Source of the DNA: Deltaproteobacteria bacterium
Lineage (GTDB): Bacteria > Myxococcota > XYA12-FULL-58-9 > JAFGEK01
Direction: 5' to 3'
DNA length: 64,000 nt
NCBI GenBank assembly: GCA_016931625.1
Contig: JAFGEK010000020.1
Span: 39,110 to 103,109 of the forward strand
In this document: in pieces, positions 1 through 64,000 of the stretch
Numbering within the stretch: position 1 is the stretch's first letter
Layout: each line of letters begins with the position of its first letter
Program-made: the position numbers and the translations under genes
Notes under the pieces: model-generated
Database searches by the model: none
Told to the model about the DNA's origin: nothing
The model's input: the letters and a program-made list of their open reading frames with translations, nothing else

Positions 1-1
1 A

Positions 2-526
2 GATTTTGGCGAAAATACTGCACAAGGTTTACAAGAAAAGGCGCAGGCTTTTGCTGAGCGTGGGTTATCAGCACGTTGGCACTTTATCGGTCGTTTGCAG
101 ACCAATAAGATTAATATAGTATTGCGATATGCCCATATGATTCATTCTGTTGATAGCATTGAATTGGCGCAAGCAATAGCAAAACGAGTTACATCGCAAA
201 CGGCGAAAATTTTAATACAAGTCAATATAGGTAAAGAAGCACAAAAAGGTGGGGTTGAACCTGAGCAAGCAGTGCAATTAGCTTTAAATGTTTCTCGCAT
301 CAATGGATTAGAGTTGGTTGGACTAATGGGTATCCCCCCATATAATGTGGACCCTAATCCCTATTTTGCTCACATGTCAGATTTAAAAAAAGCACTCATT
401 TCCACCCCCGATGGTATTAAGGCTATTGAACTATCAATGGGTATGACCAGTGATTTTACTGCGGCAATTCAACATGGCGCCACTATGGTTCGTGTTGGTA
501 CCGCTATTTTTGGTGAACGTACGTAA
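2..526 (+). CDS. yggS: YggS-family pyridoxal-phosphate homeostasis protein (alanine-racemase-fold PLP-binding protein). The 5' end is truncated by the window edge.
   Basis: Frame 2 is open from the window start and translates ...RWHFIGRLQTNKI..., the YggS hallmark HFIGxLQSNK. A Gly-rich C-terminal half (LVGLMGIPP) follows. The ORF-track Met at 95 is internal. Confidence 0.8.
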   Translation, partial: DFGENTAQGLQEKAQAFAERGLSARWHFIGRLQTNKINIVLRYAHMIHSVDSIELAQAIAKRVTSQTAKILIQVNIGKEAQKGGVEPEQAVQLALNVSRINGLELVGLMGIPPYNVDPNPYFAHMSDLKKALISTPDGIKAIELSMGMTSDFTAAIQHGATMVRVGTAIFGERT

Positions 527-541
527 ACCTGGAGTCTCCAC

Positions 542-1093
542 ATGAAATTAACTCCGTTAGATATTCAACAGCAACAATTTCGTAAGGTATTTAGGGGTTG
601 TGACCACCGCGAGGTACAGAGTTTTCTTGATGTGGTTTCACAACAAATGGGAGAACTTGTTCGTGAGAATATTGAGCTAAAAAGCGAAGCACGTCGTTTT
701 TTACACGAGCTTGAGGAACATCGTGACCGTGAGGCAACTTTGCGCGAAGCGATGATGACCGCCCAAAAAGCCATTGAAGATATTCGAGAACAAGCCCGCA
801 AAGAAGCTGAAGTAATTATTGGTGAAGCAGAAGGGCGCGCTGAAAAAATAGTGCATAGTGCGCATGCAAGAGTAACCAAGGTTATAGAAGAAATTAATGA
901 ACTGAAACGTCAACGAGTCCGAGCCATTGAAGAATTACGTGGTGTGCTGCAAACGCATGTACGCTTACTTGAACTTCATGATCATGAAAGCCATCAAGAG
1001 ACTCAACAAGCTACCGTAACAGTTTTAGATAGGGTTCGGGCTCCTACACCTCCTTCGCTTGAATCTTTGGCACAAGCTGACCTAATCGGATGA
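542..1093 (+). CDS. divIVA: DivIVA-domain cell-division/polarity protein
   Basis: The N-terminus MKLTPLDIQQQQFRKVFRGCDHREVQSFLDVV matches the DivIVA consensus (MPLTPxDIxNKxFxxxxRGYDxxEVDEFLDxV). The rest is a coiled-coil. The position right after yggS is the conserved neighbourhood. Confidence 0.8.
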   Translation: MKLTPLDIQQQQFRKVFRGCDHREVQSFLDVVSQQMGELVRENIELKSEARRFLHELEEHRDREATLREAMMTAQKAIEDIREQARKEAEVIIGEAEGRAEKIVHSAHARVTKVIEEINELKRQRVRAIEELRGVLQTHVRLLELHDHESHQETQQATVTVLDRVRAPTPPSLESLAQADLIG

Positions 1094-1103
1094 GATAGTA
1101 ATA

Positions 1104-1418
1104 GTGATCACTCGCTATCCTGAATGGTTATCGCCTAAGGCTGATGGTATTATGCTTGATGTCTTAATCGCACCACGTGCTTCACGAAATCGTATTATGG
1201 GTGTGCATGATAATCGATTAAAAATTCAGCTTACCGCACCTCCGGTAGATGGTAAGGCAAATGATGCTTTAATTCGATTTTTAGCTGAATCATTAGCTAT
1301 TTCACGTGCACAAATTGAAATTGTCGGGGGGGCGACTAATCGACGTAAAACAGTTAGATTATCTGGAATACCGTCTCATTTAGCGTTGCTTAAGTTGAGT
1401 CCACCAGCAGCAGAATGA
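1104..1418 (+). CDS. yggU: YggU/DUF167 family protein
   Basis: 104 aa with IKLTAPPVDGKANDALIRFLAE, typical of DUF167 (UPF0235). It lies in the conserved yggS neighbourhood. Confidence 0.7.
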   Translation: MITRYPEWLSPKADGIMLDVLIAPRASRNRIMGVHDNRLKIQLTAPPVDGKANDALIRFLAESLAISRAQIEIVGGATNRRKTVRLSGIPSHLALLKLSPPAAE

Positions 1419-1456
1419 AGGTTTTAATAGGGACACCCCACGAACTGCGGAATTTT

Positions 1457-2458
1457 TTAAAATATCTCTACATGACCTTGACCACGAGCTCTTGCTTTTG
1501 CAAGTGCGTCATCGGCTGCTGCAACCAAATCTGGGGCACTTTCTGCGCCTGTACCAGTAAACGAAATACCGCCTATAGAAGCGCTCATTTGCACCCCATG
1601 GTAATTTTTAGTAGCTATGGCGGCGCGGGCTCTTTCAGCGACATCGCGTAAACGTATAGCAATTGGTGCACTATCATCAGGCGGTAATAATACGGCAAAT
1701 TTATCAGAGCCATAACGAGCTATAAGACCGTCAGCACGCAAAACGTCTTGTAAGGTAATGCTTATATCAACCAAAGCACGATCACCCATTTCAGCGCCTG
1801 CAGAGAGATTAACACGCTTAAAAGCATCAACATCCAATAAAATGACTCCTGCTGGTTGATCTGGTGTCGCTTCACGCATGACTTTTGCTAATTGTAAAAG
1901 GAAATGGCTAGAATTTGGCAGGCCGGTAAGCGGATCATTTGTGGCACGCTCAAACATACGAGCATTTTCTATTGCTGCGGTAGCATGTTCGGCCAGCATT
2001 TCTATGGTTCTGCGGTTGGTATGAGTGAAGACTTTATCTAATGTTGATTTGCCATCAGCGTAAATTACCCCCAAAGGCTCATTTTCACTTGCCAATGGGA
2101 CGCAAACCATCATTTTTAAACGCAATTCGTGAATAGAACGTCTTGTAGCCAAATCATTTTGCGCGCTAGTATCAGTTGCAAAGACAGGCTTATTTTCTTT
2201 GAAAACGCGAGTGGCGACCGTTGAAATACGGGTTTCTTGTTCGCTAATATTGACGCCGTTTTTCATTCGTCCAACACGTTGTATTAAATTACCGCTATCT
2301 CGGTCTTTTAGTAATAAAAATCCACGTTCTGCTTCGGTTAACTCAATAAATGCATCGGTAATCAGCATAAGCAGTCGATCAAGGTCACGTGTTGCTAGCA
2401 TACTGCGACTTACCTGAAGCAACCAGACCAAGCGTTCGTCAAGAGATTCTTGCGTCAT
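1457..2458 (-). CDS. GAF-domain protein with a C-terminal GGDEF-fold domain whose signature motif is degenerate (RYGSDKF instead of RYGG[DE]EF)
   Basis: The N-terminal GAF-like region reads DLDRLL...ERGFLLL...CVPL..LGVIYAD. The C-terminal half carries LTGLPN...ILLDVDAFKRVN...RYGSDKFAV, which is the GGDEF-domain layout. The second Gly and the catalytic Glu of the motif are replaced. Confidence 0.75.
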   Translation of the reverse strand: MTQESLDERLVWLLQVSRSMLATRDLDRLLMLITDAFIELTEAERGFLLLKDRDSGNLIQRVGRMKNGVNISEQETRISTVATRVFKENKPVFATDTSAQNDLATRRSIHELRLKMMVCVPLASENEPLGVIYADGKSTLDKVFTHTNRRTIEMLAEHATAAIENARMFERATNDPLTGLPNSSHFLLQLAKVMREATPDQPAGVILLDVDAFKRVNLSAGAEMGDRALVDISITLQDVLRADGLIARYGSDKFAVLLPPDDSAPIAIRLRDVAERARAAIATKNYHGVQMSASIGGISFTGTGAESAPDLVAAADDALAKARARGQGHVEIF

Positions 2459-2570
2459 ATTTGCACCTAATAATCCTTAACTAAAACAAGCGAACCAATC
2501 GAAATCCACAATATGCACTTACTGCTGGTTATGCAGTGAGTATATATTTTTACACTATATTAATACCAAA

Positions 2571-2587
2571 TTAGGGGGTGTCCCTAA
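2571..2587. repeat. Copy 1 of the inverted-repeat motif TTAGGGGGTGTCCCTAA (TTAGGG-N5-CCCTAA). It sits in the divergent promoter region between the GAF-GGDEF gene and the small ORF/kinase gene.
   Basis: I read the motif directly in the sequence. The arms TTAGGG and CCCTAA are reverse complements. The identical 17-mer recurs at 2658. Confidence 0.6.
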
Positions 2588-2657
2588 CAATAAGCTGTTA
2601 TCAGAGTTTAGCATGATAATAATATTAATGTCAGAGTGATAATAATTTTCTCGTAAG

Positions 2658-2674
2658 TTAGGGGGTGTCCCTAA
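2658..2674. repeat. Copy 2 of TTAGGGGGTGTCCCTAA, 87 bp downstream of copy 1
   Basis: Exact 17/17 identity with 2571-2587. Confidence 0.6.
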
Positions 2675-2790
2675 TCAATTGAATACGGATATTTATAATT
2701 TTTTGCAGCGATTTGCCCTTTTTTAGCATAAGCAAAGTGCTATGATAATAAATAGCTTTACCATCAAAGATATAAGTAGGAGTTAGGGCT

Positions 2791-3111
2791 GTGGGTGAGT
2801 ATGATGATCGTCGTGTTGAACCACATACAGTTCTTGTTGGCAAGGGCATGGGTGTTACTCCGGAAAGTATTGCTCAACTTGAAGAAAGACAACGTTTATT
2901 AGAAAAAAGCTCAACGCCTAAACCTAATGATAGTTTTTTAACTGTATTAAGCAAAAAACAGAGTAATAACAAAAAAACAACATCTAGCATTAAAGAAAAA
3001 AAACGTGCGTCTCTACCTAGTCAGGGACCTCGTCCGGGGCTGGTACATCCACAGCAGCGAGAAACCTTTGGGCGTGATCAAAATGATGACACAGTAATTT
3101 TAAAAGGATAA
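2791..3111 (+). CDS. Hypothetical small basic protein (106 aa) immediately upstream of the Ser/Thr kinase
   Basis: GTG start preceded by AGGAG (2777-2781). Lys/Ser-rich with no recognisable domain. Called from coding potential and position only. Confidence 0.35.
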   Translation: MGEYDDRRVEPHTVLVGKGMGVTPESIAQLEERQRLLEKSSTPKPNDSFLTVLSKKQSNNKKTTSSIKEKKRASLPSQGPRPGLVHPQQRETFGRDQNDDTVILKG

Positions 3112-3174
3112 TAGCCAGTAGTTGTAGGTATCAATTATTGCTAGCTTAGTCTTTTTTTAAAGGAGTGTTCGCAA

Positions 3175-5043
3175 GTGAATGCGGACGAAGGAATCTTCGG
3201 CCAATATCGTCTGCTACGACGAATTGCTTTTGGCGGTATGGCTGAGATTTTTCTTGCTGTTATCGATCGCGATGCTGGTTTTAAAAAGCGCCTAGTAGTT
3301 AAAAGAATTCTGCCCCAATTTAGTTTAGACCCCAACTTTGTGCAGATGTTTATTGATGAAGCAGTAGTTATTGGCCGCCTTTCGCATCCGAATATTACGC
3401 AGATATATGATTTTGGGCAGGTCGATAGTGTTTATTTTATGGCAATGGAATATATCGACGGTGCTGATTTACGCCAAATATTAATTGATTGTGAAAAGCG
3501 AGATAGACCTTTAACTTTTGCTGAAACCGCAGCCATCGGAGAATCAATCGCGCGTGGTTTAGCATATGCACATTCATTTGCAGATGAACGTTTAGGGCCG
3601 TTACATATCGTTCATAGAGATATTAGTCCTCACAATATAATGATTAGTCGTGCTGGTGATGTAAAAATAATGGATTTTGGTATTGCCAAAGCCGCGGCAC
3701 GTGCGACTCATACTGCTGCAGGTACTATTAAAGGCAAGGTTGCTTATATGGCGCCAGAGCAAGCTGCTGGCGAAGAATTGGATAGTCGTTGCGATCAATT
3801 CAGTCTTGGGGTTGTATTATGGGAAATAATCGCTCGACAACGATTATTTCAAGGTAATTCAGATCTTGATATTATAAGACGAGTAATTGAATGTGACATT
3901 AAAAAGCTCAGTAGCATTCGTACAGATATTCCAACAGAACTTGAAAATATTATTTCACGTTGCTTGTTAGCCAAACCAAGCGAACGTTATGCAAGTTTAA
4001 GCAATGTTGAAAAAGAATTGTCTAGTTTTCGTTATTCTCTTGGCGTTGAAGGTGCAGTGCAGCTTGGCTCATTAGTGGATATTAAGAACTCTGAAACGAA
4101 TAAAAAACAACGTCAAACTATGACGTTGCCAGCGGATGAAGACGAAAATGATGAGCAAGCAGTTATATCGCAGACATTAGAAACTCCAAGTAATGCAATT
4201 GCAGCAAAGGCTAACGATTTTCAACCAACTGCTGCAACTGCGCCAACAGCAATTATGACCGATAGCATAGTACCAACAGCTGTTGTTAATTTAGATTTAA
4301 CTCAGAATAAAATAACAACACCAGAAGCTAATTTGGTTTCACCTACACCTAACCTTACAAATGATGATAAAGTTACTAATACTATTAGTACTGATAATGC
4401 TTCAAAATCAGCGTCACGAAGTATTTTCAACTACATATTTTTGATTTTATTAGTAGCTACTATAATAACAGCAGTTGGTGTTTTATTACACAATAACCAA
4501 TTTTTTAGCCAAGTTCGAAACAAGGTAAAAGCACTTAAAACGATTTTGCCTACTAAAGAATCTGATATTAAAAATACCACGGTTAAAGAAATTAAACTTA
4601 AAGAGTCTTCGCCAAAATCATCGGTAGTTTTTGAGCAACCGAAAATACCTAATATGGATATTGCTGATAGTGATACTGATAAAGAACCAATTACTACACC
4701 TTTTTTAACACTAGAAAAAGAAAGTGCGGCTACATCAGTTGACCCGCCGAAAATACCAGATAAGGTGAAAACCAGTTCAATTGCTGCCAAAGTCACTCCT
4801 AAACCAGTTAATAAAAAGAGCAAAGCTACTATGGGCTATTTATCGTTGCGCTCAGTTGGTACTTGGTTGGATGTTTACTTGGGTACTAAACGTTTAGGCA
4901 CCACACCAATTAGACGTTATCGTATACCATCAGGAAATGTACACCTGCACTTGGTGAATAAAGAAGCTAACATTAATCGTTATCTTGATTTGCGAGTGCC
5001 ACCAAATGGTGAAGTATCTCGCACGATCACTATACCAAAGTAA
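3175..5043 (+). CDS. Hanks-type Ser/Thr protein kinase with a transmembrane segment and a C-terminal PEGA domain
   Basis: GTG start with AGGAG 9 nt upstream. Kinase motifs GGMAEIFLA, VVKRI (the Lys), HRDISPHNIM, DFG, APE. A transmembrane helix (IFNYIFLILLVATIITAVGVLL) follows. The C-terminus GYLSLRSVGTWLDVYLGTKRLGTTPI matches the PEGA consensus. Confidence 0.85.
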   Translation: MNADEGIFGQYRLLRRIAFGGMAEIFLAVIDRDAGFKKRLVVKRILPQFSLDPNFVQMFIDEAVVIGRLSHPNITQIYDFGQVDSVYFMAMEYIDGADLRQILIDCEKRDRPLTFAETAAIGESIARGLAYAHSFADERLGPLHIVHRDISPHNIMISRAGDVKIMDFGIAKAAARATHTAAGTIKGKVAYMAPEQAAGEELDSRCDQFSLGVVLWEIIARQRLFQGNSDLDIIRRVIECDIKKLSSIRTDIPTELENIISRCLLAKPSERYASLSNVEKELSSFRYSLGVEGAVQLGSLVDIKNSETNKKQRQTMTLPADEDENDEQAVISQTLETPSNAIAAKANDFQPTAATAPTAIMTDSIVPTAVVNLDLTQNKITTPEANLVSPTPNLTNDDKVTNTISTDNASKSASRSIFNYIFLILLVATIITAVGVLLHNNQFFSQVRNKVKALKTILPTKESDIKNTTVKEIKLKESSPKSSVVFEQPKIPNMDIADSDTDKEPITTPFLTLEKESAATSVDPPKIPDKVKTSSIAAKVTPKPVNKKSKATMGYLSLRSVGTWLDVYLGTKRLGTTPIRRYRIPSGNVHLHLVNKEANINRYLDLRVPPNGEVSRTITIPK

Positions 5044-5050
5044 AAAATAT

Positions 5051-5506
5051 ATGCGTGCACTTATTCAAAGAGTTAAATGGGCAAAAGTGCTTGTTGAGCA
5101 CACTATTGTAGGAGAGATTAAACACGGTTTGCTGATTTTATTAGGCATCAAAAAAGGCGATAGCGAATCTGAAACTACGGCCTTGGCAAAAAAAATATCT
5201 GAAATACGCATATTTGCTGATGCTAATGATTTAATGAATTTATCGGTTTTTGATGTTGGAGGATCATGTTTAGTAGTAAGTCAATTTACGCTCTATGCTG
5301 ATACTAAACGTGGCAGGCGTCCATTTTTCAAAGAAGCAGAAATGCCAAATGTCGCGTCACAGCTATGTGAACAGTTTTGTGAAACGCTTCGCGCTCGTGG
5401 TATTTATGTGGCAACTGGTGTTTTTGGTGCGATGATGCAAGTTGAGTCTTGCAACGATGGCCCTGTTACTATTTGGTTAGACACTGCAGAAAATAAAAAA
5501 AAATAA
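5051..5506 (+). CDS. dtd: D-aminoacyl-tRNA deacylase
   Basis: MRALIQRVKWAKV...LLILLGI...SQFTLYADTKRGRRPFF matches the Dtd family (MIALIQRV...SQFTL...GxRPSF). The ORF-track start at 4985 overlaps the kinase. The ATG at 5051 lies just after the kinase stop. Confidence 0.85.
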   Translation: MRALIQRVKWAKVLVEHTIVGEIKHGLLILLGIKKGDSESETTALAKKISEIRIFADANDLMNLSVFDVGGSCLVVSQFTLYADTKRGRRPFFKEAEMPNVASQLCEQFCETLRARGIYVATGVFGAMMQVESCNDGPVTIWLDTAENKKK

Positions 5507-5618
5507 TAACATTAGAGAAAAAATTAATTTTTTTTCATTCATGTCACTTTTATTCTTCAATCGGTCGCATTTTCGGCTACACTAATATTTTCTTGTCGTT
5601 TTTAGGATAAATTGACCA

Positions 5619-6188
5619 ATGTATCAGTGGAAATCAGCTATAGTTTTTATTGTGCTTTTAACTTTAATCGGTTGCGGGAAAGAAGAAACAGAACAAATTA
5701 TATGCTACAGCCTGACACAATCTGATCTACCTGGTGTAAGTATTGAATTTCCCCATCAGTCTTGTGATTACACTATTGAACAAGCTCAGCTAGGCTTCTA
5801 TGTCGATTATATTGTAAAGATTAACGAAACAATTACAGATGTAATTCCGCGCGCACTTGATACTGGCGATTGTGAAAAACCAGGACCAAGCGGTCTCGTG
5901 ATTCATTATCAATTTGGCGATGACCCTTATGTCTATTGTCAATGCAATACCCAATTATGCACTAATGAACCTCTAGCAACAGTTACATTAGAACCTGGTG
6001 AATTTGCTTCACATGTATGGGTCCAAGCGCGACAATGGCAAGGACCTTCAGATACGAATGAAATGCCAGGTGACCCGTTTCCTGTTGGTGAATACGATGT
6101 AATTCTTGTTGCCGAAGGTGTTGAAGGTGTTGCTTTAAAAGCTTGGCCTTTTCATATCATTGGCCGATACCAAGTAAGATTGCATTAA
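5619..6188 (+). CDS. Hypothetical lipoprotein (signal peptide plus LIGCG lipobox), Cys-containing
   Basis: The N-terminus MYQWKSAIVFIVLLTLIGCG is a type II signal peptide. No recognisable domain. Confidence 0.5.
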   Translation: MYQWKSAIVFIVLLTLIGCGKEETEQIICYSLTQSDLPGVSIEFPHQSCDYTIEQAQLGFYVDYIVKINETITDVIPRALDTGDCEKPGPSGLVIHYQFGDDPYVYCQCNTQLCTNEPLATVTLEPGEFASHVWVQARQWQGPSDTNEMPGDPFPVGEYDVILVAEGVEGVALKAWPFHIIGRYQVRLH

Positions 6189-6190
6189 AG

Positions 6191-7465
6191 TTATGGCCAA
6201 ATATTTTGACGGATCAGATTAGCAGTCCTTTCTGGACTTACACTAACTAAAACCACTGGCACTTTTAAATAATCTTCAATACGGGCAATATAGGCAATGG
6301 CTTGTGAAGGTAATTCAGTAAAAGAACGCATGGCGCTTGTTGGTTTGCACCAACCTTTTAATGTCTTGTAGATAGGTTTAACTTGCGATATCGTTGACAA
6401 TTGTGAGGGATAATCATTGAATTCTTTTTCACCAATACAATAAGCAGTACAAAGTTTGATTTCTTCAAAAGAATCAAGCACATCAAGTTTGGTGATACAG
6501 AGGTGAGTAATACCATTAATACGCATGGCATAACGCAAGGCAACTAAGTCAAGCCAACCACAACGTCTGGCTCTGCCGGTGGTAGTGCCGAATTCATGAC
6601 CATATTTACCTAATAGTGCACCTGTTTCATCAAAAAGTTCTGTAGGAAACGGACCTGCACCAACTCTAGTTGTATAAGATTTTGCCACACCAACAATAGC
6701 ATTAATACGAGTGGGTCCTACACCAGAGCCAATGCAGGCACCACCGGCAGTAGGATTAGAACTAGTGACAAATGGATAGGTACCATGATCGATATCAAGC
6801 AGAGTACCTTGAGCTCCTTCAAGTAAAATATTGCCACCTTTTTCGAGGGTATCGTTGATTAAAGCGGGAGTATTACAAACATAGGGTTCTAATCTTTTAT
6901 AAGTGTGCAATAAATAATCGACCATCCTATCAATGGTCCAATCAACATCTATTAGCTCTTGAGCATGCTCTTCAAAGTGAGTCGCAACAAGTTGGCGCAG
7001 CAATACCGGATCACGAGGGTCACCTAATCGGATGCCTGAGCGATTAACTTTATCACGATACGCTGGTCCGATACCTCGGCCAGTTGTGCCAATCTTAGCT
7101 TCACCTTTTTTGTCTTCAGAGTGTTGGTCAAAAATTCGATGAGTCGGCAAAATAAAATGCGCTTGATCTGATATGCGCAAATTTTCGCTGCTTATACCTT
7201 GTGCGGTGATACCGTCTAATTCACCAATAAGTTTTTCAGGATCGATAACAACGCCGTTGCCAAGCACACAAATTTTATCTTTGTACAGGATCCCAGATGG
7301 GATGAGATGAAATTTATATGTTGTGTCACCAACCACAACCGTATGGCCTGCATTATTACCACCCTGATAGCGTACGATAATATCTGCTTTGGCTGCTAGA
7401 TAATCGGTGATCTTGCCTTTGCCTTCATCTCCCCATTGTGCACCTAAGATAACTACGACCGGCAT
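6191..7465 (-). CDS. purA: Adenylosuccinate synthetase
   Basis: MPVVVILGAQWGDEGKGKITDYLA...GNNAGHTV... are canonical PurA motifs. Length is 424 aa. Confidence 0.95.
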   Translation of the reverse strand: MPVVVILGAQWGDEGKGKITDYLAAKADIIVRYQGGNNAGHTVVVGDTTYKFHLIPSGILYKDKICVLGNGVVIDPEKLIGELDGITAQGISSENLRISDQAHFILPTHRIFDQHSEDKKGEAKIGTTGRGIGPAYRDKVNRSGIRLGDPRDPVLLRQLVATHFEEHAQELIDVDWTIDRMVDYLLHTYKRLEPYVCNTPALINDTLEKGGNILLEGAQGTLLDIDHGTYPFVTSSNPTAGGACIGSGVGPTRINAIVGVAKSYTTRVGAGPFPTELFDETGALLGKYGHEFGTTTGRARRCGWLDLVALRYAMRINGITHLCITKLDVLDSFEEIKLCTAYCIGEKEFNDYPSQLSTISQVKPIYKTLKGWCKPTSAMRSFTELPSQAIAYIARIEDYLKVPVVLVSVSPERTANLIRQNIWP

Positions 7466-7490
7466 AGATCATTTTCTCCTTTTTTTTACC

Positions 7491-8792
7491 TTATAAACCA
7501 GCTCTTGAAAAAATTGCATCAACATGACGATTATACGCACTAAGATCAAATGCCTGCGCCAGATCATTTTCGCATACAAGTTGCCGCACTTCAGGGGTAT
7601 TCCATAATGCGGCTTGTAAGGTAGGTGATTGTTTCTCCCATACGCGTAAAGCTGCGGTTTGTACTAGAGCATATGCAGCTTGGCGATCCATCCCTGCTCT
7701 TAGTAAAAGACCTAAAGCATTTTGGCTAAACACTAAACCACCGGTGAGATCGAGATTGTGTTGCATTTGCTCTTTATAAATTCGCAAATTCTGCACTAAC
7801 TTTGTCATGCGTTCAGTCATATATAAAGCTAAATGAAAAGCATCCGGGAAGGCGATACGCTCGACCGATGAATGCGAGATATCTCGCTCATGCCATAGAG
7901 CAATATCTTCAAAGGCAGCAAGCGCATATCCACGCATTAGACGTGACATACCGCATAGCCGTTCACTGGTAATAGGATTTTTTTTATGGGGCATAGCCGA
8001 AGAACCTGTTTGCCCTTTAGCAAAGGCTTCTTCAGCTTCGTGTACTTCTGTACGCTGTAAAGCGCGAATGTCAGTAGCAAATCTTTCTAAACCACCAGCG
8101 AGTAATGCCAGCTTGGCAATCACAGATGCATGACGATCACGTGGCACTACTTGAGTAGCAACCGGCTCAGCGGCTAACTTTAAACGTTCGAGAACAAAAC
8201 CTTCAAACTCAGGGTCACTTTGGCTGAAAGTACCCACAGCACCAGAAAGTTTACCAAAACCAATTTCACTTTTTGCATTGGTTAATCTTTCGATATTGCG
8301 CTGTATTTCAGTATACCAACCAGCTAGACGTATACCATAAGTAGTGGGCTCAGCATGTACTCCGTGAGTTCTGCCTACACAGGGGGTGAGTTTATGTTCT
8401 CGAGCTCGCGTTGCTACTGCCTGGCTTAAGGATTTTAATGCATCAAGAACAACGTCAAGACTTGCTAACATGGCAAGTGCAAGGCCGGTATCAACAACAT
8501 CACTACTAGTAAGGCCACGATGCAAATGACGATTGGCTGGTTCACCAACAATTTCTGCAAGAGCCCGTACAAATGCAACAACATCGTGATCAGTTATTTT
8601 TTCAAGCTCACGCACCCGCTGTGGATCAGGGGTAGATGCTCGTTCTTTTATTTGAGACATTTCGGTATTAGGAATTTCACCGCGGGCATGCCAAGCTTCA
8701 CATGCAGCAACTTCTACTTGAGTCCAGCGTGAAAAAATCCCTTCGTCACGCCAAATAGCATCAATAGCAGTTGTTTTATAACGACCTATCAC
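7491..8792 (-). CDS. purB: Adenylosuccinate lyase
   Basis: 433 aa of the fumarate-lyase fold with ...GSSAMPHKKNPI... (the PurB/fumarase signature SSxMPxKxN). Confidence 0.9.
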   Translation of the reverse strand: MIGRYKTTAIDAIWRDEGIFSRWTQVEVAACEAWHARGEIPNTEMSQIKERASTPDPQRVRELEKITDHDVVAFVRALAEIVGEPANRHLHRGLTSSDVVDTGLALAMLASLDVVLDALKSLSQAVATRAREHKLTPCVGRTHGVHAEPTTYGIRLAGWYTEIQRNIERLTNAKSEIGFGKLSGAVGTFSQSDPEFEGFVLERLKLAAEPVATQVVPRDRHASVIAKLALLAGGLERFATDIRALQRTEVHEAEEAFAKGQTGSSAMPHKKNPITSERLCGMSRLMRGYALAAFEDIALWHERDISHSSVERIAFPDAFHLALYMTERMTKLVQNLRIYKEQMQHNLDLTGGLVFSQNALGLLLRAGMDRQAAYALVQTAALRVWEKQSPTLQAALWNTPEVRQLVCENDLAQAFDLSAYNRHVDAIFSRAGL

Positions 8793-10051
8793 GATTGTTC
8801 TCTACCTATGTCACGTCGGTAATGCATACCTTCGAAAGCAATGTATTGCACACCTGCATATGCGGCACTACGCGCTGCAGTAGGGGTGGTACCACGTCCA
8901 ACAATAGCTAATACTCTGCCACCATTGGTAACTATGGTTTCATCACGTTGAGTAACACCTGCAAAATCAATCCAACGAAAAGTATTTTCGCATTGAGATT
9001 CGATTGTGATTGGATCACCAATTTGTGGTTTATCAGGATAACCTTTTGCCGATAGCACCAATGCACAAGTACACCAAGGCTCAATTTCAAAAGACAAGCC
9101 ACCGAGTTCACCAAAGGCTATTCCCTTGCAAAGAGATAAAAATGATCCTGCAGGTAATCGTGGCAAAATAGCTTGAGCTTCAGGATCACCTAGACGTACA
9201 TTAAATTCTATTAATTTTGGTCCAGTTTCGGTGATCATCACCCCGGTATATAGAAAACCAACAAAGGGGGTACCTCGTTTTTCTAATTCAGCCAAAATAG
9301 GTATGACTATTTCATCACGAACGCGTTCTTCAATCTCGATGGTTACCACAGGATTCGGACTAATAGCCCCCATACCACCCGTATTTGGTCCAGTATCTTT
9401 ATCACCAATACGTTTATGGTCTTTAGCATTAGGCAAGGGTAAAGCATGAACACCGTCACAAGCATAAAAGAAAGATGCTTCTATACCAGTAAGACGTTCT
9501 TCAAGAACAATTTCTCGACCGGCATCACCTAATTTGCCGTGTAATAATTCATTGCCGATACTGAGTGCTTCTGCTTTGGTATCAGGTAGAAAGACTCCCT
9601 TGCCACTAGCTAAGCCATCCGCTTTGACTACTGGCACACCCTCCCAAGCATCCATAGCCCATGCAAGCTCAGCTTCTCTACGTGTTACTACAAAGCTTGG
9701 AGAGGGTACATTAACGTCACGCGCTAAATTTCTAGTATAAATCTTCGAACCTTCTAATTGTGCAGCTTGTTGGCTAGGACCAGCGCAGGCAATACCGACT
9801 GCTTTTAGTCGATCGGTAATGCCCAAAACCAAAGAAGTTTCGCCACCGACAATGACAAAATCAACGTGCTCTTTTTGAGCAAGCGCCACTAAACCATCAA
9901 TGTCTTTTACAGCAATATTATGGTTTTTACCAAAATGCGCAGTACCAGCGTTGCCAGGAGCAATAATTAATTCTGGTGCTGGGTTAGCGGTCATCAAGGC
10001 ACGACAAATCGCACTTTCACGGCCACCTTCACCAATGATTAACATTTTCAT
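8789..10051 (-). CDS. purD: Phosphoribosylamine--glycine ligase
   Basis: MKMLIIGEGGRESAICRAL at the N-terminus and an ATP-grasp body. 420 aa. The start overlaps purB by 4 nt, so it is in an operon. Confidence 0.9.
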   Translation of the reverse strand: MKMLIIGEGGRESAICRALMTANPAPELIIAPGNAGTAHFGKNHNIAVKDIDGLVALAQKEHVDFVIVGGETSLVLGITDRLKAVGIACAGPSQQAAQLEGSKIYTRNLARDVNVPSPSFVVTRREAELAWAMDAWEGVPVVKADGLASGKGVFLPDTKAEALSIGNELLHGKLGDAGREIVLEERLTGIEASFFYACDGVHALPLPNAKDHKRIGDKDTGPNTGGMGAISPNPVVTIEIEERVRDEIVIPILAELEKRGTPFVGFLYTGVMITETGPKLIEFNVRLGDPEAQAILPRLPAGSFLSLCKGIAFGELGGLSFEIEPWCTCALVLSAKGYPDKPQIGDPITIESQCENTFRWIDFAGVTQRDETIVTNGGRVLAIVGRGTTPTAARSAAYAGVQYIAFEGMHYRRDIGREQS

Positions 10052-10094
10052 GGATCACTCTTCACGCGCCATGTGGCGCAAGGAAGCTTATAGG

Positions 10095-11507
10095 TCAAGT
10101 CTTACGACCAATGATATCGAGTACCATAGTTTTTCCTTCGCGCCATAGAAAAGGCACGGTCGTCAGTAGATATATAAGCGAAACAAGAATTGGTCGATGC
10201 CAAAAGTGAAGAAGACCTAAGCATAATGCTGCAAGAATAAATAGAATAAACATAATAATTGGTTTTTGACTAAAATGCAGATGCAATTTTTGCCTTGCTA
10301 TTATGATAGGTATCCCACCTTTAAAAACTGAATTTGTTAACATACCAAAAGCAATCGCCAGCATACCATAGCTTGGAATTAGAGATATCCATAATAGGAC
10401 GGTTATACCCAATGCAAACAATGCGGCATAGGCAGTAGTTTTTACATTACCTATTCCGGGCAATGCATTTACAGAAGGAGTGGCAATTACATCGATACAT
10501 GCTGCTGCAATTAGTAAACGAAAAACGAGTAATCTTTCAGCAGTAGGAGTACCTCCACATATTGCAATCAAAGGTTCAGATAATAATACTAATATTGAGC
10601 AAATCGGAACCGTAACTAATAGAAGCCAGTGATTTGCTAAACTAATACTTGAAGAAATTTGGTCGCGATATCCGCCGCCGTCAAGTACAGCCGTATGGGC
10701 GAAAAGAACAGTACGAAGCATACGTGGTAAAAATTGTAATGGCGCTAATAAAGATAGCGACAGAGCTAAATGCGCGGCAGCTCCCATATCTGCTGCGTTA
10801 GGAGTAATAAAAACGGCAAATTCTCTTACTGATAAGGAGGCAGCGGTACCTAAAAGTGCCAATATTGAAAAACTAGCCAATGATTGCCAAGCTACATGGT
10901 TATTTTTAGGGCAAGGTATTACTAGTTCTTTACGAGTAGAATATAGCGTTATTAAGATAAATGTAACATGACCGGTAATGAATGCGAAAAGTAAGAACTG
11001 AGATAAACCAAAGTAAGTTAACATCAACAAAACTATAAAGAAAATAATGCCAACTTTAATTTCACTTTTAGCATAAAAACTAACACGATCAAGTGCATAT
11101 AAAATATTACGAAAGAAGAGATATCCTGCATAGACGGCGCCAATAATCGCGGCTTGTTTAATTAAATCGACATTAATTTTTTGTTTTATCGCTAACGGTT
11201 GTTGATAAATAATCGCCAGTACTACCGATATTGCAGCCAATAGCACAGTACCAGTCAACATTTTGCGATATAACCAAGAGATTGTATCTTGCCGATTTTG
11301 GCCACGAGCTTGAGCGATAAAACGTAAAGCAGTGGGTCCGAATGCCGTTGAAGCAGGTATTGATAATAAAACACCTAACGATAAAGTAACGTTGAGTTCT
11401 CCGGTAATTTGCTCGCCAAAAAATCTTAAAGCAATAGTATTAAAACCAAGACGTGTCAGGCCGATAAGTATAAGGCCGATAGCTGTGAGTAAGGCGTTTT
11501 TTAACAC
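10095..11507 (-). CDS. MOP-superfamily polytopic membrane protein (MurJ/Wzx-like flippase)
   Basis: 470 aa with about 12-14 hydrophobic helices. The N-terminal pattern LGF..ALRFFG....TDAF-like resembles MurJ/polysaccharide-biosynthesis flippases. It sits upstream in the purDBA operon. Confidence 0.5.
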   Translation of the reverse strand: MLKNALLTAIGLILIGLTRLGFNTIALRFFGEQITGELNVTLSLGVLLSIPASTAFGPTALRFIAQARGQNRQDTISWLYRKMLTGTVLLAAISVVLAIIYQQPLAIKQKINVDLIKQAAIIGAVYAGYLFFRNILYALDRVSFYAKSEIKVGIIFFIVLLMLTYFGLSQFLLFAFITGHVTFILITLYSTRKELVIPCPKNNHVAWQSLASFSILALLGTAASLSVREFAVFITPNAADMGAAAHLALSLSLLAPLQFLPRMLRTVLFAHTAVLDGGGYRDQISSSISLANHWLLLVTVPICSILVLLSEPLIAICGGTPTAERLLVFRLLIAAACIDVIATPSVNALPGIGNVKTTAYAALFALGITVLLWISLIPSYGMLAIAFGMLTNSVFKGGIPIIIARQKLHLHFSQKPIIMFILFILAALCLGLLHFWHRPILVSLIYLLTTVPFLWREGKTMVLDIIGRKT

Positions 11508-11807
11508 GCTAATACCTCACGATATCTATCGCCAAGTAGCAGTTATTATGAAACATAAGTCTTAGCCTTACACTATCTTTATCATTTTGCGTGAAACAAA
11601 AAATCTTTATGAATATATTTAAGTAAAGATCGCTTCTGTCCTTTAATAAACTCAAGGTAGTCAAAGTTATGTGATTGTAGTTTTTGCTAGAGCTTTTTAA
11701 TATATCAGCTTTTGTTATGCTGGTTGCGATGAGATATTGGGCGGCCCATAGGTGCTGAATTTTTACCATAGGCAAATCGCTATATACCCAATTTTTTTAA
11801 GGATTGA

Positions 11808-11884
11808 TGGTGGCGATGCGGGGAATCGAACCCTGGACACAGCGGTTATGAGCCGCTTGCTCTAGCCAACTGAGCTACATCGCC
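11808..11884 (-). tRNA. tRNA with a CAU anticodon. Most likely elongator tRNA-Met, possibly lysidine-modified tRNA-Ile2. A 3' CCA is encoded.
   Basis: The reverse complement is GGCGATGTAGCTCAGTTGGCTAGAGCAAGCGGCTCATAACCGCTGTGTCCAGGGTTCGATTCCCCGCATCGCCACCA. It has a 7-bp acceptor stem (G1-C72 paired, so not an initiator tRNA), a D arm GCTC/GAGC, an anticodon loop CTCATAA, and a T loop TTCGATT. There is one A-C mismatch in the T stem. Confidence 0.85.
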
Positions 11885-12144
11885 AGCAAACTGCAATCGA
11901 GCGCTTGATTACGGTAGCTAAACAATTGTGTCAAGTGGGTAATAGTAATTGTAATAATCGCAAGACGCGGCGCGTTAACAAATAATGTTGATTTTTTGTG
12001 GCATAATCCGTCATGCTATATATCAAAGAGTGGTCAAACACTTTTTTAAAGCACGCAAGGAAAAAGGTGGACCTCTTAAGGCGGTAAGGAGGCGACGATC
12101 GCCCAGATTGGCGTTAGTTTCGTTATCGGGACGAGAGGTTCATT

Positions 12145-12181
12145 TGCAGCACTTGTTGTGCTGCAAAGGTGCTTTGCACCT
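12145..12181 (+). promoter_or_regulatory. Two adjacent stem-loops in the long 5' leader of the sigma-factor gene: TGCAGCAC-ttgtt-GTGCTGCA and AGGTGC-ttt-GCACCT
   Basis: Perfect 8-bp and 6-bp inverted repeats read directly from the sequence, with no T-run after them. They sit about 80 nt upstream of the ATG at 12253. Confidence 0.4.
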
Positions 12182-12252
12182 TGCCATGGGGGTGGAGGCG
12201 TGAGTCTTTCGCGCGATGACCGGACGCAGTCCGCGGAGTTGTCGACATAGCC

Positions 12253-13713
12253 ATGGCAAAAAATAATGCTCGTCAAAAAACTGTTGTACATAGACGACGC
12301 CCCAAACTTGCGACAGACACAATTCCAGTATCTAATAGCAGTCGCACTAAACGTTTGCTTGCTATTGAAATGCTTAAAAAAAAGGAAACGCCCGTGTCTC
12401 ATAATCACGAGCGCCGAGCAAAAGCGCCCGCGAAACCAGCTCCTATTTCTGATATTGAACCTACTGCTGAAGAATTAGCTGCTGAGCAGTCGATAATTGA
12501 CGAAGAACTAGAAGGGCGACGTGATCGCCAAACTATAGCAGCTGGCAAAGATCTGCTAGCTAGTTATATGGAACAGCTTAGCCACATTCCATTATTCTCT
12601 CCCGAACAAGAGATGAATAATGCACGAATGCTACAAGATTTAGAGTATAAGACTTGGAATCTAGTGCTTTCATCTCCACGAGCATTAGTGCATGTATGTA
12701 TTGAATCAGCTTCTCTTGAACCGCCGGTACAACAGAAACTTGATAAGTTGTTACAAAATGTTAGACGTGCAGCCTTACGTAGCAAACGTCGCGAACTTAA
12801 AAATTCACCTCTGCGCGATAAACTTGTCGAGTCAGCCATTCGCAGCATGCGTTTTGCTGATTACGATAAAGAAATGCTTGAACGTGTTATTAGGCGATGT
12901 CGTCGAGAGGTTTGGGGAAGACGAGTTCTTGATACAAATCCGGCGTTTCGTTTAACTCATGCGAAACTCGCAGAGATTGAACAAGCACACGGTGCATCTA
13001 TTCGAGCACGCAATAATTTTGTGCGAGCCAATTTACGCCTTGTTGTTAGTGTCGCGCGAAATTTTCATCACCATCGCATTCCTTTTATCGATCTTATTCA
13101 AGAAGGTAATGTTGGTTTGATGAAAGCAGTACATCGCTTTGATCATGAAAGAGGCTTTCGTTTTTCAACCTATGCTCATTGGTGGATTCGGCAATCGATT
13201 GAGCGTGCAATTATCAATAAAGGCTCGCAAGTACGTTTACCGGTACATGTAATTGATTCACGACGGCAGGTTGGTAGAGCCGCAACAAAATTGCAGCAGA
13301 AACTTGGGCGAGCTCCAACCGCCGGTGAACTTTCACGTTCGTTACGTATTCCACAAATAAAAGTTGAACAGATTTTAAATGGGGTACAACAAGATCCAGT
13401 CTCTCTTGATGAACCAGTTGGGGGTGATGATCCTCGAAAATATTTAGATCTAGTACGAGATGATACCAACCCTGGTTTAGATGAAGCAGTTATTCGTGAA
13501 AATACACATGAGCGTGTGCGTGAACTTTTACATATGCTTAATCCTATAGAAAAAGATATTATTCGCCGACGTTTTGGTCTTGGCGACGATAGCGATCAAA
13601 CACTTGATGAAATTGGCAAGATTTACAATCTGTCGCGCGAACGTGTACGACAGATCCAAGCCCAGGGATTAATGAAAATGCGTCGTATGTGTGAACGTCG
13701 CAAAATTAGTTAA
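12253..13713 (+). CDS. Sigma-70 family RNA polymerase sigma factor, RpoD-like (regions 1.2, 2, 3 and 4), with a basic N-terminal tail and a non-conserved insert
   Basis: Region 2: NLRLVVSVARNF...IDLIQEGNVGLMKAVHRFD...FSTYAHWWIRQSIERAI. Region 4.2: LDEIGKIYNLSRERVRQIQAQGLMKMR. These motifs are those of group 1/2 sigma factors. The first ~90 residues are Lys/Arg-rich rather than acidic like region 1.1. Confidence 0.85.
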   Translation: MAKNNARQKTVVHRRRPKLATDTIPVSNSSRTKRLLAIEMLKKKETPVSHNHERRAKAPAKPAPISDIEPTAEELAAEQSIIDEELEGRRDRQTIAAGKDLLASYMEQLSHIPLFSPEQEMNNARMLQDLEYKTWNLVLSSPRALVHVCIESASLEPPVQQKLDKLLQNVRRAALRSKRRELKNSPLRDKLVESAIRSMRFADYDKEMLERVIRRCRREVWGRRVLDTNPAFRLTHAKLAEIEQAHGASIRARNNFVRANLRLVVSVARNFHHHRIPFIDLIQEGNVGLMKAVHRFDHERGFRFSTYAHWWIRQSIERAIINKGSQVRLPVHVIDSRRQVGRAATKLQQKLGRAPTAGELSRSLRIPQIKVEQILNGVQQDPVSLDEPVGGDDPRKYLDLVRDDTNPGLDEAVIRENTHERVRELLHMLNPIEKDIIRRRFGLGDDSDQTLDEIGKIYNLSRERVRQIQAQGLMKMRRMCERRKIS

Positions 13714-13737
13714 ACATCTGTAAAAATCCCAATAAAT

Positions 13738-14799
13738 ATGCAGTATCTTGGCATGTCTAGCATCGTTAGGCAAAAGTATGTTACATGCTTTTTAACGATG
13801 CTAAATCAAGAAAACCTTATATTTATTATTGGTTCGCCGCGCTCAGGCTCTACTTTGTTGCAGCGTATGGTTGGTTCACATTCAAAAATTTTCACCCATC
13901 CAGAACCGCATTTAATTACACCGCTATTTTATTTGGGATATTACACCAATGTAGATAAAGCACCATATGATCATATTAATGCCGCACAAGCGTTACGTGA
14001 GTTTTGTGAAGAATTGCCTAATGGAGAAAATGATTATCTTGAGGCGCTGCGTGCCTATGCTAGTACGCTTTATGAAAAAGTACTTAATGCCAGTGGCAAA
14101 GAGTTCTTTCTTGATAAAACTCCCGCATATGCTTTGGTGTTGCCATTTTTAACGAAGTTATATCCGCAAGCAAAATATATAGTATTAACTAGACACCCTT
14201 TGGCAATTTTACATTCAGTAGCTCATTCATTTTTTGCTGGTGATTATAAAACCGCTGTTGAAACAAATCCGATTATACAACGATACATACCCGCGATTGG
14301 TGCATTTATTCATGAGCGTCCCGTACCATTTGTACACATACGTTACGAAGATTTAGTGAATGAGCCAGAAAAACAGATGCAACATATTTGCGAACACTTA
14401 AGGCTAAGCTATGAACCTGAAACCATAACTTATGGTCAGTATAAACATATTTCAAAGAGTTATGGTGATCCGATGTCAGTAGAAAAGCATCAAAGACCAG
14501 TAGGGGATTCAATAGAAAAGTGGGTGCCTGATTTGCTCGCGCGTCCTAAAGTTATGGCTATTGCCAGAAGGAGTATAGCATCACTTGATGAAGATCATTT
14601 AGCCGCATGGGGATATCCCAAAGAAGAAATTTTTGCTGCATTAAGTAGTGGTAGGGCAAGTCCTACACAAACACCGTTGAATATTTATCGCATTAAACGA
14701 CAAGTTTTATTACATTTGCGTAAAAATATTCACAAGAACCTATTCGGAAAATTAATTAAAAAGATACGCTATTATTGCGATGTTTTACTGCGTACATAG
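13738..14799 (+). CDS. Sulfotransferase-family protein
   Basis: IFIIGSPRSGSTLLQRMV matches the 5'-PSB PAPS-binding loop of sulfotransferases (PKSGTT-like). The start codon is uncertain (13738, 13753 or 13798). Confidence 0.6.
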   Translation: MQYLGMSSIVRQKYVTCFLTMLNQENLIFIIGSPRSGSTLLQRMVGSHSKIFTHPEPHLITPLFYLGYYTNVDKAPYDHINAAQALREFCEELPNGENDYLEALRAYASTLYEKVLNASGKEFFLDKTPAYALVLPFLTKLYPQAKYIVLTRHPLAILHSVAHSFFAGDYKTAVETNPIIQRYIPAIGAFIHERPVPFVHIRYEDLVNEPEKQMQHICEHLRLSYEPETITYGQYKHISKSYGDPMSVEKHQRPVGDSIEKWVPDLLARPKVMAIARRSIASLDEDHLAAWGYPKEEIFAALSSGRASPTQTPLNIYRIKRQVLLHLRKNIHKNLFGKLIKKIRYYCDVLLRT

Positions 14800-15151
14800 G
14801 TGCACCCCCTGATTTTACGAATATTATAATGCTTATGCCACACTGACAATTATTTCGCGCACATGATGTTAGTAATACGGTAGATGTTGCTACATTGCTA
14901 CAGAATAGATATTGCTACAAACAGTTATAATAAAAATATAACTACTCAGCCCTTCAACAGGTAACGGCGCCAGGAAATAACATCAAAGAAACAATCTTAA
15001 GACTGCTATTTATTAGTATCCAAAAGTCAGGATTCAGAATTAAATACAAAATCAACTAAAAATCGGTATTCTGTAACTTTCTAAGTTCTATTAAGCATGC
15101 CTTTAATCATGAAATCCTTTGTTAGGTACGTGCGCCGTCTTACCTAGGCGC

Positions 15152-15598
15152 TTATAATTTTGCTGACGTATCCGTAGTAGTCGTGTTTGTCGACACAGAA
15201 GCAGCGGTTATGGCGGTATTTTCAGCGAGTTTGTTGGGTTTTAGAATTTCGGTGACGGAGGTACGGGATAGAAAGATTAGAAAAAATAATAACATACCAA
15301 TTACTACTGGTTTTACATCCAGCCCATTGGGCACGAGCGTAGCTATAAATATGCCGACGACTAACAATGAATAAATGAAACGTCCCAATTTTTTGAGCAG
15401 CAATAAATTAACCCCTGCCGCAATGAAGGTGAGGCAAAGCAGCAATCTAGCGACGACTTCGATGTCAGTTTTAACACCACCTTTAGAAATAGCGTAGCCC
15501 AGTTGAGCGGTAGCATATCCGAACAATCCAATTATAATAACTGCGATAAAATAGACGTCGCGCTTAGCGCTTTTCTGTTTTTTTGTAAGCTCTGCCAT
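15152..15598 (-). CDS. Hypothetical small membrane protein (about 4 transmembrane helices)
   Basis: Hydrophobic helices throughout. No recognisable family. Confidence 0.4.
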   Translation of the reverse strand: MAELTKKQKSAKRDVYFIAVIIIGLFGYATAQLGYAISKGGVKTDIEVVARLLLCLTFIAAGVNLLLLKKLGRFIYSLLVVGIFIATLVPNGLDVKPVVIGMLLFFLIFLSRTSVTEILKPNKLAENTAITAASVSTNTTTTDTSAKL

Positions 15599-15826
15599 AA
15601 AAACACTTTTATTATGAAATGAGTAACCCTGCTTGCATACACACTGATTTTATAAGACGGTTATTTTTTTTTGCAAGCATCGGTTGAGAGCTTTTGGCGG
15701 CGGACTTCTGTCCCCGTAACTTTAGTGGCATGCACTTTTGAGCAAGAAGATATTGTGTTAGTACAGTAAACCGTGGCCACTGGTGACGGTAATGATTCCA
15801 ATAGAAAACTATTATGTTAAGGGTTA

Positions 15827-18544
15827 GTGTTTCTTAAGAGTACGTGGATGAAAATGACTGAATATGATGTCATAAATGGGCTTAATGAAGCCTATATTCG
15901 TATAGATGCCAAGGGTATTATTACTACTATCAATTACGTTTTTTATGAAATTCTTGGATATGACAATGCAAATGATTTGATAGGTCAATCAGGCGCAATA
16001 ATATGGAAATATCCAAAACAGCGTAGCAAAATGCTTGCAGCCGTTAAAAGAAATGGTTCGATAAAAGATTTTGAAGCAACAGCAATAACTAAAAGTGGCA
16101 CTACATTAGAAGTCTCAATAAGCGCACGCTTAATAAAAGACGCTAAAGGTCATGAAGTAGGGGTAGAAGGAATAGTTCACAATATTAGTAAGCTTAAGTA
16201 TCTTGAAGAACAGTTACGAGACTCTGAAGAGCGCTATCGTTGGCTTTTTGAAGCAGATGCTGATGCAATTTTATTAGTTGATTATGATAGCAATATGATT
16301 ATTGATGCTAATCCAGCCGCATTTCAATTGTATGGTTATACGCGCAAAGAATTATTTGAAAAAAAATATACTTCATTAGCAATCAAATCTGCGGATATCA
16401 AAAATGACCAGTTGATAGAAAAGAAACCAGTACAATTGTGCTGGCATTGCAAAAAGGATGGTACGGTTTTTCCAGTTGAAATTGCTGGCTCTTACCATAC
16501 ATACCTTGGCTGTAAAATTTTTATTGCATCAATTCGTGATGTTACTGAACAACATCGAGTAATTTCAGAAAAAAAGTTAAATGAAGAACGTTTGCAGTTA
16601 GTTGCAGAAGCAGCTGCAATGGGTACTTATAGCTATGATCATGTTTCAAACACGGGAGATTTTTCGCTCGGGTTATTGGCACTTCATGGGCTTGATCCAA
16701 ATGGAGTACTGCCGGTTGGTGAAAATTGGATGGCTGAAGCTGCGATTGCCGAAGATCAAGAAATAGTGCTTGGTGCTTTAGCACAAGCTCGTGATCCAAA
16801 TGGGAATGGTGTCCTACGAGCTGAATTTAGAGTTCGTAGAGCAGATAGCTCGATTCGTTGGTTAATGGCTCGCGGAAGGTCATCTTTTGCCGGACCACCA
16901 GGGCAACGATATCTTGAAACATCAGCTGGTGTGGTGATGGATATCACCGAACGTAAACTTGTAGAAGAAAGTAGAGATAGACTTAATCGCGAACTTCAAG
17001 AAGCAACATCTAGAGCTAGTGTTATGGCAGCTGAAGCCAATCGAGCAAATGCTGCTAAAAGTGAATTTTTAGCAACGATGAGTCATGAGATCCGTACACC
17101 GATGAATGGTGTTATTGGTATGCTTGGACTATTGCTTGACACTAATTTAAGTGACGAACAAAGACGCTATGCAGAAATGGTTCGTTCAAGTGCTGATTCA
17201 TTAATGGCACTGCTAAATGATTTATTAGACTTTTCTAAGATAGAAGCAGGCAAATTAGAGATCGAAAATGTAGATTTTAATATTGATATATTGATTAATG
17301 AAATTAGCCAGTCTTTAATTGTTCCTGCTCATGACAAAGGTTTAAAATATACCTGTTGTGTTGATCCCGCGATTCCTAAAATAATCCATGCAGACGCTGG
17401 TCGCTTACGACAGATTTTGTTAAATCTCGCCGGTAATGCAATAAAATTTACTTCAAATGGTAGCGTATCTATTCGTGCAAATTTTGTAGAAGCTGACGGA
17501 AATAAGGTAATACTTCGTTTTGTAATTAGTGATACAGGCATAGGAATTCCACAAAAAATGCAAAGACTCTTATTTAAGAGTTTTACGCAGCTTGATCCGT
17601 CTCATACGAGAAAATACGGTGGTACAGGGTTAGGTTTAGCTATTTGTAAAAGACTTGTGCAATTAATGGGTGGACAAATAGGTGTTGAAAGTGAAGCAGG
17701 TAAGGGTGCAACATTTTGGTTTACCATTAAAGTAGGCATAGGTTTACATCCTTCTGTATATGTACCTTCTTTAATTAATGAAAGTTTACCTAAAGTTGCA
17801 TCTAACGCGCGTGTTCTTATCGTAGAAGATAATTACACCAATCAGCAATTAGCTCTGGGTATTTTACGTAAGCTTGGTGTCAAAGCTGAAATTGCTAGCA
17901 ATGGCAATGAGGCATTGAAAATACTTGAAAGCAATCCGTTTGATTTAGTGCTAATGGATATCCAAATGCCTGATATTGATGGTTATACGGTAACACGACG
18001 TATTCGTAATGAATCATCATTGGTGCTGAATCATCAAATACCAGTTTTAGCTTTAACAGCAAGTGTGTTAGGTGGAGTAAAAGAAAAATGTCTAGCCGCT
18101 GGTATGAATGATTATATTGCCAAACCTATTACCCCAAGGATTGTTGCCGAGATGCTTGCAAAATGGTTACCAACAGAACCCCAAGCTGAACATGATGAAG
18201 TAATCGCATTTGATCGTGAAGCATTTATGAAAAGAGTATTAAACGACGAAGTTATGGCATATAAAATAATTACTGGTTTTATTGAGGATATGCCTCAATT
18301 AATGCAACACTTATATGATGCAATCAATGCACATGATACAGAGCAAACAGAATTTCGTGCCCACACTATTAAAGGAGCAGCAGCAACGGTTGGAGCAGAA
18401 GGTTTAAAAATAGCTGCTAGTAAAATCGAACAGGCAGCCCGTAATGATGCAATGGTATCGATTGATAAACTTTTTGAAAATCTTAAGCATCAATTACAAA
18501 GATTGAAAATAACCGTTGCCGAATCGTTTAATAACTCTATTTAA
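15827..18544 (+). CDS. Hybrid sensor histidine kinase/response regulator (PAS repeats, HisKA, HATPase, REC, Hpt)
   Basis: [18 protein letters not shown] (the H-box), N/G boxes ([25 protein letters not shown]), a REC domain ([11 protein letters not shown]...[13 protein letters not shown]...KPI) and a C-terminal Hpt ([15 protein letters not shown]). The start is uncertain (GTG 15827, ATG 15848 or 15854). Confidence 0.9.
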
Positions 18545-20228
18545 TTTTCATTTTTGTTGTTGAACCAATACGAATGTTGAATTTTCGTGTTATCAGTTTT
18601 TGGGTATCTTCTGTATTAATTCGTAAAATATGGTTACCTGGAGAAAGTTTTATTTTATTAATAGGCGTATTACCATAATACTTGCCATCAATAGCTACTT
18701 TGTTACCTGGTTTAGATGATAAAACAAAAAATCCAAATTGTGTTAGTTTGTCACTAGCTTCATCGAACGGATTTTCTTGATTTTCTAATTGTGCCAAGAG
18801 TGGATCAACTAATGGTGAAAGGGAAACATAGATGATTCTTGATTCTTTAGAAGATAACGTAACCGAAACGAAAGATTCTTGGTAGCCTTCTTTAGCAAGT
18901 TTAAATTCATAGGTAGTGTCAGTTTGAAGAGTGTTTATAGTTACCGGACTAATACCAATAATATGCTCGTCCTGAAATATTTGAGCACCAGCTGGTATTG
19001 TTGAAATTTTTAGTGATGCCAGAGGCGGTTGAGGTGGATTATATTCAACAATATGTACTGATGAAGGAGTCGTATATCTAAAATTTCGCCAGATTACTGC
19101 ACCAACAGTAATTAGTGCGATACTTATTATAGATATTAATATTAGTGTCAGTACTAAAATGTTTTTTTGCTTTTTATTTTGAAGTTTTATTTGCTGTTGC
19201 TGTATATTTACGCGTGTAGTTTCTTGAGTCGTAGCTTTCTTTTTATTTCGTGTCGCAAATGTAAATACTTCGTGTTCTTGCTCTAAGTGGTGTTCAAGTG
19301 GCGATTCAATAATGTTTTCTGGTAAGTGACGTTTGATATAATCAGCTAAGCAATCTTCTGATGCATCTTCTTCGTTTTCCTCAATATATTTTGCTAATGC
19401 TATAGCAACTTCTCTACAATTTGTATAACGCTGTTCACGGTCTCTTTTGAGCATTTTGCTAATTATAAAGTTAAGCTCATCTGGAACCGATGGATCTATA
19501 CTCTTAGGTGTTGATATATCACTTTGAGTCAGAATTTTAATAACTTCTGTATCTTCTTTATCTTTTAATAATCTTCTTCCGGTTACTAATTCCCATAGTA
19601 CAATCCCAAGTGAAAATTGGTCACTACGTCCATCAAGTTCTTTATTTAGAACTTGTTCTGGAGACATATACCTAAGTTTCCCTTTTACTAATTTTGAGCT
19701 TTTAATAGAGGTTTTATGAATTGCTTGAGCGATGCCGAAATCGACTACTTTGGTTACTCCATTGTGGTCGATCATAATATTTTGTAGACCTATATCACGG
19801 TGTACTACACCAAGTGGGTGTCCGTCTGTATCATGTGATTGATGTGCATGATGCAAAGCTAAAGCTGCTCCATGCACTATTTTTGCTGCTAAGTGGCGTG
19901 GCAAAGACTCATTATTACGAATAATTGCAGTCATTAGACGGGCTAAATTTTCGCCTCTAATAAATTCCATTGCAATTATATAGGTATCTTGCCAAGGGCC
20001 AACCTCATAAACTTCAACAATATTAGGGTGATGCAAAAAGGCAGCAACGCGTGCTTCGTCGAGAAACTGCTCAACATGACCAGATTCACGCGCTAAATTC
20101 GGAAGAAGGGTTTTAAGAATTATGAAACGTTCAGAATTATTGATGCCATTGGTTTGTCGAGCAAGAAAAATCTCACCCATTCCACCCACGGCTAGGCGTT
20201 TGATTACTTGGTATTTTCCGAATACCAA
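18537..20228 (-). CDS. Hanks-type Ser/Thr protein kinase with a transmembrane segment and two C-terminal PEGA-like domains. It is a paralog of the 3175 kinase.
   Basis: [33 protein letters not shown], a transmembrane helix ([24 protein letters not shown]), then PEGA-like segments ([13 protein letters not shown]..., [22 protein letters not shown]). Apparent TTG start. The 3' end overlaps the convergent hybrid-kinase gene by 8 nt. Confidence 0.85.
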
Positions 20229-20664
20229 ATTAGAGTCTTGTTTTAACGCTGCGGTAACAATAGCTATTACTCCAACCCTATTTTGCTCTATTCACCCTAT
20301 AACAATAATATTGCTAACCAAGATATCATGGAAAACATCGAATTGACAAATGAGTAATGCAACTACAGAAAATAATTTAGTTTTATGCGAGTTGCAAAAT
20401 TATATGAGTTAAAAAGTTATTTGCGCTAAATCATAAGATTTTTTATGCGGTTATAAATATGGGCGATCTTTCATTTTCATATAAATTTAATTCTGCTGGA
20501 TAATAGGCGTGATTTTTTTTCTGGTATTCATTTGGGGTATCTGACAAACTAGTAAGTCTTGGATATATATATGCGGTGGTCTAAGTAACGCGGTAATCTA
20601 TTTAATGTATATGGGGGAGTTGGTGTTTTTTATAATTTATTAACAGCAAACAGAATTTGAGGCT

Positions 20665-22779
20665 ATGCTTCATATTTTTAAGCCGCGAGCAGAGACAAAA
20701 GTCGCTCTCACTCCACATAAAGGTTCAATAAGACTATTTTCCTTTATGGCTATTAGAAATAAGCTACTTATCTTCAATTTAAGTATTATTATTATATTGG
20801 TAGGGTTATTTTCATTTATGGGGAGAGATTTTTATCGTATTGCTAATTTAACGGCTCAAGAACAAAGCATTCATGTAAAAATTAATAATGCAATACTTAG
20901 TTTGCGCGAAAATGCAGAAATCCCTTTAGCAGCCAAGGACAGTAAAACCCTTGAAGAATTATTACAGAGTTTTATAGGTGACCCTGATCTACTAGCAATA
21001 GGTCTTTTTGATAATGACGGCAAGTTAATGGCTAGCCTTGGCAATATTAATGCCTATGTCAAGTTTTTATCTTCAGCTAAATCTGGAACTAAGGTGTTCA
21101 TTGATGATGAAACATTAGGGGCTCGTCTCGATATAGGTGTTCAAGGTATAATTCTTGGCAGTACAATGGCAATATATACGCTTGAAAGAGTAAAAACCGC
21201 TCAACAGCATTTTGTGATGTTTTCTATTGTTATTGCAATAGCTGCTTTTATGACGATATTGCTATCGATTATTATAGGTCGAACAATAGTGCGACCTATT
21301 TATGAGCTAACTCGTATTACTAGTAATATTGTTGATCGTGGTGATTGGTCACAAGAAATTAATATTCGTGGTCATGACGAGATAGGGGTATTGGCGGCAA
21401 GTTTTGCAAAAATGGTAATGATGTTGCAACGTTTTCGTCAGACACTTAATGAATTGACATTGGGCATCACAAAAGTATCTGAACGTGTTTTAGCAATAGC
21501 TCGAAAAGTTGATGAAGGTTCAACATTGTTACAGTCTCGTGTTATCGAGACAGCAAATACAACTACTGAAATGTTAGATTCGTTGCATACTGTTGCTAAA
21601 AGTGTTGAAGTGCTGCAGGGAAATGCCGAGAATAGTGCAACTGCAAATTCACAGATGGTGACGGTAAATCAAAAAGTATCAACTCGTGTGCAAGAGATGG
21701 AGTCGTCAGTCAATTTAACTATGCGCGCTGTTGAACAATTGACCGAATCCATTGTTCAGATAGCGAATAGTATTGATCACCTTAACGTTTCGTTGGCTGA
21801 GACATCTTCTACTATTGTTGAGATGGATGCATCGATTGCTCAAGTTGGGGATAATGCTGGTGAAACTTCGTCATTAGCGCATGCAGTTTCAAATCATGCT
21901 CAAAACGGTGTAGTAGCTCTGGCTGCTACATTAGAGGGTGTTGACCGTGTGAAACTTTCATCTCAATCTGTTTCGGTTGCTTTTGAGAATTTAGATAAAC
22001 AGATTGGCAATGTTGGTGCTATGCTTGATGTCATTAATCAAATTGCTGACCAAACGAACTTGTTAGCGCTAAATGCTGCGATTATTGCTGCAAGTGCTGG
22101 TGAGCATGGTCGTGGTTTTGCTGTAGTCGCCGAAGAAATTAAAGTTTTAGCAATGAATACCCGTAATAAGACGCAAGATATTGCAACTGTAGTGCAAGAT
22201 ATAAAATCTAAATCTAGTGATGCTAAAAGCAGTATTGATATAAGTTTGCAAGAAGTCGACAATGCAGTAAGACTTGGCCTTCAAACTTCAGATGCCTTAG
22301 GTCTGATTTCATCTTCGGCAGATAAAGCCACTTCTATGGTGCGTCAGATAGCCGATGCTAGTTTAGAGCAGACAAAAAGTTCACGTCTTATTACGACAGC
22401 AACCCAACGTATAGTAAAATCGGTAGAAGAAATTTCATCTCGCTCTCGTGAACAATCGCAACGCTCAATTGAAATTCATGATATTGCCGAACGGATGCGC
22501 AACGTTGCATTGCAAGTACAAAAAGCCATTATTGAACAGATGCATGGCAGTGAGCAGATAGGTGATTCTGTTAATAGTATTACAGATATGGTTAAACATC
22601 TTAATGATAGTGAACGATTGCAAACTAGTGGTGCAGATCGTGTTTTACAATCAGTAAATGGTATTCGCCAAGTCGCTGATAGTCAACGCAGTGCAGCAAG
22701 CGAACTGCACCAAACAGTTGACTCACTAAATAAGCAGGCTGAAGTTCTTCACAAAGCGGTACGCGCTTTTCGTGCATAA
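20665..22779 (+). CDS. Methyl-accepting chemotaxis protein (two transmembrane helices, HAMP, MCP signalling domain)
   Basis: [33 protein letters not shown] is the highly conserved MCP signalling-domain core. Two N-terminal transmembrane helices flank a periplasmic region. The start is uncertain (20665 or 20746). Confidence 0.9.
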
Positions 22780-22878
22780 TATTTTTTAACGCTAAGATAA
22801 TTATTATTTACGGTGCAGTCAGAGGATGACTACGCTTAAGTAACGTTTTTTATAAACAGTATTTTTCAGGAGGACGCA

Positions 22879-23622
22879 GTGAACCACAAAATCTGTATGC
22901 CACGAATGCAACAGTATTGGGGGGTATCATTGCTGATACCTTTATTTGTATTGGCGGGGTGTGTTTATGATCCTGACGACCCTTGCGGTGAAGGTTTAGA
23001 ACTTAAAGATAGCGTCTGCGTTTGCCAACCAAACCACATTCCTGAAGAGGTTGGTCGTTGCATACCTTGCGGTGAATTTGAACAAGCCTTTAGCGATACC
23101 TGCGAATGTATTGAAGGCTATTTACGCAATAGTGAAGGCGTATGTGTTGTTAGTAAACAAGGCAAACCATGCAGTGCTACAGAACCATGTGATGATACAA
23201 TTTTTACTTATTGCCATTTGCTTGATGGTGGCAATGTTGGTTATTGCACCACACAAGGTTGTAGCAGCAATAATGACTGTTTAGGTAAATATACTTGTGA
23301 AACAAGAGTATCGCCTCAATACTGTATGAGACCAGCAACAGGATTAGGTAAGGCCTGCGATGGTCCTGATGGTTGTGCACAATATGAAGCTTGGAGTTGT
23401 GATTATTTTTTCGCCCATACCTGTCAAGTAGCTGCTTGTGATTTAGATGATATACTTGATTGTCCTCGCGGTTATGCCTGTTGTAGCTGGCCAAAACTTG
23501 TTGGAAATACTTATTTAAGTGCCGGTGGTACTAGAGGGATACCTACAAATTATTGTTACCCAGAATCGGCGATTAACGATAACGTTGACTTAGGCGCTGA
23601 ATGTGGCGCTGTAAATAAATGA
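22879..23622 (+). CDS. Secreted Cys-rich lipoprotein (about 30 Cys), family A
   Basis: Signal peptide with LAGC lipobox. Repeated NNDC...Y.C segments. It shares the [ND][ND]DC-x(4-8)-Y[TV]C motif with the 36105 ORF. Confidence 0.55.
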   Translation: MNHKICMPRMQQYWGVSLLIPLFVLAGCVYDPDDPCGEGLELKDSVCVCQPNHIPEEVGRCIPCGEFEQAFSDTCECIEGYLRNSEGVCVVSKQGKPCSATEPCDDTIFTYCHLLDGGNVGYCTTQGCSSNNDCLGKYTCETRVSPQYCMRPATGLGKACDGPDGCAQYEAWSCDYFFAHTCQVAACDLDDILDCPRGYACCSWPKLVGNTYLSAGGTRGIPTNYCYPESAINDNVDLGAECGAVNK

Positions 23623-23639
23623 AAGGTTGAAGTCACCCC

Positions 23640-25055
23640 ATGAAAACTACAAAGCTATTATCGTGCTTTGCATCTTTATTGGTGGCGGGCTTCGTTAATT
23701 TCGCCTTTAGCGATGGTGCAAATGCACAGGAAGACTCAGCTACTGGAAATGATGATGAAACGACATTATCAGAACCAGTTGATGAGCCAGTTGCAGAGCC
23801 AATTGCCACTGCTTCTGCTACAAAGAAAACCACAGATGCGGATGCCGCAGCAGCGGCTGCAGTTGCTACTGCAATGTTGGATACCTATCAGCCTATTACT
23901 GAAAAGCACTTAAGCATTTATGGCTTTGCTGATTTTACCTATCTTGATTGGTTTAAGATGCCGACGGATTTTAGGGGAAAGCAGTTAGCAGCATATCCAA
24001 CTTTTACGGTTGGTCATTTAAATGTTTATTTTGATGCAACTTTGGCACGACGCTGGCGTGCTCTTGCCGAAGTTCAATTTTTATATTTACCACACGGCAG
24101 TGATCGCGAAGATGTCGAAGAAGATGATTATCCGCGTTATAACAATGAAGTCTTTGATTATAATGAACCTGGCAAAGATGTTACCTGGAGCGGTATTTCC
24201 GTTGAACGTGTTTGGCTTGAATATCAAATAAGTGATTTGCTTAATATTAGAGCAGGGCAATTCCCCACACCAATTGGTATTTGGAACGTCGATCATAGTT
24301 CTTTGGTTATTATTAATGCATTTGCTCCGTATTTAATCCGTGCTGGTTTTTTTCCGCAAACCCAAACCGGCTTAGAATTATATGGCACCAAAGGCCTGGG
24401 CGATTTTTTGCTGGGCTATAACTTAACGGTTTCTAATGGTCGCGGGCCTATTGATACTTGGCGTGACCTTGATGAAAATAAAGCAGTTGGTGGTAGGTTA
24501 TATGGTCGAACTCGCCTTTTGGGTGAGCTAACATTAGGGGTATCGTTTTACAAAGGCCAATATACTGATCGCGATGCGCCAGAAACGCAAATGCAAGGTG
24601 ATAAAATAGTATCTTTAATTCCTATTCTTGAACAATACGACGAATTTACGATAGCTGCTGATCTTAAGTGGGAATATAAAGGAATACTTTTGCAAAGCGA
24701 AGCTATCTGGAATGAGCGCGCTTATACAAAACATGGCCGTCCTAACGGCAAAGGGTTTCAAGCTGGCATATTCCCACGAGATGGCCGTATGTTGAGTTAT
24801 TATGCTGTAGCTGGCTATCGCTTACCATGGCTACCACTTATGCCGTTTTATTCGTGGGAGCGTTATTTTGGTGGTTATGTATATGCTGGTTCAGGCTACA
24901 ATAGCATTATCATTCATAATCTAGGCTTAAATTATCGTATGCTACCTAACGCGGTTGCCAAAGTAGTATATGCAAACCATCATTTTGTTATGGATGATGG
25001 TAGCAATGAAGGTAGGCACGATGGCATTGAAATTCAACTTGCCTGGGGCTTCTAA
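23640..25055 (+). CDS. Outer-membrane beta-barrel protein (porin-like)
   Basis: Signal peptide, an acidic linker, alternating amphipathic beta-strand character, and the C-terminal ...IQLAWGF with a terminal Phe typical of OM barrels. Confidence 0.55.
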   Translation: MKTTKLLSCFASLLVAGFVNFAFSDGANAQEDSATGNDDETTLSEPVDEPVAEPIATASATKKTTDADAAAAAAVATAMLDTYQPITEKHLSIYGFADFTYLDWFKMPTDFRGKQLAAYPTFTVGHLNVYFDATLARRWRALAEVQFLYLPHGSDREDVEEDDYPRYNNEVFDYNEPGKDVTWSGISVERVWLEYQISDLLNIRAGQFPTPIGIWNVDHSSLVIINAFAPYLIRAGFFPQTQTGLELYGTKGLGDFLLGYNLTVSNGRGPIDTWRDLDENKAVGGRLYGRTRLLGELTLGVSFYKGQYTDRDAPETQMQGDKIVSLIPILEQYDEFTIAADLKWEYKGILLQSEAIWNERAYTKHGRPNGKGFQAGIFPRDGRMLSYYAVAGYRLPWLPLMPFYSWERYFGGYVYAGSGYNSIIIHNLGLNYRMLPNAVAKVVYANHHFVMDDGSNEGRHDGIEIQLAWGF

Positions 25056-25072
25056 GGAAAGGACAAGCACTA

Positions 25073-25558
25073 ATGAAAACGCGGAGTCACGCTATGATTG
25101 CGTTATTAAGTGCTCTGTTAGCAATTCTGCCGTTAGGTGTAGAAGCTAAGGCTGCCGAAAGTGCAAATGTGTTAGTAATAGTTGTTGGTAAAGATTCGCT
25201 ACTTACCAACATACCGTTTAACCAATTGCGCCGTTTATTCATGGCTGAAATTTCAGAAATTGATGGACAAAGGATGTTACCTTTTAATTACGAACCAGGT
25301 AATGATATTAGAGTCGTCTTCGATAAAATGGTTCTTAAGATGGACCCTGATGCAGTTGGGCGCTATTGGGTTGATCGGTTAATTCGTGGCCAAGGAAAAG
25401 CTCCACCGATTGTACGTTCTCCTGAACTTGCCTGTGCGGTTGTTGGTAAACTTAAAGGTGCAATTGTTTACCTACCAATAGATAAGGTAAATGATAGTGT
25501 GCGTGTTATTAGCGTTAATGGCAAAATGCCTAAGGATCAGGGGTATCCTTTACGTTAG
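25073..25558 (+). CDS. Small secreted protein with a PstS/PBP-like-2 type C-terminal pattern (..VNGKMP....GYPLR)
   Basis: Signal peptide. The end resembles the V-NG-V-P...YPL segment of phosphate-binding proteins. The resemblance is weak. Confidence 0.35.
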   Translation: MKTRSHAMIALLSALLAILPLGVEAKAAESANVLVIVVGKDSLLTNIPFNQLRRLFMAEISEIDGQRMLPFNYEPGNDIRVVFDKMVLKMDPDAVGRYWVDRLIRGQGKAPPIVRSPELACAVVGKLKGAIVYLPIDKVNDSVRVISVNGKMPKDQGYPLR

Positions 25559-25627
25559 CTAATAACTAAGCATCCTTACCCAGCAAGGGGTAGCGCTATT
25601 GTTGTTGGTACGCTACAAAGCAGAGGT

Positions 25628-26521
25628 ATGGCAATCATACCTCTTGCTTTAACACCTGGTGACGTTATCAGTGTTATCGCCCCTAGTGGCTGTTTTGACC
25701 ATGATGCTTTCACATCTGGAATAGAAATTCTCAGGCAAGCTGGTTTTCAAACACGTTATAATCAAGATATATTTGTATCACAGCAATATCTTGCTGGTAG
25801 TGATAGTAGACGTATTAATGAATTAAAAGCAGCATTAAATGAACCAGATATCAAAGCTATATGGGTTGCTAGAGGCGGTTATGGAGCTACACGAATAATA
25901 CCCCATATTTCAATAAATCAAATTGTAACTTCACCACGTTGGCTAATTGGTTTTTCTGACACGACTGCTTTACATTCTATATGGTCGCAAGCCAATATCG
26001 TATCTATACACGGTGCTAATATTACTACGTTAAAAACCTGGGATGAAAAAGCACGCCAAGAATTATTTCAATTGTTGAGTTGTCCCAAGCCCATAATCTA
26101 TCAGGGAGAAGTTATATCTGGTGGGCCAAGTTTTGTAAGAGGACGTTTATTAGGTGGTAATCTTACTGTTCTTGCAGCGATGAGTGGTACAGGCGTATAT
26201 GCAAATTTAGATGATTTTATTTTGATGATTGAAGATATTGGTGAACGACCCTATCGTCTTGATCGTAGTCTAACACAATTGCGATATTCTGGAGTGCTAA
26301 GTAAAGTTCGCGGTGTAGCTGTGGGGCAACTTACTAATTGTTGTGATCCAGGTAACGATAAAAATTCTGCATTACAAGCCATACTTAGTGCCTTAACAGA
26401 TATGCATTTACCTATTCTTGCGGGGCTGCCTTTTGGTCATGAACCGAGCGCGCGTGCGGTATTGCTTGGGGCACAAGCAGAATTAAATACACAAAACGCC
26501 ACGCTAACGGTGCAGCCATGA
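25628..26521 (+). CDS. ldcA: LD-carboxypeptidase (muramoyltetrapeptide carboxypeptidase, peptidase S66)
   Basis: GDVISVIAPSG..., GFSDTTAL (nucleophile Ser), ...PFGHEP (His). 297 aa, the typical size. Confidence 0.85.
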   Translation: MAIIPLALTPGDVISVIAPSGCFDHDAFTSGIEILRQAGFQTRYNQDIFVSQQYLAGSDSRRINELKAALNEPDIKAIWVARGGYGATRIIPHISINQIVTSPRWLIGFSDTTALHSIWSQANIVSIHGANITTLKTWDEKARQELFQLLSCPKPIIYQGEVISGGPSFVRGRLLGGNLTVLAAMSGTGVYANLDDFILMIEDIGERPYRLDRSLTQLRYSGVLSKVRGVAVGQLTNCCDPGNDKNSALQAILSALTDMHLPILAGLPFGHEPSARAVLLGAQAELNTQNATLTVQP

Positions 26522-27783
26522 ACGTAATGCAACAGCCTGAACCAACTGTTCCTGATATCGATCGTAGCATTCAAACAGGCATTTATAATAAAACTTTTTC
26601 TGCTGCAGCATGTATTGCTAGTGTGGGTAGCACAATTTTTCATCGTAGTGTGTACGGTTTAGTGTCACAACCACCACCTGTACGCCGTAGCGATTATAAT
26701 TTATTATTTGACCTTGGAGGATTAACTCAAGTTTTAGGCGCTGGATTAGCAGCACTATACCTTATTAGCAAAAACCGTTTAGATTTAGATATTCCACTTG
26801 ATCGTACCATACCTGAGTTTAAACATAGTCGTTTTAGCAAAATAACAGTTTCGATGCTGTTAGAACATTGTGCCGGATTTCCTTCGAGCAATGACCTATC
26901 AAATTATTTGCGCAAGCTCGATAATCGTCGTCCACCAGATAAACGTATTATTGGTACAAGTGCTGCTTTAGCGGAGCTTAAGCGGGTAGTCCCACAATTA
27001 AAATTATCATTTACACCTGGTAGTATGGTTACGGAGTCAGCGGTTAATAGCATGGTGCTTGGGTGGATCATTGAAGCGGTTACCGGAAAACCGCTTGATA
27101 TCTTTTTAGAACGTGAAATATTTAAACCTCTAGGGATTGCTGACCAAATATTTTTTGTGCGCCTATATGAAACTCATCATCCAATGCTTAGTGCTAAAAG
27201 GGTTTTTGCTGCGGGTGAGCAATGTCCATGGCGTAACAAATTGCTTCAAGGTGAAGTTAGTGATGCTACAGCATGGATAGCGGGTGGCGTTGCCGGTCAT
27301 GCTGGGCTTTTTGGCACAATTGATGCGGTATGGACTATTATCGATGCATTACAGCAAAGTTATCATGGTACGGGGCGCTTTTTTTTAGGTGGTGCAGTAA
27401 AACGTTTTTGGACTCGTTCAAAACGTTTAGCTTCTGCTACTCGCGCCTTAGCTTGGGATACCACAACTGTTAATAATCCCAAGGCAGGCAAACGGTTTTC
27501 TCAATCATCAGTTGGGCAAGTTGATCCATTAACTGGAGCGATTTGGATTGATCTAGCAAGTAAAATATCGGGAGTTTTCCTTGCTAATGGCAATCATCCT
27601 CGCGCAACTGACAAAATTGAAGCCATTGCTAAAATTCAATTAAGAGTATTTGAACTAATTGCCAAACACGGAGAGGCAATTTTACCACAGATCAATCAAG
27701 CAATGGGTTCAAAAGCTTTTTATGATTCATCAACTCAAGGCTCAGTGCAAACGTCTTCACCATATGGTGGCCGTCGTTATTAG
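26518..27783 (+). CDS. Beta-lactamase/transpeptidase-fold (class C beta-lactamase-related) protein with degenerate catalytic motifs, a probable pseudo-enzyme
   Basis: Fold motifs are present: FDLGGLTQVLGAGLAALYL (where FDLASLTKV is expected), LLEHCAGFP, AVNSMVLGWIIEAVTGKP, GHAGLFGT. The SxxK motif is GxxQ and the YxN motif is AxN. Translationally coupled to ldcA (ATGA overlap). Confidence 0.7.
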   Translation: MNVMQQPEPTVPDIDRSIQTGIYNKTFSAAACIASVGSTIFHRSVYGLVSQPPPVRRSDYNLLFDLGGLTQVLGAGLAALYLISKNRLDLDIPLDRTIPEFKHSRFSKITVSMLLEHCAGFPSSNDLSNYLRKLDNRRPPDKRIIGTSAALAELKRVVPQLKLSFTPGSMVTESAVNSMVLGWIIEAVTGKPLDIFLEREIFKPLGIADQIFFVRLYETHHPMLSAKRVFAAGEQCPWRNKLLQGEVSDATAWIAGGVAGHAGLFGTIDAVWTIIDALQQSYHGTGRFFLGGAVKRFWTRSKRLASATRALAWDTTTVNNPKAGKRFSQSSVGQVDPLTGAIWIDLASKISGVFLANGNHPRATDKIEAIAKIQLRVFELIAKHGEAILPQINQAMGSKAFYDSSTQGSVQTSSPYGGRRY

Positions 27784-27797
27784 GGGATGTCCCTGAA
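27780..27797. repeat. Variant copy of the TTAGGG-N5-CCCTAA motif (TTAGGGGATGTCCCTGAA), in the promoter region of mpl
   Basis: 14-15 of 17 positions match the 2571 copy. Intergenic, 40 nt upstream of the mpl start. Confidence 0.5.
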
Positions 27798-27834
27798 TTA
27801 GGTTTAAAAGGTTTTAAATTAGGAGATAGATGTT

Positions 27835-29250
27835 TTGAGTTATATTTATATGCTCGGCATTTGCGGCACTGGAGTGGGTGCCTTAGCAGGTTTACTTAAA
27901 CAATTAGGCCATGAAGTAGTTGGTAGCGATGAAAATGTTTATCCTCCCATGAGCGACAAACTAAGAGAATGGGGTATTCCCATTCTTAATGGTTATAACA
28001 TTGAGCATCTTAGCCGTCGTCCTGATTTGGTTGTTGTTGGTAATGTGATTAGGGCCAGCAATCCTGAGGCGATTTTTATACGCGAGCAAGGCATTAAACA
28101 AATGTCAATGCCTGCAGCTATTGCTGAGTTTGGTATTGGTGACCGTCATAGCATCGTCGTAGCCGGAACGCATGGTAAAACCACGGTAACGGCATTAATA
28201 GCTCATCTTTTACTAGCCGCTGGGCGTGATCCGTCTTATTTAATTGGTGGGGCATTAATTGGTTACCCAGAATCTTTTCGCATAACTAATAGTAAATTTT
28301 TTGTTATCGAAGGTGATGAATACGATACAGCATATTTTGATAAAGGACCGAAATTTGTTCATTATCGACCACGTACTGCAATAATCACCAGCCTTGAATT
28401 TGACCATGCTGATATCTTTGAAAATATTGCTGCAGTCGAAAAAGCTTTTGGCCGTCTTGTGCAAACCGTACCTGAAGATGGCCATTTAATAGTTTGGCAT
28501 GGCGCTACGCGTGCTCGCAAACAACTTGCATATGCTGGCAATAGGCATATTACGGTGTATGCTTTGCACCAACAAGATGGCGTAAATTTATATTTAAAAG
28601 AATATATTGATAGTCCAAATGGTCTTATTTTTACGCCAGTCTTTAATGGCGTTTCGCTTGGTTCTATGAATGCGCCATTGTGGGGTGAGGTTAGTGTGCA
28701 AAACGTTCTTGCGGCTATTGCCGCTACAATTGATGCTGGGCTTAATCGTGATGAGTTGGCGCATGGTTTTGCAACTTTTCGTGGGGTAAAGCGTCGCCTT
28801 GAGTTATTGGGTGAACCAAATGGTATAGCGGTAGTTGACGACTTTGGCCATCATCCAACTGCGGTTCGTATGACATTAAACGCTGCTAAGGTACGTTGGC
28901 CTAATCGTCGTTTATGGGCAGTATTTGAGCCGCGTTCAGCTACTGCTCGCAGAAATGTATTACAACACGAATATGTTGATGCTTTTCAAGATGCCGATAT
29001 GGTGGTGATTGCTAGTCATGAGCGTATGAATGAAATTCCTTACGCACAACGTTTTAATCCTCAGTTATTAGTACAGCAAATACAGAAAAAAGGGATAAAT
29101 GCGCGAGCTATCGCGCTAGTAGATGAAATTGCTAACACGATTTACAAAGAAGCAACTAGAGGCGATGTAATTATTTTGTTTTCAAATGGTTCTTTTGGGG
29201 GATTGCATATTAAAGTACTCAGTGATTTAGCGGCACGCCGGAATAAATAA
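27835..29250 (+). CDS. mpl: UDP-N-acetylmuramate:L-alanyl-gamma-D-glutamyl-meso-DAP ligase (murein peptide ligase)
   Basis: The N-terminus (M)SYIYMLGICGTGVGALAGLLKQLGHEVVGSDENVYPPMS matches Mpl (MRIHILGICGTFMGGLA...GSDANVYPPMS). Mur-ligase body. TTG start with AGGAG 9 nt upstream. Confidence 0.85.
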   Translation: MSYIYMLGICGTGVGALAGLLKQLGHEVVGSDENVYPPMSDKLREWGIPILNGYNIEHLSRRPDLVVVGNVIRASNPEAIFIREQGIKQMSMPAAIAEFGIGDRHSIVVAGTHGKTTVTALIAHLLLAAGRDPSYLIGGALIGYPESFRITNSKFFVIEGDEYDTAYFDKGPKFVHYRPRTAIITSLEFDHADIFENIAAVEKAFGRLVQTVPEDGHLIVWHGATRARKQLAYAGNRHITVYALHQQDGVNLYLKEYIDSPNGLIFTPVFNGVSLGSMNAPLWGEVSVQNVLAAIAATIDAGLNRDELAHGFATFRGVKRRLELLGEPNGIAVVDDFGHHPTAVRMTLNAAKVRWPNRRLWAVFEPRSATARRNVLQHEYVDAFQDADMVVIASHERMNEIPYAQRFNPQLLVQQIQKKGINARAIALVDEIANTIYKEATRGDVIILFSNGSFGGLHIKVLSDLAARRNK

Positions 29251-30084
29251 ATGACTACTAAAGACCAAATTTATAAAGATGCTGTTGTTATTGCAAAAGG
29301 CGCAGGCAATATTTTACGTGATGCATTTGGTAATACTCGCACCATTAAATATAAAGGTAGTATTGATTTAATAACCGATGCTGATCGTGCTTCTGAAAAA
29401 TATATATTAACCGAAATACATAAGCGCTATAAAGAGCATGCAATTTTTGCTGAAGAGAGTGGTGATAATCAAAAAGATGGCCCTTGGCGCTGGGTAATTG
29501 ACCCACTTGATGGCACAACTAATTTTGCCCATGGGGTACCATACTATGCTGTACTTATAACCGTACAAGAACGTATAGCCCCCAATAAATATGCAAGTAG
29601 CATTGCGATTACTTATGACCCATCACGCGATGAGTTGTTTGTTGCTAATAAGAACACAGGAGCAACACTAAATGGTAAACCTATATCGGTATCAGATGTA
29701 GGTAGACTCATTGAGTCATTACCTGCTACTGGTTTTGCTTATGACCGTATTGATAACCCTGATGATAATCATGCTGAATTTTGTCGTTTAAATTTACTAA
29801 CTCAAGGTGTGCGTCGTTGTGGCTCTGCAGGATTAGATCTTGCTTATGTCGCATGTGGTCGTTTCGATGCTTTTTGGGAATATCGACTCAATCTTTGGGA
29901 TATTGCAGGTGGCATTCTTTTAGTGTCTGAAGCTGGTGGTAAAATATCAACATTGCAAGGTAACCCACTTCAATCAGAGTCACTTGATATTGTAGTAAGC
30001 AATGGATATATTCATGAAGAGTTATTACAGGCCTTACGAAAATCTCGGCAGCTGCCGATTGGTTCTCGTGAAAATTTAACATAG
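29251..30084 (+). CDS. Inositol-monophosphatase family protein (SuhB-like)
   Basis: WVIDPLDGTTNFAHGVPYYAV and GSAGLDLAYVACGRFDAFWE are IMPase signatures. Confidence 0.85.
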   Translation: MTTKDQIYKDAVVIAKGAGNILRDAFGNTRTIKYKGSIDLITDADRASEKYILTEIHKRYKEHAIFAEESGDNQKDGPWRWVIDPLDGTTNFAHGVPYYAVLITVQERIAPNKYASSIAITYDPSRDELFVANKNTGATLNGKPISVSDVGRLIESLPATGFAYDRIDNPDDNHAEFCRLNLLTQGVRRCGSAGLDLAYVACGRFDAFWEYRLNLWDIAGGILLVSEAGGKISTLQGNPLQSESLDIVVSNGYIHEELLQALRKSRQLPIGSRENLT

Positions 30085-30128
30085 CAAAAAGATAGTGATT
30101 TAAAGAAAAATTATTAAGGAAAGTAGTT

Positions 30129-31343
30129 ATGCAATTACGCGATTTTAAAGCTCGTAAAGTTACTGATGATGTTATGTGGGTTGGGGCAATTGATTGGGAC
30201 CGTCGGATATTTGACGAACTAATACCACTTCCTGATGGCACCAGTTATAATTCTTATTTAATTCGTGGTTCTAAGCACACAGCGCTTATCGATACAGTTG
30301 ATCCAGCAAAAACCGAAGTTATGCTTAGTCGCATAAAGAGTACTGGTATTGAGAAAATTGACTATATTATTGCTAATCATGCCGAGCAGGACCATTCTGG
30401 CTCAATACCTATAGTGATTGAGCAACATAAAGAAGCCAAGGTGGTAGTTACTGAGAAGTGTAAAGGGATGCTTTGTGATCTATTGCATATAGATGCTGAG
30501 CGTATGTTAGTTGTTAAAGATGGTGATACTATCGATCTTGGTGGCCTCACTCTTCAATTCATTCATTTCCCATGGGTGCATTGGCCCGAGACCATGTTAA
30601 CGTGGTTGCCTGAGCGCGCAGTACTTTTTTCTTGCGATTTGTTTGGATCACATCTCGCCACAGGTGATTTATTTGCCGACAGCCAAGCTGATGTTTTATT
30701 GGGTGCCAAGCGTTATTATGCTGAAATAATGATGCCTTTTCGCAGCAATATTAATAAGCAACTTGCAAAAATAAATGATTTAGAAATTAGTTACATTGCA
30801 CCAAGCCATGGACCAATTTTTAATATACCCAATTTTATTACTGATGCTTATCTTGATTGGGTAAGTTCGCCGCCACGTAATTTAGTTGTAGTGCCGTACA
30901 TTTCAATGCATGACAGTACTCGTCAGATGGTTGAGTATTTTGTTGATGGCATGGCTCGACGCGGTATTTGTACTGAGCAAATTAATTTAGGCGACGGTGA
31001 TATTGGTAAGCTAGCAATGCTTTTAGTAGATGCAGCTACAGTCGTAGTTGGTTCGCCTATGGTTCTTATGGGGGCGCATCCAAAAGTAGTATATGCGGCA
31101 TATCTATTGAATATATTGAGACCTAAATTGCTGCATTTATCTATTCTTGGGTCATTTGGTTGGGGTGGTAAACTCGTCGAGCAACTTCTAGGAGTTATGC
31201 CAAATATCAAAGCCGAAGTGTTACCACCGGTATTATGCAAAGGCGCACCCAAAGCCGATGATTTCGCAGCGATAGATGCATTAGTGGCAGCTATTAGCGA
31301 ACGTCATGCTGCATTATCAAATAAGCTAACACGAAAATCTTAA
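30129..31343 (+). CDS. Flavodiiron protein (FprA family: metallo-beta-lactamase-like domain plus flavodoxin-like domain)
   Basis: N-terminal MBL-like domain with HAEQDHSG (the H-x-E-x-D-H di-iron motif), then a flavodoxin-like C-terminus. 404 aa. Confidence 0.8.
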   Translation: MQLRDFKARKVTDDVMWVGAIDWDRRIFDELIPLPDGTSYNSYLIRGSKHTALIDTVDPAKTEVMLSRIKSTGIEKIDYIIANHAEQDHSGSIPIVIEQHKEAKVVVTEKCKGMLCDLLHIDAERMLVVKDGDTIDLGGLTLQFIHFPWVHWPETMLTWLPERAVLFSCDLFGSHLATGDLFADSQADVLLGAKRYYAEIMMPFRSNINKQLAKINDLEISYIAPSHGPIFNIPNFITDAYLDWVSSPPRNLVVVPYISMHDSTRQMVEYFVDGMARRGICTEQINLGDGDIGKLAMLLVDAATVVVGSPMVLMGAHPKVVYAAYLLNILRPKLLHLSILGSFGWGGKLVEQLLGVMPNIKAEVLPPVLCKGAPKADDFAAIDALVAAISERHAALSNKLTRKS

Positions 31344-31423
31344 AAATTTACAAGAAATTGTTACTGATCGAATTTACTTTAGTGACTACTACAGCGGTTT
31401 CTTTACTTTTTTCATGATACTTA

Positions 31424-31440
31424 TTAAGGGGTGTCCCTAA
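31424..31440. repeat. Copy of the TTAGGG-N5-CCCTAA motif (TTAAGGGGTGTCCCTAA), in the promoter region of the dapA-like gene
   Basis: 16 of 17 positions match the 2571 copy. Intergenic. Confidence 0.5.
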
Positions 31441-31549
31441 TTAAATGCTGTTTTTTTAGTGCTACATGTTTGTATTTCTTGTTATATGTGTTGTTGTGTT
31501 AAGGTTAGACAACGCTGTAAATTTTGCAAGAAAGTAAAAGAGAAACGTT

Positions 31550-32467
31550 ATGACAATGCGTGAATTAAAAGGGATGATTGTTCCAAATATTACGCCATTT
31601 AAAAATGATGCTGCGCGTAGTCTCGATCTCGAAAGAATAGATAAATTAGTAGACTTCATCATTGATAAACAAAACGCTGATGCAATAATCGCTGTTGGAA
31701 CCACCGGCGAATCAACGTCATTGTCACATGATGAAAAAGAAGTGGTAATTTTACGCACATTGAAAGCTGTTAAGGAGCGAGTACCGGTACTGGCTGCAAC
31801 TGGTAGCGCTAATACACAAGAAGCTATTGCAATGACGCAGTTTTGCGAGCGTTCAGGTATTGCTGGTGTGCTTTTAGTATCGCCATATTATATCCGCCCT
31901 AATCAAGATGGTTTGTATCAACATTTTTCGGCAGTGGCACAAAATACTAAGTTACCGATAATACTGTATAACCATCCTGGTAGAACCGGCGTTTCAATTC
32001 AAGTTGATACCCTTATTCGTCTAGCGCAACGTTATGAAAATATAATCGGTATTAAAGATTGTCCAAATAATTTAGCTCTTTCTACTGATGTAGCCCGACG
32101 TTGTCGCTCTGAATTAGGCCGTTCATTTTCATTTTTAACCGGTGAAGATGAGTTTATTTATATGAATATTTGTCTTGGGGGCGATGGGGCGATTGCGGCT
32201 TCTGGACACTTATTAGGCAATGAAATTAAGCAAATGATAGACCTTTTTAACAAAGGTCAAGTTGAACAAGCGCGTAAATTGCAATTTATGATTACTGATT
32301 TAATACGTATGCTTTTTGTAATGCCTAGTCCAGCCCCACTTAAAGCTGCACTCGATATTTTGACAGAAGGCGAGGAGCTTGGTGGTCCAGTACGTTTGCC
32401 ATTAGTAGATGCACCTGAAGATCTGAAACAAAAACTTAAAATTGAATTAGCTCGCGTTAAAGGCTAA
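31550..32467 (+). CDS. Dihydrodipicolinate synthase family class I aldolase (DapA-like)
   Basis: AIIAVGTTGESTSLSHDEK, VLLVSPYY, GIKDC (the Schiff-base Lys context). About 305 aa. Confidence 0.75.
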   Translation: MTMRELKGMIVPNITPFKNDAARSLDLERIDKLVDFIIDKQNADAIIAVGTTGESTSLSHDEKEVVILRTLKAVKERVPVLAATGSANTQEAIAMTQFCERSGIAGVLLVSPYYIRPNQDGLYQHFSAVAQNTKLPIILYNHPGRTGVSIQVDTLIRLAQRYENIIGIKDCPNNLALSTDVARRCRSELGRSFSFLTGEDEFIYMNICLGGDGAIAASGHLLGNEIKQMIDLFNKGQVEQARKLQFMITDLIRMLFVMPSPAPLKAALDILTEGEELGGPVRLPLVDAPEDLKQKLKIELARVKG

Positions 32468-32582
32468 TTGCATTATTATAACGATTTTTCTTATTGTCAG
32501 TCGTTTTTTACTAGTACTGCACTGCGTCGTTAAGTTTTGTTGCAGTTGACACCAATACTGCGGCTCAGATACAGCCTGTAGA

Positions 32583-33473
32583 GTGAATCTTTTTGATTTA
32601 GCTGTTAGAGCAATAGATATTGCTAGTAAGGTTAAAGCAACCTTTAATACGGTGATGGCGCCTAGTGCCGAGTTAGAACAGCGCATTGATCGCATTCCTG
32701 CACAGTTAGGTCAATCAGGTGTAGATGCTTTTGGTTTTGACCCTCAGTACCTTAAGAAAGTTTTTGGCCTAGCTGTTTGGTTTTATCGTAGTTATTTCCG
32801 TGCTCAAGCTTTTGGTATTGAAAATATTCCTGATGGACGTTGTTTTATTGTAGCTAATCATTCTGGCCAATTGCCGTTTGATGCTGCAATGCTTACTGTT
32901 GCGGCTTTTGTAGAACGAGAGCCACCACGCTATTTGCGTGCAATGTTAGATCGATTCATACCATCAACACCTTTTGTGTCAGTATTTTTAGCCAGATGTG
33001 GACAAATTTTGGGTACTCAAGAGAACTGTAAACGATTGCTAGAAGCCCAAGAAGCAATATTAGTTTTTCCAGAAGGTGTTAAAGGACTTAACAAAACATG
33101 GGATGCACGCTATCAACTACAACGTTTTGGCAGTGGATTTATACGACTGGCGCTTGAGACAAATACTCCGATAATACCAACGATTGTAATTGGTGCTGAA
33201 GAGCAAGCGCCTGCTTTTGCTAATCTTGAATGGGTTGGAAAATTATTAGGTATTCCTGCATTACCCGTAACACCTTTCCACCCCTTAATCCCAGGTCTTG
33301 GTTTATTCCCAATGCCAACGCGCTATCGTATTTATTTTGGTAAACCACTTAATTTTTCAGGTGATGCAAATGATGATGATACGATTATTAGCGAAAAAGT
33401 TGAGCAAGTAAAACAAACCATGCAACAAATGATTACGGCTGGTTTATCCCAACGCGAGCATGTCTTTTGGTGA
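32583..33473 (+). CDS. Lysophospholipid/glycerolipid acyltransferase (PlsC-like, HX4D)
   Basis: VANHSGQLPFD (HX4D) and VFPEGV (the EGTR-like block). GTG start. Confidence 0.65.
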   Translation: MNLFDLAVRAIDIASKVKATFNTVMAPSAELEQRIDRIPAQLGQSGVDAFGFDPQYLKKVFGLAVWFYRSYFRAQAFGIENIPDGRCFIVANHSGQLPFDAAMLTVAAFVEREPPRYLRAMLDRFIPSTPFVSVFLARCGQILGTQENCKRLLEAQEAILVFPEGVKGLNKTWDARYQLQRFGSGFIRLALETNTPIIPTIVIGAEEQAPAFANLEWVGKLLGIPALPVTPFHPLIPGLGLFPMPTRYRIYFGKPLNFSGDANDDDTIISEKVEQVKQTMQQMITAGLSQREHVFW

Positions 33474-33497
33474 GGTTTAAAAAAAAGGTAGGTATAA

Positions 33498-34436
33498 ATG
33501 CGTATTTTACTCACCGGCAGCTCGGGTCGCTTGGGGCGGCGGGTGGCATTAAAGTTACACCGCAATCATTACGTAGTGGGTATTGATTCACGACCTCCTA
33601 ATTGTTTCCCGATTGAAATCGAGAATCATCAAATTGATTTACGTAGACGAACTGCTGAAAATATTTTGAAAGAAGGAAAATTTGATGCAGTAATGCATAT
33701 GGGGGTTACGCACAATTTTCGTTTCTCTAACGAAGAGCATTATACACGCAATATTTTTAGTACTGAGAAATTGCTACAGTTGATAGTAAAATACCACATC
33801 AAAAAATTAGTACTGCTTTCTTCTGGTGATGTTTATGGGCCAATAGCGACTAATAGTCATTTTATTGATGAAGACGCACCATTAATGGCAAGCCAATCGT
33901 CAACTGGCATGCGCACTTTAGTTGCTGTAGATCGAGCTGTGCAATCATTTTTTTGGCGTCATAATGAAATCGAAACCGTTATTTTAAGGCCTTGTCATAT
34001 AGTTGGTCCACATGTACGAAATGCTGCTTCAAAATATTTAAGGCTCAATATTGTACCCACTTTAATGGGATACGATCCCATGCTGCAGCTTATTAGCGAA
34101 GAAGATTTGTTGCCTTTAGTCGAAAATGCTCTAATGCCAGGTGTTCGTGGAGTGTTTAATTTGGCAGGCACTGAACCGGTTCCGCTGCATTATATATTAA
34201 AAATATTAAATAAGCCGACTTTGCCTCTCCCTTATGTGGTTTTGAAAACTTTTTTAGAACATGCTTTTAAATCACGTATGGTGTCTTTTGCACCACCCGA
34301 GCTTGATCATATACGCTTTAATGCCGTACTAGACACTCGTCGTTCTCAAGAAGTGCTTGGCGCAAAAATTACGCGTTTTCTTGAAAAAATACTCAAACCT
34401 TTTAAAGCTGGAAGTTTATATCCAGGTAGTAGTTAA
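33498..34436 (+). CDS. NAD-dependent epimerase/dehydratase (SDR-fold)
   Basis: MRILLTGSSGRLGRRVA is a Rossmann GxxGxxG motif. About 310 aa. Confidence 0.7.
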   Translation: MRILLTGSSGRLGRRVALKLHRNHYVVGIDSRPPNCFPIEIENHQIDLRRRTAENILKEGKFDAVMHMGVTHNFRFSNEEHYTRNIFSTEKLLQLIVKYHIKKLVLLSSGDVYGPIATNSHFIDEDAPLMASQSSTGMRTLVAVDRAVQSFFWRHNEIETVILRPCHIVGPHVRNAASKYLRLNIVPTLMGYDPMLQLISEEDLLPLVENALMPGVRGVFNLAGTEPVPLHYILKILNKPTLPLPYVVLKTFLEHAFKSRMVSFAPPELDHIRFNAVLDTRRSQEVLGAKITRFLEKILKPFKAGSLYPGSS

Positions 34437-34462
34437 TTTTAGTACTAGCTTACGGCTAACCA

Positions 34463-35596
34463 CTAAACAAGCAATGATAGCTGCTGTATTTTATCGATTA
34501 ATGCACCATGGGCAGTTGGACCGATTAAATGCTTGGTTTGCACCCATGATGTAGCAGGTTGATAGAACCGTTGTTTCCAGGTTTGTAAGCGTTTTCCTGT
34601 ATATAATAAAGTCTCATGAGAAATTTTTTTATTTTCAACAGCTAGCACTAATGCACGATACAATTCTAATACAATAGCTGGTTCATGGCAGGCCAAGAAA
34701 ACATTTATGCCTGCATTGACTCCAAGAGTAGCAATTTCGTCAATGCTAAAGTGATCAGCGAGCGCTTTCATCTCGATATCATCGCTAAGAATCACACCAT
34801 TAAAATTTAGTTCGTTTCGCAAATATTTTAATACTTGAGTTGAAATTGTGGCCGGGTGTTTTTCATCAAGTGATACAACAATCAGATGCGCAGTCATAAT
34901 TGCTCCAACGCCAACTTTAATAGCTTCATGAAATGGTGGCCATTCCAGTTCACGCAGTCGAGTTAAATTATGATCAACAAATGGCAATTCAAGGTGACTA
35001 TCTTTATCGGTGTCGCCATGGCCAGGAAAATGTTTACCACAACCGCCAATACCACCATTTTGTAGGCCAGCAATGAATGCAGAAGCTAGTTTACCAACTA
35101 ACTGTGGATTATTTGAAAATGATCGATCGCCAATTATTGGGTTTTGGGGATTGCTATCTACATCTAACACTGGGGCATAATTAATATCAAAATTTAAAGC
35201 CCTTAACTCTTGTGCGATTGCTTTAGCCACTGATGCTACGAGTTTAGGATCATTTAACTTACCCAGCTGACGCATTGAAGGCCAGATTGTTGCAGGCTCA
35301 CGAATGCGAGCTACGCGGCCACCTTCTTGATCTACAGAACATAATAATGGTTCATCTTTGCGGAAATGTTTTAACTCGCGATTAAACTCACAGATTTGTT
35401 CTAATGATTCAATATTTCGTGAAAACTGAATTATCCCTAGTGGTTGCACTTCTCGTAATAATTCACGCAATTCTGCGGTAATGCTAGTTCCATCAAAACC
35501 ACAGATAATCATATTGCCAATAGCACGACGTACTTCAGAACGAGGTAATAATATTTTTGTCATAGGTGCATATATCTCATTTCTACAAAGAAACAC
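34463..35596 (-). CDS. nagZ: Beta-N-acetylhexosaminidase (GH3, NagZ-like)
   Basis: KHFPGHGDTDKDSHLELP is the GH3 NagZ signature (KHFPGHG). The start is 35596 or an internal Met at about 35563. Confidence 0.8.
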   Translation of the reverse strand: MFLCRNEIYAPMTKILLPRSEVRRAIGNMIICGFDGTSITAELRELLREVQPLGIIQFSRNIESLEQICEFNRELKHFRKDEPLLCSVDQEGGRVARIREPATIWPSMRQLGKLNDPKLVASVAKAIAQELRALNFDINYAPVLDVDSNPQNPIIGDRSFSNNPQLVGKLASAFIAGLQNGGIGGCGKHFPGHGDTDKDSHLELPFVDHNLTRLRELEWPPFHEAIKVGVGAIMTAHLIVVSLDEKHPATISTQVLKYLRNELNFNGVILSDDIEMKALADHFSIDEIATLGVNAGINVFLACHEPAIVLELYRALVLAVENKKISHETLLYTGKRLQTWKQRFYQPATSWVQTKHLIGPTAHGALIDKIQQLSLLV

Positions 35597-36104
35597 ACAA
35601 CCCTAAATAGTAATTTGAGGTTGTATGTTTGTGGTTTTTTTAATCAGTAGACGATGAATTATCCATCGGCTCTGATACTGTAAATGGCTGATACGGAGCT
35701 GAAGGCGCATAGTTAGAATATGGGCTGTAATGACTGTATTAGGCTGTTTGAGTCATCTGTCTATGACTTTGGCTTTTAGCTGTAGTTGACGAATTATTGT
35801 TGTTCGTGTCTGCAGAGACACTATGTATCGCTAAATTATAAAAATATTATTCCTGAGTAGCCACAAATGTTACGATAATGTTGCATGTCAGGTTGCCTGT
35901 ATTTGGCAAATATCAAGCAATATTTTGCATTTAGCTATACAAACTTAGCCTTGTATTGTCACATAAATGATACACTTTAGCAGATAGACATTTGTAGAAA
36001 TAGGCATAATATTGCTTGAACGATATTACATTAAATAGCTTTTTTAAGGTTGTTCGCGGTTGGTACACTAAACCGCAAACGATACGTGAGTTTAAACTGG
36101 TGGT

Positions 36105-36710
36105 ATGTGCTTTGGCCATAATTATTATGAGGTTATTATAAGGTTTTCGTTTGTCTTTCGCATTACTGCAATTTCGCTCCTGATGTTTTCTATAGTGGCT
36201 TGTTCCAATAGTAAACAAGAAGAACGTAACCGTCCATGTGACGCTAATGATTTATGTGCTCCTAATTATACCTGCCAAGAATTTACTGATGAAGTAGCCG
36301 GTGTTACTAATAAACTATGTGTTACTTTACATTCTCTGGATTGTAGTTTAAGCGCAACTAATAGCGCACTTTGTATAAAAAATATCGCAACCACTGAAGA
36401 TACTACCGAAAGCTGTGACGTGCGCTGGGATATTTTGTCGTGTTTCGAAGGTGGTCAAGGTTGTGATGGCGGTTGTCGTATATGTAATTGCAAATCAGAC
36501 GACCCCGATTGCACTGAATATGTATGGAGTAAATGTGAAACTAGTATTGCAACTTTAGGTCAAAAACATAGTTGTAGCAATACTAATGATGACTGCACTA
36601 AAAAAGGATTAGGTGCTGAAGCTACTTGCGTTAATATTGGTGCTGTCTCTCCTAATTATGTTTGTTCAGCGGTTAAATCTTCACAATGCTCCACAGGCTT
36701 TATTACATAA
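36105..36710 (+). CDS. Secreted Cys-rich lipoprotein, family A (paralog of 22879)
   Basis: LLMFSIVACSNS lipobox. Repeats DANDLCAPNYTCQE and TNDDCTKK...YVCS. About 28 Cys. Sits in a low-GC region. Confidence 0.5.
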   Translation: MCFGHNYYEVIIRFSFVFRITAISLLMFSIVACSNSKQEERNRPCDANDLCAPNYTCQEFTDEVAGVTNKLCVTLHSLDCSLSATNSALCIKNIATTEDTTESCDVRWDILSCFEGGQGCDGGCRICNCKSDDPDCTEYVWSKCETSIATLGQKHSCSNTNDDCTKKGLGAEATCVNIGAVSPNYVCSAVKSSQCSTGFIT

Positions 36711-37191
36711 TTCTCCAACATTAGCCGCTGGTGTTATTTGATTACTATTTATAGTCAACATTATTTGCTCCTTTTTTTAAAATGCCGTTAATATTAGCAA
36801 AAAGTTATATTAAATATTGTTGTAAAACACTTTTAGGTGTTGCCGGAAAATATGTAAAGTAGTTGCTTTGAAAATAGTCTTTAACGAAAATGTTACAAAC
36901 TAACCGCGTTACATAATTTATGTCACAGTTATGTTGCATGCGGTTAAGAGTGAAACGTGCGATAGCATTACTATGCTTATATTATTAAAATAAAATGGGT
37001 TAAGTCTTTTTGTTTGTCGCGAAAATGATTCAAACTTGTTGCTATGATTTTACGCCATCGTAATCTCTTTGTGTGAATATAACTTTGTATGAATTATTTA
37101 AATTTGGCTTCATATCAATACAGTAATCTTTCAGATCTAAACATTGGTTATTTGTTATTACCGGTTGTGGTATAAAAAGGAGAGCAGTATA

Positions 37192-39468
37192 ATGATTGAA
37201 ACAGCCAAACAATTATTGGCTTATAATTTGCCTGAAAATATTTCATTTTCTTCAAACGAAGACCAAACTAAAATTATTAATGATAATAAAAAGAAATTAA
37301 CTCTTCCTAAAAAAAGAATTGGTTTTACTTTTGATTCATCTGTAGCTGTAGCACCAGAAGCTACTAAATCATTAGTAAAATTTTATCAAGGTATCGATAG
37401 TAATCGCGCGCATAGCGATAAAGTAACACCGGCTATTTCAGATAAAAATAAAAAGTTATACCTACCATCAAAAAGTACTTGTTTGTTTTCTGATTCATCA
37501 TTAACTATGCCATCTTCATTAAGTGTATCTTCAACACAACTGGGATTTAATCTTGTTAGTAAAAATGGCATCATCGGGAACAACATTTATTATAAAAATA
37601 TTGAGGATGTTATTGATGCGTTAAATAAAGCGAAAATGGTTCAGGATGCGAGTGCAGAAAAAATAATAAGGCAACAATTTAATGAACTTAAAAAACAATT
37701 GCCACAGTTTCAAAGAATTTTTAATGAATTACAAATCACAGAATCACATTTGTTGAAATGGTTAGCAACAGGAAGCATTCCGAACAATGTGATAGAGGTT
37801 TATATAAGGCATCAGCAGGCTGACAATAAATCAAAATATCTAGAAAAGAAAATAGCAAACAGTATTTACTTGTTACTTAAATATGGTGAGTATGTTGCCC
37901 ATTTTCGCGGCGAGATAGAAGCTGAAACAGGAGAAAATCCGCTGCTGCTTACTATGCAGGCTATGCAAACCAAATTTTGGCAAAAAGAACAAAATATTGT
38001 TGTAAGTAATGCTACAAATATTTTTTATAATCTTAAGGATAATAGATTTAAATTAGCGATGGCCGAGCATAGTCTTGATAGTTTAAACGTAAAGTTAAAC
38101 TATCAAGTCTTAAATCTATCCCCAAATGATGAAGAAATCATCAAGACACAAAAAATGGTCGAGCGTGCTAAAATAGCAATTAATAATTATAGCGATCTTA
38201 TTGCCAATCAAGAGAAAGCCGCACGTTCAGTTTTAACAAGTTTGTATCAGCGGCATGCCAAACGAGTTACCCAAAAAACACATAATAATGATCCTGAGCG
38301 CCTTAATGCTGGTCGTTATGCAGCAGCGAATGCTGTAGTGGAAGCAGATGTTAAACATAAAATTGATGCAACTGATATTGGCAATGAAATCAAAAGCGCT
38401 AAACAAATTGAGTTATTACTAATAAATATAAGAACCACACTACATTGGGTCCAAGAGACAATTTCAATCAACACATATTGGACAGAAGACAGCATTACTC
38501 GTGCTGATATAATAGAAGCTTTAGAAAAGATTAGACCACAACTGCAATCAATTCATGAGATACTGCGCAATGAAAAAGTAAATGAAATAAATGATAATAC
38601 CATCGTCGAAATAGCAAAATACTATGCAACGGCAGTTTTTTGTTTAAGTGATGCCTATGAAGCAGAGGCCGATGATCTTGAACAACAATGTCAAGTATCT
38701 GCAACCCCACAAGTGGGAGTAAGATTAGCTCTTCTCTGCCACAATGCTGCGATGTTATCACTCGAGATTGCTGAAATAGAACTTTTGGCGGCAGATGCGC
38801 GCGTCTCTATGGAAGTTGGCAAGAAAACCTTTGATGAGCAAGACGAGCAAAAACTAAATCTCCATGATTTTGTTAATTACCTCGAAGAACGAGCAGCAGA
38901 TAAGGATACCCAACTAAAAGCTTATCAAGAAACCTTAAAAAAACTTAACTCTTTACCAATATCTACCTTAGGAGCAACCTATCCAACTCAAATTTATAGT
39001 ATCGTTGGTCGTAATGAGTTGCAAATACTCTATACTACTTGGAGGTTACATAACTCCCAAAAAGAATACGACGCAATAATTAGTCAACGAGATGAGTTTG
39101 CTGCACGTCTTACCGCAGGAGCTTGGCCTGAATATCAAAAACAAAAGCTAAAACTGCAACTCTCCAAAACAGAAAAACAAAAGACTAAAGAAAATTTACA
39201 AATCAAAATTAAAATACTGGATAAAAAACGTAAGGTAGAAATTGCTCAAGAACAAAGCAACAAAGAGACGCAAAACTTTCTTGATTCTCGTATGACTGAC
39301 GTTATCATTGGCGAAGAATTTTTGATTCCGTTTAATAAAGCAAATCCGTTAATAAATCTTCAAAGTGCTGGTGTCGGCGATATCTACATAAAAGCATTTG
39401 ACGCATCTAAAAGAAATTCCATTATATGGCATCAACGTGAAATAAATGCGTTGTTAATATATTGGTAA
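37192..39468 (+). CDS. Large hypothetical protein (758 aa). Lys/Glu/Gln/Asn-rich, predicted helical or coiled-coil, no signal peptide, no recognisable domain.
   Basis: A long ORF in a low-GC island. ATG at 37192 with AGGAG 9 nt upstream (the ORF-track start at 37144 is probably too early). No catalytic motifs found by eye (no HExxH, GxSxG or CxxC). Confidence 0.6.
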   Translation: MIETAKQLLAYNLPENISFSSNEDQTKIINDNKKKLTLPKKRIGFTFDSSVAVAPEATKSLVKFYQGIDSNRAHSDKVTPAISDKNKKLYLPSKSTCLFSDSSLTMPSSLSVSSTQLGFNLVSKNGIIGNNIYYKNIEDVIDALNKAKMVQDASAEKIIRQQFNELKKQLPQFQRIFNELQITESHLLKWLATGSIPNNVIEVYIRHQQADNKSKYLEKKIANSIYLLLKYGEYVAHFRGEIEAETGENPLLLTMQAMQTKFWQKEQNIVVSNATNIFYNLKDNRFKLAMAEHSLDSLNVKLNYQVLNLSPNDEEIIKTQKMVERAKIAINNYSDLIANQEKAARSVLTSLYQRHAKRVTQKTHNNDPERLNAGRYAAANAVVEADVKHKIDATDIGNEIKSAKQIELLLINIRTTLHWVQETISINTYWTEDSITRADIIEALEKIRPQLQSIHEILRNEKVNEINDNTIVEIAKYYATAVFCLSDAYEAEADDLEQQCQVSATPQVGVRLALLCHNAAMLSLEIAEIELLAADARVSMEVGKKTFDEQDEQKLNLHDFVNYLEERAADKDTQLKAYQETLKKLNSLPISTLGATYPTQIYSIVGRNELQILYTTWRLHNSQKEYDAIISQRDEFAARLTAGAWPEYQKQKLKLQLSKTEKQKTKENLQIKIKILDKKRKVEIAQEQSNKETQNFLDSRMTDVIIGEEFLIPFNKANPLINLQSAGVGDIYIKAFDASKRNSIIWHQREINALLIYW

Positions 39469-41399
39469 AAGATGATAAGGCTAAAATATCAGAAATGTTT
39501 ACCCAGACTGCGTTGGCTTGTCTGCGACAAATATTTTTTGGTACTAATTTTGCATACAGTGAAAGCACAGGTTTCTATAAGCTGCTTGATGAAATTAAAG
39601 ACATCGTTACCATCTCGTCTCAAAATGCCGTTAGCTCTTATTATAATACAATTATGTCTGATTTGAGTTATGGGATTGAACAGATAAAAAGACAAATGTT
39701 TGATGAGCTAACAGAACAACAAACCTTTGCGACGGTTAAAGGTATAGACTGTATCAGTGATAAATATGATGCATTTCGTGATCATGGTGGTTTAGTTGTT
39801 GGTACTATTTTTGGGCGTATCAATAGAGGAATATCGCAAGATAAAAATCAACAAAAACTGTCTGATGAAATCAGTGCGCTAACAAATATTGCAAAACAAG
39901 ATTTACAAATGGCTATAGATATCTATTGTCGACTTACAAAAGAAGAGGAGCGCTTAGCTTATATAACTGCATTACGCAGCAATAACGCTGAAATGTTGTC
40001 TCAATTTTGTAATAACAATTTTTTACAAGCCCAAGCCATAATAAACGCATGGAATACTACTAATACCGGTCAATTGTTTGTTGGTACGAATGAAACTGAG
40101 GGCATATTTTTAAATGAAGCAATTACTCAAAGCCTGGATCTTACTCAAGTAGTATTTGCGCCAAATCTACCTGATGTAAATTCTCGCCTTGAAAATTTAC
40201 AGATTAGTACGGAGAAAACAACTAAAAACCTACAAGATAATTGGGTTGCTCTCCAAGTACTCGATGTTGCAACCTTGATGCTACTAGGTGGAGCCGTAGA
40301 AGCAGCTGGTGTGGCTACTCTTGCTCAAGCCAGCAATCTAGTTAAAATATCTACTACCGCCAACAACTTAAGTAAAGGGACACAAGTACTTATATTCGCT
40401 AGTCGTGGTGTTTTGGCGGTTAAAAAAGGATTCCAAACCTTTCAAAAAGCAAAAACCATACTAATTAGCCCAATACGTAACCAAGTAATTAATCTACCAG
40501 GTGTAGTAGGTACTTCTGGGCGCTTTCTTTATGATCTCGCTTATTACCGCACCATTGGGATGACACTCGATGTTATTAATACCAGTGCTCATAAAGCTTT
40601 TGGTAATGACAGTAATAGAGCCGCTTTTGTACAACTATTAGTAATGATGACCAAGCTTGGTCCCAGTTTTAATCCATATCGAATTGGCATTTCTGCAGGT
40701 TTTGAAGTTGGGATTGAAAAACTTTATCAAGAAATCGAGAAAATGCCAGAGCAGGCATTAAATCAGGCGGTCAACGGACATTTAACTCCTGCACAAGAAA
40801 AGGCACTAAAACAAAAAATGATTATGTGGCATTACATAGGTCGCGCTACAGTTGATGTTACTAAAATTTTAGTAAGACGCTGGCAACGTTATAATTCTGG
40901 TACAGAGGCAACGACCCAACAACAAGTTACTGAACTTTCAAAAGTTTTACGTAATAATGGGGCAGTTATAACCTCTGGTACGACATTAGCTCTTACCAGT
41001 TTATTGCGTGGCTATTCATTATCTCTCTGTGAAGTCGGCCATTTTCGTCAGCCACCATCAGTTTTTGAAAATTATCGTAGCTCAATAATTAAAGCATTAG
41101 GAAGTAATGCTTGCCCACGCGCACAAGTAGCATTGCGCGAGTATCTTGATGATCAATTACTGGTCCTTGCAGCAGAACGCTCAGGATTAGATAAACTTCA
41201 ACCAAATAACGATGTTGTTAACACAGAGGTACTAAATAAAAGTATTGAAAGCGTCAAAAATGATTTAATGGCGTTTGGTGTAGCGAAAACAGACGAAGAA
41301 GCCGAAAAATTAGCGCGTGAGCATATTACTAACTGTGTTTTACTTAGTGCTTTGTGTGATACTTCCAACGAAAGAACTAGTAATAAAGTCATAAAATAG
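39462..41399 (+). CDS. Large hypothetical protein (about 645 aa) with a central Gly/Ala-rich hydrophobic segment, translationally coupled to 37192..39468
   Basis: A 7-nt overlap with the upstream gene. TTG at 39462 or ATG at 39495. Central segment VLDVATLMLLGGAVEAAGVATLAQA. No recognisable domain. Confidence 0.55.
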   Translation: MVKDDKAKISEMFTQTALACLRQIFFGTNFAYSESTGFYKLLDEIKDIVTISSQNAVSSYYNTIMSDLSYGIEQIKRQMFDELTEQQTFATVKGIDCISDKYDAFRDHGGLVVGTIFGRINRGISQDKNQQKLSDEISALTNIAKQDLQMAIDIYCRLTKEEERLAYITALRSNNAEMLSQFCNNNFLQAQAIINAWNTTNTGQLFVGTNETEGIFLNEAITQSLDLTQVVFAPNLPDVNSRLENLQISTEKTTKNLQDNWVALQVLDVATLMLLGGAVEAAGVATLAQASNLVKISTTANNLSKGTQVLIFASRGVLAVKKGFQTFQKAKTILISPIRNQVINLPGVVGTSGRFLYDLAYYRTIGMTLDVINTSAHKAFGNDSNRAAFVQLLVMMTKLGPSFNPYRIGISAGFEVGIEKLYQEIEKMPEQALNQAVNGHLTPAQEKALKQKMIMWHYIGRATVDVTKILVRRWQRYNSGTEATTQQQVTELSKVLRNNGAVITSGTTLALTSLLRGYSLSLCEVGHFRQPPSVFENYRSSIIKALGSNACPRAQVALREYLDDQLLVLAAERSGLDKLQPNNDVVNTEVLNKSIESVKNDLMAFGVAKTDEEAEKLAREHITNCVLLSALCDTSNERTSNKVIK

Positions 41400-41552
41400 T
41401 ATAAGCTATGTAGCACTTATTGTTTATATGGGGATTGCTAAAAAATTAACAATACCTAATTTTATAAGTAGAAGGATTTTTTCTGTAATGGGAGCATAAT
41501 GCGTTCAGCTATTTAAAATGATATCTTTATTTATGTGTGAGTGAGGTATTAT

Positions 41553-44234
41553 ATGACGAATAGCACTTACACTGCGCAACTTCCAGAGTTCGATGTTAAA
41601 GAAACCGATGAATGGGTTGAAGCCCTAGATGATGTTGTTGAATATCAAGGTGCTTTACGCGCACGTTTTTTACTTGAGAAAATTTTGGCACGTGCTCGTG
41701 AATTAAAAATTGGTTTGCCCAATTTAACTCAAACTCCTTATATTAATAGTATCCCTCCACATGAAGAGCCACCTTACCCGGGTGACGAAGCACTTGAAAA
41801 AAGAATTCGTCGCATAATTCGTTGGAATGCTATGGCTATGGTCTATCGAGCCAATAAACATTTCCCGGGTATCGGCGGACATGTTGCAACATATGCGAGC
41901 TCTGCAAGTTTATATGAGATTGGTTTTAATCATTTTTTTAAAGGTAAACAACATCCTGATGGTGGTGACCAAGTATATTTTCAGGGTCATGCAGCCCCTG
42001 GTATTTATTCGCGTGCATATTTGTATGGTAGTTTAAATGAAAATCAGCTTGAACACTTTCGCCGTGAAACACTCGGAGAGGGTTTGTCTTCTTATCCACA
42101 TCCTTGGCTAATGCCACAATTTTGGGAATTTCCCACAGTCTCAATGGGCTTAGGACCGATTGCCGCGATTTATCAGGCCCGTTTTAATCGTTATCTTCAT
42201 GCTCGAGGTTTAAAAGACACAAGTAAACAACGAGTTTGGGCTTTTATCGGCGACGGGGAGTGTGATGAACCTGAAGCGCTGGGAGCAATAGATCTAGCGG
42301 CCCGTGAAAGACTTGAGAATTTAACCTTTGTGATTAATGCCAATCTACAACGATTAGATGGGCCGGTACGCGGCAATAGTAAAATTATTCAAGAGTTAGA
42401 AGGCACATTTCGTGGTGCAGGCTGGGAAGTAATTAAAGTTATTTGGGGAACACAATGGGATGAGTTAATTAAGCGTGATTATGACGGAGTGCTAATAAAG
42501 CGACTTAATGAAGTAGTAGATGGGCAATTTCAAAAATATATTACTGAATCTGGTGATTATATTCGTAAAGATTTTTTTGGCGTTGACCCCAGATTGCTTG
42601 AGTTAGTTAAAGACTTTGATGATAACTACCTGCAAAAAATGCGAAGAGGTGGTCATTCGTTAACTAAAGTTTATGCTGCCTATAACAAAGCTATCGACCA
42701 TCAACGTCGACCAACGGTGATTATCGCGCAAACAGTAAAAGGTTGGACGTTGGGCTATGGTTTTGCTGCAGCAAATGTTGCACATCAATTAAAGAAGCTT
42801 GATCTCGATCAATTAAAACGTTTTCGTGATACGCTGCAATTACCGATACCTGACAGTAAAATCGAAGAAGCACCATATTATCATCCAGGTGCTGACAGCC
42901 CAGAAGTTAAATATATGCATGAACGTCGTCAAAATTTAGGTGGCTTTTCGCCATCACGAATTTCACACAAAGTTTCTATACCCAAACCAGCTACTGATAT
43001 TTATCAAGAATTTTATCATGGTTCTAAAGATGAAATGGAAGTATCTACCACAATGGCGTTTGTACGACTATTACGTCAACTCATGCGTGATAAAAATTTT
43101 GGCAAATTAATAGTTCCAATCATACCTGATGAAGCACGTACTTTTGGTATGGATGCATTCTTTCGAGAGTTCGGTATTTATTCCGCAAATGGGCAAAAAT
43201 ACGAGCCTGTTGATGCTCACATGTTGCTTAATTATCATGAAGCTAAAGATGGGCAATTAATTGAAGAGGGCATTACTGAAGCTGGTAGTATGGCCACTTT
43301 TACCGCTGCTGGTACTGCATATGCTACCCATAATGTGCCCATAATACCGTTTTATATGTTCTATTCAATGTTTGGTTTGCAGCGTATTGGTGATCAAGCT
43401 TGGGCTTTTGGTGATAGTCGTGGTCGTGGATTCTTGATGGGAGGTACTGCTGGTCGAACTACTATGCTTGGTGAAGGCTTACAGCATCAAGATGGTAATA
43501 GCCATATTTACGCTTTAGCTTATCCAACGATGCAAGCATATGACCCTGCCTATGCTTACGAAGTCGCAGTAATAATCAAAGATGGCTTACGCCGTATGTT
43601 TAGTGATAATGAAGATATATTTTATTATATCACTTTATATAACGAAAATTACAAAATGCCGCCTAAACCTGAAGGTGTTGATGAAGGTATCGTAAAAGGT
43701 ATGTATCTTGATCGAGCCGCCCTCAGTGATATCAAGGGTCCGAGAGTGCAATTGTTTGGTAGTGGGGCTCTGCTGCGAAGTGCAATAGCGGCACAAGAAA
43801 TATTGGCTACTAAATATAATGTCGCCGCAGATGTATGGTCGGTTACAAGTTATCAGCAATTATATCGTGAGGCACGTAGTTGTGAGCGTCATAATCGCTT
43901 ACATCCTAGCAATACACCTAAACTCCCATATGTTACGCAATTGCTTGAAGGCCATCAAGGCCCAATAATTGCCACTAGTGATTATGTTAGTGAGTTACCC
44001 AGCATTGTCTCACGATATTTGTCACGACGTTTTACCGCACTTGGTACTAACGGATTTGGTAGATCTGACACGCGTGAGGCTTTGCGCTACTTTTTTGAAG
44101 TTGATGCAGCCTACATTGCACAAGCCGCACTTGCTTCGTTGGCGCAAGATGGTACGATTGAAACAAAAGTTGTTGAGCAGGCGATTAAAGACCTTGATAT
44201 TGACCCTGAAAAACTAGATGCTGCCATCGCGTGA
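41553..44234 (+). CDS. aceE: Pyruvate dehydrogenase E1 component (homodimeric type)
   Basis: 893 aa. The N-terminus ...ETDEWVEALDDVVEYQGALRARFLLEKILARAREL and the TPP motif GDGECDEPEALGAI...NLQRLDGPVRGN are AceE hallmarks. ATG at 41553 with GAGG upstream (the ORF-track GTG at 41541 is less likely). Confidence 0.9.
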   Translation: MTNSTYTAQLPEFDVKETDEWVEALDDVVEYQGALRARFLLEKILARARELKIGLPNLTQTPYINSIPPHEEPPYPGDEALEKRIRRIIRWNAMAMVYRANKHFPGIGGHVATYASSASLYEIGFNHFFKGKQHPDGGDQVYFQGHAAPGIYSRAYLYGSLNENQLEHFRRETLGEGLSSYPHPWLMPQFWEFPTVSMGLGPIAAIYQARFNRYLHARGLKDTSKQRVWAFIGDGECDEPEALGAIDLAARERLENLTFVINANLQRLDGPVRGNSKIIQELEGTFRGAGWEVIKVIWGTQWDELIKRDYDGVLIKRLNEVVDGQFQKYITESGDYIRKDFFGVDPRLLELVKDFDDNYLQKMRRGGHSLTKVYAAYNKAIDHQRRPTVIIAQTVKGWTLGYGFAAANVAHQLKKLDLDQLKRFRDTLQLPIPDSKIEEAPYYHPGADSPEVKYMHERRQNLGGFSPSRISHKVSIPKPATDIYQEFYHGSKDEMEVSTTMAFVRLLRQLMRDKNFGKLIVPIIPDEARTFGMDAFFREFGIYSANGQKYEPVDAHMLLNYHEAKDGQLIEEGITEAGSMATFTAAGTAYATHNVPIIPFYMFYSMFGLQRIGDQAWAFGDSRGRGFLMGGTAGRTTMLGEGLQHQDGNSHIYALAYPTMQAYDPAYAYEVAVIIKDGLRRMFSDNEDIFYYITLYNENYKMPPKPEGVDEGIVKGMYLDRAALSDIKGPRVQLFGSGALLRSAIAAQEILATKYNVAADVWSVTSYQQLYREARSCERHNRLHPSNTPKLPYVTQLLEGHQGPIIATSDYVSELPSIVSRYLSRRFTALGTNGFGRSDTREALRYFFEVDAAYIAQAALASLAQDGTIETKVVEQAIKDLDIDPEKLDAAIA

Positions 44235-44240
44235 ATATAT

Positions 44241-45254
44241 TTATATGATTTTAATGTTTTTAAAAATACGCATGAGTAAATAAATTGAAGGGACTAGAAT
44301 AATTGAGCCTAGTCCGAGCGCCCATAACACCATTGTTTGAGTTACCGTTGTGTAACTAGCTGCAGTTAAAGTGATATCTGGCATAATCAGGTAAGGGGCC
44401 TGTGCCGCACCCCAACTAATGACTAGTAATGCTATTTGCAGTACTGCAGCTAATCGGGCCAAATAAAATTTGTTTCGCAACAGTGCACTAAACGCAAATA
44501 TGGCTGCAGCTAATATTCCAAGTAGCAAAGGTATTGACCATGCTTGTGTCACTAGTTGGATGAAAAAAATAGGGGCTTCGGCCCATGCCAAAATAATTGC
44601 AAAAAGTGCGAGTACAAAAACCGCAATGCTGCACAACAAGGCTACGCGACGAAAAACAACGATTAAATGTTTTTGTTCATCAAGTGATTGTGCTTCAATA
44701 ATAAGATATACAGCGGCGATATATGCAAATAAAGCAACTGTATGCAACCCAGTTATAATTGGAAAAAGACCCAGCCAAGGTTGCCAATAACTACCCGTGA
44801 ACGTTCCATTAACAAAACGCAAACGACCGGAACTAACTGTACCAATAATTATGCCAAGCATTAGTGGGGCGATAATACTGGCTAGCGCAAAAACCAATTG
44901 CCAATATTTTTGTATAGTCGGTGAAGCATAATCAGAGGTGTAAAACGCAAATGCAGCACCACGTAACACTACACTAACTAAAAATATAAGTATGGGTATA
45001 AAAAGACTTATTGATAAGGCAGCAAACGCCGGCGGAAAACAAGTAAACAAGAGCACTACTATTAATATAAGCCAAACATGATTAGCTTCCCAAACCGGAC
45101 CGATCGCTTGTCTAATTAGCAAACGTTGCTCATTTTTATTTTGCCCAAAAGCTAGGGCACTAAGTACTCCACCACCAAAATCAGCACCGCCAAGTAAACT
45201 GTAAATTAATATGGCTGCTAATAATACCCAACCTAAAACATCAGCAGTGGACAT
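44241..45254 (-). CDS. cydB: Cytochrome bd ubiquinol oxidase subunit II
   Basis: 337 aa polytopic membrane protein starting MSTADVLGWVLLAAILIYSLLGGADFGGG (CydB N-terminus). Overlaps the cydA stop. Confidence 0.85.
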   Translation of the reverse strand: MSTADVLGWVLLAAILIYSLLGGADFGGGVLSALAFGQNKNEQRLLIRQAIGPVWEANHVWLILIVVLLFTCFPPAFAALSISLFIPILIFLVSVVLRGAAFAFYTSDYASPTIQKYWQLVFALASIIAPLMLGIIIGTVSSGRLRFVNGTFTGSYWQPWLGLFPIITGLHTVALFAYIAAVYLIIEAQSLDEQKHLIVVFRRVALLCSIAVFVLALFAIILAWAEAPIFFIQLVTQAWSIPLLLGILAAAIFAFSALLRNKFYLARLAAVLQIALLVISWGAAQAPYLIMPDITLTAASYTTVTQTMVLWALGLGSIILVPSIYLLMRIFKNIKII

Positions 45255-46608
45255 TGGATTGCTCCGAAGTTATTGCTGATGATGTCATTGTTGCCATGGT
45301 TGGTTGTGAACCCTTATGAATCATACGGCTAAGTAAAATAGTAACTGACACCCCAAGCAAAGCAAACAAACTAATTATAACCCAAAATGGCGTGGCTAAG
45401 TTTGGCATAGGGGTTACGGCAGCACTAGTTAGCATCGTATTCATAATCGTATAAGGTTGACGTCCCCACTCAGTTACTAACCAACCGGTTTCAAGAGCTA
45501 TATAACCTATTGGGGTGCACAGCATGATGATAGCTAACAAGGTGTGATTAAAAACAAATTCTTGTTTGCGCCAGCGTGTGCGTAACATGGCTGCGTATAT
45601 TAAAAGCACGACAAATGCCATTAAAAATCCCAAGCCCACCATAATTTGAAAAGCTAAATGTACGAGTAAAGTATTTGGCCAGGTGTGGCGGGGAAACTCT
45701 TCAAGACCAAGCACTTTTGCATGAGGGTCATGAAAAGCTAAAAGTGACAAGCCATAAGGTATTTTAAGTGCATACGGTGTTGTCATAGTGTCATCGTCGG
45801 GTATGCCACCAATATGCAAGGGGGCAGCGTTGGTAGTAAGATAGTGACCTTCGATAGCTGCAAGCTTGCGTGGTTGGTTAGTTGCAACATGCCGTGCAGA
45901 AAAATCTCCAGAAATTGGTTGCAACAGTGCAGCAATACCACCAACGCCAATTGCAATTAAAAGTGCGGTTCGATGAAAAGTACTGCTAGGCTGTCGCCAT
46001 AAATAAAAGGCGTGAATGCCAGCCACGGCAAAACCAACAGCGGCATAACATGAAAGCAGTACATGTATTACTTCTTCAGCAAAACCAGGTGGAAACATGG
46101 CAACGATAGGGGAGATATTATGCGGCTTACCGTCAATCAGTGCAAAACCAACCGGGTTGTTCATCCAGGCGTTAGTAAGGGTTACCAAAAATCCAGATAA
46201 GGCGCTGCTTAAAGCAATGATGATTCCAGAGAAAAAATGTAACTGGCGGCTGACACGCTCCCAACCGTAAAGATAGATGCCTAAAAATATAGCTTCGATA
46301 AAAAATGCAAAACCTTCAAGAGAAAAAGGAAAGCCAATTAATGGTCCGGCAAAATCCATAAAGCGCGGCCAAAGCAAGCCAAGCTCAAATGAAATGACCG
46401 TGCCGGTAACTGCGCCGACGGCAAATAGTATCGCAACACCCTTAGACCATTTTTGCGCCAACTCGCGATACACCGCTTTGCCGCTACGCAACCAACGCCA
46501 TTCGGCGATAGTCATCATTAAGGGTAGGGCGACACCAATAGCCGCAAAAGTAATATGAAAGGCTAAAGTTAAGCCCATTAGCCAGCGGGCATACATGAGA
46601 TCAGTCAC
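45241..46608 (-). CDS. cydA: Cytochrome bd ubiquinol oxidase subunit I
   Basis: 455 aa. ...MGLTLAFHITFAAIGVALPL...EWRWLRSG... and the Q-loop region ...GWLVTEWGRQPY... are CydA signatures. Confidence 0.9.
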   Translation of the reverse strand: MTDLMYARWLMGLTLAFHITFAAIGVALPLMMTIAEWRWLRSGKAVYRELAQKWSKGVAILFAVGAVTGTVISFELGLLWPRFMDFAGPLIGFPFSLEGFAFFIEAIFLGIYLYGWERVSRQLHFFSGIIIALSSALSGFLVTLTNAWMNNPVGFALIDGKPHNISPIVAMFPPGFAEEVIHVLLSCYAAVGFAVAGIHAFYLWRQPSSTFHRTALLIAIGVGGIAALLQPISGDFSARHVATNQPRKLAAIEGHYLTTNAAPLHIGGIPDDDTMTTPYALKIPYGLSLLAFHDPHAKVLGLEEFPRHTWPNTLLVHLAFQIMVGLGFLMAFVVLLIYAAMLRTRWRKQEFVFNHTLLAIIMLCTPIGYIALETGWLVTEWGRQPYTIMNTMLTSAAVTPMPNLATPFWVIISLFALLGVSVTILLSRMIHKGSQPTMATMTSSAITSEQSNVHC

Positions 46609-46702
46609 GCCTTATGTCTATCGTTGCTTGCAGATGATGACAAGTTTAGTTTTCTGACTCCGAAAAATAATTAGTCTGGCCATTGTTTTTTTACCATATT
46701 CA

Positions 46703-49700
46703 TTAATTAACTTCATCCGGTCCAATATCAAAAATACCATCACTTGACGGCCGAGTCTGCTGTTCAATATCTTGGCTAATATTAGAGGTACTATTATCTA
46801 ATGACGCACCATTATTTCGTGCTGGCGACACTGCCGATAAACGCGTTTGAGAATAATCCCAATTTGCACTAGGCTCGACTAAAAATGGGTCTACAATAAG
46901 ATTGCTTGTGATATTTGGTGTGCCAGCAATTTGATTAATAGTTGCGGCAGAGTAGGTGACCATACTCGTCTCTGGGCCAATAGCCACATAGACGGGTACA
47001 TCACTAGTCGCTAAGTCGTCTTTAGCAATGTACATCAAGTTATGACTAAATCTCGCCATATTGCTCTCTTGTGTGCTAGTTATTTCAAGCACCGCTAATC
47101 GCCGCGACTCATCGATGCTATTGCCTATATTAAATATATTATTAACCAAGCTTATGCCGTCATTGTTGATTTGGTTGAGGTAAATCGCAGTCTGGAGTTG
47201 CCCTGGCGCTGCTAATGCAGTTTCTGGGCTAACCGCAAATAGATTATGATAGGCAGCAACACCAGTTCCGCCATTTTGCCACAAAGCTATCAAATGCTGC
47301 CCCCGATTTGATAAGAATACATTATTAGTAAGTAGTGGGGCGCTGATAGTAGTTGGCGTATCAATCATCGCTGCAGCGCAATTAGTTTGTATTTTGGTTG
47401 TTGAAGCTGTCAGTGTAGGCAAAACACACGAAACTCCGTTAGCATCAAAAAGAGTGCCGACTTGATTGCCAGAGCTAGTACTTAACTCAGTGGTATCGCG
47501 AAAAGCAATAGCGACAATATCGGCGCTAGTATCACTGCCTGAGGTTATGTAGTACCCAGCTCGTATTTCGTTATTGTTAACCACTGCACCGCTGTTGTTT
47601 ATTAACCATAAGCCGGTGGCATGAAGTGGATCAGAAGTAATGTTAGAATTTAATGCGGTTGTTGGTCCACCAGTAATAGCTCCAAAGCCGTAACTGCTGG
47701 CGGATTTACCATTATTTACAATAGAAGCTGTGTTTGTGCCATATAGCAGTAATCCAACAGCGACTAACGGTCCGCCACTGCTTGGCATGTTAAACGCCAT
47801 GTCGGCAATTAAATGATTATTGATAATTTGCAAGTTATAGGAGTTGCCAGCAGTAACAGCTAGACGACTAACATTATCATAACTTGCGTCAATGATGCCG
47901 GCACATAAAAGCCGGCCGGCTTCTTGGTTGGTGATAATAGCATCATTGTCTGCAATTATAGTATTGTCTGAGTGGTCAATACGAATAGCTGCCGAGACGT
48001 CTGCACTCCCGCTAGCGGATATTTCATCATTAGCAAGTATGCTGGCGCTAGGTCTCCCGCCATTAACGGTAGTCATATTAATACCAATTGCTTGAGTAGT
48101 AGTATTACTTGTGCTGCTACCTGAGGCCGAAATCTTTTTAATATGTTGAATGGTAGCACTTGCATTATCTACAATTGCTACCGCTAAACATTCATTAGTA
48201 CAATTTTGTGCTGAAATTGATTCAAGACCATCTAAAACTAAATTCGCTCCATTAGTCTCAGTCGCCTCTACGCGAGCAGCGTTTAATAATGCTCCACCGG
48301 TGACAGTAATTGTGCCGCCGCGCATTTGCAGTTGTGCGGGGATGGCCGTAGTACCGGTCACATAAAGGCCACGGACTGTTGCTGCGTCTGCTGCTATGCT
48401 TTGCAAAGTACAATTAGACAGTAAAACAGTGCTGCCGCTATTATATACTGCTCCTGCAGAGGCATTTTGCGATACTATATTAAGACCAGAAATAGTGCCA
48501 TTATACCCAGAAGAAAAAGTCAATGTCGGTTCAGTATTTGTTACTATGTTGCTACTTTGTAATGTTGCCAAAGGTGTAGTAGCCGGTGTGGTGGCATTAA
48601 CGAAACCAAAAATGCTCGGATGATGGGGTGGGTTAGAATGTTGCTGTGGATTTAATACAAACGGCCCGCGAAAATCATCGCTACCTAATATGCAGATATT
48701 CGTGCCATCATTCCAGGCTTTATTTAAAGCGTTAATAAGTGGCCCCATAGTATTGGAAGCATCGCTACCACTACCATTACCACTGCCGCCATTAGTAGCC
48801 CAAACGCAATTTTCACTGATGATATAAATATTAGCAGTGTCAATTTTTGCACCGTCACTAACGCTAACCGTAATGAGATGAGGAGTAGGGTTTGCCGCTG
48901 GTATAACTGCAGTTACACTGCGCTCCAAGGTAGTGTCAGTGGTATTGCAGGTTCCACTACCAGTGCAAATTAATAAGTTATCGTTATCGGTCCAGCTAAA
49001 ATCCCAACTATTGCCATCTATATCAGCCGCAGTGACAGCGAGTGTAATTTGGCTATCAGCTATTGCCAGCACATACCAATCTTGACCAACAAGACGAGCA
49101 TTGCTGACCTGAATTATTTCTGGGGCATCGTTATTGATAATCAATGACAAACTAGCATCAACGCCATTGCCATCAGCGCCGAGTGTAACGCTATATGTAC
49201 AACTATCGACCGTATCATTAGCAACGATAATAGTAATGTCATAATTATCACCGTTGTTACTAAGAGCCGTATTAATGTCGCTACTATTACATCCACTGGT
49301 TGCTGCAACACTAAGAGCAGCATTAGTTACCGGAACACTATGTTGAATAAGCGCACTAAAGTGGCGCGTTTCATTTGGATGCAAGCTAATCGTTGATCCC
49401 GAAGTAGTTAAACTTACAGTATAAGGAGGGCATAACTCGTCAATCGTTTCATCACAATTATTATCGATACTATCATAGCAAATCTCAGTATTTAACGGTG
49501 AACGGCGATAATCAGTATCGTCACAGTCTTGAGTATGTAATATATATTGGTCGCAATTAGCGAAAGCACCATCAGCGTCAAGATCACGGCAGATAGCACA
49601 GCGCCCCCAAACGTCAGGATCATTATCATTGCAATCATCGCCTAGACCGGCTGGGCTCTGTGGACAAATATTCGGACTGCCAATAATTATTTTTTGGGCA

Positions 49701-50074
49701 TCGCAATGCTCATCCAAATCACTGTCGCAACCGTTATCTATAACTCCATCGCAATCGTTATCTAAATTATCGCAAAGTTCATTTGTGGGTAAATAATTGT
49801 CATAAGCCTCAATGCATTGATTGTCTTGGTTACATAACAATTGATTATTACTGCATAAACCGTTCAAATTAGTAGCTGGTTGGCTGGTACAACCTTCATC
49901 AATGACTCCATCACAATTATTATCGATACCATCGCAAATTTCATTTGTGGGTATACAAGTGTTTTGCTCTGTCTCGATTGGGATGTTAATGATTTCAGTT
50001 TTAGGAGTACGGCTCGTACAATTTGCTAATAAAATCGTTAAAATTGTAAAACTCAACAACCAATTGCACTGCAT
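46703..50074 (-). CDS. Giant surface lipoprotein (about 1123 aa). It has N-terminal MopE-type Cys/Asp repeats (CDGxDNxCDGxIDxGC) and a Thr/Ser/Asn/Gly-rich right-handed beta-helix-like body.
   Basis: ATG at 50072-50074 with AAGGAGG 5 nt upstream. Lipobox LLANC. Three or more copies of E[IL]CDx[IL]DN[ND]CDG[VT]IDxGC plus CNDNDPDVWGRCAICRDLDADG. The remainder is low complexity with ...NxxxN.../beta-helix periodicity. The ORF-track start at 50218 has no signal peptide. Confidence 0.7.
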   Translation of the reverse strand: MQCNWLLSFTILTILLANCTSRTPKTEIINIPIETEQNTCIPTNEICDGIDNNCDGVIDEGCTSQPATNLNGLCSNNQLLCNQDNQCIEAYDNYLPTNELCDNLDNDCDGVIDNGCDSDLDEHCDAQKIIIGSPNICPQSPAGLGDDCNDNDPDVWGRCAICRDLDADGAFANCDQYILHTQDCDDTDYRRSPLNTEICYDSIDNNCDETIDELCPPYTVSLTTSGSTISLHPNETRHFSALIQHSVPVTNAALSVAATSGCNSSDINTALSNNGDNYDITIIVANDTVDSCTYSVTLGADGNGVDASLSLIINNDAPEIIQVSNARLVGQDWYVLAIADSQITLAVTAADIDGNSWDFSWTDNDNLLICTGSGTCNTTDTTLERSVTAVIPAANPTPHLITVSVSDGAKIDTANIYIISENCVWATNGGSGNGSGSDASNTMGPLINALNKAWNDGTNICILGSDDFRGPFVLNPQQHSNPPHHPSIFGFVNATTPATTPLATLQSSNIVTNTEPTLTFSSGYNGTISGLNIVSQNASAGAVYNSGSTVLLSNCTLQSIAADAATVRGLYVTGTTAIPAQLQMRGGTITVTGGALLNAARVEATETNGANLVLDGLESISAQNCTNECLAVAIVDNASATIQHIKKISASGSSTSNTTTQAIGINMTTVNGGRPSASILANDEISASGSADVSAAIRIDHSDNTIIADNDAIITNQEAGRLLCAGIIDASYDNVSRLAVTAGNSYNLQIINNHLIADMAFNMPSSGGPLVAVGLLLYGTNTASIVNNGKSASSYGFGAITGGPTTALNSNITSDPLHATGLWLINNSGAVVNNNEIRAGYYITSGSDTSADIVAIAFRDTTELSTSSGNQVGTLFDANGVSCVLPTLTASTTKIQTNCAAAMIDTPTTISAPLLTNNVFLSNRGQHLIALWQNGGTGVAAYHNLFAVSPETALAAPGQLQTAIYLNQINNDGISLVNNIFNIGNSIDESRRLAVLEITSTQESNMARFSHNLMYIAKDDLATSDVPVYVAIGPETSMVTYSAATINQIAGTPNITSNLIVDPFLVEPSANWDYSQTRLSAVSPARNNGASLDNSTSNISQDIEQQTRPSSDGIFDIGPDEVN

Positions 50075-50325
50075 ACCCGCCTCCTTAAGACAGCGGTCGT
50101 GCTTCTTTTTCCTTGCGCGAAGTGTCGCTATACTTATTTTTATGGCAACACTTTGCATATACTTATAGATCGTAGCCGAAATCCGCGCAGATGCAATTAT
50201 CAAAACTATCATGCTCATTTTGAATAATTTCGAATCTATTCAATAGGAAACTGCTCTAAGCGGTTGCGTCGCGGGTCATCGGTGTGGTACAGCGCCCGCT
50301 TTGTTGGTGATGGAGGTTTTTGGTA

Positions 50326-50688
50326 ATGACGCTCGTAAATTTAATAAATTTCGTAACGTTAGCGCAAGCTGCCGGTAATAGTGCTACAAAAGGTGGTCCA
50401 TTTGATGGTCTTGTAACCATTGGTGGCCCCATTTTAATGTTTGTGGTTATTTACCTGCTTTTAATACGTCCTGCTGGCAAACAACGCCGTGAGCATCAAG
50501 CAATGTTAAATAAGCTTGAAGCAGGCATTGAAGTCATTACCACTGGTGGTCTTATTGGCAAAATTGTGCGCATCGAAGATCGTATTGTTACTTTAGAAGT
50601 TGCCGATAAGGTTAAAATTAGGCTGCTAAGAGACCGTATTGCCGGTCGTTTTGCCTCACCAACTGCGGCTGCAGCTCAAAAGAGTTAA
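50326..50688 (+). CDS. yajC: Preprotein translocase subunit YajC
   Basis: A single transmembrane helix then ...LLIRPAGKQRREHQAMLNKLEAGIEVITTGGLIGKIVRI..., the YajC consensus. GGAGG 9 nt upstream of ATG 50326. Confidence 0.85.
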   Translation: MTLVNLINFVTLAQAAGNSATKGGPFDGLVTIGGPILMFVVIYLLLIRPAGKQRREHQAMLNKLEAGIEVITTGGLIGKIVRIEDRIVTLEVADKVKIRLLRDRIAGRFASPTAAAAQKS

Positions 50689-50713
50689 GGATATCAGCGA
50701 GGAACAAAAAAGC

Positions 50714-52525
50714 ATGAATCGCTCATGGTATTTTAAGTTTGTTCTGACGTTAATTTTTTTATTAGGGTCATTATATCTCTTATACCCATCTTACGTTTAC
50801 TACTATAAGGCTTCCGCAGCTGAACGTGAAGACAACGATGCTTTTTGCAAATCAATGCCAAAAGGCATGCATTGTAAAAAGTTCAATCTCGGCCTAGATC
50901 TTTATGGTGGCGTTCATCTGGTCATGGGTGTTGAGGTTGAAAAAGCAGTGCAACAAAGAGCTGATCGTCTCGCAGATGCCCTGCGTCAAGAGTTGAAAGA
51001 GCAAAAAATTAATTTTTCAAATATTATTAGACCAAGAGACAATAGCGATATCATTGTTACTTTAACCGCTAATGATTCTGATGAAAGTTTTAAAAAAATA
51101 ATTCGTAAAGAATTTAAAGTATTACACATAGTTCAACATGAAGATCGTACCTATACCCTTGCGGTAACCGGGGAATATGCAGAGCACATTCGCGAATCTG
51201 CCGTTGAGCAGGCAATTAAGACCATTCGTAACCGTGCTGATAAACTAGGTGTTACCGAACCTACGATTGCAAAGCGCGGTACTGATAACATTTTAATTCA
51301 ATTGCCAGGCGTTCGCGACCCTGACCGAGCTATTGCAGTTATTGGCCGCACGGCACAACTCGAATTTAAAATAGTTGACGCTGAAGCAACTGCGGTTTTT
51401 GACGAAATTACTAATGAGCAATTGCCGCAAGGTGTTACAAAAGAAGAGCACACCTTTACAGGTCATGGTGGTAAATCAACTCGCGAAGTTTATTTTGAAA
51501 CGCCATATGAGCAAAAAGAAGCCTTAGAAAAATTACTTACCGCAAAAATACCTTCTGACCGAGAGATTTTATTTGGTGATATCGATAGAAAAGGCAGTGC
51601 GGCTCAAGCGACACAAGTAAAAACACCACAACGTTTGCGCACCTATTTAGTTACTACCCGTCCTGGGATTACCGGTGATTATTTAACTGACGCTAATGTC
51701 GAGCAAGACCCAAAAATGCCGGGTGACTATTATGTCTCTATGACTTTCGATCAAAAGGGCGCTCAAATTTTTGCAAAGTTAACTGAAGAAAACGAACAGC
51801 GTATGATGGCTATTGTGCTTGACGAAAAAGTTAATAGCGCCCCAGTTATTCAAGAAAAAATTGGTGGAGGCTCAGCCCGTATCACTCTTGGTGGCAATTA
51901 CGGCTCAACAAATTCTCGCTTTGAAGAAGCAAAAGATCTTGCAACCGTGCTAAAAGCTGGTGCTTTACCAGCACCAGTTGATGTTCGTGAAAAACGCCAA
52001 GTTGGCAAAACTATGGGAGAGGATACTGCTCGCAAGGGCCAAATAGCCTTGGTTGTTGGTGTTTTTGCTGTATTAATTTTTATGGTTTTCTATTATCGGG
52101 TAAGTGGTTTAATTGCCAATTTCGGCTTAATTCTCAACTTTGTTTTATTGTTGGCAATTATGGTCGTTTTTGAAGCAACTCTTACCCTACCAGGTATGGC
52201 TGGCATCGCTTTAACTCTAGGTATGGCAGTAGATGCCAACGTACTTATTTGTGAGCGTATTCGTGAAGAACTTCGTTTGGGTAAAACACCGCGAGCTGCC
52301 ATTGATACTGGGTACAGCAAAGCTTTTTCAGCAATTTTTGACTCTAATGTGACAACATTAATTGCTGCAGTAGTGCTTATGCAGTATGGCACGGGGCCGG
52401 TGCGCGGTTTTGCCGTGACGCTTATAATTGGTCTGCTTTGTTCGTTATATACATCAGTAATTGTATCGCGGTTGATATATGACTTTATTACTTCTAGCTG
52501 GCGTATTCAGCGTTTAAGTATTTAA
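50714..52525 (+). CDS. secD: Protein translocase subunit SecD
   Basis: A large periplasmic domain, then the SecD membrane core with GLDLYGGVHLV near the N-terminus and ...MAGIALTLGMAVDANVLICERIREE.... ATG at 50714 after GAGG (the ORF-track start at 50639 overlaps yajC). Confidence 0.9.
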   Translation: MNRSWYFKFVLTLIFLLGSLYLLYPSYVYYYKASAAEREDNDAFCKSMPKGMHCKKFNLGLDLYGGVHLVMGVEVEKAVQQRADRLADALRQELKEQKINFSNIIRPRDNSDIIVTLTANDSDESFKKIIRKEFKVLHIVQHEDRTYTLAVTGEYAEHIRESAVEQAIKTIRNRADKLGVTEPTIAKRGTDNILIQLPGVRDPDRAIAVIGRTAQLEFKIVDAEATAVFDEITNEQLPQGVTKEEHTFTGHGGKSTREVYFETPYEQKEALEKLLTAKIPSDREILFGDIDRKGSAAQATQVKTPQRLRTYLVTTRPGITGDYLTDANVEQDPKMPGDYYVSMTFDQKGAQIFAKLTEENEQRMMAIVLDEKVNSAPVIQEKIGGGSARITLGGNYGSTNSRFEEAKDLATVLKAGALPAPVDVREKRQVGKTMGEDTARKGQIALVVGVFAVLIFMVFYYRVSGLIANFGLILNFVLLLAIMVVFEATLTLPGMAGIALTLGMAVDANVLICERIREELRLGKTPRAAIDTGYSKAFSAIFDSNVTTLIAAVVLMQYGTGPVRGFAVTLIIGLLCSLYTSVIVSRLIYDFITSSWRIQRLSI

Positions 52526-52538
52526 GGAACCAAATATT

Positions 52539-53687
52539 ATGCGAGAGTTCTTCAAACCAGGTTTATATATAAATTTTATGGGTAAGTTCCGAGTTTTCGG
52601 GACATTTTCAGCATTGCTGATTATCGGTAGCATAGTATCGATAGCAGTACGTGGTTTTAATTTTGGTCTCGATTTTGCTGGTGGTTATGAAATTCAGGTT
52701 AAATTGCCAAAAGCTGTCAACGAAGACGAGATTAATTCAGTAATTAGTCCATTAGGTATTACCGATGCTCGAGTGCAACAACTTGGTAATCAAGATGGCC
52801 TTGAATACTTAATTCTCGTTCGCCAACAGGGTACTCTTGGTGAAAAAGAAAAAGACGCACTTAAGAATGAATTTGAAACACTTGCTGGTGGTATTAATAA
52901 AATTGCTAATTGGACAATAGCCGAAAGTGGTGAAGTTATAAGTGTGGGTTTTGATCAACCGATAATCGAAGATCAAGTACAAGCTCTGCTATCTAAGCAT
53001 AATTTAAAAGTGCTCAAGATTACCGCTGGCGAACGTGCAGATAAGTCAGAATATACAATTGAACTTGCATCTATCGGCCAGCAAATAACTGAAGTTTTAA
53101 ATAAAAAAATGAATGTAGATGCAGGCAATGTATCGATAGAATTTGTTGGCCCTCAAGTTGGTGAGCAACTTCGTAATCAGGGGATTATGGCCGTAGCAAT
53201 ATCGCTACTATTTTTGATGTTATATATAGCCATTCGTTTTGATTTTTATTTTTCTCCTGGTGCCATCATCGCTATTCTTCATGATGTTACAATAGTTCTA
53301 GGAGTGTTTTCGTTTTTTCAAATTGATTTCACTTTATCAACGGTTGCCGGTATTCTTACTCTTATTGGTTACTCATTAAACGATACGGTTGTTGTCTATG
53401 ATCGCATTCGAGAAAATATTGCTCGGTTACGTGGTCGTGAGTTGCGTTTTTTAGTTAGTTCTTCGATTAGTGAAACGCTTTCCCGTACTATGCTTACAGG
53501 TCTAACAACAATGTTCGTAGTAATTTCGTTATTTATTTGGGGCGGTCGCGCGTTAATGGATTTTTCCGCGTGTTTATTGGTAGGAATTATCATTGGTACT
53601 TATTCATCAATTGCTATTGCTGCTCCATCTTATGTGTTGTTGCGTGAGCAATACGACCGTCGGGTCAAAACAAAAGCAAGCGCTTAA
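52539..53687 (+). CDS. secF: Protein translocase subunit SecF (with an extended periplasmic insert)
   Basis: ...GLDFAGGYEIQVK... and the C-terminal ...LNDTVVVYDRIRENI...ETLSRTMLTGLTTM... are SecF motifs. 382 aa. Confidence 0.85.
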   Translation: MREFFKPGLYINFMGKFRVFGTFSALLIIGSIVSIAVRGFNFGLDFAGGYEIQVKLPKAVNEDEINSVISPLGITDARVQQLGNQDGLEYLILVRQQGTLGEKEKDALKNEFETLAGGINKIANWTIAESGEVISVGFDQPIIEDQVQALLSKHNLKVLKITAGERADKSEYTIELASIGQQITEVLNKKMNVDAGNVSIEFVGPQVGEQLRNQGIMAVAISLLFLMLYIAIRFDFYFSPGAIIAILHDVTIVLGVFSFFQIDFTLSTVAGILTLIGYSLNDTVVVYDRIRENIARLRGRELRFLVSSSISETLSRTMLTGLTTMFVVISLFIWGGRALMDFSACLLVGIIIGTYSSIAIAAPSYVLLREQYDRRVKTKASA

Positions 53688-54187
53688 ATTTCTTTAGACG
53701 ATACACCGCACTTACTAGTAAACTAAAATATAACAAGACGATTTTATGTCTTGAACGTTAATTAAATACAGTTAGTTCTGTTAAAAGTTTTGGTGGAGTG
53801 ATGGTGCGATGATCGGGCCCCCTTTGGCGGTTGGCAATTTCGCGAAAAAAGAATAACCCAATCATCACACCACCGCTCAACCAAAATATAAGATAGAGCA
53901 AGGTAGAAAAGTCTTATACTCGATTTGATCAGTGGCTGAAAAGTACACAAAAGGTTTTTTAAGAGCAGCAGAATTGTAAATTTATTGTTAAAATTATAAA
54001 AAACCAATAAAATCAACGAATAAGCTAGGCGATCAAGGACTTAAAACGTACAAAAACCTGTATAAAAACTTAAATCGCGATTTGATGCGTAAATGGTAGG
54101 TTTTTTCGTAAAAATGCCATGTTGTAAGCAAAAAAGCGGACTATACCTAATAACAATGGTAGGGTGTTTGAATAATAAGGAGTCTCT

Positions 54188-55987
54188 ATGGAGCGAGTTG
54201 AGGGTGAAGCTAAAACCAGACGATACCCACGTGTACCATTTCACACTCATGTCGATGTAAGCGGTAATTCATTAAACATTGCTGGGTTTACTAGCAATAT
54301 TAGCCGTGATGGTTTGGCTTTTAGTCTACCGCTTAAAGATTTGGGCGAAAAAGCTGGTAGATTGCCGGTAGGTACTGAATTAGCTCTGCGTTTGCATCTT
54401 CCAACTCTTCAGGCTCCATTGATCATTAAATGTCAAGTAGCTTGGACTGGCCAGCCTGCCAGAGATTCTGCAGGACGACTTGCGGTTCGTATGGGAGTAC
54501 ATTTTTGTTCCGAACAACCCAGTGTCGACCAAGCTGTTGTCGAGCTTATGGCCAGTTTTCGTCATCGTATAGCTATTATTGATTTTCCTGTAATTGAAAA
54601 AATTAAAGAGACATTAGATGATTTATATCCAATCGAAGAGATAAAGGACCTTGAGACATTAAATACTTCGATGTCTCGCAGTGAAGTCGGATTAATTGTT
54701 ATTGGCAACGGTAAAGGAGATGATGTTTTAATTAAAACGGTTATTGAAATTTTACGGTACACGCAAGTAGAAATTCAACCACCATTATTAGTATGTGTGC
54801 CCGAAGATTCGAAAGCTTTTTCTCAGCTTCCCCCTGATAAATTTAATGTTTTATTTGCCCGCTGGCCAATTAGTGCCTTAGAACTGCGTGCTTTGGCAGT
54901 CAGAAGTGTTGAAAGCCATGCTGTAGCTTTAGAAAATGCCAGATTAAGGTTTGAACTAGAAGGTATGGTTGAACGGCTACAACGTGAAAACCAATTTTTC
55001 AGAGGTAAATTTGTCACCGGCTCTCGTTTTGAAGGAATAATTGGTGATAGTGCACCAATGCGACGCTTATATGAAACTGTTGAACGGGTAGCAGCTTCGG
55101 ACGCGAATGCTATTATTTTAGGTGAAACAGGGACAGGCAAAGAGCTAATCGCTCGTGCTTTATTTTTGCATAGTCGTCGTGCAGATAAACCATTTCTTGC
55201 GCAAAACTGTGCTGCACTTTCAGAATCTTTGCTGGATAGCGAATTATTTGGTCATTGTCGTGGCGCTTTTACCGGCGCGGTTTTGGATCACGCTGGTTTA
55301 TTTGAAGCTGCTGATGGCGGTACCATTTTTTTAGATGAAGTTGCTGAGATGAGTCAGACTATGCAAGCAAAGCTTTTGCGCGTATTACAAAATAAGGAGC
55401 TTCGTCGCATAGGTGAAACTAAAATTCGTCAAATTGATGTACGGGTAATATGTGCAACTCATCGTAATCTTGAGACGATGATTGCCGATGGCAGATTTCG
55501 GGCTGATTTATATTATCGCATTGCGGTTATTTCATTACACATACCACCATTACGTGAACGTCGTGATGATATTCTTGCCTTAGCTACACACTTTTTGGCG
55601 CATTTTGCGGCAGAAAATGGTACCGAGCCCGTAATGGTATCGGCTGAAGCAATGAGATTGTTAGAAGCATATTCATGGAAAGGTAATGTGCGTGAATTGC
55701 AGCACTCTATGGAAAAGCTTGCCATGTTGACTCCGAAAGGAGCACGAATTACTGCTGAAAGTGTTGCTGATATTTTAGGGCGCGAAAAATTAAGCTCGCA
55801 ACAGATAGAAGATCTACAAGAAACCATGCCTTTAGACGCAGCACTTGAAGATTGTGAAAAAAGACTTATCGAAAGAGCCCTGCGTATCAACCAAGGGGTT
55901 ATTGCTAAAGCAGCACGTACTCTTGGAGTAAATCGCAGTACCTTATCAAAGCGTTGCCGACGTTTAGGAATTCAAGCAACTGAATGA
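54188..55987 (+). CDS. Sigma-54-dependent transcriptional activator with an N-terminal PilZ domain (PilZ / linker / AAA+ sigma54-interaction domain / Fis-type HTH)
   Basis: PilZ motifs RRYPR (RxxxR) and NISRDGLAF ([DN]xSxxG). AAA+ motifs GETGTGKELIARALF (Walker A), GAFTGA (the sigma54-contact loop), FLDEV (Walker B). C-terminal HTH VIAKAARTLGVNRSTLSKRCRRLGI. Confidence 0.85.
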   Translation: MERVEGEAKTRRYPRVPFHTHVDVSGNSLNIAGFTSNISRDGLAFSLPLKDLGEKAGRLPVGTELALRLHLPTLQAPLIIKCQVAWTGQPARDSAGRLAVRMGVHFCSEQPSVDQAVVELMASFRHRIAIIDFPVIEKIKETLDDLYPIEEIKDLETLNTSMSRSEVGLIVIGNGKGDDVLIKTVIEILRYTQVEIQPPLLVCVPEDSKAFSQLPPDKFNVLFARWPISALELRALAVRSVESHAVALENARLRFELEGMVERLQRENQFFRGKFVTGSRFEGIIGDSAPMRRLYETVERVAASDANAIILGETGTGKELIARALFLHSRRADKPFLAQNCAALSESLLDSELFGHCRGAFTGAVLDHAGLFEAADGGTIFLDEVAEMSQTMQAKLLRVLQNKELRRIGETKIRQIDVRVICATHRNLETMIADGRFRADLYYRIAVISLHIPPLRERRDDILALATHFLAHFAAENGTEPVMVSAEAMRLLEAYSWKGNVRELQHSMEKLAMLTPKGARITAESVADILGREKLSSQQIEDLQETMPLDAALEDCEKRLIERALRINQGVIAKAARTLGVNRSTLSKRCRRLGIQATE

Positions 55988-55999
55988 ACGTAAAGTAAA

Positions 56000-56027
56000 G
56001 TAGGGGCTAATAATTATTAGCCCCTAC
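56000..56027. terminator. Perfect 28-nt palindrome GTAGGGGCTAATAATTATTAGCCCCTAC, a bidirectional intrinsic terminator between convergent genes
   Basis: A 12-bp GC-containing stem around an AATT centre, with A/T-rich flanks on both sides. It sits between the activator stop (55987) and the SCPU gene stop (56027). Confidence 0.6.
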
Positions 56028-56563
56028 TACCATTGTACAGTTGCTACAATAGTATCGAGATAGTTACCAGCCGGTATGTCTTGGCCTGGTGGTATTCGCC
56101 CATAAATAGTTACAGTTACATTTGAGTTTTTTGGCGGTATAGTTTGGTAATAAGTAGTACCTTCTGTACCATCTCCCCATATATTACTATGTGCTGCGTC
56201 TAAATAGAGATTGTATTGTTGCACATAAGCACCACTTTGCATTTGGCGCGGATTATAGCTGGTAGCACTACCACGGCTAAGGGTTATTAATACGGGATCT
56301 CCATTTACTTGACGACAACGATAAGTGATGCTGCCGGTTGAATCAGTTGGAGTGGCGTTAAAAACATCGTAGGTGCCAAAATTAATGCCTACAGTACCTC
56401 GAATATTACATTTTATCGCCAAGGCAGTATTAGATGCTGCAAACAAAAGAAATACACCAAAAACAAATGCAATAAGTGGTGTTCTTCTTTTAAACCAACC
56501 ATTTGTTTTTTGCCTTGCCTGTTTAAAAATGAGGCGCGGTTGAAAACGGTGGCATATATGCAT
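56027..56563 (-). CDS. Spore-coat-protein-U (SCPU) domain pilus subunit (Csu-type, distal or tip-associated)
   Basis: A signal-peptide-like segment, then the SCPU pattern ...YNLYLDAAHSNIWGDG...GRIPPGQDIPAGNYLDTIVATVQW. Confidence 0.7.
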   Translation of the reverse strand: MHICHRFQPRLIFKQARQKTNGWFKRRTPLIAFVFGVFLLFAASNTALAIKCNIRGTVGINFGTYDVFNATPTDSTGSITYRCRQVNGDPVLITLSRGSATSYNPRQMQSGAYVQQYNLYLDAAHSNIWGDGTEGTTYYQTIPPKNSNVTVTIYGRIPPGQDIPAGNYLDTIVATVQW

Positions 56564-56743
56564 ACATATACTCCAAAAACGATGTCTCGCAATGTTCGTT
56601 TTTACTTAGTTAGTAAAATCAAACAACCGCAATCACATAATTATATTGTATCGTGTTATTTAACATAAGGCATGTTATATACGCAAAAATAGATAACTAA
56701 ATGTTTTAAATAGGAAAGCTAAAATTATATTATTTGTACAGTG

Positions 56744-57283
56744 TTACCATTGTAATGTTGCAACGATGGTATCGTGGTAATTACCTGCTGGTATATCTTG
56801 CCCTGGGGGTATACGTCCATAAATAGTAACAGTTTCGGTTCTGAAATTAGGCGGGACAGTTTGAAAATACGAACTACCTCCTGAACCATCACCCCATATG
56901 ATGGTGCGGGATGCATCGAGATAAAGATTATATTGTAAGGTGAATCCACCATTTTGCATTCGTCTAGGAGTATAACTTGCGGCACCACCACGACTGAGGG
57001 ATAATCTTACTGAAGCGCCTCCGACAAAAAAGCAGAAATAGCTGAAACTGCCAGTCGAATCAGTGGGAGTACTATTAAATACATCATAAGCCCCAAAATT
57101 TATTCCCGTCGATTGGGTAATAAAACAATAAATCGCATGTGCATTGGTAGGGGCAAATAGTAAAAAAAGTAAGATAAACACTGATAGAATATTAAATCTA
57201 CTTAATGTCTTTTTATCATTATAGCTGATAGGTCGGGGTTTAACGACCTTATCAAATTTTTTTATTCCGAAATGGCAATACAT
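56744..57283 (-). CDS. SCPU-domain pilus subunit (paralog of 56027)
   Basis: ...YNLYLDASRTIIWGDG...GRIPPGQDIPAGNYHDTIVATLQW, the same C-terminal pattern. Overlaps the usher gene by 22 nt. Confidence 0.7.
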   Translation of the reverse strand: MYCHFGIKKFDKVVKPRPISYNDKKTLSRFNILSVFILLFLLFAPTNAHAIYCFITQSTGINFGAYDVFNSTPTDSTGSFSYFCFFVGGASVRLSLSRGGAASYTPRRMQNGGFTLQYNLYLDASRTIIWGDGSGGSSYFQTVPPNFRTETVTIYGRIPPGQDIPAGNYHDTIVATLQW

Positions 57284-59646
57284 TTAACTACTCCCAAGTC
57301 GATAAATTGTTCGTCTTTTTGTGGTACAACTAAAGCAAAAATGCAGTTTGTACCGCTATAATATATTGTAGCCTGATAAGTTCCTGAGCGCAGGTTTTCA
57401 AAATAAAATTCAGCATTCGCGCCAAGAGGTGATGTCATAATGCCATTGTTGGTCGCGATGGTTAAATCTCCATAATTTGGTTGAAGTATTTCGTCATCCT
57501 TGATGAGAATGATTTTGCCGATAATAGCTTGCATTTTACGCATCTTTGGCTCTACTAATGCTCCACCTCTATATGGTGGAGCAACTATTACTTCCGATTG
57601 CTCAATTTCATAATTAAAAGGAACATCAGCATCACTTATACTTATGCGATTGCCATAATATGGTAATAAATTGGGCACTAAAAATTCTCCACTAGCATCA
57701 GTTTGACCAATAATTTGATTGTCTAGTAATACGGAGACATCGGGTGTTTTTGGTAAACGTACTAATGCAAAACTATTACTTATTGGTCTGCTGGCTTTAA
57801 GCGACCCGTCAAGCCAAACTAAAGAACCAGTTGCACTTACACTGCCGGTGTTCTGTGCACCATACTCATTATGGATACCATCATAGCTAGCTTCATAGCG
57901 TCCATAATCCCATTGATACTGCATTAACGCCCGTGCGGCACCACCACCAGCGTTAAATGTTTGTAATTCAGAGCGGTAACCGATGCCTTCATTAGGAGGT
58001 AAGGGTTTTTGCATTTGAAAAGTTGTAGTGGCATTTGCACCAGTTTGATGTGATACCGCGGCGCTAGTCGATTGCGGCATTGTGTAAGTCAAGCCTATAA
58101 AAGCAGAGGTAGTAGTTGAATTATCTTCAATTGTTAAATCTGTTGTTAAAAAGAAACTTAACGCACCAAGCTGCCAATTAGTATTAACCGAAAATTGATG
58201 TGTGGCGGTATGGTTCTGATGCACACCTAAATCATAATGTAGTGACAAACCTACACCAAAAGGTAATGGTAATGAAATAAAAGCTGCAGCATCGATAGGT
58301 AATTTTTCAATTTCAGTCGATGAATTAAGGCTGGTGTAAGCATTGTTTTGCACTTGTAGCGAGCCGCCAAAACTAAGATATCGACTAGAGTTAGTATAGA
58401 TTAACGCTCCGGCAGAACCAGTGCGGTTTTCACTAAAACTCATGGCGCCTGCAAGCTCTAATTCACCAATAGGTAAACCCAAGCTAATGGTAGGACCAAA
58501 ATTAGTTTGCCATGGTGTGGCATCAGTGCGACCACCAACCGTCAACCAATCATTAACACCTGTGCGGTAATATCCAAGAACTACAGCTTTACCATAGTCA
58601 AAACTTTTTTGGGTGTTTTCGCGTAGGACCCCTAGATTGACCGAAAATTCCGTAATATCTGGCGATAATAAAGATGCTGCAAAATAATAAGGCGAAATTA
58701 TTTCACGACTTTCGCCAAAAGCATCACGCATAATTACTTCTACCGAACCTCGACCTACTGGTGTTGGAATATTTTCAATATTAAAAGGTCCTGGCGGCAA
58801 TTGTTCACGCCGCAGAAATATCCCATTACGATAAATTTCAATAGTTGCTGGGGTTAATACTGAACCTGAAATACCATGTCCTGGTTGCCGTAAAAAATAG
58901 GGGTCAAGAGCAAAATTACGTGCAACGCTAATACCCGCAAATTGTGCGCTACTACCTAAAAGTCCGGTACTAGCTTGCGCGTCACCAAGAGTCCAGCGCG
59001 TTAGATTTTCTGTGTCATCATAAACAAAATAACTTGGTCCGCGAACAAATTCACCTAAAGTAGTACGTCTGACGCTGTTATAAAGTAGTCCCCAAGGTGA
59101 ATTAAATGCCAACTCAGAAAACCCACTAAAATCGGTACTATTGCTCCAATCAATAGCATAATTTAATAATAGACTGTTATCACGTGGATATTGGATATCC
59201 TTGGGTCGATTAGACCTCATGCTAATAGTCGTCGGTGCAAAAAAATCAGGGGCAGCAGTTAAGCTTAAACTAAGTGTTTGCTCGTCAAAGGTATAAGTTA
59301 TTTTTGGCGCTAACGATTTTAACAACACCATGTCTTCGCCATAAAAAATATTATAAGTACCTTTGGTTTCTTTAATGCCTGCAGCAAGTAAGTCATTAAC
59401 TCGCAAATAAATATCCTTATTAAGTAAATAGATTAACACTTCACCCTTGGGTACTGAATTTACCGACATTGGTACTACTATGGGTAAGGGTAACATAGTG
59501 GGATCTTCAGGTAGATCAGAGATGGCTAATGCTGGCAGACTAATAAAGAAGATAAATATAAATACAGTTCGTTGATGCCGCGCCAAGAGTCGGAATATAA
59601 AATAAAAATAACGTGCTAAAGCACCTATTTTAAGGCCCACATACAT
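57262..59646 (-). CDS. Fimbrial outer-membrane usher protein
   Basis: About 790 aa, signal peptide, large beta-barrel. Positioned between the chaperone and subunit genes as in csuD/fimD-type systems. Confidence 0.75.
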   Translation of the reverse strand: MYVGLKIGALARYFYFIFRLLARHQRTVFIFIFFISLPALAISDLPEDPTMLPLPIVVPMSVNSVPKGEVLIYLLNKDIYLRVNDLLAAGIKETKGTYNIFYGEDMVLLKSLAPKITYTFDEQTLSLSLTAAPDFFAPTTISMRSNRPKDIQYPRDNSLLLNYAIDWSNSTDFSGFSELAFNSPWGLLYNSVRRTTLGEFVRGPSYFVYDDTENLTRWTLGDAQASTGLLGSSAQFAGISVARNFALDPYFLRQPGHGISGSVLTPATIEIYRNGIFLRREQLPPGPFNIENIPTPVGRGSVEVIMRDAFGESREIISPYYFAASLLSPDITEFSVNLGVLRENTQKSFDYGKAVVLGYYRTGVNDWLTVGGRTDATPWQTNFGPTISLGLPIGELELAGAMSFSENRTGSAGALIYTNSSRYLSFGGSLQVQNNAYTSLNSSTEIEKLPIDAAAFISLPLPFGVGLSLHYDLGVHQNHTATHQFSVNTNWQLGALSFFLTTDLTIEDNSTTTSAFIGLTYTMPQSTSAAVSHQTGANATTTFQMQKPLPPNEGIGYRSELQTFNAGGGAARALMQYQWDYGRYEASYDGIHNEYGAQNTGSVSATGSLVWLDGSLKASRPISNSFALVRLPKTPDVSVLLDNQIIGQTDASGEFLVPNLLPYYGNRISISDADVPFNYEIEQSEVIVAPPYRGGALVEPKMRKMQAIIGKIILIKDDEILQPNYGDLTIATNNGIMTSPLGANAEFYFENLRSGTYQATIYYSGTNCIFALVVPQKDEQFIDLGVVKCIAISE

Positions 59647-60400
59647 TTACTGGGAGATCCATGCTCTTGGTCACTGTAGTAAAATCGGTTTCAATGTTTA
59701 AATTTAATGCTTTGCTATTTTTACATTCATCTGCAGTTAATTCCACATTGTAGATTCTTTGGCCGCCTGAAAGGACATACCAACCATCAAAGCTTTGCTC
59801 CTTTATTATGGAGCCTTTGGTATTAGTGATCGAGTAATTAATTTTACGTAAAGAAAAATGCACATTACCTGTATTTAATATGGCAAAACTCACCTGGTGT
59901 TTAGCTAGCACTATTTTTTCGATACTGACACTATGTTTAGCGGTGCCCTGATGAATAAAAATTGGGATACCCAGCTCGGTTAATATTCTTAACTGATTAC
60001 CTTCAGCAGTATTTTTGTCTTTATTATCTGGCGGTAGTTCAGTGACAAATATGCGATATGATTTTTCTATATCACTAGCTTTCACTCTTGTACCCACACG
60101 GATATTTCTTTTCTCTTTAGGTTGAAGCATTAATAAGGTTGGAAAGAAAACAATATCCTGTGTAGGTTTTAATACCATTTCACCATTGTTTTTCTGATCC
60201 CAAGAAAACCCACGTACCTGCAAACGCAGGGTTTCAGCACTATCATTAGTTATCATTAATAAAGTGCTTGAGGTATCTGACGATAGTGTGACTTGCACCG
60301 GTTTGACACTAAATGTGCTTGCAAGTGCAGGGTTAGTTATAAGGAGTAAGTAAGCGGTCAGGATGGGGTAGAGGCAGCGCATGCATAGATTGTAAAGCAA
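59630..60400 (-). CDS. Periplasmic pilus chaperone (PapD/CsuC-like)
   Basis: About 250 aa with a signal peptide. The N-terminal domain FSVKPVQVTLSSD...LLMITNDSAETLRLQVRGFSW is a CsuC/PapD-like beta-sandwich pattern. Overlaps the usher start. Confidence 0.7.
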   Translation of the reverse strand: MLYNLCMRCLYPILTAYLLLITNPALASTFSVKPVQVTLSSDTSSTLLMITNDSAETLRLQVRGFSWDQKNNGEMVLKPTQDIVFFPTLLMLQPKEKRNIRVGTRVKASDIEKSYRIFVTELPPDNKDKNTAEGNQLRILTELGIPIFIHQGTAKHSVSIEKIVLAKHQVSFAILNTGNVHFSLRKINYSITNTKGSIIKEQSFDGWYVLSGGQRIYNVELTADECKNSKALNLNIETDFTTVTKSMDLPVNVCGP

Positions 60401-60427
60401 GGTGCCTTGAGGGTCTAATTATTGTTC

Positions 60428-60931
60428 TTAGAAGTTTACAGTAGCTACTACGGTATCATTGTATGAGCCGGCTGGTACATCTTGACCGGCGCTAACGCGA
60501 CCGTAAACCGTAAAGGGGCGAGGGGCGCTACTGGGTGCTGGAGCTGGAGTTAGCAAATCAGGAGCCGCATCACCCCATGAAGTCGTTCTGCCTGCATCTT
60601 GGTAAAGGTCATATTCTAAATAACCAGTGCCACCGTCATTCATCCGTCGTTGGGTACCAGAAGCATTGACGCCAAGACCAAGACCTATTGTTGTCGTTGC
60701 TCCTTGGGTACAGGTCACAGTCACAGTGCCAGTTGCATCTAGGTCGACGGCCGCGTTAGCGACGATAGGATCGTAGGTGCCAAATGCCAGCGCTGCGGTG
60801 GTGATACTGCAATTATTAACTACTACAGCGCTAACATCGAGGTTGGCAGTAGCAGTAGCAGCCAAAGCTGACGAAGAAATCGCAGTTAAAAAAGCGATGG
60901 TTACTAAACTAATTTTGAATGATTTTGCCAT
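60428..60931 (-). CDS. SCPU-domain major pilin (CsuA/B-like)
   Basis: ATG at 60929-60931 with GGAG upstream, and signal peptide MAKSFKISLVTIAFLTAISSSALA. ...YDLYQDAGRTTSWGDA...GRVSAGQDVPAGSYNDTVVATVNF. The ORF-track start at 61027 would swallow the predicted sigma-54 promoter. Confidence 0.75.
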   Translation of the reverse strand: MAKSFKISLVTIAFLTAISSSALAATATANLDVSAVVVNNCSITTAALAFGTYDPIVANAAVDLDATGTVTVTCTQGATTTIGLGLGVNASGTQRRMNDGGTGYLEYDLYQDAGRTTSWGDAAPDLLTPAPAPSSAPRPFTVYGRVSAGQDVPAGSYNDTVVATVNF

Positions 60932-60989
60932 TTCCGTGCTCCAGTCTAACGCATCCGCAATGCGTGTGTTTTCTTGGATAAATAGTAGA

Positions 60990-61004
60990 GCATTTTTGGT
61001 GCCA
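60990..61004 (-). promoter_or_regulatory. Candidate sigma-54 (-24/-12) promoter. The minus strand reads TGGCACcaaaaATGCT, driving the pilin-chaperone-usher operon.
   Basis: GG-N10-GC spacing is exact. The -24 TGGCAC is perfect and the -12 ATGC has one mismatch to TTGC. It lies about 58 nt upstream of the pilin ATG. Confidence 0.55.
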
Positions 61005-61264
61005 ACTATTAAAATGGTGTTTGGCACTTTTTACATACGAAAAAGTATAATAAAAACAAGGTATTATAATATTGCAGGTGGTAGCTATGGTTACATTAAC
61101 TATGCATATTTTACATAGTTGCGTGTCGATATTCACGCATTTTTAAGGTATTTAAGCAAAATATTCATGCTGATATTATACACCGACATACATGACATGC
61201 TTAATAATTATTCTAAATGTGTTGAATGCACGGAGATGTTTAATAATTTTAGAGAATGGATGGA

Positions 61265-61681
61265 TTAGAAATTCAAAGTAGTGATTACTGTCGAAGCTGG
61301 GGTATTCGAAGCTAGAAGATAATCAGTATCGGTTGAAGTACTAGCTAACATAACGCGTGAGACGTGGATTGCATTTTGGTCAGGCGATGTATTGGAATTG
61401 AGTTTAATGTGCGATGACGTAACTTTGTTTATATCCGTACGTGCGCTAGTAAGCGGATGTATGGTTCCTCTAGTGCATCTGACGGTAATGTTACCTTCGA
61501 GTGTGTCGTTAATGGCTGACGCAGAATTTGCAATTGCACAAGTTGGCATCACTTTAACGCTGACAGTAAGTCTATCACTCTTAGCGGCAAAAACCGTCTG
61601 GCTGCTGAAAAAAACTGAAAATGTAACAAGTAACCAACGCATACTTATTGTTATAAGCAAGGGCAATGCCAAGTTAGGCAA
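61265..61681 (-). CDS. Divergent SCPU-like pilus subunit (minor pilin)
   Basis: Signal peptide (MRWLLVTFSVFFSSQTVFAA), two Cys, and the C-terminal beta-strand ...TVITTLNF, which resembles the SCPU ending. First gene of the cluster. Confidence 0.5.
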   Translation of the reverse strand: MPNLALPLLITISMRWLLVTFSVFFSSQTVFAAKSDRLTVSVKVMPTCAIANSASAINDTLEGNITVRCTRGTIHPLTSARTDINKVTSSHIKLNSNTSPDQNAIHVSRVMLASTSTDTDYLLASNTPASTVITTLNF

Positions 61682-61989
61682 TATCTATAACTAGTTAATA
61701 ATAATAGACTATTAACACAGCATAGGTTATTGCTATGGCTTATCTATGGGGATGCCCTAGGACTCTGGGTCTTTTCTACTTGTAGGTAAATATCTTACTC
61801 TTTACAATGCAGTATTTGTCTATCCAGTATAACTCCTTGATTTGCTAATAATTACCCAAAGTTATAAACAATACTCGATCGCCTTTAAAAAAACTGTTTT
61901 AGAACTTTTGCAGAATGATTTGACGCCTGACTGTGATTATGAAATACAGTTTGCTCTTTTTGGACCAACAAAAACCCAAAGGAGAAGGT

Positions 61990-62547
61990 ATGAGGTATAT
62001 AGATCTTTCGCGTTGTCTGCTCGTAGCGTTTTTTGGTTTAGCGATCGCTGTGGGTCAGCCCGGTTGCGCAACTACCAAAGCTGGTGGTGATGCTCAAGCT
62101 AGTGCTGAAGGTGGCGATGCTGAAGAACCAAACCCCCTCGGTGAAAATCTGGCACTTAACAAGCCAGCAGTCAGTTCTTCTGACGAAAAAGCCGAAATGG
62201 CACCAAAATATGCGGTTGATGGTGATCTCAGCACTCGTTGGGGTTCAAACTTCTTTACTGATCCTGACCCAACAGTTGGCTGGATTTATATAGATTTAGG
62301 CGAAGTCAAGACTATCGGTACCGTAGTTATTACCTGGGAAGCCGCTTATGGTCTTGAGTATCAAATTCTCGTTTCTGACGATGCCAAAGAATGGAAAGTC
62401 GCTTATCACGAGAAAGATGGTCACGTAGGCCGTTCAGTACACAAAATCGACCCTCCAGTTCAGGGTCATTATGTTAAACTCCTTGGTATCAAACGTGGTA
62501 CTGCCTATGGCTATTCACCATGGGAAATCGAAGTATACGAGAAATAA
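61990..62547 (+). CDS. Lipoprotein with an F5/8 type C (discoidin) domain
   Basis: ATG at 61990 after GGAGAAGG. Lipobox AVGQPGC. ...AVDGDLSTRWGS...WIYIDLGEVKTIGTVVITWEAAYGLEYQILVSDD..W is the discoidin/F5-8C consensus. Confidence 0.7.
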   Translation: MRYIDLSRCLLVAFFGLAIAVGQPGCATTKAGGDAQASAEGGDAEEPNPLGENLALNKPAVSSSDEKAEMAPKYAVDGDLSTRWGSNFFTDPDPTVGWIYIDLGEVKTIGTVVITWEAAYGLEYQILVSDDAKEWKVAYHEKDGHVGRSVHKIDPPVQGHYVKLLGIKRGTAYGYSPWEIEVYEK

Positions 62548-62613
62548 AAATAAGCCGTTATTAATATAAACAGTGGCGGCGTTATTTATTCCGTCACGTT
62601 CACTTTAGTCAAA

Positions 62614-62660
62614 CAGCGTTGGTACTACCTAAAAAGTAGCGCCAACGCTGTAGTGTTTTT
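62614..62660 (+). terminator. Stem-loop CAGCGTTGG...CCAACGCTG followed by TAGTGTTTTT. Either an intrinsic terminator or a leader attenuator immediately upstream of ribE.
   Basis: 9-bp arms with an internal CTAC/GTAG sub-stem and a downstream T5 run. Confidence 0.5.
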
Positions 62661-62672
62661 AAATTATCATCA

Positions 62673-63317
62673 ATGTTTACCGGTCTTGTTGAAACTGTGG
62701 GTACCGTACAAAGAATTACGGGTAACTCACCAAGTCTTATTTGTATTGAATCGACAATTCCTGTTGAAGGTGTTGCTATTGGTGATTCAGTTGCCATTAA
62801 TGGGTGTTGTCTTACAGCGATTTTAAAAGAATCTCATAGTATAGTTTATGAAGCTGCAGCCGAAACTCTTGCCCGCACCAATTTAGGTGAATTGCGAATT
62901 GGTGACCAAGTGAATCTTGAACGCGCATTGCGTTTAGGTGATCACCTTGCTGGCCATCTAGTAAGCGGTCATGTTGATGGTATCGGATTTATCCGAGAAC
63001 GTAATTTCAAAGAGAATACTCTTTATTTGGGTATCGAAGCCCCTAAAACGATTTTGCCATTAATTGCGGATCAAGGTGCAATTGCGGTATCTGGTGTTTC
63101 ACTTACAGTAACACAAATTCGTGGTGCATTATTTTGGGTGGCTTTAATTTCACACACGCGACAAGTGACGATTTTAAATAATTTACCTTATGGATCTACA
63201 GTAAATTTAGAGGTAGATACCATTGCTCGCTATGTACAGCGCTTATTAAATTACAACAAAGAGCAATCATCAGGTTGCTTGACTCAAGAATTCCTCGAAG
63301 CTAAGGGGTTTTTATGA
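62673..63317 (+). CDS. ribE: Riboflavin synthase alpha subunit
   Basis: [12 protein letters not shown]... and the second repeat ...[12 protein letters not shown]... are RibE/RibC signatures. 214 aa. Confidence 0.9.
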
Positions 63318-64000
63318 CATTTGAGCCCGTACAGCGGGCGATTCAGGAAATCCGCGATGGGCGATTGATTATCCTGGTCGACGACGAAGATCGTGAAAAT
63401 GAAGGAGATCTTTGTATCGCTGCAGAAAAAATTACTCCTGAAACCATCAATTTTATGGCTAAATTTGGTCGTGGCTTAATTTGCCTAACATTAACCAGTG
63501 CTCGTATTAACCAGCTTGAGCTGCCGATGATGGTCGATGAGAATACCAGCGCTTATGGTACTGCTTTCACTGTACCGATTGAAGCACGCCGAGGAGTGAC
63601 CACCGGTATTAGCGCTCATGATCGTTCTACAACGGTGTTAACAGCCATCGACCCTAAAACTCGTCCTGAAGACCTAGTGAGACCAGGCCATATTTTTCCT
63701 CTACGCGCATGTGATGGTGGTGTGCTTGTACGCACCGGGCAAACCGAAGGTTCGGTTGATCTCGCACGCTTAGCAGGACTTTATCCTGCCGGGGTTATTT
63801 GTGAGATAATGAATGACGATGGATCGATGGCGCGTATGTCTGACCTTACTCGTTTTGCTCAAGAGCATGATCTAACAATTTTAAGTATTGCTGAGCTGAT
63901 TAATTATCGTTTAGCTCATGAAACTTTAGTTCGGCGTTTGGTCGCACGACAGGTAATGCACCCACGTTGGGGAGAAGTAGTACTATATGCTTACGGAACT
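63314..64000 (+). CDS. ribBA: Bifunctional 3,4-dihydroxy-2-butanone-4-phosphate synthase / GTP cyclohydrolase II. The 3' end runs off the window.
   Basis: The ATGA overlap with the ribE stop is open to the window end. ...[16 protein letters not shown]...[16 protein letters not shown]... are DHBP-synthase motifs. Confidence 0.85.

Follow-up and report, generated by a model that had tools for sequence, protein, structure and literature searches.

Background

In the literature searched, MXAN_2902 of Myxococcus xanthus is the only protein discussed that combines a PilZ domain with a sigma-54 enhancer-binding protein (EBP); it was published by Kuzmich et al. 2021 (PMC8316039). An earlier study tied MXAN_2902 to fruiting-body morphology, although under both conditions that Kuzmich et al. 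used a deletion mutant showed no developmental phenotype (PMC8316039, PMC8844925). Two further PilZ proteins of M. xanthus are described in the same work. PixA, a stand-alone protein, binds c-di-GMP via its RxxxR motif (PMC8316039); it has an N-terminal PilZ-then-receiver module with the receiver intact, no AAA+/HTH output, and it controls motility rather than transcription. PlpA contains both PilZ motifs and reportedly does not bind c-di-GMP (PMC8316039), so the motifs alone are insufficient for binding.

PilZ-dependent control of pili is represented by MrkH of Klebsiella pneumoniae, an activator of chaperone-usher fimbriae (PMC12564702, PMC12943098) that responds to c-di-GMP. MrkH is small, comprises two beta-barrels, works with a non-sigma-54 holoenzyme, lacks both AAA+ and HTH_8 domains and targets type 3 fimbriae. 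A different group of c-di-GMP-responsive regulators, FleQ, VpsR, Nla24/EpsI and BerB, are sigma-54-type AAA+ proteins with a degenerate receiver-like N-terminus acting in surface or biofilm control, and the AAA+ domain of FleQ binds c-di-GMP via the LFRS R-switch, the RN following Walker A and an ExxxR motif (PMC7288161). EBPs of the NtrC1, NtrC4 and DctD type (1NY5, 3DZD, 4L4U) are organised as receiver (REC), linker helix, AAA+ and HTH, with the GAFTGA and Walker motifs intact.

The gene described here lies in a 64-kb window, which is the whole stretch of DNA analysed. It was confirmed to encode a sigma-54 activator with an intact-looking PilZ domain and a fossil receiver, adjoining a pilus operon. 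By description it resembles MXAN_2902, being PilZ plus EBP from a shared 'deltaproteobacterial' or myxobacterial setting, but both c-di-GMP motifs are present in the PilZ domain of the window protein and missing from that of MXAN_2902 (PMC8316039, PMC8844925). It shares the PilZ-then-receiver order with PixA and the overall layout with the NtrC1 type, and unlike MrkH it has an AAA+ domain and an HTH_8 domain and faces a pilus of the Csu/SCPU 'archaic' type. Its candidate sensor is a separate PilZ domain, whereas FleQ senses on its AAA+ domain.

Results and discussion

Domain architecture

The 599-aa protein is composed, in this order, of a PilZ domain, a degenerate receiver, a long helix, a sigma-54 AAA+ domain and a Fis-type HTH (Table 1), and an identical sequence has already been deposited at NCBI. 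The AF2 model of the full-length protein (pTM 0.43) has unreliable interdomain geometry; its best full-length structural matches in Foldseek include NtrC1 in the 'inactive state' (1NY5) and NtrC4.

Table 1. Features of the EBP gene and of the convergent pilus operon in the window
Feature	Position	Strand	Basis and remarks
Ribosome-binding site AAGGAG	54177..54182	+	6 nt 5' of ATG; read from sequence
EBP gene	54188..55987	+	599 aa; ORF list and domain scan; identical protein MBN1959612.1 (NCBI)
PilZ domain, aa 10-119	54215..54544	+	Pfam PF07238, 44.4 bits, E=2.2e-11
RxxxR motif R11-R12-Y13-P14-R15, aa 11-15	54218..54232	+	Motif search; register of solved PilZ domains
[DN]xSxxG motif N37-I-S39-R-D-G42, aa 37-42	54296..54313	+	Motif search; 22 residues past R15
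Pseudo-receiver, aa 126-229	54563..54874	+	Predicted (beta-alpha)5 fold (AF2); homology to REC via relatives
Linker helix, aa 230-274	54875..55009	+	Predicted to join pseudo-receiver to AAA+ (AF2, alignment)
Sigma-54 AAA+ domain, aa 284-450	55037..55537	+	Pfam Sigma54_activat (PF00158), 230 bits
Walker A GETGTGKE, aa 312-319	55121-55144	+	Motif search
GAFTGA (sigma-54-contacting loop), aa 359-364	55262-55279	+	Motif search
Walker B FLDEV, aa 381-385	55328-55342	+	Motif search
AAA+ lid, aa 456-537	55553..55798	+	Pfam AAA_lid_14, 76.7 bits
Fis-type HTH, aa 553-592	55844..55963	+	Pfam HTH_8, 42 bits
Palindromic hairpin AGTAGGGGCTAAT-AATT-ATTAGCCCCTACT	55999..56028		Perfect 13-bp stem, between convergent stop codons
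SCPU pilus subunit, last operon gene	56027..56563	-	Pfam SCPU 107.6 bits; orthologue 50% identical beside P0002 in L001
SCPU pilus subunit	56744..57283	-	Pfam SCPU 101.4 bits
Outer-membrane usher	57262..59646	-	Pfam Usher 105.3 bits; orthologue in L001 52% identical
PapD-like periplasmic chaperone	59630..60400	-	Pfam PapD_N 49.4 bits
SCPU subunit with signal peptide, first core-operon gene	60428..60931	-	Pfam SCPU 121.8 bits
Sigma-54 promoter-like site TGGCAC-CAAAA-ATGCT (TGGCACCAAAAATGCT)	60989..61004	-	One mismatch, GG and GC intact
Small secreted ORF, 125 aa from ATG 61642	61265..61642	-	Weak SCPU-like segments
Sigma-54 promoter-like site TGGCAT-TGCCC-TTGCT (TGGCATTGCCCTTGCT)	61656..61671	-	One mismatch, GG and GC intact

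The PilZ domain and its candidate c-di-GMP site

An earlier note, made from the DNA letters, had assigned both PilZ signature motifs to the N-terminus. RRYPR and NISRDG were indeed found there, within a domain that Pfam calls well above its gathering cutoff (44.4 vs 22.5 bits). The AF2 model of this domain (pLDDT 84, pTM 0.76) consists of a six-stranded barrel (aa 21-106) and a C-terminal helix (aa 111-124). All of its top 40 PDB neighbours in Foldseek are canonical PilZ domains (TM up to 0.69), with BcsA, YcgR, MotI, PA0012, VCA0042, Alg44 and MrkH (5kgo, TM 0.67) among the top matches; Xanthomonas PilZ ranks 47 (E 0.11).

Both motifs are in register with the c-di-GMP-contacting motifs of solved PilZ domains. 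RRYPR corresponds to RQYPR of c-di-GMP-bound PA0012 (8u0i) and to RNSHR of the AcsA PilZ domain (4i86), NISRDG aligns with DLSDTG, NISAGG and DLSMGG, and the PilZ domain of MotI (5vx6) aligns in the same register. The spacing is almost identical to that of PA0012 (RRYPR-22-NISRDG vs RQYPR-23-DLSDTG). Taken one at a time, alignments of this motif-bearing half with PDB PilZ domains score weakly (E 0.1-1). The tail carrying RxxxR is disordered in the AF2 models, with low pLDDT for residues 1-10/13; such disorder of the RxxxR tail is expected for a PilZ domain in the apo state. A PDB sequence search with the C-terminal half (residues 47-115) put Xanthomonas PilZ, a non-binder, first (E about 2e-7), and TIGR02266, the Myxococcus paralogous PilZ-like domain, scores 35.9 bits, below its cutoff of 68.7. 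The window PilZ domain is regarded as a candidate c-di-GMP binder, and binding would be expected to alter the activity of the protein.

A receiver that has lost its phospho-acceptor

The region of about 130 aa between the PilZ and AAA+ domains, which the note had called a degenerate receiver-like linker, gave no Pfam match and no PDB sequence match. AF2 places the elements of a (beta-alpha)5 fold in aa 127-225, and Foldseek aligns the window model to the REC plus AAA+ proteins NtrX, NtrC1 and NtrC4 over 400-496 columns. Pfam Response_reg was called at the homologous region in all five relatives tested (35-77 bits), and the full DD / D / S-T / K-P receiver signature is present at the homologous position in 14/57 relatives, so that, in contrast to the window protein, relatives retain a phosphorylatable REC like that of the NtrC1, NtrC4 and DctD type. 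Sequence comparison and modelling together identify the middle domain as a genuine REC homologue that has lost its phospho-acceptor.

The signature positions of the window protein are occupied by D132-F133, G173-N174, C203 and W226-P227, which means that the acceptor Asp is replaced by G173/N174, the Thr/Ser by C203 and the conserved Lys by W226. Since the signature residues are lost and Pfam calls no REC, the domain is best termed a pseudo-receiver, and as the acceptor Asp is missing, phosphorylation would be unavailable as an input. In the linker helix that follows, a probable coiled coil, E256, L257, R263, L264, E267, N268 and R272 are invariant across the close family.

The AAA+ domain and the FleQ-type site

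The view that the AAA+ domain is intact was borne out by the Pfam score and by the three motifs GETGTGKE, GAFTGA and FLDEV, and the predicted Fis-type HTH was likewise recovered (Table 1). In the PDB the AAA+ domain matches NifA, ZraR, FleQ and NtrC1 by sequence with E<=1e-64. GAFTGA is kept in 48 of 50 full-length relatives when variants such as GSFTGA are allowed.

The window and FleQ AAA+ domains share about 45% identity, and the FleQ contact residues listed in PMC7288161 were compared position by position. LFR144S of FleQ aligns with RFE282G, a charge reversal; KExxxRN corresponds to KELIARA, which still has the Arg of this post-Walker-A KExxxR; and E330xxxR334 is replaced by H468-FLA-H472. 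A FleQ-type c-di-GMP site on the AAA+ domain was rejected on this alignment. Because these residues are not conserved, the contrast that the earlier note drew between this protein and FleQ holds.

The convergent pilus operon

The note had also placed the gene tail-to-tail with a chaperone-usher cluster carrying a sigma-54 promoter. The minus-strand cluster does converge on the EBP gene across a gap of 39 nt, and its head carries two promoter-like sites, each with a single mismatch. An usher, a PapD-like chaperone and three SCPU ORFs (101-122 bits) make up this operon, and by this Pfam content it is classed with the Csu / SCPU (sigma-type, 'archaic') chaperone-usher systems. The hairpin at 55999..56028 is probably a bidirectional terminator. 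The product of 60428..60931 is the probable major pilin, with a likely start at ATG 60931, preceded by GGAG. The small ORF at 61265..61642 had no Pfam match and in BLASTP resembled the major subunit only at E=0.009. Local direct and inverted repeats are present at 61024-61258.

Promoter-like sites were judged against the consensus TGGCAC-N5-TTGCW, in which GG and GC are invariant. Four sigma-54-like sites were found in the window against 3.4 expected, which is not above chance; therefore only the position and strand of the two promoter-like sites are notable. Two of the three sites with GG and GC intact are at the head of the pilus operon, one about 58 nt 5' of ATG 60931 and the other 14 nt 5' of ATG 61642, a distance so short that the transcript would be nearly leaderless. 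The remaining two were treated as chance matches: the near-consensus site at 39539(+) is inside a coding region and the one at 22182(-) lacks GG. No enhancer motif common to the two promoter upstream regions rose above shuffled controls. Among the ORFs scanned, which represent part of the 64-kb window, there was no rpoN and no GGDEF/EAL gene.

Distribution of the family

The family was gathered by an exhaustive HMMER scan with the N-terminal module. The PilZ / receiver / AAA+ / HTH architecture is common to at least 50 representative clusters and has a published example in MXAN_2902, so it is not new. Matches from the same search include proteins of about 235 aa that combine PilZ with a weakly called REC. 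A scan of GTDB species genomes with the window protein gave AAA+/HTH-level matches only (residues 245-596) and no full-length relative.

Strict RxxxR together with [DN]xSxxG was found in 21/48 full-length relatives, and 16/48 have RxxR instead; ligand binding is thus not a family-wide constraint, since the strict motifs are confined to those 21. Within the second motif N/D37 is kept in 45 of 57 relatives, S39 in 44 and G42 in 49. Every canonical PilZ contact motif is retained in the window protein and in its orthologue. Across the branches of the family both input domains range from intact through half-intact to degenerate, and in some sister proteins (e.g. P0131, P0132, P0135, P0136 and P0143) PilZ and receiver are both intact.

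The convergent EBP/SCPU/usher arrangement is kept with the 67%-identical orthologue, located on a contig of 62% GC vs 40% for the window. Among the relatives' loci examined, SCPU/usher adjacency was seen only with this orthologue. More distant relatives adjoin GH44, a Che cluster or unrelated genes; the gene convergent with P0128 is not an SCPU subunit, and no sigma-54 sites were found upstream of the GH44 neighbours. The synteny with one orthologue and the promoter-like sites suggest that the EBP is linked to the pilus operon.

Proposed mode of action and alternatives

The reading that we favour, with a probability of roughly one half, is that of a PilZ-NtrC EBP with a fossil receiver, in which c-di-GMP is read by the PilZ domain and the pilus operon is the most probable target. 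In the ligand-free protein the pseudo-receiver and the long linker helix would keep the AAA+ domains in an inactive dimeric state like that of NtrC1 and DctD. PilZ would clamp c-di-GMP between its NxSxxG strand and the flexible RxxxR tail at the N-terminus, and the repositioned PilZ domain might stand in for phosphorylation by acting on the fossil receiver. A change in AAA+ oligomerisation and ATPase activity would then alter open-complex formation by sigma-54 RNA polymerase, most probably at the convergent Csu-type (SCPU) operon with its putative sigma-54 promoters at the first genes. High c-di-GMP would turn the adhesive pilus on, following the logic of MrkH and type 3 fimbriae but via sigma-54. 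Directly supported are the architecture, the motif register, the predicted PilZ and REC folds, the family distribution, the synteny and the promoter-like sites; we infer from them that the ligand binds, whether it activates or represses, by which allosteric path it acts and which operon is the target. The stronger formulation, that PilZ has taken over the input of the fossil receiver and c-di-GMP directly controls sigma-54 open complexes at an archaic pilus operon, is put forward tentatively.

The PilZ domain could instead be a non-binding module for protein interaction or structure, with the EBP controlled by a partner or constitutively active. Non-binding precedents are the PilZ proteins proper of Xanthomonas and Pseudomonas, PlpA, which has the motifs and does not bind, and MXAN_2902, a predicted non-binder (PMC8316039, PMC8844925). 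The Xanthomonas-like residues 47-115, the sub-cutoff TIGR02266 match and the lack of strict RxxxR in over half of the relatives point the same way. However, the window protein and its orthologue have the canonical motifs at canonical, PA0012-like spacing, among the structural neighbours of the model ligand-binding PilZ domains fill ranks 1-40 and Xanthomonas PilZ comes at rank 47, and the N-terminal tail that is missing from type II PilZ proteins is present, which makes a non-binding PilZ domain rather unlikely. If c-di-GMP does bind to PilZ, it could inhibit the EBP, so that the pilus or another regulon would be on at low c-di-GMP. The sequence itself does not tell activation from inhibition, and a parallel exists in FleQ acting on flagellar genes, whose ATPase is inhibited by c-di-GMP (PMC12564702); yet high c-di-GMP is what usually induces adhesive chaperone-usher pili, MrkH being the precedent (PMC12943098), and in layouts of the NtrC1/DctD type, 1NY5 being one of the best structural matches, the regulatory module represses until it receives a signal. 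Inhibition is considered improbable.

[quoted passage not shown] In a conventional two-component regulator a histidine kinase would phosphorylate the middle domain and PilZ would be accessory. That domain is a REC homologue, 14/57 relatives have the complete phospho-acceptor signature and the window has a gene for a hybrid histidine kinase at another locus (15827-18544), but the residues at the acceptor, Thr/Ser and Lys positions are those given above, Pfam does not call the region Response_reg and no kinase gene is adjacent, so this arrangement is very improbable. Hardly credible at all is FleQ-style sensing by the AAA+ domain with PilZ irrelevant to the ligand: the identity to FleQ and the retained Arg of KExxxR would fit it, but the contacts themselves have been replaced.

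Significance

The window EBP is well worth testing by experiment but does not represent a new kind of system, because its family is already catalogued though uncharacterised. To our knowledge the characterised c-di-GMP-responsive regulators of the EBP type (FleQ/FlrA, VpsR, Nla24 and BerB) all sense the ligand without a PilZ domain, and MrkH, as far as we know the one PilZ transcription factor to have been characterised, works without sigma-54. The practical value is modest. The source is an uncultured MAG, but the protein, its PilZ domain and the promoter are of a size suited to heterologous testing. A PilZ-gated EBP, if true, would mean that the AAA+ remodelling machine can be driven by the most common receptor module for c-di-GMP, and it would show how a receiver that has lost phosphorylation can live on as an allosteric relay. 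The sister proteins with both PilZ and receiver intact would then be dual-input EBPs integrating phosphorylation and c-di-GMP, and the family, with its variously preserved input domains, offers a natural series for input swapping in signal-transduction proteins.

Domain organization of the PilZ-containing activator

The open reading frame for the 599-aa protein lies exactly where the earlier note had placed it and is preceded by a ribosome-binding site, AAGGAG, read from the sequence 6 nt 5' of the ATG. The profile search called the PilZ domain, the Fis-type HTH and an intact AAA+ sigma-54 domain with all three of its signature motifs, as the earlier note had read them (see table). None of the NCBIfam equivalogs matched at cutoff, which rules out orthology with a named enhancer-binding protein (EBP) such as NorR, NifA, NtrC or PspF, and TIGR02266, a model of paralogous Myxococcus PilZ-like proteins, gave a sub-cutoff match. 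An identical protein is already present in NCBI (MBN1959612.1, [quoted passage not shown]).

Features of the activator, its surroundings and the loci of its relatives (nt, window positions unless a locus is named)
Feature	Position	Strand	Remarks
ORF of the activator	54188-55987	+	599 aa
RRYPR	aa 11-15		
NISRDG	aa 37-42		
GETGTGKE	aa 312-319		
GAFTGA	aa 359-364		
FLDEV	aa 381-385		
PilZ	aa 10-119		Pfam E=2.2e-11, 44.4 bits, cutoff 22.5
Sigma54_activat	aa 284-450		Pfam, 230 bits
AAA_lid_14	aa 456-537		Pfam, 76.7 bits
HTH_8	aa 553-592		Pfam, 42 bits
Perfect 13-bp palindromic hairpin, 4-nt loop	55999-56028		between convergent stop codons of EBP and last pilus gene
Sigma-54-like site	61004-60989	-	about 58 nt 5' of GGAG-ATG start, first SCPU subunit
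Sigma-54-like site	61671-61656	-	14 nt 5' of small secreted ORF
GH44 neighbour loci	L003 279-2750; L004 7662-9872; possibly L007 2-1783		
Large ORFs	37144-39468, 39462-41399, 10095-11507, 23640-25055		774, 645, 470, 471 aa; Pfam-less at E<=1e-5
1171-aa ORF	46703-50218	-	single MopE-type putative metal-binding motif, sole Pfam match
Small F5/8 type C (discoidin, carbohydrate-binding) protein	61933-62547	+	N-terminal hydrophobic segment
Two Ser/Thr protein kinases (one with PEGA repeats) and PAS-rich hybrid histidine kinase (REC, Hpt)	3175-5043, 18537-20228, 15827-18544		

The PilZ motifs and candidate sites of c-di-GMP sensing

The claim that the PilZ motifs correspond to c-di-GMP-contacting residues was examined by searching PDB sequences with a profile built from the N-terminal half of the family. 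RxxxR, ending at R15, fell in register with RQYPR of PA0012 and RNSHR of the AcsA PilZ (4i86), and NISRDG with DLSDTG, NISAGG of MotI (5vx6) and DLSMGG; each alignment is weak (E 0.1-1), but they agree mutually and with the significant Pfam call. In the alignment with PA0012, whose structure with c-di-GMP is 8u0i, the 22 residues from R15 to N37 correspond to 23. A confident AF2 model of aa 1-125 alone (pLDDT 84, pTM 0.76) predicts six strands followed by a C-terminal helix, with RxxxR on a disordered N-terminal tail. All its top 40 PDB neighbours are canonical PilZ domains, most of them solved with c-di-GMP, the named ones being BcsA, YcgR, MotI, PA0012, VCA0042, Alg44, MrkH, MapZ and PlzA. 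A non-binding Xanthomonas PilZ ranked 47th; the same protein is the nearest by sequence to aa 47-115 (E about 2e-7), which calls for caution.

c-di-GMP could instead be sensed by the AAA+ domain, as in FleQ, which contacts the ligand through L142F143R144S145, KExxxR185N186 and E330xxxR334 (PMC7288161). At the aligned positions the present protein has RFE282G, KELIARA and H468FLAH472. Since the contact residues are replaced, FleQ-style binding is unlikely, in agreement with the contrast drawn in the earlier note.

A degenerate receiver between PilZ and AAA+

No match to aa 125-280 was found in Pfam or PDB sequences. In the AF2 model of the whole protein (pLDDT 77.6), five predicted beta-alpha units (aa 127-225) precede a helix of 45 residues (aa 230-274). 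The best full-length structural matches of this model are activators with a receiver (REC) joined to AAA+, namely NtrX, NtrC1 (1NY5, "inactive state") and NtrC4, aligned over 400-496 columns versus roughly 245 for the AAA+ domain alone. Comparison of the relatives is the decisive evidence that this "linker" is a fossil receiver: 14 of 57 aligned relatives carry DD / xD / S/T-A / K-P at the exact receiver signature positions, and in all five signature-bearing ones tested Pfam called Response_reg (35-77 bits, residues ~120-240) in the order PilZ-REC-AAA+-lid-HTH_8. At these positions the window protein reads D132-F133 / G173-N174 / C203 / W226-P227; with the acceptor Asp, Thr/Ser and Lys all lost, its middle domain is a pseudo-receiver.

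Size and variation of the family

When 1.84 billion representative proteins were scanned exhaustively by HMMER for the profile of the N-terminal module, 2435 matched at E<=1e-3, of which 135 passed E<=1e-10. The best 150 of the 2435 included 50 full-length proteins (512-624 aa, Walker A at about residues 230-325), 48 of them with a GAFTGA-type loop. With at least 50 such relatives the PilZ-EBP architecture is a real family and not a unique fusion, judged from these matches moderately populated and mostly metagenomic. Strict RxxxR with [DN]xSxxG was found in 21 of 48 non-truncated members, including the window protein and its 67%-identical orthologue P0002, RxxR with [DN]xSxxG in 16, and no Arg motif of either form in 5. 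The 540-aa relatives P0010-P0013 start inside the PilZ barrel and have no RxxxR, NxSxxG or Pfam PilZ call; either their starts were mis-called or they are naturally truncated variants. Seven relatives (P0131, P0132, P0135, P0136, P0143, P0176, P0199) have both a motif-intact PilZ and a receiver keeping the acceptor Asp and Lys, with Pfam PilZ and Response_reg called in all five checked, and are potentially dual-input (phosphorylation and c-di-GMP) sigma-54 activators.

The adjacent pilus operon as a putative target

The EBP gene is convergent with a minus-strand Csu-type chaperone-usher operon, the tail-to-tail arrangement described previously, in the order SCPU (Csu-type pilus subunit domain) subunit (60931-60428), PapD-like chaperone, usher and two more SCPU subunits. 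Because a hairpin separates the two stop codons, gene and operon constitute separate transcription units; the hairpin is missing from the 16-nt gap at the orthologous locus L001. The same convergent EBP/SCPU/usher layout accompanies P0002, so the pairing survived large divergence (GC 62% in that contig versus 40% in the window; 50% SCPU and 52% usher identity). Conservation past this pair was not found among the other relatives' loci examined.

A search of the 64 kb for TGGCAC-N5-TTGCW (<=1 mismatch) gave four sites versus 3.4 expected by chance. GG and GC are intact in three, two of which, both minus-strand, head the pilus operon, the second before a small secreted ORF with weak SCPU resemblance. 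As regards the sigma-54 promoter proposed for this cluster, only the position and strand of these sites are thus notable, their total number in the window being that predicted by chance. The pilus operon is the most probable target of the activator, at about even odds.

Near-consensus sites 13-14 nt before called starts occur at two loci, L007 (5225-5240, +; 10516-10531, -) and the window (61656-61671, -); at such spacing the sigma-54 transcripts would have almost no leader, unless the starts were mis-called. Short repeats, several in number and both direct and inverted, occur in the AT-rich region 61024-61258 upstream of the 61004 promoter, e.g. ATATTCACGC / ATATTCATGC (spaced by 32 nt) and GACATGCTTAATAATT / GAGATGTTTAATAATT (by 39 nt). 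Their distance would suit enhancer or IHF sites, but they are statistically unremarkable. No enhancer motif shared by the two promoter upstream regions was detectable.

Other neighbourhoods and other genes in the window

The relatives P0004, P0009 and perhaps P0008 (~43% identity) adjoin a GH44 glycoside hydrolase gene, not a pilus operon, and no sigma-54 sites (<=1 mismatch) were found upstream of these GH44-locus genes. In L005 (11951-17696), P0005 stands directly 5' of a complete set of chemosensory genes (CheW, MCP with CHASE8, CheA-CheY hybrid, CheB-like). In the window, the F5/8 type C gene and the head of the pilus cluster are divergent, and downstream of the 1171-aa ORF are genes for cytochrome bd oxidase. 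The kinase set makes the signalling gene content myxobacteria-like despite the 40% GC.

Possible mechanism and relation to known proteins

If the protein works as NtrC1 and DctD do, its AAA+ domain would be kept as an inactive dimer by the linker helix together with the (pseudo)receiver. c-di-GMP, gripped by the PilZ tail and NxSxxG strand, would shift the position of PilZ on the fossil receiver, and this may release hexamer assembly and ATPase activity or, less likely, block them, which would govern sigma-54 open-complex formation. The full-length model has a pTM of 0.43, so interdomain contacts cannot be read reliably from it.

Myxococcus xanthus MXAN_2902 is an EBP whose PilZ is predicted not to bind c-di-GMP and whose deletion gave no developmental phenotype in the conditions used (Kuzmich et al. 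2021, PMC8316039); its lack of c-di-GMP motifs is repeated in PMC8844925, whereas the PilZ of the window protein is motif-intact. Motifs are present in PlpA, which did not bind c-di-GMP in vitro, and the PilZ-REC protein PixA does bind it (PMC8316039). No experimental study of a motif-intact PilZ-EBP was found in the part of the literature that was searched. The observation and interpretation of the earlier note were upheld in every available test. The novelty is smaller than it implied, since the architecture belongs to a family that is catalogued, though uncharacterised, and has one published member, which lacks the motifs; the protein itself already has an NCBI entry with a generic title. 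The new element is mechanistic and experimental: a PilZ-gated sigma-54 activator would be without demonstrated precedent, and the window protein, which keeps its PilZ motifs, has a dead receiver and is encoded beside a plausible sigma-54 target, is a reasonable candidate for one.

Follow-up and report, generated by a model that had tools for sequence, protein, structure and literature searches.

To our knowledge, archaic pili are the most widespread class of chaperone-usher pili, and what we know of them comes almost entirely from the Csu, CupE, and SMF-1 systems of pathogens, all of which carry two-domain tip adhesins. In the classification of Nuccio and Bäumler, they reportedly correspond to the sigma clade. 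The first 12 residues of the CsuA/B pilin form the polymerisation strand, and CsuE, which is devoid of such a strand, is located at the tip of the fibre (PMC4654587, PMC6003481). A minimal sigma-clade operon of the form "major pilin-chaperone-usher-tip" has been discussed for SMF-1 of Stenotrophomonas (bioRxiv 10.64898/2026.02.19.706768). No terminator subunit is known from the literature on archaic systems, and recent papers ask whether these pili have one at all.

The locus described here lies in a 64,000-nucleotide stretch of DNA (the window) from an uncultured deltaproteobacterium, and it is a genuine, if rather unremarkable, set of genes for an archaic pilus of the thin adhesive kind. A preliminary description of the window had claimed six co-directional open reading frames (ORFs) on the minus strand, and all of them were recovered with identical coordinates. 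Its central call, an archaic (sigma-type) chaperone-usher system with SCPU subunits, is borne out, since Pfam recognizes three SCPU proteins, the PapD-like chaperone matches only CsuC among PDB structures, and the usher can be aligned with FimD over almost its whole length. By the types of its chaperone and subunits, the cluster is thus predicted to build a pilus of the archaic (sigma-clade) class. The proposed domain check, when carried out with Pfam, places SCPU in three ORFs, PapD_N in 59630-60400, and Usher in 57262-59646. The claim that every subunit is of the SCPU type holds for three of the four (E-values from 7e-29 to 3.5e-35) and not for 61265-61681, in which a Pfam SCPU match is absent. 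The gene order had been equated with csuA/B-A-B-C-D-E, and here the description was mistaken: the chaperone gene is the third and not the fourth, and two genes follow the usher gene. The order is mini-subunit, pilin, chaperone, usher, tip, tip, with one canonical pilin gene ahead of the chaperone gene instead of the three of a Csu/CupE-type order. The layout is therefore the sigma-clade core "pilin-chaperone-usher-tip" to which a second tip gene and a small upstream ORF are added. Automatic annotation in GenBank already gives five of the six genes a chaperone-usher reading.

Approximately 80 related loci, obtained by an alignment-based genome scan, share an arrangement of one to four SCPU genes, a chaperone gene, an usher gene, and one short SCPU gene. 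A scan with single-sequence patterns returned no relatives. Many of the related loci are of deltaproteobacterial or Myxococcota affinity, and the usher clade also occurs in Acidobacteriota, cyanobacteria, Methylomirabilota, and Marinimicrobia. Among the loci examined, the tip gene is duplicated in the window only.

Three of the ORFs have over-extended starts, the likely initiation codons being ATG 61642 (first ORF), ATG 60931 (pilin), and ATG 60382 (chaperone). The major rod pilin (60428-60931, minus strand, within the ORF 60428-61027) is a precursor of 167 residues whose start agrees with that in GenBank. It carries an SCPU domain (3.5e-35) and a donor strand, with a predicted mature N-terminus ATATANLDVSAVVVNNC. 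From the predicted cleavage site, the first cysteine is preceded by 16 residues in which hydrophobic positions alternate; all cleavage sites given here are predictions made by visual inspection or with a simple heuristic. Both columns of the cysteine pair are invariant in the family alignment (A4). The best PDB matches of the pilin are CupE1 (8cio, 1.4e-6) and CsuA/B, those of the SCPU subunits of the cluster as a whole being CupE1, CsuA/B, and CsuE's pilin domain, and it is 62% identical to the pilin of one related locus (L004). The periplasmic PapD-like chaperone (59630-60382, minus strand; PapD_N 5.6e-13) is of the archaic, CsuC type: its PDB matches are to CsuC only (5.6e-7), with no classical chaperone at E < 0.01. 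When started at ATG 60382, it has the predicted signal peptide MRCLYPILTAYLLLITNPALA, and the GenBank record carries this protein in a 250-residue form. The preliminary description would have been contradicted by a 794-residue protein other than an usher. That protein (57262-59646, minus strand) is an outer-membrane usher by its Pfam match (4.8e-30) and by its alignment with FimD, in which residues 70-762 of the family profile align to FimD 67-819 (E 9e-23). NCBIfam usher models span residues ~100-752, and the GenBank name is "fimbrial biogenesis outer membrane usher protein". Downstream, a hairpin with a 13-bp stem (55999-56028), found by terminator scan and by reading of the sequence, lies between the last pilus gene and a convergent gene; it is a probable bidirectional terminator and probably delimits the pilus operon at its 3' end.

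The first ORF is the least conventional member of the cluster. It encodes a 125-residue precursor (61265-61642, minus strand), recorded in GenBank as hypothetical protein JW841_01620, that has no Pfam match. It displays a signal peptide; a segment (AKSDRLTVSVKVMPTC) that resembles a donor strand and keeps the pilin's register; an SCPU-type cysteine pair; a reduced body; and a C-terminus ending in TTLNF. It had been presented as a minor SCPU-like subunit, a label that the preliminary description itself proposed to abandon for subunits failing to hit SCPU models, and no Pfam SCPU match appears even at E ≤ 10. With the C-terminal SCPU motif attributed to all four subunits, the first ORF (STVITTLNF) agrees at 6 of 9 positions only. 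No sequence homolog was found among 1.8 billion representatives. The sole non-self matches in word-indexed and index-free protein searches, P0020 and P0021, are unrelated Cys-rich repeat proteins and were rejected as spurious. A search seeded with one alignment of the family (A1) returned only divergent SCPU subunits resembling that of locus L006, and the score of the mini-subunit in that search, being circular, was not counted as evidence. In local comparisons, SCPU pilins make up 19 of the 30 top matches, versus 3.3 for shuffled sequences. This resemblance is restricted to the N-terminal ~45 residues of the mature protein, the C-terminal half giving 2 of 30, and hhalign reports a probability of 73%. 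Similarly short subunits without a Pfam match are found in 17 loci including the window. In B. thailandensis, csuE is followed by a small ORF that lacks annotation.

Is this ORF functional? That it is a decayed pilin duplicate or a chance reading frame, which would leave a cluster of five genes, is unlikely, though not to be dismissed lightly. Besides the lack of Pfam matches and homologs and an SCPU likeness that stops so early, its dicodon score (0.082) is below that of the antisense frame (0.154), so that coding statistics are ambiguous; no Shine-Dalgarno sequence precedes it; it lies 330 nt away from the pilin gene; and AlphaFold2 models are unusable (pLDDT 35 alone, 44 with an alignment). 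Yet the reading frame is uninterrupted and shows a good signal peptide, the pilin-register donor-strand pattern, a terminal aromatic residue, and both of the cysteines that are invariant in the family. In addition, a profile built from the mini-subunits of other loci, with the window ORF left out, gives it 23.3 bits (E 3.7e-5), versus 11.1 bits with the canonical SCPU profile, and equally short subunits occur in 16 other loci, or 14 when L004/L034, which are duplicates, and L005, a partial entry, are excluded. The first ORF is better described as a putative member of an unannotated mini-subunit family, related to SCPU pilins only in the segment comprising the donor strand and strands A and B. 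Members of this family would keep only the donor strand, the disulfide-linked A and B strands, and the C-terminal strand. The protein is probably a reduced pilin-like subunit that retains its donor strand and C-terminal strand, and most likely a low-copy minor one.

The region upstream of the pilin gene contains a predicted sigma-54 (-24/-12) promoter, TGGCACCAAAAATGCT (60989-61004, minus strand), with one mismatch to TGGCAC-N5-TTGCW and with the GG-N10-GC spacing. The transcription start predicted from it (~60978) would leave 47 nt before the pilin ATG, and the pilin operon is probably transcribed from this promoter. A second sigma-54-like site, TGGCATTGCCCTTGCT (61656-61671, minus strand), precedes the mini-subunit ATG by 14 nt only. 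At this spacing the transcript would have a leader of ~3 nt, and the function of the site is doubtful. Between the two genes, 116 nt upstream of the -24 element, a perfect inverted repeat TGCGTG-N8-CACGCA (61120-61139) may be a binding site for an activator, a role that we infer for it only as a candidate. It is the single perfect copy in the window, in which copies with at most two mismatches number 4, versus 2.2 expected, and a search for repeats in the regulatory region gave nothing convincing beyond it. That this inverted repeat forms a hairpin terminating the first ORF was also considered; the reading was discarded, since the minus strand has no T-run after it.

On the other side of the cluster, on the plus strand, the gene 54188-55987 (GenBank MBN1959612) encodes an enhancer-binding protein of PilZ-AAA+(sigma-54 interaction)-HTH_8 architecture (Pfam: PilZ, PF07238, 2.2e-11; Sigma54_activat, 1.6e-68; AAA_lid_14; HTH_8). 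It is convergent with the cluster, 40 nt from the last pilus gene. By reading, its PilZ motifs are intact, with R11-R15 for RxxxR and N37-I-S-R-D-G42 for NxSxxG, and its AAA+ domain harbors GAFTGA and a Walker A motif GETGTGKE. The preliminary description had placed the locus beside a PilZ-sigma-54 regulator and a discoidin-domain lipoprotein. Pfam identified both neighbours, as a PilZ + Sigma54_activat + HTH_8 protein and an F5/8 type C protein; the word "lipoprotein" was not supported for the latter, because its QPGC is not a canonical lipobox. As a candidate activator, the PilZ protein would probably respond to c-di-GMP by switching on the pilus promoter; adjacency and the motif are what ties the one to the other, and the link is probable. 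Sigma-54 activators occur near 16 of the 80 related loci, in at least five arrangements. All of those are of the REC type, and the PilZ type is found only at the window. A limited literature search on PilZ-sigma-54 fusion proteins found nothing usable, and the window ORFs that were examined did not include rpoN.

An alternative is that the sigma-54-like motif is fortuitous, that the PilZ activator serves other genes, and that sigma-70 drives the pilus operon. The activator gene is convergent with the operon and not divergent from it, its binding site is a candidate one, the motif is common when two mismatches are allowed (62 in the window), in related loci, the site and a nearby activator go together in a suggestive manner only (Fisher P = 0.058), and the upstream region of the pilin gene is AT-rich with -10-like hexamers. 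Against this, sites with at most one mismatch number only 4 in 64 kb, and two of these precede the first two genes of the cluster on the correct strand. Moreover, strict sites upstream of the first pilin gene were found 7 times in 43 related loci, versus 0.21 expected, a ~33-fold enrichment (P~3e-9) at a consistent position. A sigma-70 scan of the region gave 8 promoter-like sites, below the 19 expected, and in Thermoanaerobaculia a convergent activator at the 3' end is again found in loci with a sigma-54 site. We regard the sigma-70 explanation as rather improbable and sigma-54 control as the better reading.

A further alternative concerns the product as a whole, which could be a surface or spore-coat layer instead of a pilus; such a layer has been proposed for Myxococcus protein U. 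SCPU takes its name from that protein, and the chaperone-usher-like Mcu system of Myxococcus xanthus has been implicated in coat formation, although a limited literature search on it found nothing; the deltaproteobacterial or Myxococcota affinity of many relatives points the same way. However, the usher clade is present in Acidobacteriota and the three other groups named with it above, which form no myxospores, the solved SCPU assemblies (Csu and CupE) are all donor-strand-exchanged filaments, and the pilin has a canonical donor strand. A coat is thus very unlikely, and a pilus remains the preferred reading.

The two post-usher proteins, tip subunit A (56744-57283, minus strand; SCPU 7e-29; predicted cleavage AHA|IYC) and tip subunit B (56027-56563, minus strand; SCPU 8.8e-31; predicted cleavage ALA|IKC), are paralogs, as had been proposed: they share 65% identity, and both carry GRIPPGQDIPAGNY[LH]DTIVAT.QW. 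They are 178-179 residues long with one SCPU domain over residues 43-176, and a two-domain tip adhesin like CsuE is absent from the cluster, judging by the Pfam domains and lengths of the post-usher proteins. Their long N-terminal extensions are genuine ORF sequence, each preceded by GGAG and a 7-nt spacer before the ATG. Alternative starts had been envisaged for them: no in-frame alternative ATG exists, and GenBank does choose an internal GTG (codon 35) for tip A, giving 145 residues. Between the usher stop and the start of tip A there is an overlap of 22 nt, a hint that the two are translationally coupled. Both subunits lack the ~14-residue N-terminal donor strand. Only 2 residues separate the predicted cleavage site from the first cysteine, versus 16 in the pilin, and the distance from the h-region to that cysteine is 10 in tip B, versus a median of 23 for pilins. 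Beyond this point the proteins are comparable, with 127 residues from the first cysteine to the C-terminus in tips and pilins alike, and the alignment of the tips with the major pilin (39% identity) opens at that cysteine. The absence of a donor strand in post-usher subunits is family-wide across the ~80 related loci, in which the h-region-to-cysteine distance has a median of 23 for 78 pre-chaperone subunits versus 9 for 75 post-usher ones. Since subunits without a donor strand can only cap the fibre, the idea that these single-domain, pilin-sized proteins, two in number like CsuA and CsuB and related in sequence to the pilin, are minor rod or adaptor subunits is scarcely credible, as adaptors must donate a strand and the genes occupy the CsuE/CupE6 position, including the overlap with the usher gene.

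Together, these elements outline a pathway in which Sec would export all subunits, the CsuC-like chaperone would capture them through donor-strand complementation, and the usher would polymerise them through donor-strand exchange. The rod would consist of the major pilin, polymerised via its own ~14-residue N-terminal donor strand. The tips, which would accept a strand and give none, would each assemble first, as a distal cap, and the two paralogs would be alternative single-domain caps replacing a two-domain adhesin of the CsuE type. We consider this explanation in full (an archaic pilus with cap tips, a minor mini-subunit, and sigma-54/PilZ control) to be likely, the location and alternation of the tips, the role of the mini-subunit, the pairing of activator and promoter, and control by c-di-GMP being the parts that we infer. 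A bolder proposal, which we hold to be improbable, is that the mini-subunit may be an archaic terminator or anchor, one that would complement the final subunit of the rod with its donor strand without being itself extendable, in a system with widespread cap-only tips of which, here, two would be switched by c-di-GMP and sigma-54. The basic picture of chaperone-usher assembly is unchanged. The common environmental form of archaic pili has a single-domain tip without donor strand, sigma-54 promoter sites precede many environmental relatives, and a fraction of the loci encode an unannotated mini-subunit, which is a concrete and testable candidate for the archaic terminator. The fusion of PilZ to an activator, if truly acting on this operon, would provide a simple and direct route from c-di-GMP to pilus transcription.

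Several described systems resemble parts of this locus. The PapH and FimI terminators of classical pili may be likened to the mini-subunit by possible function only: each is a non-major subunit with a donor strand and a single-copy gene, but the mini-subunit is much shorter and not homologous. Similarly, AfaD and DraD of the Afa/Dr family, the single-domain capping subunits of classical polyadhesive fibres, may be analogous to the tips as pilin-sized strand acceptors without a strand of their own at the fibre end, whereas they belong to the classical chaperone-usher class and share no sequence relationship with them. The regulator FleQ binds c-di-GMP via its AAA+ domain. Like it, the activator described here is an AAA+ protein of the sigma-54 type, putatively linked to c-di-GMP and surface-adhesion genes; unlike it, the present protein has an N-terminal PilZ domain, which replaces the receiver domain of the activators at all related loci.

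The closest relatives are Csu of Acinetobacter baumannii and CupE1-6 of Pseudomonas aeruginosa. They are of the same archaic (sigma) class, with SCPU-fold pilins harboring an N-terminal donor strand and an invariant cysteine pair, a CsuC-type chaperone and an usher, and a post-usher tip gene that overlaps the usher gene. The solved structures closest to the cluster proteins are CupE1, CsuA/B, the CsuE pilin domain, and CsuC, at low sequence identity (E 1e-3 to 1e-7). By contrast, Csu and CupE have three pilins before the chaperone, a two-domain tip adhesin with hydrophobic fingers in place of two donor-strand-less single-domain subunits, and no counterpart of the extra short mini-subunit, and they are controlled by BfmRS and PprAB, respectively, instead of, probably, sigma-54 and PilZ. 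Finally, the minimal sigma-clade operon has the same four-gene core order, which is also the dominant layout in the related environmental loci, and the cluster departs from it in its duplicated tip gene and its upstream mini-subunit gene.

The pilus cluster consists of six ORFs, all on the minus strand and found at exactly the coordinates of the preliminary description. In order of transcription they encode a short first ORF (61265-61681), a pilin (60428-61027; Pfam SCPU, 3.5e-35), a chaperone (59630-60400; PapD_N, 5.6e-13), a 794-aa usher (57262-59646; Usher, 4.8e-30), and two SCPU subunits, tip A (56744-57283; 7.1e-29) and tip B (56027-56563; 8.8e-31). The identity of the 794-aa protein as an usher is also borne out by NCBIfam usher models, which cover residues ~100-752. 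All four subunits had been described as SCPU proteins; this holds for three of them by Pfam, and the first ORF has no Pfam match, even at E<=10. The archaic chaperone-usher identity of the cluster is already evident from the automatic GenBank annotation of the source, a MAG labelled 'Deltaproteobacteria bacterium' (locus tags JW841_, 138-kb contig). Three gene products carry the name 'spore coat protein U domain-containing', the chaperone is called fimbrial, the usher is recognised as such, and the regulator is described as sigma-54-interacting. The first ORF appears there as a 125-aa 'hypothetical protein'.

The convergent neighbour (54188-55987, plus strand) carries PilZ, Sigma54_activat, AAA_lid, and HTH_8 domains by Pfam and is the PilZ-sigma54 regulator that had been noticed; a hairpin with a 13-bp stem (55999-56028) lies between it and the last cluster gene. 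On the other side, a divergent gene (61933-62547, plus strand) encodes a protein with an F5/8 type C (discoidin) domain. Its reading as a lipoprotein is unproven, since GQPGC, at the end of the N-terminal hydrophobic segment, departs from the canonical lipobox, and no link between this protein and the pilus could be established. The genes outside these flanking genes are housekeeping ones (SecD, SecF, riboflavin synthase, cytochrome bd, PDH E1), so the cluster is chromosomal. Elsewhere in the window, two large adjacent ORFs of 774 and 645 aa (37144-41399, plus strand) have no Pfam match at 1e-5, and a MopE-type metal-binding motif is the sole match in a 1171-aa protein (46703-50218, minus strand).

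Homology to proteins of known structure supports the assignment of the cluster to the archaic (sigma) chaperone-usher pili, as first proposed. CsuC is the only PDB match of the chaperone (5.6e-7), the best PDB matches of the pilin and tip proteins are CupE1 (8cio), CsuA/B, and the CsuE pilin domain, and the usher family profile (positions 70-762) aligns with full-length FimD. For the usher, no relative above 40% identity was found. Custom HMMs were used to annotate the neighbourhoods of six relatives and 80 species-representative loci from Acidobacteriota/Thermoanaerobaculia, Myxococcota, cyanobacteria, Methylomirabilota, and Marinimicrobia. Their dominant layout comprises one to four SCPU genes, a chaperone, an usher, and one short SCPU gene. 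A Thermoanaerobaculia subgroup has an extra pilin gene between chaperone and usher, and a post-usher protein of ~300 aa that looks two-domain because it starts with a Cys-containing SCPU-like segment. This order, pilin-chaperone-pilin-usher and then the ~300-aa protein, is seen in the Thermoanaerobaculia/Acidobacteriota loci L011, L017, L019, L023, L025, L026, L028, L039, L074, and L075, with two such post-usher genes in tandem in L011 and L028. The window itself corresponds to the four-gene sigma-clade core recognised in the literature (bioRxiv 10.64898/2026.02.19.706768) with two additions. Among the loci examined, it alone has a tandem pair of short post-usher SCPU genes.

Identity to relatives is 62% for the pilin and 55% for the tip (window 60428-60931 and 56027-56563 versus L004:3712-4227 and L002:7329-7811 of two related loci), 36% for the chaperone, and at most 40% for the usher. 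Structural subunits are better conserved across phyla than assembly machinery; pathogens usually show the opposite pattern. The pilin gene region has the highest GC content in the cluster (0.449).

The likely gene starts were read from the DNA. The pilin probably starts at ATG 60931, preceded by GGAG and 7 nt and followed by the signal peptide MAKSFKISLVTIAFLTAISSSALA; GenBank uses the same codon, and a 32-codon extension from GTG 61027 would overlap a sigma-54 promoter site. The chaperone most plausibly starts at ATG 60382, giving the signal peptide MRCLYPILTAYLLLITNPALA, which the GenBank start (222 aa) removes, and the first ORF at ATG 61642, giving MRWLLVTFSVFFSSQTVFA. Both post-usher genes show GGAG, 7 nt, and ATG, with no alternative in-frame ATG inside their unusually long N-terminal extensions, so these basic n-regions of ~30 residues appear real. 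GenBank gives the long form for one of them and an internal GTG without the n-region for the other, tip A, annotated as 145 aa from a codon without a ribosome-binding site. The GenBank start codons of the chaperone and tip A thus look wrong or doubtful. The tip A gene overlaps the usher stop by 22 nt.

In the Csu pilus, the first 12 residues of mature CsuA/B form the polymerisation (donor) strand, whereas CsuE has no such sequence, is unable to polymerise, and is located at the tip (PMC4654587, PMC6003481). In the pilin of the window, 16 residues (ATATANLDVSAVVVNN) separate the predicted cleavage site from the first invariant Cys; in the post-usher proteins there are two (ALA|IK-C and AHA|IY-C), and the BLASTP alignment of tip and pilin (39% identity) starts exactly at that Cys. 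The same holds across loci: the first Cys follows the end of the signal h-region at a median distance of 23 in 78 pre-chaperone subunits (20-30 in 76 of these) and of 9 in 75 post-usher subunits, so that the latter lack a donor strand family-wide. Pilin-sized single domains, with 122-131 residues from Cys to C-terminus, make up 56 of these 75. From donor-strand exchange topology and the established mechanism, post-usher subunits would be placed at the distal end of the fibre only. The two paralogs of the window are 65% identical, so their duplication is old, and they may be read as candidate alternative caps.

Several observations speak against the first ORF as a subunit. Neither a word-index search of 5.8 billion clusters nor an index-free search of 1.84 billion representatives gave a homolog; two weak index-free matches were rejected as unrelated Cys-rich repeat proteins. 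A Shine-Dalgarno sequence is missing, the antisense frame has a higher dicodon score (0.154) than the ORF itself (0.082), and AlphaFold reaches a pLDDT of 35 without and 44 with an alignment. Dicodon scores are low throughout the cluster (0.08-0.41 versus ~0.5 or more in neighbours; 0.50-0.56 outside the training set), which may reflect horizontal origin or the composition of Thr/Ser/Asn-rich secreted beta-proteins. In favour of a subunit, the ORF has a good signal peptide, a mature N-terminus (AKSDRLTVSVKVMPTC) with hydrophobic residues at -10, -8, -6, and -4 from Cys, in register with those of the pilin (L, V, A, V), a second Cys within RCTRG, and a C-terminus ending in TTLNF. Weak colinear matches were obtained with a custom SCPU HMM (11 bits) and with SCPU by hhalign (73% probability, mature residues 3-43). 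In a rank test against 9,400 stop-to-stop ORFs from related loci, 2.2% of them SCPU, SCPU subunits made up 19 of the top 30 phmmer matches of the mature protein; the mean of 40 shuffles was 3.3 and their highest value 12. All of the signal comes from the first 45 residues (25/30, versus 2/30 for the other 61).

The non-SCPU matches in this test led to the recognition of a recurrent family of short secreted proteins, here called mini-subunits, with mature lengths of ~72-140 aa. They share the pattern (K/S)RSxVxVSVxVVxxCxI, about 20-27 residues, x(R/K)C(S/T), and lastly T(L/V)x(I/L)(E/D/N)F, and have no Pfam match. A profile built without the window ORF found more members at 1e-16 to 1e-18 and, at 1e-7 to 1e-4, canonical pilins that have a donor strand. 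A single iteration brought in the first ORF with 23.3 bits (E 3.7e-5 among 9,608 ORFs), versus 11.1 bits for the canonical SCPU profile. The gene is found in 17 loci, window included. Its usual place is immediately after the tip gene, on either strand; in the window and in L005 it is upstream. By the Pfam criterion the first ORF is thus no SCPU-domain protein; its kinship with SCPU pilins is confined to the donor-strand/A-B region, and it is probably a real member of the mini-subunit group. As donor and C-terminal strands are kept and most of the body is lost, a low-copy role as adaptor or terminator/anchor is conceivable. A terminator role is speculative; two recent papers state that none has been identified in archaic pili (PMC10104325; bioRxiv 10.64898/2026.02.19.706768).

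TGGCAC-N5-TTGCW occurs four times in the 64-kb window with at most one mismatch, and two of these sites, both on the minus strand, precede the first two cluster genes. From one of them (TGGCACCAAAAATGCT, 60989-61004), transcription is predicted to start ~47 nt ahead of the pilin ATG. The other (TGGCATTGCCCTTGCT, 61656-61671) lies 14 nt before the mini-subunit ATG, and its function is doubtful since the leader would be only ~3 nt. Enrichment was tested in 43 related loci with a complete upstream window, requiring GG and GC to be invariant and allowing no more than one mismatch among the 11 consensus positions. Upstream of the first pilin gene, 7 sites were observed, whereas the background of the same loci predicts 0.21 (P~3e-9); each of the 7 is located 174-254 nt ahead of the codon for the first Cys. 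Of 80 loci, 16 have sigma-54 activators no further than 8 kb away, arranged in at least five ways, and the presence of an activator is only suggestively associated with that of a site (Fisher P = 0.058). One of these arrangements, with the activator convergent at the 3' end as in the window, is found in five Thermoanaerobaculia loci (L014, L024, L029, L031, and L037), where the activator is of the receiver type and lies ~630-680 nt after the tip gene. L014, L024, and L029 have a sigma-54-like site upstream of the first pilin gene, as does L037 in the first-pass scan only; L031 offers no upstream sequence. This arrangement of activator and site parallels that of the window.

The PilZ domain is found in the window's activator only; five sampled activators of other loci have a receiver domain or no recognised sensor domain. 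The motifs of the window's activator read as intact: RxxxR (R11-R15), NxSxxG (N37-G42), Walker A, and GAFTGA. A perfect inverted repeat, TGCGTG-N8-CACGCA (61120-61139), the unique perfect copy, is situated 116 nt ahead of the -24 element and is a candidate binding site, no more. In the proposed chain, cyclic di-GMP would act on the PilZ activator, which would in turn drive the sigma-54 promoter and hence the pilus. Such a chain agrees with the general role of c-di-GMP in adhesion.

This sigma-54/PilZ regulatory context lifts the finding above the routine, as do the unannotated mini-subunit family and the finding that single-domain post-usher subunits, duplicated in the window, lack a donor strand across the family. 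Set against the Csu operon, the gene order does not match csuA/B-A-B-C-D-E, contrary to what had been claimed: the chaperone comes third and the usher is followed by two genes. In the csuFABCDE locus of B. thailandensis, an unannotated small ORF lies on the opposite strand directly after csuE (PMC12124856), a position and orientation shared by several mini-subunit genes (related loci L004, L050, L054, and L062). Like CsuE, which has no donor strand and is the tip subunit of the Csu pilus, the post-usher subunits of the window lack such a strand.

Follow-up and report, generated by a model that had tools for sequence, protein, structure and literature searches.

A sigma-54 type -24/-12 element, referred to here as P2, is very probably, judging mainly from comparison with related operons, a real promoter in front of the major subunit gene of an archaic pilus operon. 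It was found in a stretch of 64,000 nt (the window), whose relevant features are collected in Table 1. We consider it reasonably likely that P2 is functional, that its activator is most likely the PilZ-EBP encoded in the same cluster, and that c-di-GMP switches on the adhesive pilus.

Table 1. Features of the pilus cluster and its candidate regulatory elements (window coordinates).
Feature	Position	Strand	Details
PilZ-EBP, 599 aa	54188..55987	plus	PilZ, pseudo-receiver, linker, AAA+ and Fis-type HTH
Hairpin between the convergent operon and activator gene	55999..56028		13-bp stem; likely terminator
Minor or tip-like SCPU-domain subunit; final gene of the operon	56027..56563	minus	Pfam SCPU 8.8e-31
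SCPU-domain subunit, minor or tip-like	56744..57283	minus	Pfam SCPU 7.1e-29
Outer-membrane usher	57262..59646	minus	Pfam Usher 4.8e-30
PapD-like periplasmic chaperone	59630..60400	minus	Pfam PapD_N 5.6e-13
Major pilin, SCPU domain, 167 aa	60428..60931	minus	Pfam SCPU 3.5e-35; NCBI MBN1959617.1; corrected start ATG 60931
P2, sigma-54 type -24/-12 promoter (predicted)	60989..61004	minus	TGGCAC-caaaa-ATGCT; 13.3 bits; kept in L001; family-wide enrichment
Two adjacent dyads	61098..61139		TGCGTG-N8-CACGCA and AACTATG-N9-CATAGTT; candidate activator-binding sites only
ORF7, 125-aa secreted protein, first gene of the cluster	61265..61642	minus	NCBI MBN1959618.1, hypothetical protein
P1, second sigma-54-like site	61656..61671	minus	TGGCAT-tgccc-TTGCT; 15.7 bits

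On the minus strand, P2 is composed of TGGCAC (61004-60999), the spacer caaaa (60998-60994) and ATGCT (60993-60989). The invariant GG (61003/61002) and GC (60991/60990) are 10 nt apart, which is the canonical spacing, and the only deviation from the consensus TGGCAC-N5-TTGCW is an A for T at -15, where sigma-54 promoters are only weakly conserved. The element is intergenic, lies on the coding strand and is separated by 57 nt from the ATG at 60931, a plausible distance to a start codon. The initial annotation had described this motif, its strand and its GG/GC spacing correctly. The upper end that it gave (61004) stands, while the lower end, placed at 60990, is 60989 because the motif is 16 nt long; likewise, the motif is indeed upstream of the ATG, at 57 nt and not 58 nt. 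Its proposal of a sigma-54 promoter before the major pilin gene is supported by the footprint seen in the related locus L001 and by the enrichment of the same promoter type before orthologous pilin genes, both described below. At the threshold of the scan, the minus strand of the 333-nt intergenic region (61264-60932) gave no sigma-70-like promoter. An inverted repeat overlapping the -24 element, GTGCCAA-N15-TTGGCAC, was rejected as a functional element because it is not conserved in L001.

The ORF track starts the pilin gene at GTG 61027, a call that the initial annotation had considered wrong in favour of the ATG at 60931-60929. The latter agrees with the 167-aa NCBI protein and with a 24-sequence alignment, in which the N-termini of 23 homologues align to ATG 60931. 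This ATG is preceded, 7 nt upstream, by a GGAG Shine-Dalgarno sequence (60942-60939) and opens a textbook 24-residue signal peptide, MAKSFKISLVTIAFLTAISSSALA, as had been claimed; pilin homologues start 24-32 residues ahead of the conserved mature end. The 32-codon extension from GTG 61027 (60932-61027, minus strand) adds 32 non-hydrophobic residues and would contain P2, as already remarked in the initial annotation. We rejected it, the segment being really 5′ UTR and promoter. The resulting 199-aa form has no source other than the automatic annotation of a Logan assembly, and the NCBI annotation of the pilin start was already right. The window, L001 and a second related locus, L002, all have a 5′-UTR hairpin in the same position, but its folding z-scores were -0.3, -0.05 and -1.3, respectively, and it was discounted as a real structure. 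No Rfam element, c-di-GMP riboswitches included, matched the intergenic regions at E <= 1.

Candidate sites were scored with a consensus-weighted, background-corrected sigma-54 matrix, which was built on the published consensus and for which we relied on internal controls. Such a scan had been suggested as a check on the promoter, and the 13.3 bits of P2 turned out to be at background level by themselves: the window has four sites of at least 13.3 bits, and about 3.5 are expected in a random 64-kb sequence of its composition. Because this many equally good sites are expected, the sequence match alone is not significant, and in this AT-rich window the score does not stand out clearly from the genomic background. 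A single exact match to TGGCACN5WTGCW is present in the window (0.19 expected), and 19 of 100 shuffles contain the pattern one or more times. Within the 250 nt upstream of the pilin gene, P2 was compared with dinucleotide shuffles, giving p = 0.015. P1 and P2, the only sigma-54 sites of the window that are well placed, both lie in the pilus cluster on the coding strand. Taking placement, strand and conservation into account, P2 is in our assessment far more than a chance match.

Comparison with L001, whose pilin is 93% identical, revealed a pattern specific to the half-sites. All eight bases of TTGGCACC and all five of ATGCT are identical, whereas three of the four bases between the two blocks are changed and an 8-nt indel lies just upstream. 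L002 (69% identical, 63% GC) carries GGGCAT-atggc-TTGCT about 59 nt before its ATG. Conservation of the two elements and not of the spacer is supported by L001, by L002 and by the enrichment in the wider set of 78-83 loci. Close relatives were also sought in JGI metagenomes with the usher as anchor, and none was confirmed; 29 exact 18-mer matches to the conserved 5′-UTR block were all unrelated chance matches without pilus genes.

The wider set consists of related pilus operons from many phyla, scored upstream of the first pilin gene, and the enrichment was set against three kinds of control. The best coding-strand site reaches at least 12 bits in 25 of 83 loci, compared with none of the 83 on the opposite strand; at a threshold of 10 bits the corresponding counts are 42 and 4. 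Among the 78 loci, 37 outscore their own shuffles at p <= 0.05, where 3.9 would be expected. Finally, sites of at least 12 bits are present in 29% of the pilin upstream regions (78 loci) and in 1.2% of the 730 upstream regions used as controls (odds ratio 33, Fisher p = 2.5e-18). The 40 family sites represent 35 distinct sequences, and the ATGC of P2 is the second commonest -12 element among them (11 of 40). Their distance to the start codon has a median of 98 nt and a range of 32-219 nt.

P1, the best matrix match of the window, scores above P2 and is located 15 nt upstream of the ATG of ORF7. Since this distance is so short and a Shine-Dalgarno sequence is absent, a P1 transcript would be near-leaderless, which is unusual and counts against our main reading. 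P1 had been overlooked in the initial annotation. ORF7 resembles pilins in having a signal peptide, in its two Cys motifs and in the TTLNF at its C-terminus. It has no match in Pfam or NCBIfam, and hhalign gave a probability of 28% against SCPU; it is possibly a divergent SCPU-like minor subunit. No minus-strand terminator was found between ORF7 and the pilin gene (61264-60932), so that read-through into the pilin gene is possible.

The genes downstream of P2 form an archaic (sigma-clade, Csu/CupE/SCPU-type) pilus operon, with Pfam matches for five proteins, comprising SCPU subunits, a PapD-like chaperone and an usher. The usher gene overlaps the chaperone gene by 17 nt and the SCPU gene that follows it by 22 nt. 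The gene order is kept in about 80 related loci.

PilZ-EBP is, as initially annotated, the only sigma-54 activator of the window, which contains one GAFTGA motif and one AAA+ match by tblastn. Its AAA+ domain (residues 284-450; Sigma54_activat PF00158, 1.6e-68) has the GETGTGKE, FLDEV and GAFTGA (55262-55279) motifs conserved in alignment, and it ends with a Fis-type HTH (HTH_8, PF02954, 7.8e-11, residues 553-592). The protein thus has both hallmarks of NtrC-family EBPs, an AAA+ domain with Walker A and B motifs plus GAFTGA, and a C-terminal Fis-type HTH. The N-terminal region (residues 10-119) matches PilZ (PF07238, 2.2e-11, above the gathering score) and belongs to the PilZ fold. Both c-di-GMP motifs are intact, R11-R-Y-P-R15 (RxxxR) and N37-I-S39-R-D-G42 ([D/N]xSxxG), from which c-di-GMP binding is inferred. 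GAFTGA, RxxxR and NxSxxG are also intact in the orthologue P0122 (67% identical). The AlphaFold model (mean pLDDT 78) shows a confident beta-barrel at residues 16-106, and the best structural matches are the REC-AAA+-HTH activators NtrX, NtrC1, NtrC4, LuxO, FleQ and VpsR. Residues 127-225, which precede a long linker helix (230-273), are modelled as (beta/alpha)5, with GLIVIGN at the end of beta3. They are considered a pseudo-receiver because the acceptor Asp is absent and no Response_reg match appears in Pfam even at E = 10. Hence the domain is not a phosphorylatable receiver, which bEBP membership does not require. No RpoN-box was matched in the 64-kb window; the presence of a complete EBP implies that the genome encodes rpoN.

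We propose that RNA polymerase-sigma54 would bind P2 as a closed complex, with a predicted start at about 60978, placed 12 nt beyond the -12 C (60990). Transcription would cover the major pilin and probably the chaperone, usher and minor subunit genes, as far as the hairpin near 56000. Opening of a sigma-54 promoter always requires an activator that hydrolyses ATP, and pilus expression would therefore be an on/off decision made by the EBP. The activator would most likely be PilZ-EBP, an NtrC-family scaffold whose N-terminal PilZ domain bears both c-di-GMP-binding motifs. Binding of c-di-GMP to PilZ would move the pseudo-receiver and linker from an assembly-blocking to an assembly-competent state, following the negative-control model of the NtrC1/DctD literature, in which a block on assembly is released. 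The upstream-bound hexamer would then remodel sigma-54 at P2 and, probably, at the stronger P1 as well. With an activator gated in this way, high c-di-GMP, characteristic of the sessile state, would turn on the adhesive pilus, the sign of the response being one that we infer.

Gene context makes PilZ-EBP a plausible activator of P2. A different, unlinked EBP might instead act on a genuine P2, the adjacency of PilZ-EBP reflecting chance or shared history, and we regard this as rather unlikely. Dedicated EBPs are commonly divergent from or adjacent to their target, and the PilZ-EBP gene is convergent with the operon and about 7 kb from P2, at the far end of the operon where the initial annotation had placed it. 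Linkage of such a gene to the pilus operon was found in two genomes. Most related loci with a sigma-54-type promoter have no EBP within 10 kb, so that unlinked activators must be common among them, and none has a PilZ-type EBP. Five PilZ-EBPs at 40-45% identity adjoin GH44, chemotaxis or unrelated genes, without a pilus link. The enhancer search does not tie PilZ-EBP to P2 through a binding site either. The region where an enhancer-like inverted repeat had been suggested does contain the two dyads of Table 1, some 130-150 nt ahead of the predicted start, but the number of dyads upstream of P2 does not exceed the chance level. No k-mer common to the upstream regions of P1 and P2 rises above shuffles, and no IHF consensus lies between the dyads and P2. 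Against an unlinked activator, the pairing of EBP and operon is kept with the 67% orthologue despite a GC content of 40% versus 62%, P0122 being convergent with SCPU and usher genes as in the window. L002 and L086 meet at usher residues 363-366, come from the same sample and agree in GC content; this indicates the same module, rebuilt, with a different outer flank. Moreover, the 64-kb window offers PilZ-EBP no well-placed sigma-54 site apart from those of the cluster, and EBPs linked to related operons recur in five other lineages, where a REC-AAA+-HTH activator adjoins the operon.

Activation by PilZ-EBP could also be independent of c-di-GMP sensing, with the input arriving through the pseudo-receiver or a partner protein; the PilZ domain could then be a protein-interaction or structural module. 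We consider this unlikely, slightly more so than an unlinked activator. Such a role would be in line with PMC8316039: the PilZ domain of MXAN_2902, the only studied PilZ-EBP that we are aware of, is predicted to be unable to bind c-di-GMP, and PlpA does not bind it in vitro despite conserved motifs, which consequently do not guarantee binding. Several distant PilZ-EBP relatives have a degenerate RxxxR (e.g. RQDR or RHTR), and no GGDEF, EAL or HD-GYP gene is present in the window. However, both motifs are intact in PilZ-EBP as well as in its pilus-linked orthologue, and the beta-barrel is predicted with confidence. It seems very improbable that P2 is itself a chance match, with pilin transcription starting at an unrecognised sigma-70-type promoter or reading through from a promoter upstream of ORF7. 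The background frequency of the motif (about 3.5 sites of at least 13.3 bits per 64 kb, the exact pattern in 19% of shuffles) and the lack of a terminator after ORF7 fit with this explanation, and this uncultured lineage may follow promoter rules of its own. These points have to be set against the intergenic, coding-strand position of P2 at 57 nt from the start codon, its half-site-specific footprint relative to L001, the equivalent sites before orthologues in many phyla compared with 1.2% of control genes, the second and stronger site before ORF7, the activator gene within the cluster and the intergenic region devoid of sigma-70-like matches at the scan threshold. Our preferred reading keeps P2 as a sigma-54 promoter, PilZ-EBP as its most likely activator and c-di-GMP as the proposed signal.

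Archaic pili such as Csu and CupE drive biofilm formation on abiotic surfaces, and to our knowledge essentially nothing is known of archaic pilus regulation outside a few pathogens. In a literature search, no relevant report of chaperone-usher, SCPU, Csu or CupE pili being controlled by sigma-54 was found. We tentatively suggest, as something possible and short of probable, that a whole clade of archaic pili (in Acidobacteriota, Myxococcota, Binatia, Methylomirabilota, Nitrospirota and Burkholderiales) is transcribed by sigma-54, and that here the dedicated activator has gained a PilZ domain. It would be the first EBP shown to couple c-di-GMP via PilZ directly to sigma-54 open-complex formation, with P2 and possibly P1 as targets. 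If so, a large environmental clade of archaic pili would be under strictly activator-dependent sigma-54 control with near-zero basal expression. Control of the cell exterior by sigma-54, proposed in a paper that does not mention this pilus class (PMC3162934), would then extend to archaic pili. PilZ-domain EBPs would gain a concrete candidate target promoter, and, with promoter, activator and ligand amenable to reconstitution in E. coli, the way in which PilZ gates an AAA+ activator could be tested directly.

Csu of Acinetobacter and CupE of Pseudomonas (PMC12996565, PMC10721868) share pilus type and gene content with the operon, having SCPU-type and tip-like subunits together with an usher and a PapD-like chaperone. 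In terms of regulation, the arrangement proposed here resembles the PilR/PilS-sigma-54-pilA system of the type IV pilins of Pseudomonas, Myxococcus and Geobacter, with a -24/-12 promoter before the major pilus subunit gene and an NtrC-family EBP. Csu and CupE are regulated by the non-sigma-54 two-component systems BfmRS and PprAB. Ishimoto and Lory reportedly described in 1989 the sigma-54/EBP dependence of the P. aeruginosa type IV pilin gene. Geobacter pilA depends on a sigma-54 promoter and an NtrC-family EBP as well (PMC2725144). However, the subunits here are chaperone-usher SCPU proteins unrelated to type IV pilin, and PilZ-EBP has a PilZ domain and a pseudo-receiver in place of a phosphorylatable receiver, no histidine kinase gene having been identified in the cluster (54188-62547).

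The regulatory logic that we propose is the same as that of MrkH and the type 3 fimbriae operon mrkABCDF. MrkH is small, has neither AAA+ nor Fis-type HTH and acts at a sigma-70 promoter. In Klebsiella pneumoniae this PilZ activator is encoded beside mrkABCDF and acts in a c-di-GMP-responsive manner at the major-subunit promoter (PMC3161979, PMC3828302); the title of PMC5055493 describes its PilZ domain as contacting DNA itself. PilZ-EBP would use PilZ as a sensor within a sigma-54 AAA+ activator, and the pilus next to it belongs to the archaic (SCPU/Csu) and not to the classical class. With 599 aa including AAA+ and HTH_8, PilZ-EBP is thus an analogue of MrkH in logic and not a member of its family. 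FleQ, VpsR and FlrA are also of the NtrC family, are directly modulated by c-di-GMP and control surface and biofilm functions. They lack PilZ and bind c-di-GMP on AAA+ or receiver surfaces, unlike PilZ-EBP with its dedicated, N-terminally fused PilZ domain. VpsR, moreover, works with sigma-70 (PMC6158489). In overall architecture alone, PilZ-EBP can be likened to MXAN_2902 of Myxococcus xanthus, a PilZ and sigma-54 activator protein for which the available text of PMC8316039 reports a developmental phenotype and names no target promoter. In contrast to MXAN_2902, PilZ-EBP has intact c-di-GMP motifs and an obvious candidate target promoter.

The candidate sigma-54 promoter ahead of the major pilin gene, P2, reads TGGCAC-caaaa-ATGCT on the minus strand (61004-60989). 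The initial annotation had read this motif correctly, except that its low coordinate (60990) was off by one, and re-reading of the sequence confirmed the GG and GC at canonical sigma-54 spacing. The A at -15 is the sole deviation from TGGCAC-N5-TTGCW. The exact pattern occurs once in the window against 0.19 expected copies. With a composition-corrected matrix based on the published consensus, P2 scores 13.3 bits; in random sequence at 39.7% GC about 3.5 sites of this quality are expected per 64 kb, compared to 4 observed. In this matrix scan, proposed as a check when the site was first noticed, P2 does not rise above background, and the sequence match alone is not more than chance. What points to a promoter is its placement, 57 nt from ATG 60931, together with the comparison with relatives. 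Between 61264 and 60932, no sigma-70 match was found on the minus strand, and an Rfam search returned no riboswitch or other RNA.

The related locus L001 (pilin 93% identical) keeps TTGGCACC at 8 of 8 positions and ATGCT at 5 of 5; three of the four bases between these conserved half-sites have changed, and an 8-nt indel lies directly upstream. A second relative, L002 (pilin 69% identical, 63% GC), carries GGGCAT-atggc-TTGCT about 59 nt 5′ of its ATG. The comparison set comprised 79 reference-genome loci (Acidobacteriota, Myxococcales, Binatia, Methylomirabilota, Nitrospira, Burkholderiales and others); in each operon the first pilin gene was located and the best site sought in the 350 nt upstream. 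This site reached at least 12 bits on the coding strand at 25 of 83 loci and on the opposite strand at none; at a threshold of at least 10 bits the counts were 42 and 4. Thirty-seven of 78 loci outscored their own dinucleotide shuffles at p <= 0.05, with 3.9 expected. The regions upstream of the pilins contain a site of 12 bits or more in 29% of cases, compared to 1.2% of 730 control regions upstream of other genes at these loci (odds ratio 33, Fisher p = 2.5e-18). The 40 best family sites include 35 distinct sequences. ATGC is their second commonest -12 element (11 of 40), and therefore the apparent mismatch in the window is a family norm. The L001 footprint, the L002 site and the family-wide enrichment support the original proposal of a sigma-54 promoter at this position, and we regard P2 as very probably genuine.

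A C at -16, although not favoured by the matrix, is enriched in the family (28 of the 40 best sites, loci L007-L085) and may reflect a family- or phylum-specific spacer preference beside the -12 element; the window has an A. Six loci from Myxococcales and delta-proteobacterial MAGs (L011, L013, L014, L015, L017 and L022) carry four tandem pilin paralogues 5′ of the chaperone gene, compared to one pilin plus ORF7 in the window. Sigma-54 scores ahead of their first copy are mostly low, with the exception of L015 (12.7 bits). These loci may therefore use promoters at other positions or of a different type. The sequence GTGCCAA-N15-TTGGCAC (60999-61027) is a perfect inverted repeat with 7-bp arms, one of which is the -24 element of P2; it is probably fortuitous, since it is not conserved in L001. 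Usher operons were also found on contigs binned as Candidatus Nitrosocosmicus (an archaeon, L046) and Solirubrobacteraceae (an actinobacterium, L026). The L046 sigma-54 site (15.4 bits) is near-identical to that of the Methylomirabilota contig L048, and both L046 and L026 are probably mis-binned.

The preference of the initial annotation for a pilin start at 60931 over 61027 was right. ATG 60931 has GGAG 7 nt upstream and begins a classical signal peptide. Its 167-aa product is identical to NCBI MBN1959617.1, and the start is already correct in public annotation; the 199-aa form from GTG 61027 was found solely as an automatic call in a Logan assembly. In an alignment of 24 homologues, the mature N-terminus AATATANL is conserved; the proteins start 24-32 residues ahead of it, and the 32-residue extension is present in none of them. 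A conserved -24/-12 element is correctly placed before a correctly started pilin gene. Within the predicted 5′ UTR (60949-60973, minus strand), the 18-nt block CAAGAAAACACACGCATT is identical between the window and L001. It overlaps a small hairpin, ACGCAT-N5-ATGCGT, and a GC-rich hairpin occupies the equivalent position in L002; the folding energies of these hairpins are indistinguishable from shuffles.

The top matrix match of the window is a second site absent from the initial annotation, P1 (TGGCAT-tgccc-TTGCT, 61671-61656, 15.7 bits), on the same strand as P2. The ATG of ORF7 lies 15 nt downstream without a Shine-Dalgarno sequence and is also the NCBI start (MBN1959618.1). If P1 is used, it would be an unusual sigma-54 promoter, with a leader of only about 3 nt and hence a near-leaderless mRNA. 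P1 and P2 both rank among the four best sites in the 64 kb and stand at the two gene starts heading one cluster, an arrangement that chance is very unlikely to produce. ORF7 encodes a secreted 125-aa protein with a signal peptide and, as in the pilins, two cysteine motifs (LTVSVKVMPTCAI and ITVRCTRGT) and a C-terminal TTLNF. It matches the profile of SCPU, the pilin subunit domain, weakly (hhalign probability 28%), is unmatched in Pfam and NCBIfam, and lacks relatives among 86 related loci. It could be a minor subunit specific to this lineage. As no terminator was found between ORF7 and the pilin gene, P1 may drive the entire operon, with P2 boosting the major subunit. Further downstream, the chaperone ORF shares 17 nt (59630-59646) with the usher ORF, which in turn shares 22 nt (57262-57283) with an SCPU ORF; these overlaps suggest translational coupling inside the operon.

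Layout of the pilus cluster and domains of the PilZ-EBP
Feature	Position	Strand	Remarks
ORF7	61265-61642	-	first in cluster order
Pilin, SCPU-domain	60428-60931	-	second in cluster order
PapD-like chaperone, usher, two more SCPU subunits		-	3′ of pilin, in that order
Hairpin, strong, 13-bp stem	56028-55999		exactly between convergent stops of last SCPU gene and PilZ-EBP gene; probably ends transcription from both sides
PilZ-EBP (PilZ / sigma-54 activator / HTH)	54188-55987	+	599 aa; convergent with pilus genes
PilZ domain	residues 10-119
Sigma-54 AAA+ domain	residues 284-450		GETGTGKE, FLDEV, GAFTGA
Fis-type HTH	residues 553-592

A GAFTGA scan and an AAA+ search confirmed that the enhancer-binding protein with a PilZ domain (PilZ-EBP) is the sole sigma-54 activator of the window; no GGDEF, EAL or HD-GYP gene is present there. 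Both c-di-GMP motifs of its PilZ domain are intact (R11-x-x-x-R15 and N37-x-S39-x-x-G42). No Pfam family matches the 164 residues that separate the PilZ domain from the AAA+ domain. In an AlphaFold model (mean pLDDT 78), the stretch 127-273 (54566-55006) comprises a receiver-like (beta/alpha)5 domain that lacks the acceptor aspartate and, after it, a single long helix of 44 residues (230-273). The top structural matches, over 410-497 aligned columns, are the receiver-AAA+-HTH activators NtrX, NtrC1 in the 'inactive state' (1NY5), NtrC4, LuxO, FleQ and VpsR. The modelled protein therefore has the scaffold of the NtrC family, in which a pseudo-receiver is combined with an added N-terminal PilZ sensor; this suggests that its ancestor was a response regulator in which phosphorylation was lost and a PilZ domain acquired.

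The closest relative of the PilZ-EBP, P0122 (67% identity), is encoded in convergent orientation to an SCPU gene and to sequence for the C-terminal portion of an usher. The P0122 contig (L086) and L002 come from one sample, have 62-63% GC and abut at usher residues 363-366. Joined, they give a sigma-54 site, pilin, chaperone, usher, SCPU and convergent PilZ-EBP, with an unrelated outer gene. The cluster itself encodes a complete bEBP whose PilZ domain is intact, and the pairing is kept in one orthologue. In five other lineages a REC-AAA+-HTH activator lies beside or near the related operon, so linked EBPs recur in this operon family. However, five PilZ-EBPs at 40-45% identity have unrelated gene contexts, and other pilin loci have no PilZ-type EBP, most of them lacking any EBP within 10 kb. 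Two search approaches found no further close relatives. In the upstream interval where the initial annotation advised looking for an enhancer-like inverted repeat, two adjacent dyads (61139-61098) lie about 130-150 nt from the predicted P2 start, but such palindromes are expected by chance. The contigs of the relatives end before this interval, the regions upstream of P1 and P2 have nothing in common, and no activator binding site was identified near P2. Taken together, we give PilZ-EBP an even or marginally better chance of being the activator of P2, and hold c-di-GMP as the activating signal with less confidence. Control of the pilus by c-di-GMP, PilZ-EBP and sigma-54 is a plausible hypothesis, now on the basis of conserved synteny. 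Two distant PilZ-EBP relatives (about 42% identity; L088 279-2750 and L091 7662-9872) each adjoin a glycoside hydrolase family 44 gene, which hints that this branch of the family has a different conserved target.

From established knowledge of sigma-54, the holoenzyme at P2 (and P1) would form a closed complex, which an EBP hexamer bound upstream would open via ATP and the GAFTGA loop, with transcription starting at about 60978. By analogy with negative control of the NtrC1/DctD type, the pseudo-receiver and long linker helix would keep the AAA+ domain as an inactive dimer, to be freed by c-di-GMP binding to PilZ. Since high c-di-GMP favours the sessile state, it would turn on the adhesive pilus.

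Each part of this scheme has precedents. Control of a major pilin gene by sigma-54 and an EBP is classical in type IV pili (pilA with PilR; PMC2725144), and the EBP-family proteins FleQ and VpsR respond to c-di-GMP (PMC6158489). Myxococcus xanthus MXAN_2902 has the PilZ-EBP architecture; the account in PMC8316039 gives its PilZ domain as predicted not to bind c-di-GMP and does not name its target. Our literature search found no report of sigma-54 control for archaic, SCPU, Csu or CupE pili, and a large comparative sigma-54 study mentions neither ushers, fimbriae nor SCPU. The system in the window thus combines known parts in a new way and is not a new kind of system. What makes it useful and open to test is that the sigma-54 signal extends across the family and that the PilZ-EBP has an identifiable target, even if a specialist would find neither astonishing. 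The same logic applies to Klebsiella MrkH, a PilZ transcription factor over the chaperone-usher operon of type 3 fimbriae, in which, as proposed here, c-di-GMP leads to adhesive fimbriae (PMC3161979).
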